DNA from: an uncultured Candidatus Saccharibacteria bacterium
GTDB lineage: Bacteria > Patescibacteriota > Minisyncoccia > Phycocordibacterales > UBA918
Assembly (NCBI GenBank): GCA_964350735.1
Contig: CAYGKO010000003.1
Location: 52,452-116,451 of the forward strand
Length of the DNA: 64,000 nt
Direction: 5' to 3'
Position numbers and translations under genes: made by a program. The notes beneath the pieces were generated by a model. The model ran no database searches, was not told the origin of the DNA, and was given only the letters and a program-made list of their open reading frames with translations. Positions 1 through 64,000 of the stretch are shown here, piece by piece (within the stretch, counting starts at the first letter, position 1; the number at the start of each line of letters is the position of its first letter).

Positions 1-60
1 TAGAATATTGCTTAGTGGCCGCAAATATACCAGAAAGGGCTGAAAATAGCAACACCGTTC

Positions 61-204
61 GGGCTTACCGCCAATAAACACACAGCAAAGTCCCAGCGGA
101 CTTTGTGTTATGCTCGCTGCCAGATTCTGCCGATGCGCTCCGCGCCTAAAGAGTCGGCAGAAACCGGCTCTGTCAGCTCCGCAATGTTTACTGGCGGTAA
201 GCCC
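61..204. repeat. Nested inverted-repeat element: 19-bp outer stem (61-79 vs 186-204, 18/19 matched) enclosing hairpins 86-105 and 126-161; candidate structured RNA or complex terminator
   Basis: Complementarity read directly from the sequence. GC-rich. Lies downstream, on the minus strand, of the rnhB-associated ORF. Confidence 0.4.
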
Positions 205-307
205 TCACTTTAGTGGTGAAGTATAAAAATGAAGAGCCGGACGAACGCGTTGCGTTGCCGGCCCCAAATGGACTACTCGAGCCCTTTTGTTTTTATATAT
301 GTCGCGA

Positions 308-700
308 CTATTGCACGACTTGCTTAGTCAGAAGCTGGGTTGTTACAGCCTGTAGCGCGTCCGGGCAAGAAGTTCTCATCTCGCGAGCCTTCCTGGCTAG
401 CTCTGCGAGAAGTGGCCCCGAAAGCTCACCTTCAACAGGAATCTTTCCTTTGACAAGCAAAGAATCTGTCTGTCGATATGAACAATCTTCAAAGCGCATC
501 CCTACTTCAAACCTTATCGCTTCCACGATAAGTTCGTCAGCCGATGCACAAACCACTTCTGCAGCTATTTGCTCCAAGCTGACACACCGATAACAACCTT
601 CACACAAGTACTGTCTTGACATTAAACCCTCGTGTATTTTGTCGCGTTTTGTGGAACAAATTCGATCGGTAGCGACTTCACCGATCTTATAGCCACACAC
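308..700 (-). CDS. Hypothetical 130-aa protein with a Cys cluster (CEGCYRC), directly downstream of rnhB
   Basis: ORF 1 nt after the rnhB stop on the same strand. The antisense + strand ORF 213-593 is serine-rich and low-complexity, so it is less likely to be coding. No family recognised. Confidence 0.4.
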   Translation of the reverse strand: MCGYKIGEVATDRICSTKRDKIHEGLMSRQYLCEGCYRCVSLEQIAAEVVCASADELIVEAIRFEVGMRFEDCSYRQTDSLLVKGKIPVEGELSGPLLAELARKAREMRTSCPDALQAVTTQLLTKQVVQ

Positions 701-701
701 T

Positions 702-1304
702 CTACAACACCTTTATATTTTTGCAATAGCTGCGGCGGTGTAGTGGTGAAAAACCGTGTTTGGCAATAGCTGCGCGGTGGGCTTTGGTGCCGTAACCTTT
801 GTGAATATGAAAATTATATGGCTTGTAAGCGGCAAGCTTAGACTGTCGCACCATGTAGCGGTCACGCGTCACTTTGGCCATCACTGACGCCAACCCAATC
901 ACGCGCTCCTTACTATCCCCTTTGATAATCGTCTCCTGATTAACAAACTCAACCGGCGCCTTCAGACCACCATCCAGCAATACCTTAGTACGATATATCG
1001 TACTATTAGTTGTGATTTTTTTGAGGGCGCGGCGCATCGCGAGCCTGATCGCTGCTGAAATCCCAATCCGGTCAATTACTTTGGCTGACACCATTGCTAC
1101 CGCGTACTCTAGCTTCCCGGCTTGCTGCAGCTCTTTCGCCCGGACAAACAACTCCTCCCGCTTCTGTTCGCTCAACTGCTTACTATCATTTACACCAGGA
1201 ATCAACTTCCAGTCAAAATTTACTGGGATTTTAAGTACCCCTACCGACACCGGACCAGCGAGAGGGCCTCGGCCGGCTTCATCAATACCAATGAGATATT
1301 TCAT
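702..1304 (-). CDS. rnhB: Ribonuclease HII
   Basis: Translation from the in-frame ATG at 1304 reads MKYLIGIDEAGRGPLAGPV..., matching the RNase HII DEAGRG catalytic N-terminus. The ORF-track start at 1457 is an upstream extension. Confidence 0.9.
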   Translation of the reverse strand: MKYLIGIDEAGRGPLAGPVSVGVLKIPVNFDWKLIPGVNDSKQLSEQKREELFVRAKELQQAGKLEYAVAMVSAKVIDRIGISAAIRLAMRRALKKITTNSTIYRTKVLLDGGLKAPVEFVNQETIIKGDSKERVIGLASVMAKVTRDRYMVRQSKLAAYKPYNFHIHKGYGTKAHRAAIAKHGFSPLHRRSYCKNIKVL

Positions 1305-1446
1305 AGTCTGATTGTACCCCACCTCACTACTTGTGTAGTGAGAAGCCGATGGCAGGTATTTTGGGTAAGACCGGCCGAGCGGCCTCGGAGCGCCCAAAAA
1401 TACGCACCATCGGCTTTGAACGGATTTTTGGTATACTACTCTCACT

Positions 1447-4400
1447 ATGTCTGACACGCCGAAACTGACTACTGACTTTGTGCATTTGCACGTGCATTCG
1501 CATTACTCCCTCCTTAATGCTGTTCCCACCCCAAAAGAGCTCGCTGCTACAGCCAAAGCCGACGGCCAAGACGCGCTGGCGATCACCGACGCTGGTGCGC
1601 TGTACGGAGCGATTGATTTCTATCAAGCCTGTCAAAAAGAAGGTATCAAGCCGATCATCGGCCTCGATGCTTTTATGGCACCCCGCACACGCCACGACCG
1701 CGACCCTATGGACAAGCCGCGGAGTCGCCTCGTCCTGCTGGCTAAAACCTTTAAAGGCTACCAAAACCTCATTATGTTGGTTACCCGTGCCAACACTGAA
1801 GGGTTTTACTATCGCCCCCGACTTGATCGTGAACTGCTCACCGAACTGCATGAAGACCTGATTTGTATCGTACCCTCTTTTGCTGGTGAACCAGCCCAAG
1901 CACTCAAGCACGGTGACACCGAAGCCGCCGGTGCTGCCCTTGATTTCTACAAACAACTCTTTAAAGACGATTGCTACCTCGAGATCAGCCACCACCCCGA
2001 GATGCTCGATCACCAAGAAAATCAAGAGCGCCTCAAGAAGCTGGCGGCGGACACCAACACTCCGCTCGTAGCGGCTCAAGATATTTATTACCTCACCAAA
2101 GACGACGCCATTGCTCGAGAAGCGATGATTAAGATCCAAAGTGGCGGCGTTGTAGACACCTCAGCCGAACGCTCCGAAGACTTCTCATTCACGACCCAGG
2201 AGCAAATGAAAGAACGGTTCGCCGATACACCAGAAGCACTTACCAATACGGTAAAAATCGCAGAGCAGTGTAACGTCGAGATTACCCTCGGCATGGAAGC
2301 GTGGAAGTTCCCGAATTACATCATTGAAAGTGGTAAAGAACCTGATGAAGAACTGCGAGATACTGCCTACGCCGGCGTGAAGTGGCGCGGACACGACATC
2401 AATGATGAGGTGGTAAAAAAGCGCCTCGACTATGAACTCGAGGTGATCAAAACTAAAGGCTACGCCAAGTATTTCTTGGTGGTAGGTGACTTGCTGCGTG
2501 AAGCTCGTGAGCGTGGCATCCTCACGACCATTCGAGGTTCGGTGGCTGGTTCGTACGCGACGTACGTGCTTGGAATTACCAACGTGGACCCCCTTGAATA
2601 CAAACTCCCTTTTGAACGATTCTTGAACCCGGAACGTCCATCAGCGCCTGATATCGATATGGACTTTGCCGATAACCGGCGTGACGAAATCATTGAGTAC
2701 GCCAAAAATAAATACGGTGAAGACAAAGTGGCTCAAATCGGCACCTTCGGAACCATGATGGCCCGCGCGGCCGTGCGTGACGTAGCGCGAGCACTCGGCC
2801 ACTCATACAGTACTGGAGACACGATCGCAAAACTCATCCCGATGGGTAGCCAAGGTTTTGCCATGACTATCGATCGAGCGCTTGAAATGGAACCTGATCT
2901 CAAAAAACTCTACAAAGCTGACAGCGAGTCGCGCGAAGTGATCGATCTCGCTAAGCGGATTGAAGGTCGGGTCCGGCACGTCGGTGTTCATGCGGCTGGT
3001 GTAGTAATAGCGCCAGAGCCACTCAATCAATACGTCCCCATCCAACTCGACTCCAAAACTGGCAAGTTCATCACTCAGTACGAAATGCATTCTGTTGGCG
3101 AAGATGGGGTTGGTCTCCTGAAGTTCGACTTTTTGGGTATTAAAAACCTCGCCATCTTAGCTGACGCGGTGAAGCGGGTGAAAGTTACGAGAAATGTTGA
3201 TGTCGATATTGAAAACATTCCGCTTGATGACGCCAAGACATTCAAGATGCTGGCTGAAGGTCAGACCATGGGACTCTTCCAGCTCAATGGCTCCGGGATG
3301 ACCTCGTTCTTAAAGCAGCTCCAACCAAGCAGCATTCACGACATCAATGCGATGGTGGCCTTGTATCGACCGGGACCAATGGAAATGATTCCAACGTATA
3401 TTGAGCGCAAACACAACCAATCCTTAATCACCTACCTTGACCCCCGCCTCGAGAAAATTCTCGATCGTTCCTACGGCGTGATCACCTACCAGGACGATGT
3501 GATGATGACCGCGATTGAACTCGCTGGCTATTCCTGGCTCGATGCCGACAAGCTGCGTAAAGCGATGGGAAAGAAAATTCCGGCAGTGATGGAAGCCGAA
3601 AAAGAAAAACTCATGCAAGGTTTCGCTGAGTACGGCAAACTCACTCCGGCACTGGCAGATAAACTCTGGAAGCTAATCGAGCCCTTTGCGGCGTACGGTT
3701 TTAATAAAGCCCACGCGGCGAGTTATGGCCGCGTCGCTTACCAAACCGCCTACATGAAGGCGAACTTCCCCGTCGAATATATGAGCGCGGTACTGACGGC
3801 AGACTCTGGTGACACCGAAAAAATCTCAGAAATTATTCACGAGTGTGACCGGATGGGTATCGAGGTATTACCCCCAGACGTCAACGAATCTTTCTCAGAC
3901 TTCACGGTGATTCCTGGTACCCAAACCATCCGCTTTGGACTCACGACGATTAAAAACTTCGGTTCTGGCATTGCTGACGCAATTATTGCTGAACGCAAAA
4001 AAGGTGGACCATTTGGTACACTGGCTGACTTCCTGACTCGTGTGCACGATAAAAATCTCAACAAGAAATCCCTCGAAGCGCTTGTCATGACTGGTGCGCT
4101 GAATAGCTTCGCTGAGCGTGGTCTGTTATACGCCAACATCGATACTATGCTTGCCTTCAACCGTGAACACGTCGCCGGCAAAGAGGCTGGTCAAGACTCG
4201 CTCTTTGGTGGTATGGAAACTACTATCAACGACCTTGTCCTTGAGAGCGCTCCTGAAGCCGACCAATCCCAAAAGCTCACTTGGGAACGAGAACTCTTGG
4301 GCGTGTATGTGTCAGGCCACCCGCTCGATGATCACCGCGAAGAATTGCAAAAAGGCGAACGGCGGATGATTGGCGACATTGTGAGTGCGGTCACAGATGG

Positions 4401-4719
4401 TCGTGAGATGGAGGTGGTGCAGATGAAGGGTAAGGTCGACACCGCTGGGATGATTGAAACCGTGAAAGAGCTTCTCACTAAAAAAGGCGATCGTATGGCC
4501 TTTGTCCAACTCTCCAATCACACCAGCACCATCGAAATGGTCGCCTTCCCCGAAGTCTTCCAAACCTACCGAGATCTCCTGGTGCCCGGTACCTGTGTGG
4601 CGCTCCGCGGCAAGCTCAATATTCGCAATGACGAACCAAGTATTCTCATTGATAAAATTAAAGTCCTGTCTCCAGCGCCAGAAACCAATTCAGTTGACGA
4701 ACCGCCAACAATTAGCTAG
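1447..4719 (+). CDS. dnaE: DNA polymerase III alpha subunit (short 1090-aa form with N-terminal PHP domain)
   Basis: HLHVHSHYSLL PHP motif, a polymerase core, and an OB-fold region near the C-terminus. Divergent from rnhB. Confidence 0.95.
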   Translation: MSDTPKLTTDFVHLHVHSHYSLLNAVPTPKELAATAKADGQDALAITDAGALYGAIDFYQACQKEGIKPIIGLDAFMAPRTRHDRDPMDKPRSRLVLLAKTFKGYQNLIMLVTRANTEGFYYRPRLDRELLTELHEDLICIVPSFAGEPAQALKHGDTEAAGAALDFYKQLFKDDCYLEISHHPEMLDHQENQERLKKLAADTNTPLVAAQDIYYLTKDDAIAREAMIKIQSGGVVDTSAERSEDFSFTTQEQMKERFADTPEALTNTVKIAEQCNVEITLGMEAWKFPNYIIESGKEPDEELRDTAYAGVKWRGHDINDEVVKKRLDYELEVIKTKGYAKYFLVVGDLLREARERGILTTIRGSVAGSYATYVLGITNVDPLEYKLPFERFLNPERPSAPDIDMDFADNRRDEIIEYAKNKYGEDKVAQIGTFGTMMARAAVRDVARALGHSYSTGDTIAKLIPMGSQGFAMTIDRALEMEPDLKKLYKADSESREVIDLAKRIEGRVRHVGVHAAGVVIAPEPLNQYVPIQLDSKTGKFITQYEMHSVGEDGVGLLKFDFLGIKNLAILADAVKRVKVTRNVDVDIENIPLDDAKTFKMLAEGQTMGLFQLNGSGMTSFLKQLQPSSIHDINAMVALYRPGPMEMIPTYIERKHNQSLITYLDPRLEKILDRSYGVITYQDDVMMTAIELAGYSWLDADKLRKAMGKKIPAVMEAEKEKLMQGFAEYGKLTPALADKLWKLIEPFAAYGFNKAHAASYGRVAYQTAYMKANFPVEYMSAVLTADSGDTEKISEIIHECDRMGIEVLPPDVNESFSDFTVIPGTQTIRFGLTTIKNFGSGIADAIIAERKKGGPFGTLADFLTRVHDKNLNKKSLEALVMTGALNSFAERGLLYANIDTMLAFNREHVAGKEAGQDSLFGGMETTINDLVLESAPEADQSQKLTWERELLGVYVSGHPLDDHREELQKGERRMIGDIVSAVTDGREMEVVQMKGKVDTAGMIETVKELLTKKGDRMAFVQLSNHTSTIEMVAFPEVFQTYRDLLVPGTCVALRGKLNIRNDEPSILIDKIKVLSPAPETNSVDEPPTIS

Positions 4720-4742
4720 TTTAGCTGACAGGAGGTGACACC

Positions 4743-4868
4743 ATGTACGACTTGCTTGGGATAATACCAATAATTGATTGGAGGCTCGCTCTGTTCCATT
4801 TCTGGACATGGTTTGATTCACTTCCGTCCGACCCCGTTGATGCGGGCTCTTGCCGTGGAATTCGGTAA
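4743..4868 (+). CDS. Candidate 41-aa hydrophobic small peptide (MYDLLGIIPIIDWRLALFHFWTWFDSLPSDPVDAGSCRGIR)
   Basis: GGAGGTGA SD at 4731-4738 sits 7 nt before the ATG at 4743. Stop TAA at 4866-4868 lies inside a terminator-like hairpin. Below the ORF-track size cutoff. Confidence 0.3.
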   Translation: MYDLLGIIPIIDWRLALFHFWTWFDSLPSDPVDAGSCRGIR

Positions 4869-4888
4869 GAGCCTCATCGGCTTTTTTT
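4845..4888 (+). terminator. Putative intrinsic terminator after dnaE and the small ORF (11-bp stem with one G-U pair, then a U7 tract 8 nt downstream)
   Basis: ggctcttgccg (4845-4855) pairs with cggtaagagcc (4863-4873); ttttttt at 4882-4888. Confidence 0.4.
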
Positions 4889-4990
4889 AGACAAAGTAGA
4901 CCAGCATTGTTGTATTCAATAATTTATTTTGAATTTGTTTCTAAACAAGATATTCTATACGTGCAAGTACGCAACCTTACGGAGGACGAT

Positions 4991-5302
4991 ATGCGACTTA
5001 AAGTCAGTTTTGCTTCAAATGTACCAGACGTGAAAGTCTGCTGGTACTTAATCCAAATCTGCGACGATGAGGGTGAGCTCTGCAACATCAAGGAGGGAGA
5101 TGAAGAGAAGCTTCGTGTGCTCATCCCCGGCATCGGGGAGATGTGTCGTAAAGTTCTTGGCGATGACTTCGTCAAACTCGACGATACCACCGACGACACG
5201 TCAGACATCGGTCTATGTGTCAAAGTGGGCACCTCACGTGGAAACAATAGATTTTCCTTTCGATCTCTACTCGGCTGGATCGAATTGCACGACCTCACCT
5301 GA
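4991..5302 (+). CDS. Hypothetical 103-aa acidic protein
   Basis: GGAGGA SD at 4981-4986 then ATG at 4991. Followed by a strong terminator. The ORF-track version (4850-5302) starts further upstream without an SD. Confidence 0.45.
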   Translation: MRLKVSFASNVPDVKVCWYLIQICDDEGELCNIKEGDEEKLRVLIPGIGEMCRKVLGDDFVKLDDTTDDTSDIGLCVKVGTSRGNNRFSFRSLLGWIELHDLT

Positions 5303-5310
5303 AGCTTGCT

Positions 5311-5340
5311 GCGCCCCGACATTCGGGGCGCACTTTTTTT
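5311..5340 (+). terminator. Rho-independent terminator
   Basis: gcgccccg (5311-5318), loop acatt, cggggcgc (5324-5331), then ttttttt (5334-5340). Confidence 0.85.
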
Positions 5341-5370
5341 GACAAAACAGAATCTAGGTGTAAGATTTTA

Positions 5371-5548
5371 TGTATCAGAGATTGCCTCGGCTACCAACCG
5401 AGGGCCGCACCGGTGCGCAAGCCTAATCTGAACCAATGAAGTGCTCTTCTGCATACAGAAGAGAAGCCCGGTGGAACCGCGATTACATTTGATCGTCCGA
5501 GCAAACATGCGACCCTGTCGTATGATTGCTCGGGCGTTTTATTATTTA
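5371..5548 (+). promoter_or_regulatory. Candidate T-box riboswitch leader (Thr specifier) with antiterminator/terminator switch
   Basis: T-box core GGUGGAACCGCG at 5470-5481. Antiterminator fold: A1 gcccgg (5466-5471) pairs with ccgagc (5497-5502); 7-nt bulge UGGAACC (5472-5478); A2 gcgat (5479-5483) pairs with atcgt (5492-5496). Competing terminator: 5494-5504 pairs with 5526-5536, followed by a U tract at 5537-5548. Specifier hairpin 5385-5403 has loop CUACCAA presenting ACC. Confidence 0.65.
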
Positions 5549-5633
5549 ACCTCTCAAAACTTCCGGTGCCTGCCTCAGCGGCTTCGCCTACAGAAGTCGG
5601 CTGCAGATGCTTCGGCACACACCGGAAGTCTCT

Positions 5634-5722
5634 GGATCTTAAAATTTTAAGCACTGTAGTGAAACATCTGCAGCGCGACAGCGCGAAGCCGTTGAATCTC
5701 AGTGCTTAAGATTTTAAGATCC
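5634..5722 (+). promoter_or_regulatory. Long imperfect inverted repeat (21-nt arms, 48-nt loop) ending 16 nt before the thrS ATG
   Basis: ggatcttaaaattttaagcac (5634-5654) is nearly complementary to gtgcttaagattttaagatcc (5703-5722). No U tract follows. Confidence 0.35.
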
Positions 5723-5738
5723 AACAAACCCCATAATT

Positions 5739-7508
5739 ATGAACACAAACCTAGAACACAAACGACACACCCTCGCTCACTTACTCGCTGCTGCGACCTT
5801 GGTCGAGTATCCTCATGCGAAACTCACCCTGGGGCCAGCCATCGACAACGGCTTCTACTACGACATCGACTTTTCTGCTGGTGAAGCGCCAGGTGACGGC
5901 GATCTAAAAAAGATCCAGAAACACATGAAGAAAATGCTCGGACAATGGACTAGTTTTGAACACAAGGAAGTCTCCGCTGATGAAGCTCGGGCTGTATTTG
6001 CAGACAATCAATTCAAGCTTGAACTTGTTAATGAAATTACCGAGAAAGGTGAAACTATCACTCTTTATACCGCCGGCGCTGGCACTAAAGCTGAGTTTAC
6101 TGATCTGTGCCGTGGTGGACACTCTGAGAATCCAGCTGAGGAAATAGCTACTGATGCCTTCAAGCTCGACAAAGTTGCCGGCGCCTACTGGCGCGGGAGC
6201 GAGGAGAACCCGATGCTGACCCGTATCTATGGCCTCGCCTTCGACACCAAAGAAGAGCTCGAGGTGTATGAAACGCAACTGGCCGAAGCCAAGAAGCGCG
6301 ATCATCGCAAGCTTGGTAAAGAGCTTGGTTTGTTTACGTTCTCAGAATTAGTGGGACCAGGTCTCCCGCTATGGACTCCCAAAGGCACCACCATGCGTCG
6401 TCTCATTGATGAATTTGTCACTGGTTTGCGCCGAGAGAAAGGCTATGAAGTAGTAACCATTCCCCACATCGCCAAAAAATCACTCTATGAAACGAGCGGT
6501 CACTGGAATAAATACAGTGAGGACTTATTTAAAGTCCGGGCTAAAGAAGATGACGATGCTGAAGAGTACGTACTTAAGCCAATGAACTGTCCGCATCATA
6601 CTCAAATTTTTGATGCTGAGCCGCGGTCATATCGCGATCTGCCCCAGCGCTACGCTGAAACCACTATGGTGTACCGGGCCGAGCAATCAGGTGAGCTCGC
6701 TGGATTGACCCGCGTCCTGTCTATTACGCAAGATGACGCGCACGTATTTTGTCGAGAATCACAACTGCGTGATGAGATCGAATCAATCTGGGACATCGTC
6801 AATGATTTCTACGGTGCCTTTGGTTTTGAACTCAAGGTTAGACTATCCTTCCACGATCCAGAACAAAAAGATAAATACCTCGGTGACAGCAGTATTTGGG
6901 AATCAACTGAAGGTCTTATGAAAGCAATCGCCGAGGATCGAAAAGCTGAATATTTCATCGGTATTGGCGAAGCTGCCTTTTATGCTCCCAAGCTCGATTT
7001 TATGGCGCTGGACTCGATTGGGCGCACCCATCAAGTTGCCACCATTCAACTTGACCGACTGATGCCAGAACGGTTCGGCCTTACGTGCACTAATGAACAG
7101 GGCGAGAAAGAAGGGATTGTAATGATCCACGCAGCGATTGCTGGTTCTCTGGAGCGCTTCTCAGCCGTCTTGATTGAACACCTTGGTGGCCACTTCCCGC
7201 TCTGGCTCTCGCCCGTGCAGGTCGCGGTGGTACCAGTAGCGGAGGCTCACAATGAGTTTGCTGCCGATGTGAATCGCCAACTTAAAGCGGCTGGTATCCG
7301 AACTGACTTTGACGACAGCAAAGAATCAATGGGTAAGAAAATCCGCAATGCCAAAAACGCCAAGCTCCCCTACTTCCTCGTAATCGGTGACAAAGAAGTG
7401 GAGCGCGGTGGAGTAACCCTCGAAGCACGTGATGGCAACTCCGTAGAACTCACCATTGAAGACATGATGAGTCGTCTACAAGAAGAAATTGAAACTAAGA
7501 AGCTGTAG
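5739..7508 (+). CDS. thrS: Threonyl-tRNA synthetase (589 aa, lacking the N-terminal TGS domain)
   Basis: HTLAHLLA editing-domain His motif, LKPMNCPHH, class II motifs, and an anticodon-binding C-terminus. Confidence 0.95.
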   Translation: MNTNLEHKRHTLAHLLAAATLVEYPHAKLTLGPAIDNGFYYDIDFSAGEAPGDGDLKKIQKHMKKMLGQWTSFEHKEVSADEARAVFADNQFKLELVNEITEKGETITLYTAGAGTKAEFTDLCRGGHSENPAEEIATDAFKLDKVAGAYWRGSEENPMLTRIYGLAFDTKEELEVYETQLAEAKKRDHRKLGKELGLFTFSELVGPGLPLWTPKGTTMRRLIDEFVTGLRREKGYEVVTIPHIAKKSLYETSGHWNKYSEDLFKVRAKEDDDAEEYVLKPMNCPHHTQIFDAEPRSYRDLPQRYAETTMVYRAEQSGELAGLTRVLSITQDDAHVFCRESQLRDEIESIWDIVNDFYGAFGFELKVRLSFHDPEQKDKYLGDSSIWESTEGLMKAIAEDRKAEYFIGIGEAAFYAPKLDFMALDSIGRTHQVATIQLDRLMPERFGLTCTNEQGEKEGIVMIHAAIAGSLERFSAVLIEHLGGHFPLWLSPVQVAVVPVAEAHNEFAADVNRQLKAAGIRTDFDDSKESMGKKIRNAKNAKLPYFLVIGDKEVERGGVTLEARDGNSVELTIEDMMSRLQEEIETKKL

Positions 7509-7530
7509 CAATTATGTTATTATTTTCTAT

Positions 7531-8436
7531 ATGAAACATACACATTTAGCGATCCTAGGTATCCTACTCGCCAGTATCGTTATTGGACTCAGTTATTGCA
7601 CTCAATACTACAAAAGTTCTGCCTCTAATCTGTCGCAAGAGGTTAACACTCTAGAAAAACGTAATATCGTACTAACCTCTGAGCTTGATACGGCGGTGAC
7701 CTTGAACACTAAATTACAAAACAAACTTGATTTAATGACCACAAACGATAGTGCTAATCGTAAATTCTATGAACTGACCGACGGATCGGAAAGATTTGGA
7801 TCTTCATTCGACATTTACACATTCAAAACTGCTGACCACATAGGTACTGTCGAGCACATATGTGAAAACCCCGAAGCGATCATTGAAAAAAATAGTAACA
7901 AATATTGTCAAGCTGATAGCTTTTTCTTACTTAATGTAGATGAGAAAATGAGCATTATCGACTCCTTTACATACACTGAACAAGGGGACGAGATCGGGCT
8001 ATCAATACCCACGTTTAACGAAGGGACAGAGCTGATTGCCACTAGCACCGATCGGTCTTCAGGAAAATTATTGGTAAGTACAAACCCACACTACTGTCTT
8101 TGGGAAGATGGCATGTGTTTCAGCCCTAATACGTTATCCTATATAATAGATATACCAGATGGAAATATAATAAAAGTTCAATTTCAAACTGAACTCTACT
8201 CTCAAGCTCGTTTACACTGGAATGAAGCTGGGACTAAAGCATTTTATCCAATTAGTTGTCCGGCAGGTTGTCCGACGTACTTATTATATGCCTTAGATAT
8301 CAACAAAAATCGAGGTGAAGCACTCATAGATAGAGAAGATTTTGGTGATATATTCTATAAAACGGCCACTTGGATAGACAATGACACAATTGAAGTCATA
8401 AACGACTCAGGTGAGTCGACCGAACTATCGTTCTAA
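7531..8436 (+). CDS. Hypothetical membrane-anchored protein (N-terminal TM helix, coiled coil, Cys-containing extracytoplasmic domain); AT-rich (about 35% GC)
   Basis: First ATG at 7531 (ORF-track start is TTG at 7489). GC is clearly lower than the flanking genes. Followed by a terminator. Confidence 0.6.
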   Translation: MKHTHLAILGILLASIVIGLSYCTQYYKSSASNLSQEVNTLEKRNIVLTSELDTAVTLNTKLQNKLDLMTTNDSANRKFYELTDGSERFGSSFDIYTFKTADHIGTVEHICENPEAIIEKNSNKYCQADSFFLLNVDEKMSIIDSFTYTEQGDEIGLSIPTFNEGTELIATSTDRSSGKLLVSTNPHYCLWEDGMCFSPNTLSYIIDIPDGNIIKVQFQTELYSQARLHWNEAGTKAFYPISCPAGCPTYLLYALDINKNRGEALIDREDFGDIFYKTATWIDNDTIEVINDSGESTELSF

Positions 8437-8442
8437 CGACAC

Positions 8443-8474
8443 AAAAAAGCCCTGGCATTTGCCAGGGCTTTTTT
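8443..8474. terminator. Bidirectional intrinsic terminator between convergent genes
   Basis: aaaaaa, gccctggc, attt, gccagggc, tttttt. Confidence 0.8.
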
Positions 8475-8493
8475 GTGCTGCAGGGAGACAGCT

Positions 8494-9255
8494 TTATGCC
8501 AGCGCTTTAATCGCTTTCATAATCGCTACCTTCACAGCCGCTTCTTCTGATGGATAGGTACCATCGATCGTTTGGGTTAGAGCCTCAATCGCAGCTTGTA
8601 CTTTACCGTGTGGAGTTTGATCAGCTACTTCTTTCAACATGTCTGAAAGAATGACTGATTCTCCATTTTGATGTCGGTACAACGCATCAAAGTCGGCTGA
8701 AGCACCAGCGAGGGCAATCATTGGACGCTGTCCAATAAGTTGATACGCTGCTACCACATTTCCTTCAATGATCGCTTCAGCGAGTGAGTTAGTTACTGGA
8801 GCCAGTTCAAACTCAGACCGCACAGCCTCTTTCTTAGCTTCAGAAACTACAATTGTTTCTTCGACTACAAGTGGTTGTGCCTTGAGCTCTTCTCGCTTTG
8901 CTGTCAGCTCTTCCATTCGATCACAGTTGAGGACTACCCAACCGTCTTCAGTTGGATAGGTCACCTTAGCTTCAGTAATCACCTTTTCCAAGAATGTCCG
9001 TCGGTTTAGATCCTTATGACATACATTAATGAAGTGCTGCATCGCATCACCTGAGATAAGCACTCGGTGTGTATGTGCTAAGTTTTCAAGTTCTTGCATT
9101 TCCTGACTTAATTCAGTCACTTCAGGATCAACTAATTCTGGCACTTCAGTAGCTACTACCGCTGCGTAGCCAACAGCTGGATTACCCGTTGGTAAGTTAC
9201 TCGGTGCAACCGCAGATGCGATTGTATTAGTAACAGTTTCCACTGTTTCTACCAC
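8494..9255 (-). CDS. Hypothetical 253-aa cytoplasmic protein (GTG start), overlapping the upstream surface-protein gene by 7 nt
   Basis: ORF with no TM segments. The start codon at 9253-9255 is GTG. The first in-frame ATG is about 52 codons downstream. Arrangement suggests translational coupling. Confidence 0.45.
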   Translation of the reverse strand: MVETVETVTNTIASAVAPSNLPTGNPAVGYAAVVATEVPELVDPEVTELSQEMQELENLAHTHRVLISGDAMQHFINVCHKDLNRRTFLEKVITEAKVTYPTEDGWVVLNCDRMEELTAKREELKAQPLVVEETIVVSEAKKEAVRSEFELAPVTNSLAEAIIEGNVVAAYQLIGQRPMIALAGASADFDALYRHQNGESVILSDMLKEVADQTPHGKVQAAIEALTQTIDGTYPSEEAAVKVAIMKAIKALA

Positions 9256-11852
9256 CGGTGATTCTGTCCGCTGTACTTCTGGCTCAGCATCTGTAGTTTT
9301 TTTTTGTAGATCTCATCTTCAGTTGTTACTACACCAGCTACTACAGAAGTACGATTCTTGTAGATGAATACGTATGCTACGAAGAGTGCCCAGAGCGTAA
9401 GAAGTGCGTAGAAGATGAATGTCAGAATTGGACCAGCTTCAAATCCAGTGTATGGCACTTGTGTCAGTGCAATACCAGCCACCCGTGGTTCTTGTGATCG
9501 GTTCTCGAGCACAACCACATCTTCGTCTTCCACTTCAATATTTACTGTACATTCTCGGTCTCGACTACCTCGTTCAACTACTAAAGTGTATTCAGTATCT
9601 TCAGTTGGTCGAACTCGGATACTTCCATCATCTACATCATCATCGTCATCAGTAGAGAAGATTTCTCGATCACCCTTATCTCCTTCGAAGATAGTAAGTT
9701 CTCGTCCTCGACTCGTTTCCCATGAGAGTGTGATTTGTTCACCTGCCTTGATCGTTCGATCAGATGCGGTGAATTCACAACGTGGTCGACTTGATCCTCC
9801 ACCACCTCCACCACCTCGATTTTCTACTGTAATTGTTTCAGTACATGTCACTGGAGTTTCTCCAGCTGCGATAGCAGTAAGTGTGTAGGTGATGTCACCA
9901 ATTGTAGAAGGAGCATTTACAGTGATATCACTATCAGCTGGGAGATTACTTCCGACTCCTTGGTCAATTGACACGCTCTCTGCATTTGTCGTATCCCACC
10001 GGAGGGTGAATGAACCATTTTCAAGTACGGTAGATGGAGTAGCTTGGAAGCTTTCACACACGATGTTGCTACCACTTACTCCTGGCACCACCACGTTAGT
10101 TGGGTCAGTGTCCGTTACTGTCGCACCATCTACAGCTGAATCTCCCGTCACATTTGCCACATTAGTGAATGAAGCTTGTACGTTAGACGTGGCACACGTA
10201 TAGGTATCTGAAGCCCCTTGCGCAAGGCTACCAATTGTCTTGTTACACGCTGCTTCAAGTGGGTCGGTTACTACTACGTTTACCAAATTTTCATTACCAG
10301 TGTTCGTCACTACGATCTCAAAGTTAGCAATGCCACCAGCTGATACTGTCTGTGTATCATCCTTATCAATAGCATCACGCTTGATGATTTCAATTGCTGG
10401 ATTAGTTTGTGTAACAACCGGTGTTACCACAACCGGTGTCGTACATACTGCGTCTGCCTGACCATCTTTACGAGCAGTTAGTGTATAGGTCGTATCGCCA
10501 AGCGCTGGTGTCTCAACAAGCGTAGTTTTATTAGCGTCTGTGCTAATAACCGTAGCTCCTTTAGCAAAGGTAACTGAATCAGCGTTAGTCGTTGTCCAGT
10601 TAAAATTTACCGTTCCTCCTAGAGTAAGTGACTGTGAACCTTTTGGATTCAAATCACAAGTCGGCGCATTAACTGCAACTGCTGTAGTCGTAAGTGTCGC
10701 CGGACACGTAGCAGTCTTTCCAGCCCCATTGTTTACGGTTACGGTGTAGGTTTTGCTGCCAAGATCAGACTGACTTACTGCCTTACTGCCAGCGTTGTTC
10801 GCAACTGTAATCACACCCACACCATTGTTAGCAGAAGCTGATGCAATATTTGATCCACTAACAGTCAGTGTTGATGCCGTATTTACAGTGACTGAACTTG
10901 GAGAGAATGAAGCAGTACAGATTGGATCTGGCACTACTACTGGTGCCGCTGTCGTCGTGAGGGTTGCTGTACAAGACCCAGGCTTACCTTGGTTGTTAAG
11001 TACTGCAATGGTGTAGGTTTTAGTTCCAACTGTTGTCTGGGTTACAGACTTACTACCAGCGTTGTTCGCAATTGTTACCGCTCCAACACTATTATTCACT
11101 GAAGCCGAAGCTAGGTTTGAACCATTGATTTGGAGTGTAGCCGGTGTATTTACCTGAACTGAAGCCGGATTAAATAGCGCCGTACATACTGGATCAGGAT
11201 CTGGTGCTGGTGTAGGTTTTGCATTTACTGTAATTTTCACATTACAAGTCCGCTCCACACCATCAGCGTTTTTCACTGTACCAGTGAATACACGATTTGT
11301 ACCAGTTACGGTCACAGTAGTACTAAGGGGCTGGTTATTTATACCAATCGCTCCCTTACCACGATCCAATTTCGCAGAAACAGCATTGGTTCCCTTAAGC
11401 GTAAACGTAACTTGGTCACCCGCAGTGATAGTCAAGTTAGACTGACCATTCACTTTAAGGACACAAGATGGAATTGGGGCTGATACAACTCCAGGGTCAT
11501 CACGATCAGGCTCTGGGTTAGTCGGAGTACTTGGCTCGTCATCACGACCGCTGCCGCTACCACAACCACCGCAACCATTTCCACCTCCAGAGTTACCAGA
11601 GCCACCATTTGATGTACCCCCGGTACCAAAACCGCCGTCTCCACCAGCACCTTCGCCACCGCCAGAACCAGAACCTCCTCCAGAGCCGCCAGAGCCACCG
11701 TCAGAGTCTCCGCCAGAACCAAAAGCTTCAGCTTGAATTTCTTCGCTTGAGAACTCAAAAAATGATTGTACTTGTGGGAGTGCAATATAAGAAACCACTA
11801 CCGCAACTGCGATTGGGAAAATTAATTTTTTGAATGGAATATTTTTTTTCAT
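9249..11852 (-). CDS. Large secreted surface protein (868 aa) with N-terminal signal/TM, Gly/Ser-rich linker, tandem Ig-like/DUF11-like repeats and a C-terminal VPYTG + hydrophobic + basic sorting-like signal
   Basis: ATG at 11852 (MKKNIPFKKLIFPIAVAVVV). Two near-identical ~90-aa domains (CTATLTTTA...SKTYT). C-terminus ...LTQVPYTGFEAGPILTFIFYALLTLWALFVAYVFIYKNR. Confidence 0.75.
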   Translation of the reverse strand: MKKNIPFKKLIFPIAVAVVVSYIALPQVQSFFEFSSEEIQAEAFGSGGDSDGGSGGSGGGSGSGGGEGAGGDGGFGTGGTSNGGSGNSGGGNGCGGCGSGSGRDDEPSTPTNPEPDRDDPGVVSAPIPSCVLKVNGQSNLTITAGDQVTFTLKGTNAVSAKLDRGKGAIGINNQPLSTTVTVTGTNRVFTGTVKNADGVERTCNVKITVNAKPTPAPDPDPVCTALFNPASVQVNTPATLQINGSNLASASVNNSVGAVTIANNAGSKSVTQTTVGTKTYTIAVLNNQGKPGSCTATLTTTAAPVVVPDPICTASFSPSSVTVNTASTLTVSGSNIASASANNGVGVITVANNAGSKAVSQSDLGSKTYTVTVNNGAGKTATCPATLTTTAVAVNAPTCDLNPKGSQSLTLGGTVNFNWTTTNADSVTFAKGATVISTDANKTTLVETPALGDTTYTLTARKDGQADAVCTTPVVVTPVVTQTNPAIEIIKRDAIDKDDTQTVSAGGIANFEIVVTNTGNENLVNVVVTDPLEAACNKTIGSLAQGASDTYTCATSNVQASFTNVANVTGDSAVDGATVTDTDPTNVVVPGVSGSNIVCESFQATPSTVLENGSFTLRWDTTNAESVSIDQGVGSNLPADSDITVNAPSTIGDITYTLTAIAAGETPVTCTETITVENRGGGGGGGSSRPRCEFTASDRTIKAGEQITLSWETSRGRELTIFEGDKGDREIFSTDDDDDVDDGSIRVRPTEDTEYTLVVERGSRDRECTVNIEVEDEDVVVLENRSQEPRVAGIALTQVPYTGFEAGPILTFIFYALLTLWALFVAYVFIYKNRTSVVAGVVTTEDEIYKKKLQMLSQKYSGQNHRW

Positions 11853-11968
11853 AATAAATTTGATAAGTAAGTAATGTGTTACCTCTGTATATTCCCACCT
11901 ACACCAGTACGCGAGAATATAAAAGGTGAGAAGCCGATCACAAAGTGACCGCCTTCCCAAATCTTGAA

Positions 11969-12523
11969 TCAGGAGCGCGGGTATGCATCACGACCCGGGT
12001 CGCAGACGCACGCCAAGGCGCTGTCGAGCGGCACCAAGGTGATGTTGTTACATACCGCCGGGACATAAACTTCCCAACGGTGATTAACATTATCCCCTTG
12101 TGGGACCGTGACCCACCATTTCCGACAGATGAACAGCTTGCGCGTCCATTCGTCGGTGACGACAGTCGGATTGATGGAAATGAACCCATCACCCGAAATC
12201 ATTGCACCTGGCAGTATCTTTCCGCGATACTGTGTATCCAGGTTGATGAGCTCGTCGCCGTCAGGTCGAGTCAGCAGAGCGTTTCGGATCATGATCCGCT
12301 CTCGCTGAGAAAGGTTCAGTCGCCCAATTGCCAGAGCTTCTCTGAAACCATCCTTAACGAAACGCTCTTGCAAGGATGCTCCACCCCCGTCTGACCAACG
12401 AAGAGTTCCGTCAGCCATGAGGGTTCCGTTCTGGAAGACCGGACCCTTAGGAGAATCTGCACCAACAGGAAGCGGAGCAATAAAGCTCGCAGCCATACCA
12501 GCACAGAATGAACGCCTGTTCAT
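11969..12523 (-). CDS. Hypothetical secreted protein with twin-arginine-like signal (MNRRSFCAGMAASFIAPLPVGA); part of the GC-rich island
   Basis: ATG at 12523 with AAGGA SD. About 60% GC, against about 50% in neighbouring genes. Confidence 0.6.
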   Translation of the reverse strand: MNRRSFCAGMAASFIAPLPVGADSPKGPVFQNGTLMADGTLRWSDGGGASLQERFVKDGFREALAIGRLNLSQRERIMIRNALLTRPDGDELINLDTQYRGKILPGAMISGDGFISINPTVVTDEWTRKLFICRKWWVTVPQGDNVNHRWEVYVPAVCNNITLVPLDSALACVCDPGRDAYPRS

Positions 12524-12526
12524 TGG

Positions 12527-13039
12527 CTATCCTTTCGGTTTGACCATCCAAATGGCCGCTGCGTTATCCTTCGAGTTAGCGAAGGCTGGATCATCATGCC
12601 TCGTCTCGATTGAGCCATGACAGTTGACCGTTGGCCCTCCATTTGCTGGAAAAGCTTTCTGGAGACCGATCGCTGGCCAAGAAGACGGTGCTTTGACACA
12701 GATGTCGCGACCCGGCGCCTTCATGCTGTCGGGCGCCTCGAAGTACCAGGTGCCGTTGTGCTCAAGCTCGAGCGTAACGACGTGTGTTTCGCCAGTCGGG
12801 TTGCCGCTGAGGTAGCCGAGAAAAGTGAACGTACCGGTAGCCGGCTTGATCTCACCCTTCTTCAGAGCTTTCTCGAACGCGACAATCATTTGGCCGTCAT
12901 CGAAGTTATATGCGCGGGCGATTTCCCACACCTTCTCAGATTCTTCAACGGCGACCAAACCGGTCCACCATTTCCCGTCAGCCAAAGCTGGGGTAACAAA
13001 GCAAAGCGCCATAACAGCGCTCAAAAGAATGCGAAGCAT
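12527..13039 (-). CDS. Hypothetical secreted protein (signal peptide MLRILLSAVMALCFVTPALA); part of the GC-rich island
   Basis: ATG at 13039 with GGAGA SD. The ORF-track start at 13075 is TTG. Confidence 0.6.
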   Translation of the reverse strand: MLRILLSAVMALCFVTPALADGKWWTGLVAVEESEKVWEIARAYNFDDGQMIVAFEKALKKGEIKPATGTFTFLGYLSGNPTGETHVVTLELEHNGTWYFEAPDSMKAPGRDICVKAPSSWPAIGLQKAFPANGGPTVNCHGSIETRHDDPAFANSKDNAAAIWMVKPKG

Positions 13040-13288
13040 GTCGCTCTCCAATTCTGATTCAATTTCAAAGTTCAATTACTCCCTCTACCATCCACGGCGA
13101 TAAGGTTGAACTTACTCGTGCGATGGCAGCGAGCTTGGTTGCAAGAAACGGACGACGCTCATAGGAGCGCGTTTCTTAGGACCAAGCTTGCTAGGAATAT
13201 GTTGTGAGATACTGCGACTTCCTCAATATGATGAGGACTCGCTTCGTTCATCTGTGAACTACTTTACTCTACTATTGTAGCATATCTA

Positions 13289-13431
13289 TTGACTTTTGTC
13301 AATATAATTGTCTAGTTATTTATTGGTCCAGCAATTTCTTCTAAAGAGGTAGAAAATTGGTAACTTGTACCCTGTGGGTATAAATTCAATATAGTCGTTG
13401 CACTCCTTATTTCATTCAACTTTTGTCAATA
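13289..13431. repeat. Two copies of the 13-mer ACTTTTGTCAATA (13292-13304 and 13419-13431) in an AT-rich intergenic region; the first copy is within the palindrome TTGACttttGTCAA
   Basis: Direct repeats read from the sequence. Lies upstream of the island genes and downstream of the sortase gene. Confidence 0.4.
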
Positions 13432-13482
13432 CTATGGTGCAACTGAATAATGGATCCGAGCGATCCTCAGAGCCATTATTAC

Positions 13483-14211
13483 TTATAGTTGTACGGTCTT
13501 TACTAATGTCGCTTCAAGGATAAACCGGTCATCTGTCGAGCCGAAGCTATCGCACGTTGCGAGCGTAAGCTTAGCCTTATCATCGCTCATTGGCACCGTC
13601 ACTTCAGAGGCTTTGGCTTCGTAGACGCGATCTACGCGGTAGATATATTCAGTATCGATAGACTGCACGCGCACGGTATCACCCCACGAGAGCTTCTGGA
13701 TACCGTTAAAGGCCTGAAAATTCTTATTGAGTACGTTCGGCAAGTAACTAGAATGGCCTAGAATAAGGATGTTTCCGGTATTTTTGAAGTCGGCTGAATC
13801 AGGATGACGTACTACTCCACCTAAAAGCGCCGCATCAAGGTCGGCAACAGCTCGAGAAGTTGGGTTTTTTACCACTACTTCCCGGCCACCAAGGGAGTCA
13901 AAAATGATCTTGGTCGGCAAGGCAGCCGCATCTAGTACCTCAGCTTTTGACTCAGGTTCAATCACTGCTAGTGGCGCCCGCTCTCGCACTTCTGCAACTG
14001 CTTCGACTACAGTGTCTGACACCCCAGCTACCAGCTCATCTACTATTGTCACCGCCGAATCAGAGGATTTTTCTACCGGCTCTGGAATGAAATCTACTAC
14101 AAACAGAACGAAATACGTGAACAGTACCGTACCAAAAAAGACCCCAAAAAAAGCGAGCTTTTGGCGCTTGATTTGCTCATATACGTCCCAAAAGGTGTCG
14201 GATAGGTTCAT
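13483..14211 (-). CDS. Sortase-family transpeptidase (N-terminal TM anchor)
   Basis: Conserved His (ILILGHSSY), catalytic Cys in a TLxTC motif (KLTLATCDSFG), and a downstream Arg. Length and topology are typical of a sortase. Confidence 0.7.
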   Translation of the reverse strand: MNLSDTFWDVYEQIKRQKLAFFGVFFGTVLFTYFVLFVVDFIPEPVEKSSDSAVTIVDELVAGVSDTVVEAVAEVRERAPLAVIEPESKAEVLDAAALPTKIIFDSLGGREVVVKNPTSRAVADLDAALLGGVVRHPDSADFKNTGNILILGHSSYLPNVLNKNFQAFNGIQKLSWGDTVRVQSIDTEYIYRVDRVYEAKASEVTVPMSDDKAKLTLATCDSFGSTDDRFILEATLVKTVQL

Positions 14212-14434
14212 AACAATAAGGATATTAGTGATCGATATAATACACTATATTTTTATAAAGTCAATACTGATGCTTGACATTACTAAGTAATATGATATGA
14301 TATTGGAGTCAAATTACTCGAGCGTTCGAGTTTGGTTCTCACTTGCATATCCTGTTCTCCCCCACTCATTAGTGAGTGGTGATTTCTCGGTATGTAGTGA
14401 TAGCTGACATTTAAATGTAACTATCCTTTATTGT

Positions 14435-15481
14435 ATGAATAATGTAACTCAAGAATCAAAAGATTCAGTCATGAAGACCATGGCAGTAGTGGGATTTGTT
14501 GCAGTCATCATCTTTGCAGTATGGCTCGCAGTCCAAATCGTACAGCTCATCCCTGGCGCCTTCACCTCACTCGCCTCTATTGCAGATGGTGTCTACGGCA
14601 ATCGTCCGGTCGCTGAATTTACAGTCGCTTCAAATGAAAGTGTGGTAAACACTGGCGAAGACTTCACACTTTCGTGGACAAACGTAAACCAAAACGGTAC
14701 GTACTCATTTATGTACAAATGTACTGATGGTGTATCAGTTGATATCCGAAACAATGCTGGGGAAATCGTCAGCATTGCTTGCGACACACCACTTGGTCTT
14801 GGTACTGAGGTAACATCACTAGAAATTGCAGCTGCTTCCGAAAAGAAGCGGTTTACAGACGTGGGTTATACCGTCGCCTTCCGCCCAAATGGAGCGGCAG
14901 ATGTAGCCGCTTCACAAAGTGGTAAGTTCACAGTAGTGAACCCCAGTATTCCACAAAGTGTCGCTGTAGCAGATGATACAGACGAATCAGAAGGTGAAGT
15001 AGCTGGTGAAACAACCTCTACTGAATCAGAAGAAGATACTGTTGATCCGGCTCCAGTCGTATCTACTCCAGCTCCCACAGTGATCGAAACACCCATCATT
15101 GCTATCCCAACTTCAGATCCCAACGGATTTACTGACTTGGAAGTGCGATTCCTCGGCGTTGGTACCATGGACAATAATAACCGTTTCACCCAAACCGCAA
15201 CTATCGACAACGATCGTCGGGGAGCGTATCAGTTTGAAGTGAAGAACACTGGTACTAAAACTTCTACTGCTTGGGAGTATGCTGCCATTCTTACATCAGG
15301 GACTGAATACGAATCAGGGCGACAAGATCCACTCAAGCCAAACGAACGATCAGTAATCACTCTTGGTTTTGATGCAGTTGGTGAAACTGGCGTCCAATTC
15401 TTCGGAGCTACCGTTTCAGGCGGAAGTGACCGAAACCGAAACAACAACAGCTTCACCTGGGCAGTTGAAGTAACGAACTAA
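14435..15481 (+). CDS. Hypothetical membrane-anchored extracytoplasmic protein (348 aa) with acidic Thr/Ser linker
   Basis: ORF with a TM segment (MAVVGFVAVIIFAVWLAV). Followed by a strong terminator. Alternative ATG at 14471. Confidence 0.6.
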   Translation: MNNVTQESKDSVMKTMAVVGFVAVIIFAVWLAVQIVQLIPGAFTSLASIADGVYGNRPVAEFTVASNESVVNTGEDFTLSWTNVNQNGTYSFMYKCTDGVSVDIRNNAGEIVSIACDTPLGLGTEVTSLEIAAASEKKRFTDVGYTVAFRPNGAADVAASQSGKFTVVNPSIPQSVAVADDTDESEGEVAGETTSTESEEDTVDPAPVVSTPAPTVIETPIIAIPTSDPNGFTDLEVRFLGVGTMDNNNRFTQTATIDNDRRGAYQFEVKNTGTKTSTAWEYAAILTSGTEYESGRQDPLKPNERSVITLGFDAVGETGVQFFGATVSGGSDRNRNNNSFTWAVEVTN

Positions 15482-15512
15482 CGTAGAAACTAAAATCTCG
15501 AACGCTACATTA

Positions 15513-15552
15513 AAAACCAGCCGGCGCCCTAGGGCGCCGGCTGGTTTTTTTA
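15513..15552. terminator. Bidirectional intrinsic terminator (13-bp GC stem flanked by an A run and a T run)
   Basis: aaaaa, ccagccggcgccc, ta, gggcgccggctgg, ttttttt. Confidence 0.85.
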
Positions 15553-15565
15553 TCTATAGCTAACG

Positions 15566-17638
15566 TTAGATATCTAAGTTTGCGTGCTGGGCGTTGGATT
15601 GAATAAAACTTTTTCGTGAAGCTACATCAGTGCCCATTAAGATATCAAATACCTTGTCAGCTTCTTGGGCGTCATCAATGGTCACCTGCTTCAGCAACCG
15701 CTTATCTGCCTGCATGGTAGTCTCGCCGAGCTCTTCTGCATTCATTTCTCCCAGACCCTTATACCGCTGGATCCGGAATTTACCAGCTGCTTTTTTGGTT
15801 TCCTCAACTTCATCTTCACCATCATCTCCTTCTTCGATCACCTCATCAGGTTCGTCTTCACCGACAATGGCAAACTTCTCTTGGTCAGTGTAGGCATACC
15901 ACGTCTCTTTCCCTTTCTGGATTTTATAGAGTGGCGGCTGCGCAATGTATACATACCCTTCTTCTACCAAGGTCTTGAAGTACCGGTAGAAGAGTGTGAG
16001 TAAAAGCGTTCGAATGTGCGCCCCATCAACGTCCGCGTCAGTCGCGATAATGATTTTGTGGTACCGTAGTTTTGAGACATCAAACACATCACCGATGGCA
16101 GTTCCGAGTGCTATCACTAAGTTCTTGATTTGTTCTGATGCAAGCATCTTGTCAATCCGGGCTCGCTCTACGTTTAGGATCTTTCCTCGTAGCGGCAGGA
16201 TAGCCTGTGTCTTTCGGTCACGACCCATCTTGGCTGATCCACCAGCTGAGTCTCCCTCTACAATAAATATCTCTGAATCCTCAGCTCGTTTACTCTGGCA
16301 GTCGGCCAATTTACCTGGTAGCGACATTCCCTCAAGGGCACCTTTACGTAACACTGAGTCTTTGGCCGCCTTAGCTGCTTTACGGGCCTTCACCGCAATC
16401 ACCACCTTATTGATAATGGCTTTCGCATCGTCCGGATTCTCTTCGAGATACGCATTGAACGCCTCTCCAAAGACTGATTCCACCGCCCCTCGGGCCTCAA
16501 CTGATCCTAGCTTACCTTTGGTCTGTCCTTCAAACTGAATCTCTGGCATCTTCACCGACACTACGGCTGTAATGCCTTCAAGTACGTCATCGCCAGTAAA
16601 GCCTGCGTCTTTGTCTTTGACACTAAAGAAGTTGTTTTTCTTGGCGTAGTTATTGAGCGTGCGGGTCAGGGCTGTCTTAAAGCCAGTGATATGGGTTCCG
16701 TGCTCTGGGTTGTAGATATTGTTCGCAAAGGCCGAAATCCGAGAAGAAATATCATCAACGTACTGTAACGACACTTCAACCGACAGTACATTCTCATCAA
16801 TATCGTTTTTCTCAATGTAGAAAATATTTTTGTGAACAGGCTTCTGGTACTGGTTATTGAAGGCCACCAGTGAACGAAGACCCCCTTCAAAGTAAAACGT
16901 CTGGTGTGGTACTTCGAGCTTCTCGTCGGCCAAATACACCACTGACTCCAGCGACTTTGGATCAAGCTTCGCATCGCTTTCGCGCGCATCAATCACGGTC
17001 ATGCGCATTCCTTTTACCAAGTAGGCTTGCTGTCGCAAGTGAGTGACTACTCGCTTCCAGTCGTATTTTACCTCTGGGAAAATAGTGGGATCCGCCTGGA
17101 AGATCACAATCGAACCATTGTGCTTAGTCTTACCTAATTTCTTCACCCGTGCTTTGGCTTTACCAATGGCATACTCTTGCATGTACTGATCGCCATCTTT
17201 ATGGACATCAACTCGAGTATGGGTCGATAGCGCATTCACCACCGATACACCTACACCATGGAGTCCACCTGATACCTTATACCCAGACTCATCACCACCG
17301 AACTTACCTCCCGCGTGCAGCGTCGTCATAATCGTCTCTAGCGCCGAGACCTTGGTCTGCTTGTGCATATCAACCGGGATACCTCGTCCGTTGTCGACCA
17401 CCCGAATGTAGTTGTCGGGCAGTAGTGCCACCTCAACTCGGTCTGCAAAACCACCCATCGCTTCATCGCGCGAGTTGTCGAAGATCTCCCAGATCATGTG
17501 ATGGAGACCATCGGGTCCAGTCGTACCAATGTACATCCCAGGGCGTTTTCGTACCGGTTCTAATCCTTCCAGGACCGAGATGGAAGAGGCGTCATAGCCT
17601 TTTGCTTTCTTGGGGGCAGCAGGTTTTTTAGCAGGCAT
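15566..17638 (-). CDS. gyrB: DNA gyrase subunit B
   Basis: GHKL ATPase motifs, TOPRIM domain (EGDSAGGSAK), and a GyrB C-terminal tail. Confidence 0.95.
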   Translation of the reverse strand: MPAKKPAAPKKAKGYDASSISVLEGLEPVRKRPGMYIGTTGPDGLHHMIWEIFDNSRDEAMGGFADRVEVALLPDNYIRVVDNGRGIPVDMHKQTKVSALETIMTTLHAGGKFGGDESGYKVSGGLHGVGVSVVNALSTHTRVDVHKDGDQYMQEYAIGKAKARVKKLGKTKHNGSIVIFQADPTIFPEVKYDWKRVVTHLRQQAYLVKGMRMTVIDARESDAKLDPKSLESVVYLADEKLEVPHQTFYFEGGLRSLVAFNNQYQKPVHKNIFYIEKNDIDENVLSVEVSLQYVDDISSRISAFANNIYNPEHGTHITGFKTALTRTLNNYAKKNNFFSVKDKDAGFTGDDVLEGITAVVSVKMPEIQFEGQTKGKLGSVEARGAVESVFGEAFNAYLEENPDDAKAIINKVVIAVKARKAAKAAKDSVLRKGALEGMSLPGKLADCQSKRAEDSEIFIVEGDSAGGSAKMGRDRKTQAILPLRGKILNVERARIDKMLASEQIKNLVIALGTAIGDVFDVSKLRYHKIIIATDADVDGAHIRTLLLTLFYRYFKTLVEEGYVYIAQPPLYKIQKGKETWYAYTDQEKFAIVGEDEPDEVIEEGDDGEDEVEETKKAAGKFRIQRYKGLGEMNAEELGETTMQADKRLLKQVTIDDAQEADKVFDILMGTDVASRKSFIQSNAQHANLDI

Positions 17639-17730
17639 AGTGGATAAGCAGAATAAAAATAATCAATGAATATGCCGGTATTATAGCAAATATACTGCTT
17701 GATTGCCCGCTACACTCGTGGCAAAAATAC

Positions 17731-17756
17731 TTGACAAAAAGCAGAAAAATTACAAT
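17731..17756 (+). promoter_or_regulatory. Possible sigma70-like promoter (TTGACA ... TACAAT) upstream of the small ORF; spacer only 14 nt
   Basis: ttgaca at 17731-17736 and tacaat at 17751-17756. The short spacing weakens the call. Confidence 0.25.
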
Positions 17757-17818
17757 TCACCCCTACCTGTGGTTCACCTCTCTAAACCGGCGTATTCTAA
17801 ATTTTAGGAGGATACACG

Positions 17819-18007
17819 ATGACCGACGTTCAGAAGGAACTTGTTGGTCGTGGCCAGCAAGTGCAGCCGCGCGCAGCGTTACTGCAAAGACACGAAAACG
17901 AGCCCCGCTGGCTTGCCTGGGCTCGTACACAAGGTTACGACCTAAGAAATCAGAGTGTTTGTAAACTTGCATATGCAGCGTACAAAAACACTAGGCGAGG
18001 TGGATGA
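17819..18007 (+). CDS. Candidate 62-aa basic small protein
   Basis: Very strong SD TAGGAGGA (17805-17812) 7 nt before the ATG. About 52% GC, inside an otherwise AT-rich intergenic region between gyrB and pheT. Confidence 0.3.
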   Translation: MTDVQKELVGRGQQVQPRAALLQRHENEPRWLAWARTQGYDLRNQSVCKLAYAAYKNTRRGG

Positions 18008-18050
18008 CTGTCTAAAAACTACTCATCCCCCTCGCTTTCGCTAACTCTAC

Positions 18051-20000
18051 CTACCGCGTCTCCCACTTTTCTGCTGCTACTGCTTTATAGACAGTATCCA
18101 TTACTGCATTCACTTCCTCATCAGTGAGGGTTTTTTCGTTTGATTGAAACACTAAACGGAAGGCTAGGCTGGTCCGGCCGTCTTTGGTGAACTCATCGAC
18201 GAAGGTAGTACGGACTCGCAAATCTCCAGCTGCTTCATTGAGGACTTTTTCGACATCCCCTTTCGTCAAATCTTCCTCTGGAGAATTTGACACCCACATC
18301 GCGATGTCACGACTCATATGCTGGTAGAGTGAAAACGGCTCGTAGACAATCTCGTCAGCTGCTGCAACTGGCTCGTACGCGGTCGGTGCCGGTAGCGCAC
18401 TAAAGAGCTTCGTGAAGTTAATTTCAGCCACTCCTTTCTCAATAGTCCAATCGATTGGACTATTGAGAAGCGTTTCTATTTCAGTGCACACTGATTCTAA
18501 AATCTTATCTTCTTTGCCGGTATACCCGCTCGACTTTAGACGGACACCGAGGCAAAGTGCGATGTGTTCGGTAACTCCTAAGTCACCCCCCTTATCGAAG
18601 ACCGTCCCGATCTCAAATACCCTCGTATCAGTCGCGCCAAATAAATCAGTCCGACCAGCATTAGCGTCAAGTGTCTCGGTGATGTTTTTAATTAAAGATG
18701 AACGCAAAAAACTTTTATCACTCGCTAGTGCATTACGGAGTTGCACGGTATCTTTCTTTCGAAACGACGAAGTGATCACTTCAGAGAAGCCGAGCTGCAG
18801 TAAGCAGTCTCGTACTTTCTCGCTGTAATAATGTCGGGCATTTAGTTCAGTGAGGGCGATCGGTTCTGGTACAACTGACTCCACTTTGTCATAGCCATGC
18901 AGTCGACCGATCTCTTCAATGAAGTCTTCTTCAATAGTCAAATCAGTCCGCTCAGTAGGGCCAGTACACTGCAACACCTCATCTTCAATCACTACCGTGA
19001 TTCCAGCTCGTTCCAAAATAGCTACCATGGCAGGCACGGCAAGTGACAGCCCCAACAGAGCATTCACTGTCTCTGGACGCACGATGACTGTCGGCACTTT
19101 CAGCTCTTGCAGATACACATCCACCATACCTTCACACTGTCCACCGGCAATCTCCGTAATCAACTTGATGATATCGGCTTGCGCGTATGGTGGCAGAGCC
19201 CGTGACGGTTCGTTTTCAAAGCGCTTACTCGCATCAATCACAATCCCGAGGTTACGAGCTGTCTTCCGGGTGATAGTGGGGTTCCAGTGGGCAGCTTCGA
19301 TGATGACTTTCGTCGTATCAGCGTGCACACCAGCAAACCGACCACCCTTCACTCCAGCGAGTCCAATCGGTGTATTAGATGAATTATCTACCACCAAGAC
19401 TTCTGTACCGGTTAGTTCTACAACGCGATCTTCATCCTTGCCGCCTTCAGCGAGCAAGCTGACTGTCTCACCTACTTGTGCGTAGCGCACCCCAAACCGC
19501 CAGGCACCATCTACTTGCGGAAACAAATCGGCGTCATAAGCATGCAGTGGCTGCCCGAGCGCATACATAACGTAGTTAGTCGCATCGACAATATTATTGA
19601 TCGGACGTTGTCCGAGGGCTTGAAGGCGGGTCTGGAGCCAGGCCGGTGAGTCTTTGATTTCAATACCAGTAATGAGTGACGCCGTAAAGCGTGGACAGAT
19701 TTCAGCTGACTCAATATCAACACTAATAGTATCGAGTGGTGCAATCTCAGGAGTGTTTTGTAGCGGATCGTGGACCAACGACTGCTTAAGCAGCGTCGCA
19801 ATTTCTCGAGCAATTCCCCGATGACACAGACAGTCTGAAGACCGGTTCGGCAGCACATCAACATCAATTACCCAATCATCACCTTTTTGTTCAACCCCTT
19901 CAATTTCAAATGAGTGGAAGGTCAACAAACCAGCCAGCGCTTCAGCTGACGGAATATCGGCACCTAAATAATCTTGCAACCAGTTATACGAAACTAACAT
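18051..20000 (-). CDS. pheT: Phenylalanyl-tRNA synthetase beta subunit (649 aa, shortened)
   Basis: N-terminus MLVSYNWLQDYL, B3/B4 and B5 regions, and a C-terminal anticodon-binding-like domain. Confidence 0.9.
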   Translation of the reverse strand: MLVSYNWLQDYLGADIPSAEALAGLLTFHSFEIEGVEQKGDDWVIDVDVLPNRSSDCLCHRGIAREIATLLKQSLVHDPLQNTPEIAPLDTISVDIESAEICPRFTASLITGIEIKDSPAWLQTRLQALGQRPINNIVDATNYVMYALGQPLHAYDADLFPQVDGAWRFGVRYAQVGETVSLLAEGGKDEDRVVELTGTEVLVVDNSSNTPIGLAGVKGGRFAGVHADTTKVIIEAAHWNPTITRKTARNLGIVIDASKRFENEPSRALPPYAQADIIKLITEIAGGQCEGMVDVYLQELKVPTVIVRPETVNALLGLSLAVPAMVAILERAGITVVIEDEVLQCTGPTERTDLTIEEDFIEEIGRLHGYDKVESVVPEPIALTELNARHYYSEKVRDCLLQLGFSEVITSSFRKKDTVQLRNALASDKSFLRSSLIKNITETLDANAGRTDLFGATDTRVFEIGTVFDKGGDLGVTEHIALCLGVRLKSSGYTGKEDKILESVCTEIETLLNSPIDWTIEKGVAEINFTKLFSALPAPTAYEPVAAADEIVYEPFSLYQHMSRDIAMWVSNSPEEDLTKGDVEKVLNEAAGDLRVRTTFVDEFTKDGRTSLAFRLVFQSNEKTLTDEEVNAVMDTVYKAVAAEKWETR

Positions 20001-20009
20001 ATCTAAAAA

Positions 20010-20741
20010 TTAAAACTGATTAACAAATCTTAGGTCCCCCGTATAGAGATCACGCACATCATTAATACCGTACTTCATGACGGCCAGACGATCAATTCCC
20101 ATTCCAAAGGCAAAACCAGAATATACCTCTGGATCAATCCCACAGTTACGAAGCACATTGGGGTGCACCATACCGGCGCCCATCATTTCTATCCACTTAC
20201 CTTTGAGCTTGGAGTCACCCGAGAGAATCTTCATATCTACTTCAACCCCTGGTTCTACAAACGGGAAGAAGCCAGGCCGGAAACGCACCTCTACTTCACC
20301 GCCAAGGAAACGTTCGAAGAAATATTCAAGCGTACCCTTAAGGTTTCCTAAGTGCACACCTTTATCTACCATCAAACCTTCACACTGATGAAACTGGGCT
20401 TCGTGCGTCGCGTCCGTGGCTTCGTTACGAAACACCTTCCCTGGCGCAATAATCCGAATCGGCGGCGTATGATTCTCCATGTAGCGAATCTGGATATTTG
20501 AAGTCTGCGTACGCAGCACCGTTGGCTCAGACACATCACTATCCTTAAACCAGAAGGTGTCTTGCATGTCTCGCGCGGGATGATCTTTTGGCACGTTCAG
20601 CTGATCGAAGTTGTAATGCTCGGTATCAACTTCTGGACCTTCCGCAAACACAAAACCGATCTCAGCAAAGATACTATTGATCTCGCTAATCATTTGCGTC
20701 AGCGGGTGCTGGTGGCCAATTTGTGTAGTTTCTGTTGTCAT
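20010..20741 (-). CDS. pheS: Phenylalanyl-tRNA synthetase alpha subunit (243 aa catalytic core)
   Basis: Class II motifs: FRPGFFPFVEPGVEVD and GAGMVHPNVL. Confidence 0.9.
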   Translation of the reverse strand: MTTETTQIGHQHPLTQMISEINSIFAEIGFVFAEGPEVDTEHYNFDQLNVPKDHPARDMQDTFWFKDSDVSEPTVLRTQTSNIQIRYMENHTPPIRIIAPGKVFRNEATDATHEAQFHQCEGLMVDKGVHLGNLKGTLEYFFERFLGGEVEVRFRPGFFPFVEPGVEVDMKILSGDSKLKGKWIEMMGAGMVHPNVLRNCGIDPEVYSGFAFGMGIDRLAVMKYGINDVRDLYTGDLRFVNQF

Positions 20742-20762
20742 AGTTTTAATACTACCAGAGGA

Positions 20763-21917
20763 TTATTCCGTGTCTAATGTCGTGAATACTTCAAAGTATA
20801 GTCCGTCCTCCGCAATGTAAATTTGTCCTCCATCGAGGATTACTTTAAATTCTGTACCGGGATATAGTAGCTGGGTATTCTGCCAAGCACGGTCGTCGAT
20901 CTCAGTGACATATAGTCCATCTTCAAGATGCAGTAACACCAAATCAGAACTGCCTGGTAAAAAATTAAAAAACTTTACATCTTGCTGTAAACGATCGAGC
21001 TTAATTGACGTACGACAATATTGATCATTATCAGTCAATGTTTCAGTACTGCTCGCAAGCTCAGCGAACACATCCTCTGCCACATGGGTTCCGTATAGAA
21101 TATCTAACGTACTGCTAGCGCCATAGGTAACACAAAAATAATACGGGGCTTCGTTTTGTACGCCACGCCACTGTAGCACCAGTTCTGTCCCAGACTCAGC
21201 AAAGCGCAGGTCACGACTAATAACCGTGGTAGTAGCTGATGACGTAGCTGCTGTAGTCGTAGGGGTTGCTGAACTAAACGTGAACGGTGCTTCAAGTCGG
21301 TCTTGCACTCGTTCAAGCAAAGTTGAATCAATCGTCGATGTAGCACGAAATAAATCTGCTACAAAGGTATGTTCAGGATTTTCTACACCAATTCGAGCCA
21401 GCTGGCTGGTACTGGTCGCAAACTGATTGGTAACTGAAGCATGCTGAAAAACTAAAGCTGACGTGCTAGCTACTGAGAGCAGCGATGTACCAGTTGCTGT
21501 TTGGTACGGTGTAATCAGTCGCACCTGAGCTTCTGTCGGCAAATTAAAAGAGAATGACTCTGTCACAATCCCCGGAAAGATCGACAGCTCTTTAACCCAC
21601 GTTTGCAAGCCAGGAGCTTGGACGTGCACCCGGTGCTGGCCTGAAGTAATATCTTCTAAATACAAAGCTCGTCTGAACAGTCGGCTTTTATCGATTGGGG
21701 ACTCATCAATGTACACATCAATGTCATCAAGATCATTACCAAGATAAATACCGCCCATACTAACAATGGTCGTCTCTTCATCATCAAACACTAATCGGTT
21801 ACCCGAAGTATAAAAAATCAACGCTGGCATTGCCATAATAAAAATCAAAAAACAAGACCAGAACACGACGACGCGTTTGCGATACGATAACACTGAAATT
21901 TGTGGTTCTTCTGGCAT
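20763..21917 (-). CDS. Hypothetical membrane-anchored protein (384 aa) immediately downstream of the GT2 synthase; candidate synthase partner
   Basis: N-terminal TM segment (VVVFWSCFLIFIMAMPALIF). 7-nt gap to the GT2 gene. Thr/Ser-rich segment. Confidence 0.55.
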   Translation of the reverse strand: MPEEPQISVLSYRKRVVVFWSCFLIFIMAMPALIFYTSGNRLVFDDEETTIVSMGGIYLGNDLDDIDVYIDESPIDKSRLFRRALYLEDITSGQHRVHVQAPGLQTWVKELSIFPGIVTESFSFNLPTEAQVRLITPYQTATGTSLLSVASTSALVFQHASVTNQFATSTSQLARIGVENPEHTFVADLFRATSTIDSTLLERVQDRLEAPFTFSSATPTTTAATSSATTTVISRDLRFAESGTELVLQWRGVQNEAPYYFCVTYGASSTLDILYGTHVAEDVFAELASSTETLTDNDQYCRTSIKLDRLQQDVKFFNFLPGSSDLVLLHLEDGLYVTEIDDRAWQNTQLLYPGTEFKVILDGGQIYIAEDGLYFEVFTTLDTE

Positions 21918-21923
21918 ATTAGT

Positions 21924-23516
21924 TTATGAATTTTTACTCCCTTTTGGCGTCACCCAGAATCCCAGATAACGACCGAACATCAGTCGCGTCTGAGCTTCAA
22001 GTCCTGGCAACGCACTAAACGCTACCATTGTGATTGGGACCATAATCCACTGCAGCGCCATCACTACGTACTTAAAGCGGCTATGCCCATCGGGGCGTTC
22101 TGGCATCAGGGAGATCGAAATCACTGAAGACAAAACTAATCCAAGCATCGCTGCAGTCAGTAGGTTACGGACCAAGATCGGCAACTCATACGACAGTACC
22201 GTCTGGTGGAACGCAGCAGTCCCCAAGAAGATCGGTGCCCATCCTAAGATAAACAGAATCAGTGGATTCGTAGCGAGCGACCAGTACCCTTCCCCTTGCA
22301 GTGCACCCACCACCAAACGCTTACGCAGTGGGATCGATTTGTTCTTAACAAAGTGATACGTGATGTAGCACCAGTTCTCAGTTCCATACGACCAACGTCG
22401 GTGCTGCTTATAAATATTTTTGACCGTCCCCCATAAGCTCGGAGCTACTGTAGCGTCCATCGCCACCGGATACGAAAGCGGCACAATATCAAAATTACCA
22501 TTATTTGCGACAAATAGATTCCAGTAGATTCGTGAGTCCTCACTGACTACATTGGCTTGACCATAGCCGATCTCCCAAAGGGCCTGAAAGCTCACTGAGT
22601 GCGAAGAGAAAGTAGCCGCTCGGTCTGGTCGTTCTTGGGTAATCATCTGCCAGAACGTACTACTCATCGCCATCACCCGAGAAATAGCTGGCGCTTCCCA
22701 GAAATTATTTACAAATAGGGGCACTGGCTGGTAAGCCGACTTATAGGGTTGCTCAGCTGTCATGAAGTGCCAAATCAGGCAATTGAAATAATCAGGATAC
22801 ACCACGGTATCTATATCAAAAACTGAAACGAGTACGTTCTTATACTCAATATTCTGCACATCAAGGATCCCTTCTCGCACCTTACCAAGCGCCCAGTGCA
22901 CGTTGGAACCCTTACCAGCAATTTCACCCGTAATATCATTTGGATGTTCGGTCACTAGAATATTTGGAAATATGTCTTGCCACTTCTCTTTAGCTGCGTA
23001 CCCACGCGCGATCGCTTCTTCACCAGCACGTGACTCTGCTGCCAATACGACAATTAATTTTTCCTTATCATATTTCACTTCGCTCAATGCCCGCATCGTC
23101 GCTTCAATCACTTCAGTTGGCTCTTTATAATATGGAAACACCAACACGTGATGAAATTGGTTATAAGTAAATCGCGACACTAACTGTTCCCAGTCGAGAC
23201 TCATGTGGTGCTTCAGTCGTTTCCAGTTATAGCGCACGTGATACGACAAGAAGGCCGTCTTGAGCACCCAGTATACTGAGAACGCAATAATAAAATACGC
23301 CGCCCAAAATGACGCGTAGATTGAAGCTAATACAATACCGATCAAAAAAGCCCACGCTAGAAAACCGGGCACTATCTCAAGAAACCGATATAAAATTCGA
23401 TCACGACCAGACAGCTCGTTGGCTCGGGCTACCTTAAAATCGCTCCGGGTTGCGTAAGGAAGCACGTGCGTCTTGTCCGACGTCAGTTCTGAATGGGAGG
23501 CATCTAGTTGGTCCAT
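21924..23516 (-). CDS. Processive family-2 glycosyltransferase (cellulose/chitin/hyaluronan-synthase-like), multi-TM
   Basis: D, DxD (VFDIDTV), SED (VVSEDSRIYW) and QxxRW (KQHRRWSYG) motifs. N- and C-terminal TM bundles. Confidence 0.8.
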   Translation of the reverse strand: MDQLDASHSELTSDKTHVLPYATRSDFKVARANELSGRDRILYRFLEIVPGFLAWAFLIGIVLASIYASFWAAYFIIAFSVYWVLKTAFLSYHVRYNWKRLKHHMSLDWEQLVSRFTYNQFHHVLVFPYYKEPTEVIEATMRALSEVKYDKEKLIVVLAAESRAGEEAIARGYAAKEKWQDIFPNILVTEHPNDITGEIAGKGSNVHWALGKVREGILDVQNIEYKNVLVSVFDIDTVVYPDYFNCLIWHFMTAEQPYKSAYQPVPLFVNNFWEAPAISRVMAMSSTFWQMITQERPDRAATFSSHSVSFQALWEIGYGQANVVSEDSRIYWNLFVANNGNFDIVPLSYPVAMDATVAPSLWGTVKNIYKQHRRWSYGTENWCYITYHFVKNKSIPLRKRLVVGALQGEGYWSLATNPLILFILGWAPIFLGTAAFHQTVLSYELPILVRNLLTAAMLGLVLSSVISISLMPERPDGHSRFKYVVMALQWIMVPITMVAFSALPGLEAQTRLMFGRYLGFWVTPKGSKNS

Positions 23517-23590
23517 ACAATAATAGGGCTACTATACCCTATTTTAGGTATATTTAAAGGTGTTTTAGTCACGCACTACTGTATGCTGTT

Positions 23591-23623
23591 GGCCACGCTG
23601 TATGGCAAGCATACAGCGTGGCC
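23591..23623. repeat. Hairpin repeat copy A (14-bp perfect stem ggccacgctgtatg / catacagcgtggcc, 5-nt loop)
   Basis: Read directly from the sequence. Related copy at 23727-23758. Confidence 0.6.
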
Positions 23624-23726
23624 TCACCTCGCGGCTCGTAAATTTCAGTACTCCGGCTTGACTCAGATAAAGCACAAAATAAATTTACCTACTGACAAAG
23701 ACCGCTCACACCATCTTTTTGACCTG

Positions 23727-23758
23727 GGCCACCTGTATGGCAATCATACAGCGTGGCC
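23727..23758. repeat. Hairpin repeat copy B (13/14-bp stem, same family as copy A)
   Basis: ggccacctgtatg gcaat catacagcgtggcc. Confidence 0.6.
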
Positions 23759-23774
23759 TCACTCGGAAGTGGGC

Positions 23775-23793
23775 GTCTGAACGGAGTTCAGAC
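23775..23793. repeat. Small perfect hairpin gtctgaac-gga-gttcagac
   Basis: 8-bp stem read from the sequence. Confidence 0.5.
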
Positions 23794-23794
23794 T

Positions 23795-23856
23795 AGAGTA
23801 AACAAAATAGCTGCGTATGAAAGTTTACTTTCATACGCAGCTATTTTGTTTACTCT
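23795..23856. repeat. Near-perfect 62-nt palindrome (about 28-30 bp arms) downstream of tRNA-Thr on the minus strand
   Basis: agtaaacaaaatagctgcgtatgaaagt, tt, actttcatacgcagctattttgtttact. Confidence 0.7.
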
Positions 23857-23893
23857 CCCGTTCGTTTCACTCACTCCACTCCTCTCGTATCGG

Positions 23894-23966
23894 AGCCACC
23901 TGTCAGATTCGAACTGACGACCTGCGGTTTACAAAACCGATGCTCTACCAACTGAGCTAAGGTGGC
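23894..23966 (-). tRNA. tRNA-Thr (anticodon UGU), discriminator U, CCA not encoded
   Basis: Manual cloverleaf: acceptor GCCACCT/AGGTGGC, D arm GCTC/GAGC, anticodon stem TCGGT/ACCGC with loop TTTGTAA, T arm GTCAG-TTCGAAT-CTGAC. Confidence 0.85.
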
Positions 23967-24016
23967 GGTAATTTGGTCGAGGTATTATTGCAATTTCTGA
24001 CGAAAAAGCAAGTTAC

Positions 24017-24442
24017 TTACCCCTTGAGACTTTTCTCACGTAGAGATACTTTTTCTGCATCACTAAGTGAAGTTGCTTCTTTATGCTCTGCGATTGAATC
24101 GAGATGAGAATTTTCTTTTTCTGATTTTATAGACTTAACCACTGAACGATTTCGTCTTTGCAAAAGAAGGATTTGGCTTTGGCCAAATTGCAAAACAGCT
24201 AAGCAGGCAGCTAGTACAGTATGAATAACAAAGTGAATCACAATACGCACCGTACCAACTCCCAGCCACGTTCCGATTTTAGTACAAAGCAACCAAAATG
24301 CACTCACAATACGATCAAGAAATGAGCGAAATTTTAATAGAAATAAGCGACTGCCACGCACGTGCTCTGCATGAAACAATAAACCAAGCGCTGCTAATAT
24401 AGCAGCGCTTGATCCAGCAATAATGAGACTAATCTCTAACAT
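24017..24442 (-). CDS. Hypothetical small membrane protein (141 aa), AT-rich, downstream of tsf
   Basis: ORF with 3-4 predicted TM helices. Occupies the position where pyrH often sits. Confidence 0.5.
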   Translation of the reverse strand: MLEISLIIAGSSAAILAALGLLFHAEHVRGSRLFLLKFRSFLDRIVSAFWLLCTKIGTWLGVGTVRIVIHFVIHTVLAACLAVLQFGQSQILLLQRRNRSVVKSIKSEKENSHLDSIAEHKEATSLSDAEKVSLREKSLKG

Positions 24443-24446
24443 CCTT

Positions 24447-25031
24447 CTATTTTATACTCAAACGTTCGATTGCTACAACCGATACGTTTTCACCAAACTT
24501 CTGGACTGCTCCTGCCACCATTTCTCCAATAGTTGTATCCGGATTCTTGATGAATGGTTGTTCCAGTAAGATCTGTTCTTTGAAATATGAACTCAGCTTC
24601 CCTTCCATGATCTTTTCCTGCATTTCAGCTGGCTTATCTGCCATTTCAGCAGCAAATACTTCTTTAGCTTTAGTGATTGCAGTCTCGTCAACTTCGTCTC
24701 GTGCAATATATTTTGGCGCCTGCGCTGCAACGTGCATTGCGATGTCTCGTGCAATTGCTACAAACTCCTCATTTTTTGATACGAAGTCAGTCTCACAAGC
24801 GAGGTGAACCATCGCTGCTACTTCGTTTGTATTGTGGGTGTACACACCAATCGCTCCAGCACCAAACTCACGATCTGATTTTTTATCAGCTGCTTCACTT
24901 CGCTTTTTCTTCAGAATAATAAGTGCCTTGTCCATATCACCAGCGGCTTCTTCTAAGGACTTCTTACACTGCATCACAGAAATACCTGTTTTGTCTCGCA
25001 ATTCTTTAATTTGGGCTGAAGTAATCTCCAT
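24447..25031 (-). CDS. tsf: Elongation factor Ts (short form)
   Basis: N-terminal UBA-like region MEITSAQIKELRDKTGISVMQCKKSL. Confidence 0.9.
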   Translation of the reverse strand: MEITSAQIKELRDKTGISVMQCKKSLEEAAGDMDKALIILKKKRSEAADKKSDREFGAGAIGVYTHNTNEVAAMVHLACETDFVSKNEEFVAIARDIAMHVAAQAPKYIARDEVDETAITKAKEVFAAEMADKPAEMQEKIMEGKLSSYFKEQILLEQPFIKNPDTTIGEMVAGAVQKFGENVSVVAIERLSIK

Positions 25032-25074
25032 ACAATAAAATAACTAAATTACTAAATCAGTGCTACCACTGAAA

Positions 25075-25839
25075 TTATGCTCGTCGTGCTTCAGGTCGTC
25101 GGGTTCGAGCTGGTCGTTCAACTGGCTTTGGTACAAACTCAGTTTTACCTGCCATCAAGGCAGCTGTCAGTTCTTCGAGTACCAGACTGATACTAGATTG
25201 TAGCGCGTCGTTTACCACAACAGGGTGTGTCACCAAACTGGTGTTGTTATCAGAACTCATGATTCCAATTACTGGGATACCAATTTCATTTGCCTCTGTC
25301 ACTGCGATTGAATCATGACGCGGGTCAACTACCACCATCAGATTAGGAGTTTTATCTAGTGTTTTGATACCACCAAAATTGAAATTTAATTTCTCGATTT
25401 CACGGCCAATAACTACGCGTTCTTTTTTAATGTACTTTCGCTCTAACTCACCACTTTCACCTTCTACGGTTAGTTTCTGGAGTCGATCAATTCGTTTTTT
25501 GATCTCTGAAAAATTTGTAAGTGCTCCACCGATCCAGCGGTTTGTAACGTATGGCATTTCTGCCTTTTCTGCTGCTGCTTTTACCAGCTTTGCGGCTTCG
25601 TCTTTAGTAGAAACAAATAGTACAGTTTTACCATCTTTGCCGGCAGTATGTAGTACCTGCTTTGCATCATCGATAAGTGTCGAAACTTTTTCAAGATCAA
25701 AAATATCAGTTCCCTGCTTGTTACCAAAGAGGTATGGCTTCACTGTTGGGTGCCGTCGACTCTTTGAAAACCCAAAGTGCGAACCAGCAGAAAAGAGGCG
25801 CTCAATGAGTGATTGGTTGTTTTGTGTATCAGTTGACAT
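25075..25839 (-). CDS. rpsB: 30S ribosomal protein S2 with basic C-terminal tail
   Basis: S2 motifs (GSHFGF, TNRWIGGALTNF). ATG at 25839. Confidence 0.9.
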   Translation of the reverse strand: MSTDTQNNQSLIERLFSAGSHFGFSKSRRHPTVKPYLFGNKQGTDIFDLEKVSTLIDDAKQVLHTAGKDGKTVLFVSTKDEAAKLVKAAAEKAEMPYVTNRWIGGALTNFSEIKKRIDRLQKLTVEGESGELERKYIKKERVVIGREIEKLNFNFGGIKTLDKTPNLMVVVDPRHDSIAVTEANEIGIPVIGIMSSDNNTSLVTHPVVVNDALQSSISLVLEELTAALMAGKTEFVPKPVERPARTRRPEARRA

Positions 25840-25925
25840 ATATAAGATAAAAACGCGATGTAGCGCGCTAACGGGTAGAACAGTACCATAGCCGCCAGCT
25901 ATGTGCAATAGAAAATAAGACTGTA

Positions 25926-26912
25926 TTAGAGGTCTAAATCAGCTTCTGCTTGCGAGAGAGCGGTAAAAATGTCATCAAGCTGACCTCCCATCACACCATC
26001 GATATTGTGCCAGCTCTCTTTGATCCTGTGGTCAGTGATTCGATTTTGAGGAAAATTGTAGGTTCGAATTTTTTCTGACCGATCCCCTGTTCCAATCTGG
26101 TTCTTGCGAACCGCAGCGTGTTTCCGAGCCTCTTCTTCTTCATGCATCACTTCCAACTTTGCAATCAGCATCGTCATTGCTTTTTCACGGTTCTTAAGCT
26201 GTGACCGATCAGACTCACAACGCACATCAACACCAGTTGGACGGTGTATTACTCGAACTGCAGTTTCGACCTTGTTTACGTTTTGACCACCAGCTCCACC
26301 AGATCGAGAAAACTCCATATCAATATCACCAGGGCTGATTTCAATAGTCGGTTTTTTTCGCATTGGTAGCACCGCCACAGTAACAGTCGAAGTGTGAATT
26401 CTCCCTTGTTTTTCTGTCGCTGGGATACGCTGTACTCGATGCACGCCCGTTTCGTACTTAAAGGCATCATAGACAGCTGGACTTAAAATTTCAAAAGAAG
26501 CATCTTTATACCCCACGCCTGCAGACGCTACTGAAACATTGTTCCGGGTGGTTTGCCACTCTTTTACTTCTGCATATTTAAGATACATCTGAGCTAACTC
26601 CTCGGCAAAAAGTGCCGCTTCGTCACCTCCGGCCCCTGCTCGTACCTCAAGCATAACCCCGTATGGTTTTGCTTCTTCCTCTCGACTCGCTTCAATAATC
26701 CGATCCATTTCGGCAAACTGATCTTCTAGCTGTGAAGTAAGCTCAGCAATCTCATCTTCGGCAAGTACAGCCATCTCAGGATCAGTTGCCGCCAAGGCTT
26801 GTGCTTCTTCTAATTGAGTCACGACCGTGTCGTATTGTGTCATTAAAAACTGTGTTTTTTGGTGCTCACGAAATGATTGAAGTTTTTCGGCTGTCTGGTC
26901 TGTTTCTTCCAT
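25926..26912 (-). CDS. prfA: Peptide chain release factor 1
   Basis: PAT tripeptide ([14 protein letters not shown]) and GGQ motif. ATG at 26912. Confidence 0.9.
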
Positions 26913-26982
26913 AGGTATATTTATACTATAGCAGCAATACAAAAGCCGCTGTTTTGTCTAGGCAAAACAGCGGCTTTTGTCG

Positions 26983-27246
26983 CTACGCTTTTTTCTTCCC
27001 AGCTTTTGAGGCTCGTGCCTTGAATCGTTCTACTCGTCCAGCAGTATCCATTACCTTTTCTTGACCAGTATAGAACGGGTGTGATGCACTTGAAACATCC
27101 ACACGCTTCATTGGGTATTCAGTACCGTCTGTCCACTTATCAGTCTCTGTCGTTGCAACAGTAGAGCCGATCAAAAATCGCTCCTCACTTGAGTCATCAT
27201 GGAAGATAACGAGACGGTAGTTTTTTGGGTGAATATCAGTTTTCAT
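26983..27246 (-). CDS. rpmE: 50S ribosomal protein L31 (type B, no zinc ribbon)
   Basis: MKTDIHPK ... HPFYTG. Confidence 0.85.
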
Positions 27247-27332
27247 ATTGTTTGTGGCCACATTTATTCAGCGACCGGTATATTTAGTAGTGCGGGAACT
27301 ATATCAGAATATTTGTAAACCGCAATAGATCT

Positions 27333-28694
27333 CTAACTTCCATCTAGAGTACGAATATCCTGTTCAAGCTGTGCCTTTCGCTCCATCACCTGATCCCCGT
27401 AGAAGAAGTTAGCTGGGTTACTTGCCCCTCCCCATCCGGCGTAATAACGTAATGCTGCTAGTCTATCTCCACCCCAAGTACCATTTGCCCCATTATCACG
27501 AAGGAGCAGTGCTGTCGCCGTAAAAGCATCTTGATTTACAAACGGACTGGAAGGGATATTTTTACCAAGCAGCGTCCGAATAGCATCACTACTTCGGCTG
27601 TATTGCCAACCACTACCAGTGTTCACAAAACCACCGTAGATAGCCCAAGTAGAAGGAATGAACTGTGATGCACCCATCGCACCTCCCCACCCAATCCGTG
27701 AACCATTTTGAATCAAAGGACATGAAACCGCCTGCGTCGCCGGGTCAAACCCCAGTTCAGCTGCGATCGCTAGGAACACTGGTTTATCACGGTCAGGATG
27801 CATAATATCCCTTCCTGACGTTACATCTCCCATAGTACAACCACCAATGTTGCTCCCAAATGAGGACTCTTGTTGCAAGATGGCTAAGATAAGTGATGGC
27901 TCTACTCCCACTGCTCCACCAGCGGTCTTCGCCAGTGCGATTGCCTCAGTTAACGGAATCTGTCCACCCCCACCCAAAAGATCAAACAATTCTGCCCGGA
28001 GCTGTGCCACAGTTTTTTGCTGTGAAGCCAACAGCTCTTGGTACGCCTCTTCTTCACCCTTGGTAACAGTAAGGATTTGTTCTTTCTCTTGCTCGCGTCG
28101 TTCAATCGCAGCTTTTTCTTGCTCTTGCAGCACCTTAAGCTGAGCTTCGGTCAGCTGTTTGTCTTCTAGGGAATTTTTCTGCAGCTCAGTGTCAGTCTTG
28201 ATCTCGTCGAGAACTACCATGGACTCATTCAGTGACTCATTAATTGATCGGAAACTTTCAAAGTCCGTAAAAAATTCAGAAAAGTTCTGATTACTCAACA
28301 AAACTTCTACTAACGAAAAATCATCCACTTCTTCAGTCTTACGAATTAGCTCGCCAATTGAATTACGTTGCTTCGTCAGTCGCTCACCTAAAATAATCAG
28401 TACCTCTTCCTTATCTCCAATCTGTTCAGTCAATTGCTCAATCGCAATTGACCGGGCCCGGATGCCCAACTGGGCTTTATCAATCTGTCCATCAATAATG
28501 GTCAAATCTCGTTCTAGTGATTGACGCTCTTCTTGCTTAGAATCTAGATCACGCTGACTTTGAATCATCTGCATCTCTACCTGCTGCAATTGAGCTTCCA
28601 GTCGGGCCTTGCGCTCATCATCGGTCTCAGCCATAACGCCGAGAGGAAAAACCCAAAAAGCGAGAAGTAGAAAACTGGCAACAGGACGTAACAT
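27333..28694 (-). CDS. Secreted coiled-coil protein with C-terminal lytic transglycosylase (SLT)-like domain
   Basis: Signal peptide starting from the ATG at 28694. Long heptad-rich N-terminal region. LAILQQESSFGSN resembles the SLT catalytic ES motif. Confidence 0.6.
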   Translation of the reverse strand: MLRPVASFLLLAFWVFPLGVMAETDDERKARLEAQLQQVEMQMIQSQRDLDSKQEERQSLERDLTIIDGQIDKAQLGIRARSIAIEQLTEQIGDKEEVLIILGERLTKQRNSIGELIRKTEEVDDFSLVEVLLSNQNFSEFFTDFESFRSINESLNESMVVLDEIKTDTELQKNSLEDKQLTEAQLKVLQEQEKAAIERREQEKEQILTVTKGEEEAYQELLASQQKTVAQLRAELFDLLGGGGQIPLTEAIALAKTAGGAVGVEPSLILAILQQESSFGSNIGGCTMGDVTSGRDIMHPDRDKPVFLAIAAELGFDPATQAVSCPLIQNGSRIGWGGAMGASQFIPSTWAIYGGFVNTGSGWQYSRSSDAIRTLLGKNIPSSPFVNQDAFTATALLLRDNGANGTWGGDRLAALRYYAGWGGASNPANFFYGDQVMERKAQLEQDIRTLDGS

Positions 28695-28781
28695 AGCAAT
28701 AGTATACCAATGAATTGGCAACATGAAAAAGGACGACACATCCTTGAGATGTGTCGTCCTTTCCCTGTATCGAGTTTAGAA

Positions 28782-29432
28782 TTACTCAGCTGGAGTTTCA
28801 GCTGCTCCTTCATTTTTACCCTTCCCTTTTTCTTCAACTTCAATTGTATCCATATCCGGAGCTGCTGGAGCTTCTTCCGGCTCCTCTTCTCGGGCTGCAG
28901 AGACAGCTACCACAACGTCCTCTGGTTCTGCAGAAAGTGTAACGTCAGCAGCTACTGCAAGGTCTTTGATCAAAATCTGAGCATCTTCTGTTTCGAGGAC
29001 TGAGAGGTCAACTTCAATGCTAGACGGTAGCGCACTTGGTCGACATGTCACTTCAACATCAAGCATAACTTTGTTCACCGATGCGCCTGATTTTTCTACT
29101 GGCGCTTCACCAATAAACTCAAGTGGCACGTTAGTTGTTAGTTCCTTTCCACGCTCAATAGCATAGAAGTCGACATGATTTACTCCACCCTTAGTCACAT
29201 CAAATGATGCATCTTGTACGAGCACTTCAATTTCTTCTTCCAATCCCGTAAGAGTAATGATGGTTGACTCTCCTGCAGTTTGCATGAGTTTATCAAACGT
29301 AATTTTATCTACAGCGATAGAAATAGGCTCTTGTTTTGGACCATATACAATACCAGGAAGATTCCCGGCAGTTCGAACTGCTACGGCAGACTCTTTGGCA
29401 TCACGTTTGGTTACAGCTAAAGTTGTGTTCAT
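28782..29432 (-). CDS. rplY: 50S ribosomal protein L25 / general stress protein Ctc with acidic C-terminal extension
   Basis: L25 beta-barrel N-terminal region. ATG at 29432. Confidence 0.8.
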   Translation of the reverse strand: MNTTLAVTKRDAKESAVAVRTAGNLPGIVYGPKQEPISIAVDKITFDKLMQTAGESTIITLTGLEEEIEVLVQDASFDVTKGGVNHVDFYAIERGKELTTNVPLEFIGEAPVEKSGASVNKVMLDVEVTCRPSALPSSIEVDLSVLETEDAQILIKDLAVAADVTLSAEPEDVVVAVSAAREEEPEEAPAAPDMDTIEVEEKGKGKNEGAAETPAE

Positions 29433-29498
29433 ATCATTTATATTTATGGCGATTACCATAGCACACTTTGGGGAAAGCTCAATGAGCGAACGAGTACG

Positions 29499-30521
29499 AT
29501 GTTATACTTTACCCGTATGTCACAACAATATGATTTCGTTGCCTTTGGCGACATTGTAGTCGATGCTTTTATTCAATTAAACAAAGACATGGCTGATGTC
29601 AGCCAAGACCTTGATACCGGTAGAAAGACGCTGCAGATGCCGTTTGGTAGCAAACTACCATACGAAGACGTTACTGTTGTTAATGCGGTTGGAAATTCAC
29701 CAAACGCTGCAGTTTCTGCCCATCGCCTTGGCTTAAACACCGCTCTCGTAACCAGTGTTGGAACCGACCGCTACGGAAAAGACTGTTTAGATGCCCTTCG
29801 AACTGAAGGCGTGCATACAGACTACGTAAAGCAGCACGAAGGTAAAGAAACAAACTACCACTATGTATTGCGATACGGCCCAGAGCGGACCATCCTCATC
29901 AAGCATGAACAGTATCCATATGTAATGCCAGACTTTGCTGAACCACCTCGATATATTTATTTCTCATCTATTGGTGAGCATGGGGTTGATTTCCATTTCG
30001 AACTCGCTAAATACATCAAAGCCAATCCCGAAACTAAATTAGTCTTCCAACCTGGAACCTTCCAAATCAAATTGGGAGCGGAAAAACTACGGGAACTATA
30101 CGAAGTGACTGAGATCTTTTTCTGCAACAAAGAAGAAGCTCAAGAAATCCTCGGTAGCGACGAACGAGATGTACCAACCCTGATCCGTGCCTTCAAAGAA
30201 CTCGGACCAAAGATGCCGGTAATTACCGACGGACCAAACGGAGCTTATGTAGTAGATGAAGACGACCAGGCCTGGCACATGCCAATGTACCCAGATCCCG
30301 CTCCACCAGTAGACCGTACTGGTGCTGGTGATTCATTCTCTTCAACTTTCACTGCTGCTATTGCTTTGGGTAAAACACCAGCTGAAGCACTCTCGTGGGG
30401 ACCAATCAACTCTATGAGTGTCGTGCAGCACATCGGTGCTCAAGCTGGACTCCTCTCAATGGACCAACTACAGTCATACCTAGCAGACGCTCCAGAAGAG
30501 TACGTGGCAAAAAAGATCTAA
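29499..30521 (+). CDS. PfkB-family carbohydrate kinase (ribokinase-like)
   Basis: DRTGAGDSF motif and an N-terminal GD-rich fold. Alternative ATG at 29517. Confidence 0.8.
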   Translation: MLYFTRMSQQYDFVAFGDIVVDAFIQLNKDMADVSQDLDTGRKTLQMPFGSKLPYEDVTVVNAVGNSPNAAVSAHRLGLNTALVTSVGTDRYGKDCLDALRTEGVHTDYVKQHEGKETNYHYVLRYGPERTILIKHEQYPYVMPDFAEPPRYIYFSSIGEHGVDFHFELAKYIKANPETKLVFQPGTFQIKLGAEKLRELYEVTEIFFCNKEEAQEILGSDERDVPTLIRAFKELGPKMPVITDGPNGAYVVDEDDQAWHMPMYPDPAPPVDRTGAGDSFSSTFTAAIALGKTPAEALSWGPINSMSVVQHIGAQAGLLSMDQLQSYLADAPEEYVAKKI

Positions 30522-30535
30522 CTTCGGGCGCAAAC

Positions 30536-30570
30536 ATAAAAAAAGCCGCAATTACTTTGCGGCTTTTTTT
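30536..30570. terminator. Bidirectional intrinsic terminator
   Basis: A run, gccgca, attactt, tgcggc, ttttttt. Confidence 0.8.
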
Positions 30571-30582
30571 ATTTAAAACTCA

Positions 30583-31209
30583 TTAGTCCAACAATGCTCG
30601 GCAAAGGGTCAGATCATTTCCGGCTCCAAATGTTGCGTCTGCTACAACTGCTTCTCCACAGTATTCGTTCGCTCCTTTAAGGATAAACCAAACACTGTAA
30701 TGCCGCGGCTGACACACCGCCTGTTTTCCAACTTGATCAGGATTACTTTGATTGGTTGGAGACGTTGGCTGAGCTGGATCATGAATAACACATCCACTCA
30801 ATGCCGGTGAACTATACGCCACTCCACCACTCGTAAATTCCTGTCGCGGCAGTTGTGACATATATTTTGCCATCTCTGTATAGAGTAGATTGCCTGCGGG
30901 CGCAGGGTTTGCTTCTGAAATACTGCCAAGGCACCTTCCAACCGCTCCATCGCCGATGCAAACCTTGCGGTGCCTGAATGCGTCTGACTGACTTCCAAAA
31001 GCAATCGGATACACCCCTAAATCTGAATACACTAAATTCAGTGCTTTTTCATACTCATTCATCTGCGATAGAATTGCGGCATTATCTGCCTTGTCTCGAG
31101 ACACGTTTAAACTGGCCAATACGACTACCGCTAAAATACCGATGATCGCCATCACCACCAACAACTCTAGTAACGTAAAACCTTTTTTAGTATTAATCAG
31201 AAACTTCAT
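30583..31209 (-). CDS. Type IV pilin-like protein (prepilin N-terminal methylation motif)
   Basis: KKGFTLLELLVVMAIIGIL class III signal. Overlaps the transketolase C-subunit gene by 17 nt. Confidence 0.75.
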   Translation of the reverse strand: MKFLINTKKGFTLLELLVVMAIIGILAVVVLASLNVSRDKADNAAILSQMNEYEKALNLVYSDLGVYPIAFGSQSDAFRHRKVCIGDGAVGRCLGSISEANPAPAGNLLYTEMAKYMSQLPRQEFTSGGVAYSSPALSGCVIHDPAQPTSPTNQSNPDQVGKQAVCQPRHYSVWFILKGANEYCGEAVVADATFGAGNDLTLCRALLD

Positions 31210-32179
31210 GTGTTACTCGACTTACAATGCTGTCTGCATCAATACCGTAGTGTGTCAGTAATTCATTTGGTTCACCTGATTGACCAAATTGGTCTTCAAT
31301 TCCGATTCGGATCATTTTTGTCGGACATTCAGAGGCCAGCACCTCTGCAATCGCAGAACCCATGCCCCCAGCAACCTGATGCTCTTCGACAGAAACAATA
31401 CAAACGCTTCGCTTAGCTGCAGCAATAATAGCTTCTACATCAAGTGGTTTGATAGTCCCTAAGTGTGCCACCTCAGTTTTAATACCAGCATCATTCAGTC
31501 GTTTTCCAGCTTCAAGTGCTTGGTACACAACTGTTCCAGTTGAAATAATAGTCACAATATCCTCACCTTCGACTTCAATCAAAGACAGGAGCTTACCCGG
31601 CTCACACGGTGTCTTATCAGTCGTTACTACCGGAGTTTTTTCTCGCGCAATCCGCATATACACCGGACCCTCATATTCAGCTGCCCACTGTGTCATCTTA
31701 CGGGCTTCATTGATATCACAGGGAGCAAGTACGGTCATGCCTGGAATAACCCGCATAATGGCGATATCTTCAATCGCTTGATGTGTAGCCCCGTCAGGAC
31801 CGACTGATACTCCAGAATGAGCACCAATTATTTTCACATTCGCTTCGTTATATGCAATTGTAGTACGGACCTGCTCCCAACTACGCCCGGGCGAAAACAT
31901 GGCGTACGAAGCAATAAAAGGAATCTTACCCATAGCTGCCATTCCCGAAGCTACCGAGGCCATATTTTGTTCTGCGATTCCTACTTGAACGAAGCGCTCA
32001 GGAAACGCGTCAGCAAACAAGCTCGTCTTTGTTGATCCCGTTAGATCAGCACTTAATGCGACTACTTTATTGTTCTTCTCACCGGCCGTTAGAAGTCCCT
32101 CTCCATAACCAATTCGGTTAGGCTCAGATGGGAGCGCCGCTTTAAATAAATCTGGATGTAGATGTGATGCAATTTTCAT
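31193..32179 (-). CDS. Transketolase, C-terminal (pyrimidine-binding) subunit of a split enzyme
   Basis: Transketolase Pyr and C-terminal domain sequence. ATG at 32179. Confidence 0.9.
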   Translation of the reverse strand: MKIASHLHPDLFKAALPSEPNRIGYGEGLLTAGEKNNKVVALSADLTGSTKTSLFADAFPERFVQVGIAEQNMASVASGMAAMGKIPFIASYAMFSPGRSWEQVRTTIAYNEANVKIIGAHSGVSVGPDGATHQAIEDIAIMRVIPGMTVLAPCDINEARKMTQWAAEYEGPVYMRIAREKTPVVTTDKTPCEPGKLLSLIEVEGEDIVTIISTGTVVYQALEAGKRLNDAGIKTEVAHLGTIKPLDVEAIIAAAKRSVCIVSVEEHQVAGGMGSAIAEVLASECPTKMIRIGIEDQFGQSGEPNELLTHYGIDADSIVSRVTHEVSD

Positions 32180-32183
32180 ACTA

Positions 32184-33077
32184 TTACGTGTCTGAAGGTT
32201 CAATGGCACCGGCTAAGGTACGCAGTTTTTCTAATGCTACTCGCGCCTGCTCGCCTTTGGCTACAAAATTTTCTGGACCTTTGCCAGGAGGATTGCCGTG
32301 CCATCTAAAATCTCGCTCAAACACATCAACCCCTTTTGCCGGGATAGTGTGGGCAATAATTATTGACGGCTGCCCATACACAGCCTGGGCTTTCCCAATC
32401 GCGTCATTTACTTGTCGAATATTGTGACCGTCTACTTCTTGTACATCAAAGTTAAAGGACTCCAGCTTTTCTCGGAATGGCTCCAAAGGCATTACGTCTT
32501 TCGTATAACCATCAATCTGAATACCGTTCCTGTCTACTATTACAATTAGATTATGAAGCTCTTCTTTGCCGGCTAACATAGCTGCTTCCCACATCTGGCC
32601 TTCATTCCACTCGCCGTCGCCGGTAATACAATACATGTATTTAGAGCTGTATGGATTGTCCATCCGTTCAGCAATAGACATGCCGACCGCTTGCGATAGT
32701 CCTGAACCAAGTGGACCTGAACTAGTTTCAATACCAGGAAGTGCGGTGCGGTGCGGATGACCTTGTAGACGTGATCCAAACTTACGAAGTGTCAGCAGCT
32801 CTTCTACTGGAAAGTATCCGGAGTGCGCCATAGCCGCATATAAGACCGGACAAATATGTCCGGCTGAAAGCACTAGTCGATCACGATCAGCCCAGTCAGG
32901 ATTTTTTGGATCATGTTTTAAAACCTCAAAATACAGAAGCGCAAAAATATCAGCCGTACCTAACGGACCAGAGGTGTGACCACTACCAGCCTCAATCAAC
33001 ATTTCAATAATACTCTGGCGAATATCATTGGCCTTCTTTTCTAATTTGATCACGTCTGTTTGACTGAGATAGTGCAT
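32184..33077 (-). CDS. Transketolase, N-terminal (TPP-binding) subunit of a split enzyme
   Basis: GSGHTSGPLG ... GDGEWNEGQ thiamine-diphosphate-binding motifs. Confidence 0.9.
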   Translation of the reverse strand: MHYLSQTDVIKLEKKANDIRQSIIEMLIEAGSGHTSGPLGTADIFALLYFEVLKHDPKNPDWADRDRLVLSAGHICPVLYAAMAHSGYFPVEELLTLRKFGSRLQGHPHRTALPGIETSSGPLGSGLSQAVGMSIAERMDNPYSSKYMYCITGDGEWNEGQMWEAAMLAGKEELHNLIVIVDRNGIQIDGYTKDVMPLEPFREKLESFNFDVQEVDGHNIRQVNDAIGKAQAVYGQPSIIIAHTIPAKGVDVFERDFRWHGNPPGKGPENFVAKGEQARVALEKLRTLAGAIEPSDT

Positions 33078-33128
33078 ATAGAGTAAGTATAAAAGAGATT
33101 CATCAGATCCAAAGGTCTAGCCTGTTCA

Positions 33129-33785
33129 TTACGTCGCCTGTGATAGTTCTGACAACTGATCAAAGACCCGTTGAGGATCTGTCGATCCCATAATAGCTGA
33201 ACCTACTACGAATCGTTCAGCTCCTGCTGAAAGTAAGCGAGGTAGTGTACGTTCATTAACACTACCATCTACACTAATAACTAAATCTGAGTGTAAAGAC
33301 TTTAAATCAACAATCCGCTGCAGTACACGTTCGTCAAAGGGTTGCCCCTGGGATCCAATTTGTGCGATACCCATCACCTGTACAAAATCTACACGATCTA
33401 AATATGGTTCTACTACTTTTAAGGTTGTATCGTTTTCAATTGCCAACCCTACAGCCACCCTACTTTGTTCACATAAATTAAAGGCTTGTTCAAGCTCTGC
33501 TGGGCTCGCAGCTTCAATATGAATAATCATTCTTTCGATATCGACTGACAACCACTCTATAATAGACGGGATAATGTCCTGAGCCATCAGATCAATCCCA
33601 ATCTTAAAATCTGGTATTGGGTTTACCAGATCGAAATGACGCACGTCTCCAGCATAGGGCCAAGAAGTCTGAGGAGCAAATACCCCATCCACAACATCAA
33701 TTTGCACCTGAGAAGCAAATGGCACTCGAGCCAGTTGGTTACGCAAATCTTTTAGCGACTTCGGGATAATAGCTGGAATGATCAT
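33129..33785 (-). CDS. rpe: Ribulose-phosphate 3-epimerase-like TIM-barrel protein
   Basis: MIIPAI ... IDVVDGVFAP, resembling the RPE HVDVMDGHFVP motif. Sits in the pentose-phosphate operon. Confidence 0.7.
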   Translation of the reverse strand: MIIPAIIPKSLKDLRNQLARVPFASQVQIDVVDGVFAPQTSWPYAGDVRHFDLVNPIPDFKIGIDLMAQDIIPSIIEWLSVDIERMIIHIEAASPAELEQAFNLCEQSRVAVGLAIENDTTLKVVEPYLDRVDFVQVMGIAQIGSQGQPFDERVLQRIVDLKSLHSDLVISVDGSVNERTLPRLLSAGAERFVVGSAIMGSTDPQRVFDQLSELSQAT

Positions 33786-33795
33786 AATCTAGGAC

Positions 33796-34260
33796 TTAAT
33801 ACATCTGATCGGTAATCTCTTTTATCTGATCAATCCGGCGCTGATATTTCTCATCAGCTAACGGCTTCGTCTTAAACCATAATTCAATAATTTTTTTTGC
33901 TTCTACAGCTGATACAAATCGCGCTCCTATAGAAAGCACATTAGCATCATTGTGTTCTCGAGATAATTTTACTATTTCGACTGCACCACCATAATAAACA
34001 ATCGCTCGCACTCGCGTAAAGCGGTTGGCTAACATAGCCTCTCCTTGTCCTGAACCACCAAAGATAACCGCTCTGTTGTTTTCAGGGTCTGCAGCTACTG
34101 CAGCGGCAGCTTCTGTAATGAAGACTGGGAAATCATCAACCGGGTCATATTCATGCGCACCACAGTCAATTACTTCAAAACCCAATTCAGACTCAAGAAA
34201 TACCTTAATCTCATTCTTTAATTCAAACCCAGCGTGATCTGTAGCGAGAAATACTTTCAT
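33796..34260 (-). CDS. rpiB: Ribose-5-phosphate isomerase B
   Basis: RpiB/LacAB fold sequence (LATDHAGFELK ... GGSGQGEAM). Confidence 0.85.
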   Translation of the reverse strand: MKVFLATDHAGFELKNEIKVFLESELGFEVIDCGAHEYDPVDDFPVFITEAAAAVAADPENNRAVIFGGSGQGEAMLANRFTRVRAIVYYGGAVEIVKLSREHNDANVLSIGARFVSAVEAKKIIELWFKTKPLADEKYQRRIDQIKEITDQMY

Positions 34261-34261
34261 G

Positions 34262-35299
34262 CTAAGCAGTGTCCTTGGCGTTGAAATACTTGGCTACTGC
34301 ACTAACATGCTCGACCAGAGTATGCGTGTAACTGGTCTCGTTGTCATACCAGGCCAGCACCTTTACTAAGTTTCCGCCAACCACACGAGTCATAGAAAGA
34401 TCTGCTATAGCTGCAAAACGCGCTCCAATAATATCCGAAGATACTACCGGTTCATCCGTAACAGCAAATAGATTTTTCCAAGCATCTGATTCAGCAGCTG
34501 CTTTAAAAGCAGCGTTGACCTCTTCAACTGTAGTATCTTTCGAAGCTATAAATGTCACATCAACAATCGACCCGACTGGCACCGGCACTCGAATAGCAAT
34601 GCCATCAAATTTATTTTCTAAGTCAGTATGTGCAAGAGTAGTTGCTTTAGCTGCACCCGTTGAGGTTGGAATGATATTTTGCGCTGCTGCTCTTCCTTTA
34701 CGGAAGTCTTTACTCGGTCCATCAATTAACGCTTGAGTTGCTGTATATGCGTGGATTGTGTTAAGAATTGCTTTATCTATTCCAATAGCGTCTTTCAAGA
34801 TTGCGACCAGCGGACTTGTTGCGTTGGTGGTACATGATGCGTTTGAACTAATCGAACACGATGACAAGGCAGCATCGTTTACACCCATCAGTACAGTCGC
34901 CCCGGTCACACCAGCTGCTGCTGGATCATCTTTTACCGGACCTGAAATTACTACACGCTTTGCCCCAGCTTCAAGATGAAGCTTTGAACCTTCATAGCTG
35001 GTAAAAAATCCCGTTGCTTCTACCACGATATCAACATTCATTGTGCCCCACGGCAAAGCTTTTGGATCACGTTCACTCAAAAAGCTTATCTGCTTCCCAT
35101 CGACAATTAAGTTCTCATCTTGGACCGACACATCAAATTCTCCTCGTCCATATGCAGTGTCATATTTCAATAGATAGGCTAGGTTTTCTAAGCTACCTAA
35201 GTCATTAATGGCTACGATCTCAAAATTTGGATTCGCGTGAGCCATCTTAAAAAACGTCCGTCCAATTCTGCCAAAACCATTAATTGCTACTCGTGTCAT
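34262..35299 (-). CDS. gap: Glyceraldehyde-3-phosphate dehydrogenase
   Basis: NGFGRIGR NAD-binding motif and SCTTN active-site Cys. Confidence 0.95.
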   Translation of the reverse strand: MTRVAINGFGRIGRTFFKMAHANPNFEIVAINDLGSLENLAYLLKYDTAYGRGEFDVSVQDENLIVDGKQISFLSERDPKALPWGTMNVDIVVEATGFFTSYEGSKLHLEAGAKRVVISGPVKDDPAAAGVTGATVLMGVNDAALSSCSISSNASCTTNATSPLVAILKDAIGIDKAILNTIHAYTATQALIDGPSKDFRKGRAAAQNIIPTSTGAAKATTLAHTDLENKFDGIAIRVPVPVGSIVDVTFIASKDTTVEEVNAAFKAAAESDAWKNLFAVTDEPVVSSDIIGARFAAIADLSMTRVVGGNLVKVLAWYDNETSYTHTLVEHVSAVAKYFNAKDTA

Positions 35300-35373
35300 A
35301 AAACTAAAGAACTAAATATAATAAATTGAAAACCTATAATTACTACTTAACTATACGGTACTACTGCTCATTT

Positions 35374-36933
35374 CTAAACCGACATATCCTCACGTTGCTG
35401 GAACAATCTACGCGCCATAATGCCAAGTAACACAAAAAGTGGCAGCAACCAAATAAACCACACGGAGGCAAATACTGCTTCAGTATCCTTAAACACCGTA
35501 ATCTGTCTTACCTCTATCACTCCAGTCAATTTTTTAATACCTTTAGTCTTAAAATCAAACACTTCAAAACTAAAATCATATTCACCAGGTACCAACAAGG
35601 CTCCGATCTCAGCTTCATAGGCCGTCTTGTCAGCATTTACTCGCAATAAAAACGCGAACACTTTTCCGTTTTGTGGATGCACCAGTCGTACTATCACTGT
35701 CTTGAGATGTTCAGGCAAGCGCTCATACGGCACCGATATCAATGTAGTTTGATTATTAGTAATCACCACCCTTTCATCTACAAACACCGCAACATTTCCC
35801 CGTCGGTCACTGAATGATATGTCTGCAATCGATACTACTGTAGTGTTTTCCCCCATCGGTAAACTAATATCTACAGTATCATCAAGTGCCGCATTAGACT
35901 GAGCTTCATCTATTTCGCCTGTGGAGCGTGAAAAATATATTTCAGTCACTGCTCCAGAGGAACTGTTTCCAGCTTCATCATAAGCAAAAATTGTATAAAA
36001 TCTACGCGCACTGTCTGCGGTACGACCGTCAAAAGTTTCTGCGGCATCACCTTCGTACACCAGATAACCTCCTTGTAAATCTGTCGGATAGAACTGATCG
36101 CTACTAAGCACTCTGACTTTCTGAAAATCATCTTCATTAGGATTAGTCCAACTTAATTGCACTCCAGTTTCTGTACCTATGGCTGAAAAGTTCATCGGAT
36201 TTGCCGGAGCCTGGACATCAGGGCGAGACAAAGTTCTAAAACTAACTGTTTCAATTGCAATCTTACCCGAGGAATCTCTCACCTGAATCTGGAGTTCATA
36301 AACAGAATCTGGTGCTAAACCATTAATTAGTACCTGGTGATCTTTCTTAAAGGCAGCACCGGTACTGAATCCTAATTCAAAGTCGACTGTTCTACCCCAA
36401 GCTATCTCAGCTTGAGTCAAACGATTGGTGGAGAACGAAACTGTTGCACTATCTATTTGGGTGTCAATATTTATAGTATCAATACGTACTGCAGCCTGAT
36501 TCACTATACGCCCTCCAAAACTAATCTCGGGAGTTGTGGTCGGTGTGGTAGTAGCAACAACCACTGGTAGTGTCACTGCCGTCGCAGTGGCTGACGTCGT
36601 AGAAAAATTAAAACTTGTGTCAAAAGCCCGGATCGTATAGTCATAGCTAGTACTGGCGGTTAGGCCAGTGTCTGAAAAGTTAACCAGCGAAGTAGTGGCA
36701 ATTTGTATCGTATCTCTAAATACTTGGTAGCCTCCTAATGCAAAGTTATCCGAAGACGCATCCCAGCTGACATCAATTTGGGCACTGGTCACTGGTGTTG
36801 CAAGTACGTTCAATGGTGTGGTTGGCGGTACAATATCGCCCCCAACCAAAGATTGGATCGTAAATTCATCAGTAGCCGCAAAAGCCACCTGCGTAGTAAT
36901 GAAACAAAGGATTACTAGAAGAATCTGTTTCAT
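35374..36933 (-). CDS. Secreted fibronectin-III-domain surface protein with C-terminal TM anchor (519 aa)
   Basis: Signal peptide. FN3-like segment (PTTPLNVLATPVTSAQIDVSWDAS ... YDYTIRAFD). C-terminal TM helix plus RR. Confidence 0.65.
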   Translation of the reverse strand: MKQILLVILCFITTQVAFAATDEFTIQSLVGGDIVPPTTPLNVLATPVTSAQIDVSWDASSDNFALGGYQVFRDTIQIATTSLVNFSDTGLTASTSYDYTIRAFDTSFNFSTTSATATAVTLPVVVATTTPTTTPEISFGGRIVNQAAVRIDTINIDTQIDSATVSFSTNRLTQAEIAWGRTVDFELGFSTGAAFKKDHQVLINGLAPDSVYELQIQVRDSSGKIAIETVSFRTLSRPDVQAPANPMNFSAIGTETGVQLSWTNPNEDDFQKVRVLSSDQFYPTDLQGGYLVYEGDAAETFDGRTADSARRFYTIFAYDEAGNSSSGAVTEIYFSRSTGEIDEAQSNAALDDTVDISLPMGENTTVVSIADISFSDRRGNVAVFVDERVVITNNQTTLISVPYERLPEHLKTVIVRLVHPQNGKVFAFLLRVNADKTAYEAEIGALLVPGEYDFSFEVFDFKTKGIKKLTGVIEVRQITVFKDTEAVFASVWFIWLLPLFVLLGIMARRLFQQREDMSV

Positions 36934-37691
36934 TGTGGCAGTGCCGTTAACGTCGCTGTAGCAGTGTACGTGCCTGGAACAGGGTTTGCGGTTGACCCAA
37001 CTCCAACCCGAAATTTAATTGTAGTAGTAGAACCTAAAGGATGATTAGGATCAGAACGATCAGCAATTACTCTACCGTCACTTTCATTATAGAAACCACT
37101 CCAACAGGCATCACTATCATCTAATGAACCAGTATTGCAAACCAAACCTGCACTATTCTTAAACGTATCAGCAATATCAATTCCTTCTGGTGAGTACCCA
37201 AAAAACGCTTGTCCGGAAGTGAAATCAAAATCATATGACGGTGTGGTACTAGTGGCATAGTCCGCGATAAAGTCACCTCCCGAAACCATAGCTGGTGAGG
37301 TGCTGGCTTTAATAAATAACTCATATCCAGCTGGATCATCGGTAACTACGGTTACTGTTGTAGACCCGTTAGAGACACCTCCAATCACACCGTCGATCAC
37401 CGTACTTAAAACTACATCAGGTGATGCCGAGAGAGAAATAAAAGAATTTTGCATTTGCTGATATCCGGCACGCAACTCATAGGAAGTACTGGTTCCGACT
37501 CCAGTTGCAATCTCTCCTGCCGTTGACTCTTGTCTGAAGTTAGTAGAACTAGAAAATCCGCCTCCAGTATTAATTGAATCGCTTTGAATTTGGTAGTTTG
37601 TACTTGATCGCACTTGTGCGTGCAGAAAAGGAGCTCCCAGCAGCAGTAGCGCACAGATTCCAAGTGTGATGTGTTTTTTAAAGAAGAGCAT
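36930..37691 (-). CDS. Secreted WxL-like small surface protein (253 aa) ending ...GTYTATATLTALPQ
   Basis: Signal peptide and a Ser/Thr/Gly-rich body. The C-terminal motif is shared with the paralog at 38769-39470 and resembles the terminal WxL motif, with W replaced by A. Confidence 0.55.
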   Translation of the reverse strand: MLFFKKHITLGICALLLLGAPFLHAQVRSSTNYQIQSDSINTGGGFSSSTNFRQESTAGEIATGVGTSTSYELRAGYQQMQNSFISLSASPDVVLSTVIDGVIGGVSNGSTTVTVVTDDPAGYELFIKASTSPAMVSGGDFIADYATSTTPSYDFDFTSGQAFFGYSPEGIDIADTFKNSAGLVCNTGSLDDSDACWSGFYNESDGRVIADRSDPNHPLGSTTTIKFRVGVGSTANPVPGTYTATATLTALPQ

Positions 37692-37705
37692 GTATTGAAT
37701 CAGTC

Positions 37706-38749
37706 TTATTTCCGCTTGAACTCAAACGTTCTGAAGAAGCCCCGAATCAAAAAATACAGCAGGAATATACTTAGCAAACCGCCAGCAACAAACGTCCAAG
37801 GGATAACCCAAAAACTCACTACAGCTGTGTCAATAATATTTTCATACCCTCGATTCAGTTGCACCTCTGCCTGGTACCGCCCGAACAACACCTCTCGATC
37901 CCAACTAATTTCACGAAGACGTACTGACCCTGGAAGTACAAACCAGGGCTGTAATTCAACAAAACCAACTTCTTCTCCTAGCAAATTAGTAATACGGATT
38001 TCACCATACGGGTTTAGGTGTACCGAACCTTGATTTTCGTACACTACATCAAAATTAACGGGACCTTGATTAAAAAATGTCTGTTTATTTCTAGTAGAAA
38101 AATCTTGCAATATACCACCCCGTTCGACTGCACCAGGAATTGACACAAAAAACAGAGATCCGATCCGACTCACAATTGCAGAGGACGGTAGTGTCCTCGG
38201 ATCAGAGCCATTATTAGCTTCTTTAGTAACCGTTTTAACCAACACACTTCCATACAACCCACCTGGCTCGGCATCAGGAGGCACGCTAATTGTGACAGGA
38301 ATGATAGCTCGCTTCGCGTGATCTAAGGGAAATTCTAGATCTGGGATTTTAATATAGTCTTTAATAGTGTACGGCCCAGTCTGACTACCAAGCAGCTCCA
38401 CCGATCGCTTTGGGTCATTTGAACTACGAATGTCTTCAATCTCAATGGAAAACGTTTGCTCTTTTCCAATTCTATTAGCTACACTGATCTCAACTGTTTT
38501 TGATTCACCTGGAGCGATTTCAAGCTCAACCTTACCTGGGCTCATTACGAAATCACCCACCACATCGTCGAACGGTAATGATTCGAGTCGATAGGCTGGC
38601 TGTTGCTCAGTTACTACTTCAGATTCAGGCGCTTCAATTGAACTACTTGCAGATGTAAAATCTTCTTGAGCCAGAGATGTCTCAGAGAAAATGAATAAAA
38701 TTACACTAACACTAAAAAATAGAGAACTGGGGTGGCGTATAACAGACAT
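37706..38749 (-). CDS. DUF916/DUF3324-like cell-surface protein with C-terminal TM anchor (347 aa)
   Basis: Signal peptide. PG(E/Q).K..V.V.N pattern typical of DUF916. Single C-terminal TM plus basic tail. Size and topology match CscA-type proteins. Confidence 0.5.
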   Translation of the reverse strand: MSVIRHPSSLFFSVSVILFIFSETSLAQEDFTSASSSIEAPESEVVTEQQPAYRLESLPFDDVVGDFVMSPGKVELEIAPGESKTVEISVANRIGKEQTFSIEIEDIRSSNDPKRSVELLGSQTGPYTIKDYIKIPDLEFPLDHAKRAIIPVTISVPPDAEPGGLYGSVLVKTVTKEANNGSDPRTLPSSAIVSRIGSLFFVSIPGAVERGGILQDFSTRNKQTFFNQGPVNFDVVYENQGSVHLNPYGEIRITNLLGEEVGFVELQPWFVLPGSVRLREISWDREVLFGRYQAEVQLNRGYENIIDTAVVSFWVIPWTFVAGGLLSIFLLYFLIRGFFRTFEFKRK

Positions 38750-38768
38750 ATTGTCTATTCAGTGTAGA

Positions 38769-39470
38769 TTAGTTATCTAATGCGGTCAACGTAGCTGTGG
38801 CGACATATGTTCCATTTGGTACGGCTGGATTTGGATTTGATGGAATTGTAATTCTAAACTGCACTGTAGAAGTTGATCCCGACCCAGGTGTTGGTGCTGA
38901 GGTATTAATTAGTTCAGTGACAGTAGTTGACGATGTGGTTGATGCCCCACGCCAGCAGTTGTTCACCGTGAATGAACCATTGTTTGAGGTCCCGCAGGCT
39001 GCACCTGTGTTAGTAAATACATCTGAAACATCCGCCGTAGCAGAAGCATTAACAGAGAAACCAAATTGTGCTCCGACTGATGAAGTATCGAACCCAGACG
39101 GATACGCGGCAGTACCAGTTGAATATACGTAGTTCGGAATAAGCCCTCCGCCACTATTTCGTCCCATCGCTGTAGTACTACTAAAATTAATCGTCATGTT
39201 GTAACCAGTAGCATTATTGGTTCGGACTCTTGTAGTAGTAGTACCGTACGAAGTGCCCCCAGTGAGACCGTCTAGAGTCCCAACCATGGCCACATCATTA
39301 GCGAGTGTTTGAAAAGAAATCGCTCCACTGATCACCTGAGTCACTGTGAAATCATCAGTGATAGCCCGACTAACCGTTGGTTCCAGCAACAGAAATGAGA
39401 ACGCAAGAAACAGACCAACGGCAAGCGTTTTGAAGGTTGCTTCTACAAAAGAGCGAGTTAGAGATTTCAT
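38769..39470 (-). CDS. Secreted WxL-like small surface protein (233 aa) ending ...GTYVATATLTALDN
   Basis: Paralog of 36930-37691, sharing the C-terminal P.P.GTY.ATATLTAL motif. Confidence 0.55.
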   Translation of the reverse strand: MKSLTRSFVEATFKTLAVGLFLAFSFLLLEPTVSRAITDDFTVTQVISGAISFQTLANDVAMVGTLDGLTGGTSYGTTTTRVRTNNATGYNMTINFSSTTAMGRNSGGGLIPNYVYSTGTAAYPSGFDTSSVGAQFGFSVNASATADVSDVFTNTGAACGTSNNGSFTVNNCWRGASTTSSTTVTELINTSAPTPGSGSTSTVQFRITIPSNPNPAVPNGTYVATATLTALDN

Positions 39471-39710
39471 ATAAAGAAAATTATTTTAATGTATTTTAAG
39501 TATAAGTCTTTACCCTCAAATACCAAGAGGCTTTATACACAGCAAGAAAAATTGCGTTTACCTTCATAACAAGAAAACTAATTAAATATTGTTCCGACCG
39601 CTTCGAATTCCAATTTATGATCATGTAGAGTTTCCGACTCGTTATAAATATTACATTGTTTTAATAAGCTATGTAATCCGACATAGCTATATTTTACTTA
39701 GTTTCACCGA

Positions 39711-42700
39711 CTAAATTGAACCTCCTCCTCCGCCCCCACCGCCAGTCGCTTGGTGATACACCCGTACCTGAATCTCATCGATCCGGATTTCGTTGCTTGA
39801 TGGTGCACCAGTAACCCGGATAGCAAAGTTGGTGTTGTTAAGCTCAGTCGGTGTCCAGGCGCGACCCCAGAGATCAGCCGGTGCACCGAGCGTAACCACC
39901 GTATCGCTCGTAGTGAGAGTCGGACTAGTCTTAGCAGCAGTCCAGCTGGTACCGCCATCGTACGAGAGTTCCACATCGATCGTCCCGGCGTCCGTAGTAC
40001 CAGACACCTCGAGCTTCACCGCAATTCCCACAATCTCATTACTGCCCGGGATACTGTGGCTGTAGTTGGTGTAGTTGTGAGTGTCGGCGGCACTGGTGGT
40101 GGCGTAGGTGCCGTCAGTCTGATCGTAGGCATTAGCAGCGCTGTTCCAGCTGCCACTATTGGCACTTGGGCGGTTGAAGCCAACTTCTGCACCAATGGTA
40201 CTACCACCAGTATTGGTATCAACTGCACTCCCACCTCCACTACCCCCTCCAACTTCTTCACTCCGACCGGCTGGAGCGTCGCCGCCAATCGATCCTTGAG
40301 AACTACCACCTCCACCACCACTCCCCTGATTACCTCTAATATGTTGCACTGAATTTACTGAACCATTTACATTGATTACTTCTTCAAATACTACCCCAAT
40401 ACCTTGCACACCACTCGTGGCTAGACTCAACACTAGCATTTCAGATCGTGAGACTGCATTAATATCAAACGTCACTAAATAATTTTGGTTTGTAGTGACT
40501 AGGAAATCATCGGCAAACACAATTGTACCCGACTCGCCACTGAAGGTGAACTCACCACTAGCATCGAGTACCTGGTCGGTTACATCATACTCAGCATCAT
40601 TATCTGTATCCTGGTACAAAACAATATTTGGGATACTGCTGGTTGAGACACTATTGCTGATACCTGACACATTGAGCGTTAGCGCTGTAACGGTTGCGCT
40701 CTCACCAGTTGGAGTAAGCTGAAATGCAAAGGCTGGTTGACTCGTTGCATTCTTAAAACTAAACGCACTACTTACCTGACCTACAGAATGATTAGCAATT
40801 GTAATCACACCTGGCTCTGCCAGCGCATAGAAGTCAGTAGTGGTTGATTGGTTGAGATATTCAGCGGCGATCCAGGCTGGAGCGCGTATAGAATTAGAAA
40901 TTCGTACCTCATCTAATGAGCCGTCTAGATTTCCACCCGCGCTGCGTTCTGCCCCCAATCGTACTGGTCGATCAGTCTCGAAATCTGGTTTTGAATTGAC
41001 AGCATCATTAGAATCAAATAAAGACCCATCAATATACTCATCAACATCATTGGCGCTTGTATCAAATTGCAATGTTACGTGCTTCCAGCCTGCGCCAGCA
41101 ATAGTAGACCAGCCGTTAGTAATAAAATTACCAGTTCCAGAAGTGTGAAAAATGGCCGTGTTATTTGTGGTGCCTCGACGTTGAAACGACCAGTCATTCC
41201 CAGCTCCATTTCCCTTGGAATAAAGCGCAGCAAAACTATTTTGTGAAGCATCCATATCAACCCACAGACTAACTGCGTAATCAGAAGCAGAGAAATCAAA
41301 TTCGCTAGTGCTCGGTATTTCAATGTAATCAGAAGCACCATCGAGATCTTGGGCCAAGCCGAGTCGTCCAGCTACATCACTCCCACTCGTCATCGATGTA
41401 CCAGTTCCGTGGTTTCCAAAACTTGTAGAATCTCTGTATCCACCGGCATCTGTATTTCCATCTTCGCCTAAGTGATACACCGCTACATACCCGTTACTCC
41501 ACACATTCTCCGCTCCATACGTAGCACTCGTAATGTAATCAATCGAACTAGAGCCGTTGTAGTAAATCCTAAAATGAGTATCCATAGTAGAAGAAATAAG
41601 ATTGGCCTTGAAGTGCAGCTCGCCTGTCTGAAGGGTCGTCGAGGCCGATACTAATTCGCGCGGTAACTCAACTGGTGAGCCGCTATTTGTGGTCACCCGA
41701 ATGTCACCAGCGTCACTCGATACTCCAGCCCAGAAATCTGCACTCAAGTCTGACAGATCAATATATACCGGGAAATCAGCTAGATCTTCATCAATATTGG
41801 TGTAGTCGATGGTGACAACATCGTATTCAGTCCAGTCAGTATCATTCCAAGGAACCGGCGCTGCTCCCGCCTCAAGGGTCCAGTTAGTGTTGTTTCCTGA
41901 GTCAACTGACTGATAGGCAGTGACCCCTCCGGCAGTGATTGTTGCGTCACTATCTCGCACATCAACAAATGACACCGATACTTGTATACCCGTATCAAGA
42001 TCCCAAGCAGTGCCTGGATCTGAAGAGCGGAGATACACTGGGCGACCATCTTCACCGGTCCAGTCCACACTATCAAAGCTATAAGTTTCTCCAGCTAGAA
42101 ACTGCACCGATGAGGAGGCCTCAATCGTAAAGAGGCCATCAGTTTCAGCTGGTGCCCCGAAAATGAATGATTGGGTTGTGCTACCTGAGGCTGAGTCATT
42201 ACGTACCGTCAGTGCATTAAAGGCATCGGTACCTGACAGCGAACCAGTAGCTGTCTGCGTACCAGATCCAGCGAAGATTACTTCTCCACCACTCCCATAT
42301 ACGCCATTATTCGTGTAATCACCGAGCACAGTCAGTTCGCCTGTCCCACTGAGTGAGCCAGTTGCATCAATCACCATGTCAGCAGTGGTAGCATTGGTAA
42401 AGGTGTAACTACCGGCAATCACCACTGTATTACCCGCAATAGCATCTGTCAGAGCGCCGGTAATTTGCTCTCCTGAGCCAGTGAGCGTGGTTGTACCACT
42501 CCCGGCAATCACTGCCCCACTGCTATCAAACGATCCAGCGATTGAAAGCTCATTTGGAAGAGCTGCTGTCCCTCTAGATTCGATGACAAAGTTGGTTGTA
42601 CTAGCGTTATCAGCAAACAATATTGTACCGACCGCCGAGATGTCATTGAATGCTGAAGATCCTGTAAGAACTCCTGAGGCAGACAGATCGTCTAAATCAT

Positions 42701-45700
42701 ATTCATTAACATCATCTCCGCTGAATCCAACAACAAACAACTTTGTACCGTTAGCATTAAATGCCATACCCGTCGGAGATGTCTCTTCTGCAGCAATACT
42801 GTAACTAGTAACGAAACTAGCGGTTGAGATTGAGAACGCCGTACTCAGGACATACTCATTGATATCATTACCAATATTCCCTAATACAAACATCTTCTCT
42901 CCTGTCTTATTAAAGAGTAGCGCTAAAGGGGTTGTATCTTGAGAAGAAACACTGAACTCAGCCACGTGACTGGCTGTAGACACATCAAATACAGTACTAA
43001 GAGAATACTCATTCACCTCATCGGGCGTTGATCCGAGAACATACATCTTTGTACCGTCAGTGTTAAACGTTACATCAGTCGGAGTGGAGTTATCTGCCAC
43101 CACACTAGTAGCATGAGAGAATGAGGCTGATGAAATATCAAAAGCGGTACCTAGTGCATACTCGTTAATATCATTACCTGCGTCGCCAGGAACATACATC
43201 TTTGTACCGTCAGTGTTAAATGCTACATTGAGTGGACTCGTGTCTTGGAGCGCCACACTCGTCGCATGAGTGAACACTGCAGTAGAAACATCGAAGCCAC
43301 TACTAAGCGCATACTCGTTAATATCATTACCACTGTCTCCAGCTACAAACATCTTGGTACCGTCGGTGTTGAATTCAACTCCTCTCGGCGTGAGGTCTTC
43401 AGTAGCAACCCTAAACGACCCGTCAAAATAAGCAGTAGAGATATCAAAAGCACTATCAAGGAAATAGCGATAGACATTGTCGCCAGTCGAACCAATGACG
43501 AACATTTGTGTGCCGTCATTGTTAAACCGCATATCGTTTGGAGTTGCCTCTTCAAGTGCGACACTAAAGCCATCTACAAACGTACGAGTTGATGCATCAA
43601 ACGCTCCACTGAGCGTATACTCACTAATATCATTACCGGTATCACCTACAATAAACATCTTGCTGCCGTCGGTATTAAACTCAATTCCAGTTGGAGTAAA
43701 ATCTTGCGCATTCACAAGCGTCGCATCAACAAACGCCGCTGAAGACACGTCCCACGGTGAACCCAAGGTATATTCGTTCACGTCATCACCACTACTCCCG
43801 ACTACAAACATCTTGGTGCCGTCAGTATTAAAACTCAAACCTTCCGGTGTAAGCTCTTGAAGTGACACACTCGTAGCGTGAGTATAGGCAGCGCTCGACA
43901 CATCAAATGCCGACGTCAGTTCATACTGAAACACCGAATCATTGGTGGTTCCTAGAACAAACATCCTCGTACCCGTTGCGCTGAACGTTACTGCCGTTGG
44001 AGAAGTCTCTTGAGACGCAATCCTAAAGCTATCAACAAAACGGGCGGTCGAAAGGTCGTATGGCTCTATTAATGCATACTCATTAACATCATCTCCAGAA
44101 GACCCAATCACAAATAATTTTGTACCGTCAGTATTGAAAGCCAACCCTTCTGGGCTTGCTTCTTCGGAACTAACAGAAAACACATCATTATAACTGAGAG
44201 TGGATACTTCATAGGCCTCACCGGCAAAATACACCGTTCCAGAATTGTTTTCGAATACCCCGTTATTGGTGAGCGACCCGGCAATTGTTAGGCTAGTAGC
44301 TGGAGCAGTGGTCGTAGCCCCAGCTTCAATTGTAATATTCGTAGTTGACGCTGCTTGTCCAAAGGAGACTGAACTACTAGCAATTATGCGCACATCTGCC
44401 AGACTGGACGCTCCCGTAAAATCCCCAGAGATACTCGCTGGAGTCGTGCTACTAAAACGCACCAATCCTTCATTGGCATTAAAGGAACCGTTGTTTGTTA
44501 GATCGCCAGTGACCGTTAACACAACCGGTGCCGTCGTACTCCCAGCGGCTGCAATGGTTATATTTTCTACTTCTGCTTCACTACTGAAAGTATAGGCCCC
44601 AACAACAAAGGTATTACCCAGTTGGTTATCTCCAGTCAAACTGCCAGAAACCGTCTTATCTGTCCCCGTCAAGTACAAACTCTGTCCAGCGGTAAAAGAT
44701 CCATTATTGGTAAAACCTCCACTCGTTTCAAAGTTGCTGGTAGATGCAATTGAGACCGACACTCCAGCGTCGATTGTAAAGTCGGTCGTTGACGCATTAT
44801 CAGCAAATAGCACATTTCCAAATGACGCCGTTGTTGTGGCTAAAGCTGAAGTGCCAGACAAGGTACCACTAAGCGTACTGGTCGAAATAACGGCCTCAAA
44901 CGTGAACGAAGACGCTAGATCAAAGCCACTGAAGGTATCGCTAAAACTACCGCTCACAAACATAGAGAAGCCGTCCGGACTCATGTCTATTCCTGATGGC
45001 AAGGTTTCAATATCAGACAAATCATATTGGCGACCATCGTATGATGCGGTTGATACATCAAACCCCGCCGACAGTGTGTATTCAAATACTGAATCAGTTT
45101 GGTCACCTAAAATAAACATCTTGGTTCCGGCGGTGTTAAAAACAATTCCCGACGGTTGCGTGTCTTCACTCGATACATCAAAACTATCTACAAACGAGGC
45201 GGTCGACACATCCCATGCCGGACTGAGTGTGTATTCATTTACATCCATTCCAGCCGTCCCGACTACAAACATTTTGTCGCCTGTAGCGCTAAGTGCCATA
45301 GCTGCCGGTGACGTCTCTTGTGAACCAATCGGCTCAGTATCTACCTGAGTAGCGCTCGAAATATCCCACGGGATACTAAGTGAAAATTCATTAATGTCAT
45401 TCCCTGTATCTCCCAGTATGTACATTCGACTACCGGTAGCATTGAACTGCACATCTTTCGGCGCAGTATCGAAGCTTTTAATAGAAAACCCTTTCTCATA
45501 CTCAGCAGTTGTAAGATCGTACGGTGTACTGACATCAAATTGCCCCACCATGCCAGAAAGTCGATACACACTGTACAATTTTGTTCCATCGTCATTAAAG
45601 GTGACCGCCTCCGGTACTGAATCAGTTTTTACCAACGAGTCTGTCGACACATTAGCAGCTCCCCCAAAAGAGAAAACTGGATCAAGTGCATATTCATAAA

Positions 45701-48700
45701 TTCCCCCCGTGGAAGGATCGGTCACATATGCCTTACTGCCACTGGCATTAAAGGTAATGTCGTAGAGATCTGTCACTTCAGTAAATGAGAGCGTGATGCT
45801 TGTGCCAATTGAACCAGGATCATAGGCTGAGCTGAGATCGTACACTGTAAGCGTGTTGCCGGTGTAATCACCGACAAACATTTTAGTACCATCGTCGTTA
45901 AATTTAATAGTTAACGTGTCTACAAAGATTGAGTGCGAAGCGTCAAAAGAGGCCCCTGATAGAGCGTACTTTGGGGAGAGGCCATATTCATAGATAGCAC
46001 CAGATCCGTTTGCTTGGTACAGTATCGATCCATCATCATTGAATTCAAGTCCAAATCCGCCGCCTGCAAAAGAGTCGGTAGCACTAGCGGTCGATACATC
46101 CCAGTCCGTACTGAGCTCGTACTCATATACATCCCCAGTTCCAGAGTCACTGATAAACATTTTGCTTCCAGTCGCATTAAATACGATAGCAACTGGTGAT
46201 ATTCCCTCAGTACTTACATCGAAACTGTCGGTGTAGCTTAAAGTGGAGAGGTCATAGTCAACACTAAGCGCATATTCATCTACATCATCCTCATTATCAT
46301 CAACTACATACGCCTTACTTCCATCATTATTGAAGCGAATCGCAAATGGCGTCGCACTATCACTTGGATAGGTGGTATCCTGAAATAATACTCCCCCAAA
46401 ACTATACGGCGCATCAAGAGAATACTCAAAATATCCTGCGAAAGCAGCGGTTAGGAACAACCGATCTCCATCACCATCAAAATCCACTCCTGTAATCGTA
46501 TTAGCACCCAAATCTCCTGAGGTATTGAGTGTACCTCCAAATACTGCCGTGGAAACATCAAAGGCAGTGCCCAGATCATACTGATAGACTTCCCCATTTG
46601 AATCCCCGCCGTCAGTAACAAACATCTCATCACCGGTCGGACTGAATGTTAGTGCATACGGACTGTCGGTTTCAGTACTCACACTGAACGCATCAACATA
46701 ACTGAGGGAGGTAATGTCCCACGCTGATAACGTAAATTCACTGACATCATCGGCGCTTTCGTCACCAACAAACAACTTAGTGCCCGCACTATTAAATGAG
46801 AAACTAATCGCGGTAGTTACTTGTGAGAAAATATGAGTATCAGTGGCACTCGCCGTTGAAACATCAAAGGCCGTACTGAGATCATAGGCATAGAGCGTAT
46901 TATTTCCACCGCCCAAAACAAACATCTGGGTACCTGAAGTATTAAACTTCACTCCAAAGGCAAAGCCGTCTTCTCCGCTCACATCATACCGGGAAGCCAG
47001 ACCAGCGGTGGACAAATCGTACGCAGTAGACAAATTATACATTTCGATCACATCATTAGTGACGTCAGTGAATGCTACCTTGGTCCCTGAGTCCACAATG
47101 GACATTCCCCAGAAGCTAGAGTTAGCCGCTGAAGTAGTCACTGCATTTTTGAAAGACACCGACTGTCCAGACTGAATGTCCAGCGTCGACTCTGTACTGT
47201 CATAGGTCCCGTCGTTTGTCAGACTCCCCGCCAATGTAAGCGTAGCTGGAGCTTCAAAGGTTGCTCCGCTTGGAATTGTAATTGACCCCGGCAGTGTTGC
47301 ACCAGAAATTGTAGTAATCGCAGTACCTCCATTAAGGGTACTACCTGGCCACACGTACAGCTCTTTTCCACCCTGAACCGTAAGTGTCTCAGCTGCCGCT
47401 GACGCTAGATACATGATGTCGCCATCATCTGATGCATCGTATACGGCGAAGTCTGCAATAGTAGTCGAAGAAATACCGGCTTCATGACGCGAAATAACGT
47501 GATCTTGATATAGATCAAGCGTTGTGATATCGGTCGAAGAAGAATTAGCAACAGTTACCAGCGATCCTTGAATACTACTATCACCATCCACCCAAACCAC
47601 CACGCCTGATCCGTCATCTATGGTATGACCTTGCGTAATCGCCACCTCCCACAGACCGGTAGTCTGAGCTGATGAACCGGTATAGACCTGGACTGGATTA
47701 CCAGCCGCTACTTTAATTACCGAACTAGTTGCAACAACCGTACTTCTATCAGCTTGGTACAGCGTACCTGAAAAAGTAATCGGAGCAGCTTGTGCAGTGT
47801 TGTAGAAGTCGGTGGTAGTAGCTTGATTGAGATGTTCAGCTGAAATCCAAGCAGCTGAACGTTCAACGGTACTAACCCGAAATTCGTCTATTGAACCTTC
47901 GTGATAGTTAGCACCCGCGTCTCCTCCTAAATAAAAACCAGTCAGGTCAACATTAGGATTGTCAGTCGAGATACTACTTGTTGCACTCACACCATCAAGA
48001 TAAATGCCTTTGCCTGTCCCTGAGGTCACGTGCACCATTGTCCATTTATCATCATAGGCTGTGTAACTAGTAGATATACGACCTGGTGTAGTACAGCAGG
48101 TACCAAAATCCCAATAAACAATATCCGCCCAGGGCGCTGATATCACAAGACGTTCATTCCCACCACCAACTGCCCAACCTGCCGCAATGTGAAAAGTCTC
48201 AGCCGCAGCTGCAGCTGCAACGTTATTCCAAAATTGTACAGTGACAGTATTATTGCTGTTGCTCCAGACATTATCTGTATCGGTTAATAGCTCATCATTA
48301 CCGTCGAACTGAATCGCCTGACCGCCTGCTAGGCGTCCAGTGACTGAGTCCCCTGACACAAACGATCCAATAGTAGCTAGGTCGTAATCATTACTCGTTG
48401 AGTCATACACCGTGGCTCCAGAAGGATCTTCTTGCAAATGGTAGACACTATAGTAGCTGTTCGTCCAGACATTCTCCGCTCCGTAGGTATCGTCGGTTGC
48501 GTACGCTGCCGTAGTTGAGCTGTTGTAGTAGATTCGAAACACCGTATCAGTCGTCGAAGAAATACTATTTGCCTTGAAGTGCAACTCTCCAGTTTCTAAG
48601 GTGGTAGAAGCAGACACCACTTCACGCGCCAACTCGACTGGTGAACCATCGTTCGTAGTCACGCGAATATCTCCCCCTCCATCACTGACCGTACTCCAGA

Positions 48701-48953
48701 AGGTTGACGAAAGATCAGCCAGGTTGATATAGACCGGGAAGTCTGCCAGGTCGTCGTCGATATTGGCAGCATCGATAGTGACAGTGTCGTACAAGGTCCA
48801 GCTGGTACCATTCCAAGTTGATGTAGCGGCTTCTGCAGACTGAGGCGTGAAGAATGTAAGCAGAGCGAGCGCTCCCAACAACACCAACAAACCACTCAGT
48901 TTAGTCTGCATTGTACTTATATATGTACGTGGTTTTGATTGATGTGTGTTCAT
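39711..48953 (-). CDS. Giant secreted protein (3080 aa): two DUF2341/LamG-like modules, dozens of ~45-aa beta-propeller-like repeats, Gly-rich C-terminus
   Basis: Signal peptide. DUF2341-like modules at the N-terminus and again mid-protein (ADFPVYI(N/D)L ... GDIRVTT ... GELHFKAN). Repeats of the form SP.G..FN.DGTKMFV.G..GDDVNEY.L..A(F/Y)D(V/L)STA. Confidence 0.8.
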   Translation of the reverse strand: MNTHQSKPRTYISTMQTKLSGLLVLLGALALLTFFTPQSAEAATSTWNGTSWTLYDTVTIDAANIDDDLADFPVYINLADLSSTFWSTVSDGGGDIRVTTNDGSPVELAREVVSASTTLETGELHFKANSISSTTDTVFRIYYNSSTTAAYATDDTYGAENVWTNSYYSVYHLQEDPSGATVYDSTSNDYDLATIGSFVSGDSVTGRLAGGQAIQFDGNDELLTDTDNVWSNSNNTVTVQFWNNVAAAAAAETFHIAAGWAVGGGNERLVISAPWADIVYWDFGTCCTTPGRISTSYTAYDDKWTMVHVTSGTGKGIYLDGVSATSSISTDNPNVDLTGFYLGGDAGANYHEGSIDEFRVSTVERSAAWISAEHLNQATTTDFYNTAQAAPITFSGTLYQADRSTVVATSSVIKVAAGNPVQVYTGSSAQTTGLWEVAITQGHTIDDGSGVVVWVDGDSSIQGSLVTVANSSSTDITTLDLYQDHVISRHEAGISSTTIADFAVYDASDDGDIMYLASAAAETLTVQGGKELYVWPGSTLNGGTAITTISGATLPGSITIPSGATFEAPATLTLAGSLTNDGTYDSTESTLDIQSGQSVSFKNAVTTSAANSSFWGMSIVDSGTKVAFTDVTNDVIEMYNLSTAYDLSTAGLASRYDVSGEDGFAFGVKFNTSGTQMFVLGGGNNTLYAYDLSTAFDVSTASATDTHIFSQVTTAISFSFNSAGTKLFVGDESADDVSEFTLSAWDITSLSYVDAFSVSTETDSPYALTFSPTGDEMFVTDGGDSNGEVYQYDLGTAFDVSTAVFGGTLNTSGDLGANTITGVDFDGDGDRLFLTAAFAGYFEYSLDAPYSFGGVLFQDTTYPSDSATPFAIRFNNDGSKAYVVDDNEDDVDEYALSVDYDLSTLSYTDSFDVSTEGISPVAIVFNATGSKMFISDSGTGDVYEYELSTDWDVSTASATDSFAGGGFGLEFNDDGSILYQANGSGAIYEYGLSPKYALSGASFDASHSIFVDTLTIKFNDDGTKMFVGDYTGNTLTVYDLSSAYDPGSIGTSITLSFTEVTDLYDITFNASGSKAYVTDPSTGGIYEYALDPVFSFGGAANVSTDSLVKTDSVPEAVTFNDDGTKLYSVYRLSGMVGQFDVSTPYDLTTAEYEKGFSIKSFDTAPKDVQFNATGSRMYILGDTGNDINEFSLSIPWDISSATQVDTEPIGSQETSPAAMALSATGDKMFVVGTAGMDVNEYTLSPAWDVSTASFVDSFDVSSEDTQPSGIVFNTAGTKMFILGDQTDSVFEYTLSAGFDVSTASYDGRQYDLSDIETLPSGIDMSPDGFSMFVSGSFSDTFSGFDLASSFTFEAVISTSTLSGTLSGTSALATTTASFGNVLFADNASTTDFTIDAGVSVSIASTSNFETSGGFTNNGSFTAGQSLYLTGTDKTVSGSLTGDNQLGNTFVVGAYTFSSEAEVENITIAAAGSTTAPVVLTVTGDLTNNGSFNANEGLVRFSSTTPASISGDFTGASSLADVRIIASSSVSFGQAASTTNITIEAGATTTAPATSLTIAGSLTNNGVFENNSGTVYFAGEAYEVSTLSYNDVFSVSSEEASPEGLAFNTDGTKLFVIGSSGDDVNEYALIEPYDLSTARFVDSFRIASQETSPTAVTFSATGTRMFVLGTTNDSVFQYELTSAFDVSSAAYTHATSVSLQELTPEGLSFNTDGTKMFVVGSSGDDVNEYTLGSPWDVSSAAFVDATLVNAQDFTPTGIEFNTDGSKMFIVGDTGNDISEYTLSGAFDASTRTFVDGFSVALEEATPNDMRFNNDGTQMFVIGSTGDNVYRYFLDSAFDISTAYFDGSFRVATEDLTPRGVEFNTDGTKMFVAGDSGNDINEYALSSGFDVSTAVFTHATSVALQDTSPLNVAFNTDGTKMYVPGDAGNDINEYALGTAFDISSASFSHATSVVADNSTPTDVTFNTDGTKMYVLGSTPDEVNEYSLSTVFDVSTASHVAEFSVSSQDTTPLALLFNKTGEKMFVLGNIGNDINEYVLSTAFSISTASFVTSYSIAAEETSPTGMAFNANGTKLFVVGFSGDDVNEYDLDDLSASGVLTGSSAFNDISAVGTILFADNASTTNFVIESRGTAALPNELSIAGSFDSSGAVIAGSGTTTLTGSGEQITGALTDAIAGNTVVIAGSYTFTNATTADMVIDATGSLSGTGELTVLGDYTNNGVYGSGGEVIFAGSGTQTATGSLSGTDAFNALTVRNDSASGSTTQSFIFGAPAETDGLFTIEASSSVQFLAGETYSFDSVDWTGEDGRPVYLRSSDPGTAWDLDTGIQVSVSFVDVRDSDATITAGGVTAYQSVDSGNNTNWTLEAGAAPVPWNDTDWTEYDVVTIDYTNIDEDLADFPVYIDLSDLSADFWAGVSSDAGDIRVTTNSGSPVELPRELVSASTTLQTGELHFKANLISSTMDTHFRIYYNGSSSIDYITSATYGAENVWSNGYVAVYHLGEDGNTDAGGYRDSTSFGNHGTGTSMTSGSDVAGRLGLAQDLDGASDYIEIPSTSEFDFSASDYAVSLWVDMDASQNSFAALYSKGNGAGNDWSFQRRGTTNNTAIFHTSGTGNFITNGWSTIAGAGWKHVTLQFDTSANDVDEYIDGSLFDSNDAVNSKPDFETDRPVRLGAERSAGGNLDGSLDEVRISNSIRAPAWIAAEYLNQSTTTDFYALAEPGVITIANHSVGQVSSAFSFKNATSQPAFAFQLTPTGESATVTALTLNVSGISNSVSTSSIPNIVLYQDTDNDAEYDVTDQVLDASGEFTFSGESGTIVFADDFLVTTNQNYLVTFDINAVSRSEMLVLSLATSGVQGIGVVFEEVINVNGSVNSVQHIRGNQGSGGGGGSSQGSIGGDAPAGRSEEVGGGSGGGSAVDTNTGGSTIGAEVGFNRPSANSGSWNSAANAYDQTDGTYATTSAADTHNYTNYSHSIPGSNEIVGIAVKLEVSGTTDAGTIDVELSYDGGTSWTAAKTSPTLTTSDTVVTLGAPADLWGRAWTPTELNNTNFAIRVTGAPSSNEIRIDEIQVRVYHQATGGGGGGGGSI

Positions 48954-48961
48954 ATTGATTT

Positions 48962-59167
<10,206 letters not shown>

Positions 59168-59169
59168 AA

Positions 59170-59913
59170 TTAATTTTCAATTTGCTTATCGGAGTCAGTA
59201 CTCATGTGTTCACCAGTAGAGACCGGGACCATCAGAAACAAATACTCGTCGTCTTGCTGATTTTCGCCATTGTCACGAAACACTGGCGTAATTACACCAG
59301 TGTCAGTGTTTTTCATTTCAATTACCACCTCATCGGAAAAAGCCTCCCTGACTTTTTCTAACTCAGTCTCAGTATCAACAATCACAACACCTACATCTTG
59401 ATTCGGTTCAATCGCTTGCACTATTTCAACTTCTTCTGAAAAGAAACCGAATAGATTAAAAGCCTCACTGAGTGTTTCCGTCACGGAAACCGCACCAAAA
59501 GAAAAGGCTTGGAGGTCTAAAGCTTCAGATTTTGCTGTCCAACTGAGAGAAGCTGCTAACGCGATGCACGCCAACACTGCTGCAGTTTCGGCCAAAGCCA
59601 CCGGGAACAAACTGGGAGCGGTTGCTACTTTTTCAAAAACAATTTGCTTTTGCCTTCCCACAACTCTTTCTACAATTCTAGATTGACGCAACTGCTCCTG
59701 TCGAAGTCTACGCTCTGCTTCAGCCTCAAGCGAGAAGAGCTTGAGTGAATCAGCTCCCACAAACCACTGGCGACCACGCTGCTCTGCGAGAATTTTCTTT
59801 TCCCGAGCAAGTCTTCCTACGTAATCAGCTGTGTACCCAACGAGCTTAGCAGCCTCTTTTGTCGGGAGCATTCGATCTGTATTTTCCGCTTGTGTTTGAA
59901 GAGAGTCCAACAT
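59170..59913 (-). CDS. Membrane-anchored protein with N-terminal excisionase-type HTH (HTH_17-like), one TM, extracytoplasmic C-terminus (247 aa)
   Basis: LPTKEAAKLVGYTADYVGRLAREKKILAEQRGRQWFV, then TM segment AVLACIALAASL. 3 nt upstream of the giant gene start. Confidence 0.6.
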   Translation of the reverse strand: MLDSLQTQAENTDRMLPTKEAAKLVGYTADYVGRLAREKKILAEQRGRQWFVGADSLKLFSLEAEAERRLRQEQLRQSRIVERVVGRQKQIVFEKVATAPSLFPVALAETAAVLACIALAASLSWTAKSEALDLQAFSFGAVSVTETLSEAFNLFGFFSEEVEIVQAIEPNQDVGVVIVDTETELEKVREAFSDEVVIEMKNTDTGVITPVFRDNGENQQDDEYLFLMVPVSTGEHMSTDSDKQIEN

Positions 59914-60313
59914 ACGATATTGCTATATATTATATAGCGATTCTCTTTAAAATAGTGCGTCGGTTGTGGACTACTTTTATACAAAAAAAACTACAATTTA
60001 TCCTGCTAAATTTAGAGCAGGTTTCAGACAAAAAGCTCCGGAGGAAAAAGGTAGCTGACTACCAAAAGATAACTTATAACAACCCATCAGGAGAACAGAG
60101 ACGCAAGCAAATCCTGGTTCTTAGTCCGATGCAAAACACAAACACAGCTCGTGAAAGGATTCGGTCGCAACTTAACTGCATGTTTCTAGTCAATTAGACA
60201 ATATCTAAGGAGAAATTGGAGATAAGGAGTCAGCGGTAATACAGACTGTAACACGTTTCCAGAATACTGCACATAACGGAATTATATGTAAAACTCTTTT
60301 ATACGATATAACC

Positions 60314-61204
60314 CTATTTTTCAATGTTTATCTGGGCTAAAAGTTGGTTAATGTTGAAGCTGTATTTTTCATCTAGACTGTCTGCAGTGGCCACAAGCGT
60401 TGTTTCGAGACCAGCCGCCAGTGTTGCAGCCAAAAGAATAACCAGTGTGCTTGCGCTGAGCATTAAAAAGAGAAGCCTGCCCTGGACTGGCTGATGAGAT
60501 TCTTCAGAATGAATTGGTATATGCACCACCCCAGCCGACCGCTCTGTATCTCTCATGCTTTCTACACTCTCCTCTTCCGCTATCTCCGGTACTGTATGGG
60601 GTACAGCAAATTTCCTTGAAAATAAGGATGTAACTACTGATTCCTGCTCTGCAATCTCTGCCTCTACCACTACTGGTTCTTCGGCATCCTCAAACACAGT
60701 GTCTTCGTGTGATTCCACCTGCACATCCCCTTTAAAGCGTATCCGCGGGTGTTTAGAGGCGCTAATAACGTACTCCTGAGTCTTCGAGGTCACCTCAAGC
60801 TTTTCAGCGCCACCTAGTTCGACCTCAAGTCTGTGGACTAGCTGGTTTTTCTTTTGAACCACAGGAACCAGATCAGAATCATCTGTTTCATAATTTGTGA
60901 TTTTAGTAGCCTTGGGTAGATGTTCAAAAAAGTTTTTATTCGCAGACTGCCGTACCGCCACAGTAACTTTGTGCGACGAAGATTCACGCAACGCCTGCTT
61001 CGACTTCTCTAAGTTGCTCCGTTGCTTAGTTTTCTTATGCTCAGTGATTGAGTCTGGATTCACATACCAAGTACGTCCCACTAGACGCGCATCAACTTTC
61101 TCGGATCTGCATAATTGTCCGAGATAGTCTTTTGTATAACCAAAATCTCGTGCAACCAAGGTCGCTTTTTTATAATTCTTCTTGTTAATAGTAACAACAT
61201 CCAT
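60314..61204 (-). CDS. Paralogous HTH_17-like DNA-binding / single-TM membrane protein (296 aa)
   Basis: KATLVARDFGYTKDYLGQLCRSEKVDARLVGRTWYV, then a C-terminal TM segment LLFLMLSASTLVILLAATLAAG. Confidence 0.6.
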   Translation of the reverse strand: MDVVTINKKNYKKATLVARDFGYTKDYLGQLCRSEKVDARLVGRTWYVNPDSITEHKKTKQRSNLEKSKQALRESSSHKVTVAVRQSANKNFFEHLPKATKITNYETDDSDLVPVVQKKNQLVHRLEVELGGAEKLEVTSKTQEYVISASKHPRIRFKGDVQVESHEDTVFEDAEEPVVVEAEIAEQESVVTSLFSRKFAVPHTVPEIAEEESVESMRDTERSAGVVHIPIHSEESHQPVQGRLLFLMLSASTLVILLAATLAAGLETTLVATADSLDEKYSFNINQLLAQINIEK

Positions 61205-61265
61205 AAACTCCTGCCATTATACATGACAGGAGTTTATGACAAAATAAGATATGTGAATGGCGCAA

Positions 61266-62675
61266 CTACTTCAGAGTTTCTTCTAACAAATTTTTCAGGA
61301 CTTCAGGATTCGCGGTGCCTCTGGAAAGCTTCATTCCTTGTCCAATCAGGTACTTGAGCGAAGCTTCTTTTCCGGCTTTAAATTCTTGAACTACAGCCTC
61401 ATTTTCAGCGATTACTTGCTCAATAACAGGCATGACATCTTCAGTCGAACTGCTTTGCGCTAAGCCACGTTCAGAAACAAGCTGTTCTGGATCACTATCT
61501 TCAAGCAACACCTCTGCAAGCAAATCTTTTGTCGTTCTTGAATTTATAGATTTGTCTGCAGCTAACGCTATTAATGAGGCAAAATTTTTCGCTTTCTCAA
61601 GCACGTTTACTTCAATCACTGGTGCTATATCCGACCCTAAAATATCGCTTGTCAGATAGTTTGCTGCAAGAACAGCGTGGTCCTTAGATTTTAGTCGCAG
61701 AAGTACTTCCCCAAAGAACACTTTTGCTTTTAAGTCAGAAATAATAACCTCGATTATATCCACTTTGATTCCGAGATTTGTATATTCATTACGCAATTCT
61801 GGGGCTAATTTTGGTATTATCTTGTCTAAACTAGAATTAGTAAAATCATCGATTGTGTCTCGGTCAAACTTTGGGATGTCAGGATCTGGAAAATAGCGAT
61901 ATTCCTCAGCACTTTCTTTAATCCGTTGGCTAAACGTGGTCGAGTTATTTTCATCCCACCCACGAGTTTCCTGAATGATGGTACCTCCACCTTCTAAAAC
62001 TTCGATATGCCGCGCTGTCTCGTAATCTATAGCAGCTTCCATGGCTTTGAAAGAGTTTAGGTTTTTTACTTCAACTTTGTCACCTAGCGTGTCAGTTTTG
62101 CTGACAGATATATTTGCTTCTACTCGCATTTCTCCGCGCTCCATATTGGCATCCGAAACACCCAGAGTTTTTAACAAGAGTTGTAGCTCTCGAGCAAAGT
62201 TCCCTGCCTGCTTTGATTCGTGAATCACCGGTTCAGTCACCAGCTCCATTAAAGGCACTCCAGCTCGATTGAAGTCGACTAAACTGCTGTCACTTTCATG
62301 TTGGCTACGAGCTGTATCTTCTTCGAGATGAATTCTGGTAATTTGTACTCCTGCCAATTCGCCACCCTTCACAAAAGGATATGCATACTGACTAATCTGA
62401 TACGCCTTCGGAATATCTGGGTAAAAATAATTCTTACGGTCAAATTCACTGTAACCAGCCAAAGTTCCGCCAATTGCTTTTCCAACAGTCAAAACCATCC
62501 TGACCGCCTCTTTATTAACAGCCGGAAGTGTCCCAGGGTGTGCCATACAAACTGGACATACGTTTGCATTCACTTCACTGGCATGAGGATCATTTTTACA
62601 TCCACAAAACATCTTACTAGCCGTCTTTAGTTCGGCATGCACTTCAATTCCTACTGTAGTTTTATACTCACTCAT
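61266..62675 (-). CDS. gatB: Asp/Glu-tRNA(Asn/Gln) amidotransferase subunit B
   Basis: VGIEVHAEL ... CGCKN ... CPVCMAHPGTLP. ATG at 62675. Confidence 0.9.
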   Translation of the reverse strand: MSEYKTTVGIEVHAELKTASKMFCGCKNDPHASEVNANVCPVCMAHPGTLPAVNKEAVRMVLTVGKAIGGTLAGYSEFDRKNYFYPDIPKAYQISQYAYPFVKGGELAGVQITRIHLEEDTARSQHESDSSLVDFNRAGVPLMELVTEPVIHESKQAGNFARELQLLLKTLGVSDANMERGEMRVEANISVSKTDTLGDKVEVKNLNSFKAMEAAIDYETARHIEVLEGGGTIIQETRGWDENNSTTFSQRIKESAEEYRYFPDPDIPKFDRDTIDDFTNSSLDKIIPKLAPELRNEYTNLGIKVDIIEVIISDLKAKVFFGEVLLRLKSKDHAVLAANYLTSDILGSDIAPVIEVNVLEKAKNFASLIALAADKSINSRTTKDLLAEVLLEDSDPEQLVSERGLAQSSSTEDVMPVIEQVIAENEAVVQEFKAGKEASLKYLIGQGMKLSRGTANPEVLKNLLEETLK

Positions 62676-62734
62676 ACTATATAGAATGCAGACAACACGC
62701 TGTCGCACTTTTATTAAACAAAATAATAGTAATA

Positions 62735-63712
62735 CTACCCTTCTCGTAGATGCGAAACAAGAGAATCTCGTAGTTCTTTAACCCCTTCACCAGTCTCTGC
62801 AGAGATTACAAACACACGATTCTTATCTGTGTCAATACTCTTCATAACTATGTCAATTTTAGCGCTAGAAACAAGGTCTTTTTTAGTAAAAATAATCCAC
62901 TCTTCTTTACTTTGAAGATCTTTTTTGTAAGCACTTAGCTCATTTCGAATTGTAGTATAGGCACTAATTGGGTCTTCATGCTCTAACGAAACGAGGTGCA
63001 GAAGCATTTTTGTGCGTTCGACATGCCGTAAAAATCGATGACCAAGCCCTTTCCCACTTGCTGCACCTTCAATAAGTCCTGGAACATCTGCCAAGACATA
63101 CCCGTAGAGGTCCCCTAAATGTGGCATCAAGGTGGTAAATTCGTAGGCTCCGATTTGTGAATTTGCGTTCGTGAAAGTATTGAGGAGAGTAGACTTTCCT
63201 GCATTTGGCATCCCAATTAAACCAACATCAACTACGAGCGACAACTCAATTTTGAAATTACCCTCTTCACCAATCTTTCCTTTAGTTGCCTGTTCTGGAG
63301 CTTGGTTCGTTGAAGATTTAAAATATTCATTTCCGAGACCACCATGTCCTCCATGCAAAATCTTCTCAGTTTGTCCTTCCTCGAAGAGTTCATAGGATCG
63401 GTCTCTTTCTAAATCATGTACAAATGACCCCATTGGGACATCTATATATAAATCATCACTCCCTTTACCGTACTGACTATCAATCCGCCCAGCCTCACCA
63501 GGCTTAGCTATAAATTCATTGTTACCGGTATATTTAGAGAGTAGGCTTAAATTACGTACAGCGCGTACGTACACATCACCGCCTCGACCGCCGTTTCCCC
63601 CAGAAGGTCCGGCATTTGGTCGAAATTTCTCATGACGCCAGCGGACCACCCCGTCCCCACCGTTTCCGGCTTTAGCGTATATTTCTAATTCATCTATAAA
63701 CATGCCTGCCAT
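62735..63712 (-). CDS. obg: GTPase Obg (short form)
   Basis: Obg-fold Gly-rich N-terminus and G domain (GLIGMPNAGKSTLL, DVPGLIEGA). Confidence 0.9.
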   Translation of the reverse strand: MAGMFIDELEIYAKAGNGGDGVVRWRHEKFRPNAGPSGGNGGRGGDVYVRAVRNLSLLSKYTGNNEFIAKPGEAGRIDSQYGKGSDDLYIDVPMGSFVHDLERDRSYELFEEGQTEKILHGGHGGLGNEYFKSSTNQAPEQATKGKIGEEGNFKIELSLVVDVGLIGMPNAGKSTLLNTFTNANSQIGAYEFTTLMPHLGDLYGYVLADVPGLIEGAASGKGLGHRFLRHVERTKMLLHLVSLEHEDPISAYTTIRNELSAYKKDLQSKEEWIIFTKKDLVSSAKIDIVMKSIDTDKNRVFVISAETGEGVKELRDSLVSHLREG

Positions 63713-63782
63713 TATGCATTATTTAGAGCGTATGTATAGGTTTGTGCAATAGTCCACTAAAAAATCTGTTAAAATAGCGCTA

Positions 63783-64000
63783 ATGAAAAAAAGTCGGCTG
63801 CAGCACTTCACTGCACTTTTACTGATCATAAGTATGGTTTTTGCTGGTGTGCTATTTTTTAGCACACTAGCTGCTGGCGCCACCTACACCTGGGACAACG
63901 GTGGTGTTACCAGTGACTGGAGTGACTGCGACAACTGGACGAGCGATACCTGCCCAGGCTCTGGTGATATTGCACGCTTTGATGGTACCTCAAGCGCAGA
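63783..64000 (+). CDS. 5' part of a secreted protein gene running off the window (MKKSRLQHFTALLLIISMVFAGVLFFSTLAAGATYTWDNGG...)
   Basis: ATG at 63783 with an open frame to the window edge. Signal-peptide-like N-terminus. Confidence 0.5.
   Translation, partial: MKKSRLQHFTALLLIISMVFAGVLFFSTLAAGATYTWDNGGVTSDWSDCDNWTSDTCPGSGDIARFDGTSSA

What the first reader, a model, noticed from the sequence alone, without database searches (positions are those of the whole stretch)
39711..59167. Tandem giant secreted proteins (3080 and 3401 aa) with DUF2341/LamG modules, propeller repeats and tail-fibre-like repeats
Seen in sequence:
- The 3080-aa protein has two copies of a DUF2341-like module followed by a LamG-like region (ADFPVYIxL ... 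GDIRVTT ... GELHFKAN ... RISNS). About 40 beta-propeller-blade-like repeats of roughly 45 aa separate them. It ends in poly-Gly.
- The 3401-aa protein has many ...NGNVGIGT(T/S)SP... repeats of the kind seen in phage tail-fibre domain proteins, and an acidic (EP)n tail.
- The 3401-aa protein's C-terminal ~300-residue globular region contains the segment YSTANSDLAEQYFS. This faintly recalls the Ser-Asp start of the peptidase S74 intramolecular chaperone domain, but it lacks the catalytic Lys spacing.

Inference: adhesin or host-attachment machinery of an episymbiont, possibly derived from phage receptor-binding proteins.
Basis: partly seen in the sequence, partly recalled or inferred. Interest (0 to 1): 0.55.

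Follow-up and report, generated by a model that had tools for sequence, protein, structure and literature searches.

The report
Phage-like surface fibre plus giant adhesin
Two adjacent giant secreted proteins of an ultrasmall (CPR/Patescibacteria) bacterium are a phage-tail-fibre-like surface fibre with a self-cleaving folding domain and a huge sugar-binding-type protein. They sit next to a CPR-specific pilus operon and are probably attachment gear, so this is a new variant of known kinds, not a new system.

Summary
Both ORFs are real: 3,080 and 3,401 aa, minus strand, 8 nt apart, in a core chromosomal region of a Patescibacteria (Paceibacteria-like) genome.

**The 3,401-aa protein** is a Sec-exported, phage-tail-fibre-like fibre.
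- It starts with a MAT-type N-terminal domain.
- Its mosaic shaft carries about 17 GNVGIGTxxP motifs and an LVIVD propeller.
- It ends in a phi29-gp12-type (Peptidase_G2, beta-tulip) intramolecular chaperone, not S74.
- Predicted self-cleavage at S2962|D2963 would shed 439 aa, including the acidic tail.

**The 3,080-aa protein** has two DUF2341-LamG modules and 25 YVTN-type blades of 51 aa (not about 40 of 45). It also has a CBM-like C-terminal domain and a conserved poly-Gly end.

**Context.** In about 20 related genomes the same order recurs: gatB, two HTH-TM genes, fibre, a variable or absent giant gene, a Pam-like CPR pilus operon, gap.

**Prior reports.** A 2026 preprint already notes a 'tail fibre-like protein' beside pam operons. 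Giant DUF2341 proteins in Patescibacteria are also reported.

The attachment function remains inference. Verdict: new variant of known kinds, moderate interest.

The parts
48962..59167 (-). P2: 3,401-aa secreted fibre protein (whole ORF including stop)
   Evidence: ORF list and translation. PHROG tail-fibre hits at E 3e-14.
59084..59167 (-). P2 signal peptide (aa 1-28, ...SVSVSA|AP)
   Evidence: Read from the sequence: basic n-region, hydrophobic core, A-x-A site.
58763..59083 (-). P2 N-terminal MAT_N-like domain (aa 29-135), the conserved end and presumed cell-proximal anchor
   Evidence: NCBIfam NF053851 Bdello_MAT_N at E 2.7e-4 for P2. All 16 orthologues hit it, best E 5.3e-9, all below the curated cut-off. 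The domain is present in 26 loci at 52-66% identity.
50282..58762 (-). P2 mosaic shaft (aa 136-2962) with about 17 G-N-V-G-I-G-T-x-x-P motifs and internally duplicated modules
   Evidence: Motif count against shuffles. Internal duplications at up to 83% aa identity. Patchy conservation among loci. Cyanophage tail-fibre similarity for aa ~1012-1490.
52178..53170 (-). P2 LVIVD-repeat beta-propeller insert (aa ~2000-2330)
   Evidence: Pfam PF08309 at 71.3 bits against a cut-off of 20.2, 3 stretches. TIGR04312 choice-of-anchor B is a weak hit. The insert is present in only some orthologues.
50282..50980 (-). P2 conserved pre-cleavage stalk (aa 2730-2962)
   Evidence: Found in 48-79 of 80 loci at 51-70% identity and aligned in A2.
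50279..50284 (-). Predicted autocleavage site S2962|D2963 (N-S|D-L-A-E)
   Evidence: D, L, A, E, Y, F and S are invariant in 19 sequences. The profile aligns D2963 to residue 1 of the phi29 gp12 C-terminal fragment 3GQH. High-confidence model begins exactly at this Asp.
49862..50281 (-). P2 Peptidase_G2-type intramolecular chaperone (beta-tulip) domain, aa 2963-~3102
48965..49351 (-). P2 acidic E/P/T-rich tail (aa 3273-3401) with (EP)n, part of the 439-aa fragment predicted to be shed
   Evidence: Composition. Tails rich in D+E and poor in K+R in 47 loci. Hexanucleotide repeat at 48970-49069.
39711..48953 (-). P1: 3,080-aa secreted multi-domain protein (whole ORF including stop)
47754..48827 (-). 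P1 DUF2341-like + LamG module 1 (aa 43-400)
   Evidence: 44% identical to module 2 over 383 aa. Counted as the second Laminin_G_3 stretch in the whole-protein scan. No Pfam hit when scanned alone.
44904..47165 (-). P1 blade array 1: 15 YVTN-type blades (aa 597-1350)
   Evidence: Repeat HMM. Blade profile against PDB: 1L0Q S-layer YVTN propeller at E 8.7e-17.
42681..44210 (-). P1 blade array 2: 10 blades with an exact 51-aa (153-nt) period (aa 1582-2091)
   Evidence: 153-nt spacing, 60-74% DNA identity. Sub-threshold Pfam SGL and propeller hits. NF052340 hydrazine synthase beta at E 1e-8.
40794..41870 (-). P1 DUF2341-like + LamG module 2 (aa 2362-2720)
   Evidence: Laminin_G_3 at aa 2538-2696, E 1e-23. 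Of 73 homologues, most carry PF13385 and many carry PF10102.
39744..40181 (-). P1 conserved C-terminal CBM-like jelly-roll domain (aa 2925-3070)
39714..39743 (-). P1 poly-Gly C-terminus (TGGGGGGGGSI-COOH)
   Evidence: A G-run followed by 1-2 residues ending in I or L, directly at the C-terminus, in 16 of 19 complete orthologues; two more have the G-run followed by a ~30-residue extension (18 of 20 have a run of at least 4 G).
59170..61204 (-). Two upstream HTH (excisionase/HTH_17-like) + TM proteins (247 and 296 aa). The first ends 2 nt before the P2 start.
   Evidence: Weak HTH_17 and TIGR01764 hits. Synteny in 22-24 loci.
35374..39470 (-). Downstream Pam-like pilus operon: 233-aa pilin-like, 347-aa WxLIP/chaperone-like with C-terminal TM, 253-aa PamT-like, 519-aa FnIII + C-terminal TM (PamR-like)
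   Evidence: NF058579 PamT at E 9e-12, and 5e-13 in orthologues. WxLIP_PGBD and PDB EfmWxLIP1 at E 5e-6. fn3. Synteny in 15-24 loci. Preprint 10.64898/2026.03.03.709456.

Best explanation
The two genes form the variable centre of a conserved chromosomal surface-appendage locus of Paceibacteria-like Patescibacteria. The locus order is gatB, two HTH-TM genes, fibre, giant protein, Pam-like pilus operon, gap.

**P2 (inferred pathway)**
- It is exported by Sec.
- Its C-terminal phi29-gp12-type (Peptidase_G2, tandem beta-tulip) intramolecular chaperone nucleates trimerisation of the long beta-helical shaft.
- The chaperone then cuts itself off between S2962 and D2963, using the invariant Asp and Glu of S|D-L-A-E.
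- This sheds a 439-aa fragment that includes the acidic tail.
- The mature fibre of about 2,930 aa stays on the cell through its conserved MAT-type N-terminal domain.
- It displays exchangeable shaft modules, such as the LVIVD propeller and unique segments, as binding surfaces.

**P2 (shown)**: homology and fold of the end domains, phage tail-fibre similarity, mosaicism, synteny.
**P2 (inferred)**: trimer, cleavage, anchoring, binding.

**P1** is a co-transcribed giant secreted protein built from glycan-binding-type modules: two DUF2341-LamG modules, 25 YVTN blades, and a C-terminal CBM-like domain with a poly-Gly end. Only its C-terminal domain is conserved among species, so that end most likely docks it to the cell's own surface while the rest contacts the partner or host surface.

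Together with the neighbouring Pam-like pilus, the two proteins most likely mediate attachment to and recognition of a host cell or surface.
For: - **ORFs and signal peptides**.
- **G2 chaperone, sequence**: sub-threshold PF11962 hit on P2. PF11962 matches 7 of 38 homologues, best E 9.5e-8. The family profile's top PDB hit is phi29 gp12 fragment 3GQH, aligned from its first residue (DFAEYFES against DLAEQYFSS).
- **gp12 D4 as a trimerisation autochaperone**: 10.1101/216911.
- **MAT_N**: all 16 orthologues hit NF053851. The MAT architecture and logic are described in PMC10769870.
- **Tail-fibre similarity**. Jumbo-phage IMC relatives.
- **Family size**: 1,053 cluster representatives at E<=1e-30, with the domain at the C-terminus in the longest listed hits, in proteins up to 5,766 aa.
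- **P1 modules**.
- **Synteny and length variation**: complete fibre ORFs are 1,337-3,714 aa. The P1-like gene is 1,117-3,223 aa, or absent.
- **Conserved ends, mosaic middle**.
- **Pam-like neighbours** and the published note that a tail fibre-like protein co-localises with pam operons.
- **Core-genome context**.
Against: - No expression, localisation, cleavage or binding data exist.
- P2's own Pfam G2 score (12.4 bits) and MAT_N score (about 20 bits) are below the curated cut-offs.
- No trimer model was made.
- phi29 gp12 releases its chaperone in an ATP-dependent step (my recollection of Xiang et al. 2009; the paper was not readable here). That step could not operate outside the cell.
- Unlike Bdellovibrio MATs, whose distal tips vary, the part just before the cleavage site is conserved among species. 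The binding determinants must therefore lie elsewhere in the shaft, and this is unproven.
- YVTN propellers and beta-helix segments are also typical of archaeal S-layer proteins.
- No similarity between P1 or P2 and the pilin-like proteins was found.
Confidence: 0.6

Rival explanations
1. P1, and perhaps P2, are structural cell-envelope or S-layer components. Their role would be to build or decorate the cell's own surface, not to bind a host.
For: - The blade profile's best solved relative is the Methanosarcina S-layer protein YVTN propeller 1L0Q, at E 8.7e-17.
- P1 has beta-helix-like linkers.
- The locus sits at a fixed core-genome position in many species.
- The 347-aa neighbour resembles a peptidoglycan-binding WxLIP domain.
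Against: - The P1-like gene is absent from several otherwise syntenic loci (L016, L029, L030, L037, L038). Elsewhere its length varies threefold. That is unlike an essential lattice protein.
- The module content is mosaic.
- Lectin-type modules (LamG, CBM-like) and a phage-fibre architecture point to ligand recognition.
Confidence: 0.15
2. P1 and/or P2 are cargo of the adjacent Pam-like pilus. They would be mounted at the pilus tip or base by donor-strand complementation, as tip adhesins are in chaperone-usher pili.
For: - The genes are directly adjacent and co-oriented with a PamT-like pilin, a second pilin-like paralogue, a TM-anchored chaperone-like protein and an FnIII-TM anchor.
- The preprint reports consistent co-localisation of a tail fibre-like gene with pam operons.
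- DUF2341 proteins were proposed as pilus-tip adhesins in archaeal type IV pilus loci (PMC4858521).
- The conserved P1 C-terminal beta-sandwich could be an acceptor domain.
Against: - hhalign finds no similarity of the P1 C-terminal domain or the P2 N-terminal domain to the pilin-like protein.
- The P1 C-terminal model is a complete jelly roll, not a truncated Ig fold.
- A trimeric fibre does not fit a single-file donor-strand polymer.
- Pam-like operons occur without the P1-like gene.
Confidence: 0.15
3. P2 is an enzymatic tailspike-like depolymerase. It would digest a host surface polymer, as phi29 gp12 digests teichoic acid, and would not act as a passive adhesin.
For: - It has the same C-terminal chaperone type as phi29 gp12, whose mature part is described as a complex for recognition and digestion of the host cell wall (10.1101/216911).
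- It has long beta-helix-type sequence.
Against: No hydrolase, lyase or pectate-lyase-type family was detected anywhere in P2 by Pfam, NCBIfam, PHROGs or PDB sequence search. The detectable inserts are propeller and fibre modules.
Confidence: 0.07
4. The genes are a prophage remnant (tail-fibre genes of an integrated phage), or an assembly artefact of collapsed repeats.
For: Phage-type domains and many internal repeats.
Against: - Both proteins have Sec signal peptides.
- No other phage genes are nearby. The flanks are gatB, obg, gap, rpiB, gyrB, dnaE and pheT.
- The same locus occurs between gatB and gap in about 20 independent genomes.
- Internal DNA repeats are only 60-82% identical.
- Orthologous intact ORFs of 1.3-3.7 thousand aa occur in independent assemblies.
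Confidence: 0.03

Closest known systems
Bacillus phage phi29 gp12 pre-neck appendage (tailspike), C-terminal D4 autochaperone; MEROPS/Pfam Peptidase_G2 (PF11962); PDB 3GQH
   Same: - The domain starts at an Asp that follows a Ser. The D-x-x-E motif aligns residue for residue.
- It lies at the end of a long beta-helical, phage-fibre-like protein.
   Different: - P2 is a cellular, Sec-exported protein about four times longer than gp12.
- It has a different N-terminal (MAT-type) anchor.
- A helical region and an acidic tail of about 130 aa follow the tulips.
- Folding would occur outside the cytoplasm, so ATP-dependent release is not available.
- Its Pfam score is below threshold.
Bdellovibrio bacteriovorus MAT (mosaic adhesive trimer) fibres (Caulton et al. 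2024, PMC10769870)
   Same: - A signal peptide is followed by a conserved beta-rich N-terminal domain of about 110-130 aa (NF053851 hits).
- It has a long fibre with V-G-x-x-x-x-P-type loop motifs and mosaic module content.
- Many MATs end in a self-cleaving chaperone.
- The conserved end is proposed to hold the fibre on the cell.
   Different: - MATs use S74 (SDxxxK) or non-chaperone adhesive tips. P2 uses the G2 type.
- MATs are about 600-1,000 aa and are present as 21 paralogues in a diderm predator. P2 is 3,401 aa, is a single copy in this window, and belongs to a CPR bacterium.
- The loop motif is one residue longer.
- Scores are far below the NCBIfam cut-off, so P2 is a remote relative, not a member of that subfamily.
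'Tail fibre-like protein' co-localised with the pam pilus operon of CPR bacteria (Troman et al., bioRxiv 10.64898/2026.03.03.709456)
   Same: The window has a PamT-like pilin, a TM-anchored chaperone-like protein and an FnIII-TM protein immediately downstream of P1 and P2. The preprint states that a tail fibre-like gene consistently neighbours pam operons.
   Different: - The preprint gives no analysis of that protein.
- It reports Pam mainly in Saccharimonadia and Microgenomatia. Here the relatives are mostly labelled Paceibacteria/Parcubacteria.
- I could not compare sequences with the M. amalyticus protein.
Giant Patescibacteria surface proteins with DUF2341 and/or FhaB domains (Patescibacterium danicum paper, PMC11809585), and large adhesion-domain proteins of Absconditicoccaceae (PMC13059738)
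   Same: These are very large secreted proteins in CPR genomes with DUF2341 or concanavalin-A-like domains. They have no full-length homologues, show domain reshuffling, and have an inferred adhesion role.
   Different: - P1 has no FhaB domain.
- Its combination is specific: two DUF2341-LamG modules, 25 YVTN blades, and a CBM-like domain with a poly-Gly end.
- It has a fixed position next to the fibre gene.
Methanosarcina mazei S-layer protein YVTN beta-propeller (PDB 1L0Q)
   Same: The blade core motif matches ('sPxGiAxxpDGtkvYV' against 'tPtgiaFNtDGtKmFV'). Six blades match the P1 blade profile at E 8.7e-17.
   Different: - P1 blades are 51 aa, not about 42 aa.
- There are 25 blades in two arrays (15 + 10).
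- They are embedded between LamG modules in a bacterial protein.
Endosialidase-type Peptidase_S74 intramolecular chaperone (phage K1F, T5 pb1, MyRF)
   Same: It has the same logic: a C-terminal domain drives trimerisation and then cleaves itself off at a Ser-Asp junction.
   Different: - There is no PF13884 hit.
- There is no Lys at +5 (the sequence is S-D-L-A-E-Q).
- The fold is different: beta-tulip, not the S74 helical chaperone.

Membership tests
Peptidase_G2 (phi29 gp12-type intramolecular chaperone, PF11962) | Sequence match to PF11962 at or above Pfam's gathering score | tested here: inconclusive
   P2 itself scores 12.4 bits against a cut-off of 25, E 0.1. Seven of 38 close homologues match at E<=0.01, best 9.5e-8. 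PF11962 is precomputed on P0017, P0044 and P0053.
Peptidase_G2 (phi29 gp12-type intramolecular chaperone, PF11962) | Beta-tulip fold of the gp12 C-terminal fragment | tested here: met
   [not shown]
Peptidase_G2 (phi29 gp12-type intramolecular chaperone, PF11962) | Domain begins at the Asp of a Ser|Asp junction, with an acidic residue at +3 (D-x-x-E) | tested here: met
   The profile aligns DLAEmYF to residues 1-7 (DFAEYFE) of the cleaved gp12 fragment. S, D, L, A and E are invariant or at least 90% conserved in 19 sequences. The catalytic role of D and E is from my memory of Xiang et al. 2009.
Peptidase_G2 (phi29 gp12-type intramolecular chaperone, PF11962) | Located at the C-terminus of a trimeric beta-helical fibre or spike | tested here: inconclusive
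   The C-terminal position is met: in the longest listed hits the domain is at the C-terminal end.
Peptidase_G2 (phi29 gp12-type intramolecular chaperone, PF11962) | Autoproteolytic release of the domain | not testable with these tools
   Needs expression of aa ~2700-3401 and mass spectrometry.
Peptidase_S74 (endosialidase chaperone, PF13884) | Pfam match and S-D-x-x-x-K catalytic motif | tested here: not met
   No PF13884 hit for the whole protein at E<=0.1, or for the C-terminal 451 aa at E<=10. The sequence is S-D-L-A-E-Q, with no Lys at +5. The motif definition is from PMC10769870.
MAT superfamily (Bdellovibrio mosaic adhesive trimers) | Signal peptide followed by the conserved beta-rich N-terminal domain of ~130 aa (NF053851) | tested here: inconclusive
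   P2 scores 18-21 bits, E 2.7e-4 to 1.7e-3, against a cut-off of 60. All 16 orthologous N-domains hit the model, best E 5.3e-9. Remote homology is likely, but P2 is not a member of the Bdellovibrio subfamily.
MAT superfamily (Bdellovibrio mosaic adhesive trimers) | Beta-helix capping-loop motif V-G-G/N-pi-x-x-P-x-x-x-L | tested here: inconclusive
   P2 has about 17 copies of V-G-I-G-T-x-x-P-x-x-x-L, which is one residue longer between G and P. The motif is from PMC10769870.
MAT superfamily (Bdellovibrio mosaic adhesive trimers) | Surface display as a trimeric fibre | not testable with these tools
   Needs microscopy or proteomics.
Laminin_G_3 / concanavalin A-like lectin (PF13385) | Pfam match above gathering score | tested here: met
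   84.6 bits against 27.6, with 2 stretches, best at aa 2538-2696. Copy 1 is supported by 44% identity to copy 2 but gives no hit alone.
DUF2341 (PF10102, COG5306) | Pfam match to PF10102 | tested here: not met
   No hit for the whole protein or for isolated modules, even at E<=10.
DUF2341 (PF10102, COG5306) | Homology to proteins that carry PF10102 N-terminal to LamG | tested here: met
   About 20 of the 73 homologues of aa 2356-2706 carry PF10102 together with PF13385, for example P0085 (34% identity, 98% coverage). One is named 'DUF2341 domain-containing protein' and one is assigned COG5306.
YVTN-type beta-propeller repeat | Repeated blade motif matching a solved YVTN propeller | tested here: met
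   A profile of 20 blades against PDB hits 1l0q_A at E 8.7e-17 with six blades matched, and hydrazine synthase beta at 5e-7.
YVTN-type beta-propeller repeat | Match to curated repeat models (Pfam/NCBIfam), and a propeller fold | tested here: inconclusive
   Only sub-threshold hits were found: SGL 1.3e-9, Beta-prop_EML, NF052340 1.2e-8. No structure prediction of the arrays was made.
LVIVD repeat (PF08309) | Pfam match above gathering score | tested here: met
   71.3 bits against 20.2, with 3 stretches around aa 2177-2213.
CPR Pam pilus operon (context genes) | PamT-type pilin, TM-anchored PapD/FimC-like chaperone, and FnIII + TM PamR | tested here: inconclusive
   - The 253-aa protein and two orthologues hit NF058579 at E 9e-12 to 5e-13, but at 45-49 bits against a cut-off of 240.
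- The 347-aa protein has a signal peptide, a WxLIP-like Ig domain and a C-terminal TM segment.
- The 519-aa protein has fn3 and a C-terminal TM segment.
- No fold predictions were made.

The most novel reading that the evidence does not exclude
The fibre, the giant lectin/propeller protein and the Pam-like pilus would form one modular host-recognition organelle of Paceibacteria.

- Specificity modules would be swapped between distant lineages like phage host-range cassettes. Blocks are 85-93% identical to locus L074, while the flanking genes are only 30-36% identical.
- The fibre would be matured extracellularly by an ATP-independent version of the G2 chaperone.
- The invariant poly-Gly-(x)-Ile/Leu C-terminus of the giant protein would be a new cell-surface sorting or docking signal.
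Probability: 0.2. Interest if true: 0.72.

Novelty: new variant of a known kind. Interest (0 to 1): 0.45.

Why it matters
Patescibacteria make up a large share of bacterial diversity, and all cultivated members live attached to other microbes. How they recognise and hold their hosts is largely unknown beyond type IV pili and the recently described Pam pili.

This locus offers concrete candidates in the poorly studied Paceibacteria:
- a phage-like fibre with a simple biochemical test (self-cleavage at S2962|D2963);
- a giant multi-lectin protein;
- conserved 'handle' domains and exchangeable middle modules.

If the modules set host range, comparing them across genomes could predict host specificity, much as phage tail fibres do. 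The finding also shows that the phi29-type (G2) chaperone is used by a very large family of cellular giant proteins: more than 1,000 clusters at E<=1e-30.

Tried and rejected
- **Peptidase_S74**: no Pfam hit and no Lys at +5. Rejected in favour of G2.
- **Direct Pfam detection of DUF2341**: none, even on isolated modules at E<=10. Only transitive evidence exists.
- **phmmer of whole P1 and P2 against PDB**: nothing for P1, and one weak MAT hit (8ojn_C, E 0.023) for P2.
- **Exact-sequence look-ups of GatB, P1 and GAPDH**: not on record, so the source genome could not be identified.
- **First genome scan with the broad alignment A1**: failed for lack of a conserved stretch. Repeated with A2.
- **hhalign of the P1 C-terminal domain and the P2 N-terminal domain against the PamT-like protein**: no similarity.
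- **Rfam on the whole window**: only a tRNA.
- **Promoter and terminator scans of the flanks**: no more sites than in shuffles.
- **Xiang et al. 2009**: could not be read. The statements about the catalytic Asp/Glu and ATP-dependent release rest on memory.
- **Homologous-protein hit lengths**: all hits were about 630 aa or shorter, mostly contig-truncated fragments. Full-length relatives had to be taken from the loci and from the representative-library search.
- **Prophage and assembly-artefact readings**: considered and rejected (see rivals).

Full report
**Observation.** The window holds two co-oriented ORFs on the minus strand at exactly the stated coordinates. P1 is at 39711-48953 (3,080 aa) and P2 at 48962-59167 (3,401 aa). 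P2's stop and P1's start are 8 nt apart. A 247-aa ORF ends 2 nt before P2's ATG, so the genes are very probably co-transcribed. Both proteins begin with Sec-type signal peptides (…TPQSAEA|A and …SVSVSA|AP; read). Both are rich in S, T, G, A and D and almost free of Cys and Lys.

**Organism and context.** The flanks are housekeeping genes: gatB, obg, gap, rpiB, gyrB, dnaE, pheT, a release factor and a tRNA. This is chromosome, not prophage. All 80 loci recovered from one-genome-per-species bacterial and archaeal genomes with the P2 C-terminal profile are Patescibacteria. Most are labelled Paceibacteria/Parcubacteria (Nomura-, Kaiser-, Giovannoni-, Taylor-, Vogel-, Komeilibacteria). Many carry a generic 'uncultured Saccharibacteria' label. 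The window's own proteins are not on record by exact sequence.

**P2, C-terminal end.**
- No Peptidase_S74 match exists, and the S74 motif SDxxxK (PMC10769870) is not met: the sequence is S-D-L-A-E-Q.
- Instead, the isolated C-terminal region gives a weak Pfam Peptidase_G2 hit (E 0.1).
- Its metagenomic homologues are 44-58% identical and come from CPR sources. Some carry PF11962, and 7 of 38 match it, best E 9.5e-8.
- A profile of the family has phi29 gp12's cleaved C-terminal fragment (3GQH) as its top PDB hit. The alignment starts at residue 1 of that fragment: DFAEYFES against DLAEQYFSS.
- An AlphaFold model built with that alignment is poorly defined before D2963. It is very confident (pLDDT 91-97) for the 140 residues that follow.
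- That pattern fits the literature. gp12's D4 region is a pair of beta-tulips that acts as an autochaperone for trimerisation, and its discoverers already noted relatives in 'some bacterial adhesion proteins' (10.1101/216911).
- In 19 aligned relatives D, L, A, E, Y, F and S of the motif are invariant.

I therefore predict self-cleavage between S2962 and D2963. This would shed 439 residues, including a helical part and the acidic E/P/T tail. Tails rich in D+E (11-46%) and poor in K+R (mostly 1-2%) follow the domain in 47 loci. Cleavage itself is inference.

**P2, N-terminal end and shaft.**
- Residues 29-135 weakly match NCBIfam Bdello_MAT_N. All 16 orthologous N-domains taken from the loci match it, best E 5.3e-9, but far below the curated 60-bit cut-off.
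- In Bdellovibrio, MAT proteins are surface-displayed trimeric fibres. They have this conserved N-terminal domain, a mosaic shaft, and either an S74 chaperone or an adhesive tip (PMC10769870).
- P2's shaft carries about 17 G-N-V-G-I-G-T-x-x-P-x-x-x-L motifs. The loose pattern gives 21 matches against a maximum of 6 in shuffles. The motif is close to the MAT capping-loop consensus but one residue longer.
- The shaft contains duplicated modules at up to 83% identity.
- It contains an LVIVD propeller at about aa 2000-2330 (71 bits).
- It hits two PHROG tail-fibre families (E 3e-14 and 4e-14).
- It hits annotated cyanophage tail fibres (25-27% identity, E to 9e-10).
- The chaperone domain is 38-40% identical to jumbo-phage virion proteins.

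The 'tail-fibre-like' reading is therefore supported by homology.

**P1.**
- Laminin_G_3 is significant.
- The N-terminal module (aa 40-400) and the second one (aa 2362-2720) are 44% identical overall, and 67-74% identical in the DUF2341-like part.
- Pfam does not detect DUF2341 directly. However, many of the 73 homologues of module 2 carry PF10102 + PF13385. These are mostly stand-alone proteins of about 370 aa, and one is fused to MotA/ExbB.
- A repeat HMM finds 25 blades of about 51 aa: 15 at aa 597-1350, and 10 with exact period at aa 1582-2091.
- A 20-blade profile hits the YVTN propeller of the Methanosarcina S-layer protein 1L0Q at E 8.7e-17 with six blades matched.
- Beta-helix-like linkers follow each array and are themselves duplicated.
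- In 16 of 19 complete orthologues the protein ends in a poly-Gly run followed directly by one or two residues ending in Ile or Leu; two others carry a ~30-residue extension after the run.

**Comparative genomics.** tblastn of modules and neighbours against the 80 loci shows a recurrent order: gatB, HTH-TM (296 aa), HTH-TM (247 aa), fibre, [giant gene], 233-aa secreted protein, 347-aa protein with C-terminal TM, 253-aa secreted protein, 519-aa FnIII protein with C-terminal TM, gap.
- Complete fibre ORFs range from 1,337 to 3,714 aa.
- The gene ending in the P1-type C-terminal domain ranges from 1,117 to 3,223 aa. It is missing in L016, L029, L030, L037 and L038.
- Chunk-wise searches show that only the ends are widely conserved. 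For P2 these are aa 1-200 (26 loci) and aa 2701-3100 (48-79 loci). For P1 it is the last 180 aa (15-19 loci). Some middle segments have no relative at all, such as P2 aa 1801-1900 and 2501-2700.
- Against the most similar locus, L074, P2's last 560 aa are 74-93% identical, but its N-domain is only 52-60% identical and the middle is not collinear. P1 alternates between blocks of 85-92% and 50-62% identity. The flanking HTH-TM genes are only 30-36% identical. This suggests module exchange. I could not calibrate it with housekeeping genes.
- The family is large. The profile finds 1,053 cluster representatives at E<=1e-30 and 9,756 at E<=1e-10 among 1.84 billion. Lengths reach 5,766 aa, and in the longest listed hits the match is at the C-terminal end. 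The weakest hits may be inflated by the low-complexity tail.

**The neighbours are a Pam-like pilus operon.**
- The 253-aa protein and its orthologues hit NCBIfam 'CPR-type pilus protein PamT' at E 9e-12 to 5e-13, below the equivalog cut-off.
- The 233-aa protein is its paralogue.
- The 347-aa family matches WxLIP_PGBD and the solved Enterococcus WxLIP1 (E 5e-6), and faintly matches FimA.
- The 519-aa protein has FnIII domains and a C-terminal TM segment.
- This matches the architecture described for the CPR Pam pilus: donor-strand pilins, TM-anchored PapD/FimC-like chaperones, and an FnIII-TM anchor PamR.
- That preprint also reports that 'a tail fibre-like protein' consistently co-localises with pam operons, without analysing it (10.64898/2026.03.03.709456).
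- Giant Patescibacteria proteins with DUF2341 have likewise been noted and assumed to be adhesins (PMC11809585; PMC13059738).
- DUF2341 proteins were proposed as pilus-tip adhesins in archaea (PMC4858521).

**Mechanism.** The best-supported model is a Sec-exported trimeric fibre matured by a G2-type chaperone and held by its N-terminal domain. Beside it sits a giant multi-lectin/propeller protein held by its conserved C-terminal CBM-like domain. Both are co-encoded with a Pam-like pilus and serve attachment or recognition.

Weak points:
- The Pfam and NCBIfam scores for P2 itself are sub-threshold.
- There is no trimer model.
- gp12's ATP-dependent release step, as I recall it, is not available outside the cell.
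- The pre-cleavage tip is conserved, not variable.
- The YVTN and beta-helix content is S-layer-like.
- There is no functional data.

**Artefact check.** Internal DNA repeats are 60-82% identical; the longest is 300 nt at 81%. Only the (EP)n hexanucleotide tract at 48970-49069 is near-perfect. Collapse by an assembler is unlikely, and comparable intact ORFs occur in many independent assemblies. A few relatives have split fibre ORFs (L003, L021, L054, L074), which may be frameshifts or sequencing errors.

**Verdict.** The main new points are:
1. The C-terminal domain is the phi29 gp12/G2 chaperone.
2. The fibre has a MAT-type N-terminal domain.
3. Both genes belong to a conserved, mosaic locus next to a Pam-like pilus operon.

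All parts belong to known kinds, and a 2026 preprint has already flagged the fibre gene's neighbourhood. I rate this a new variant of a known kind with moderate interest.

Noticed in passing
window 35374-39470 (minus strand): A four-gene Pam-like CPR pilus operon lies directly downstream of P1. It comprises a 233-aa and a 253-aa secreted paralogue (the latter hits NCBIfam PamT at E 9e-12), a 347-aa chaperone-like protein with a C-terminal TM segment, and a 519-aa FnIII protein with a C-terminal TM segment. It is syntenic in 15-24 related loci. Its relatives here are mostly labelled Paceibacteria, whereas the preprint reports Pam mainly in Saccharimonadia and Microgenomatia.
   Followed up: partly
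window 37706-38749 (minus strand): The TM-anchored chaperone-like protein family matches the peptidoglycan-binding domain of Enterococcus WxL-interacting protein (Pfam WxLIP_PGBD; PDB 9i25/9i1y, E 5e-6) and faintly matches FimA. This hints that CPR Pam operons and the WxL/Csc cell-surface-complex loci of Firmicutes are related systems.
   Followed up: partly
window 39714-39743 (P1 aa 3071-3080); loci L001-L080: The giant protein's C-terminus is a run of 8-10 Gly, followed directly at the C-terminus by one or two residues ending in Ile or Leu in 16 of 19 complete orthologues (two others carry a ~30-residue extension after the run) and in 11 of 13 database homologues. It has no TM segment and no LPXTG motif. 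It may be an unrecognised sorting or docking signal.
   Followed up: partly
window 59170-61204 (minus strand): Two paralogous proteins (247 and 296 aa) lie immediately upstream of the fibre gene. Each has an N-terminal excisionase/HTH_17-like helix-turn-helix and a single TM segment. They are syntenic in 22-24 loci. A membrane-tethered DNA-binding domain next to surface-protein genes is odd, and its function is unknown.
   Followed up: partly
L074 2058-21080 compared with window 39711-59167: Blocks of P1 and P2 are 85-93% identical to locus L074. Adjacent blocks are 50-62% identical or absent, and the flanking HTH-TM genes are only 30-36% identical. This suggests lateral exchange of modules between distant lineages. 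It was not calibrated with housekeeping genes.
   Followed up: partly
window 48970-49069: A near-perfect hexanucleotide (GAACCA/CTGGTT) tract encodes the (EP)n part of P2's acidic tail. Its copy number is likely to vary by slippage, and it is the only place in the two genes where assembly length could be unreliable.
   Followed up: no
window 51065-51664 and 53465-53764 (P2 aa 2501-2700 and 1801-1900): These shaft segments have no detectable relative in any of the 80 related loci, so they are candidate lineage-specific specificity determinants. aa 2567-2619 gave the only weak PDB hit of whole P2, to a Bdellovibrio MAT structure (8ojn_C, E 0.023).
   Followed up: no
window 9249-11960 (minus strand): Another large (903-aa) protein has DUF7507/DUF11 repeat domains and is probably a further surface protein. 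It is unrelated in sequence to P1 and P2.
   Followed up: no
window 59914-60313: An unusually long (400-nt) non-coding gap separates the two HTH-TM genes. It has no Rfam match and no convincing promoter signal.
   Followed up: partly
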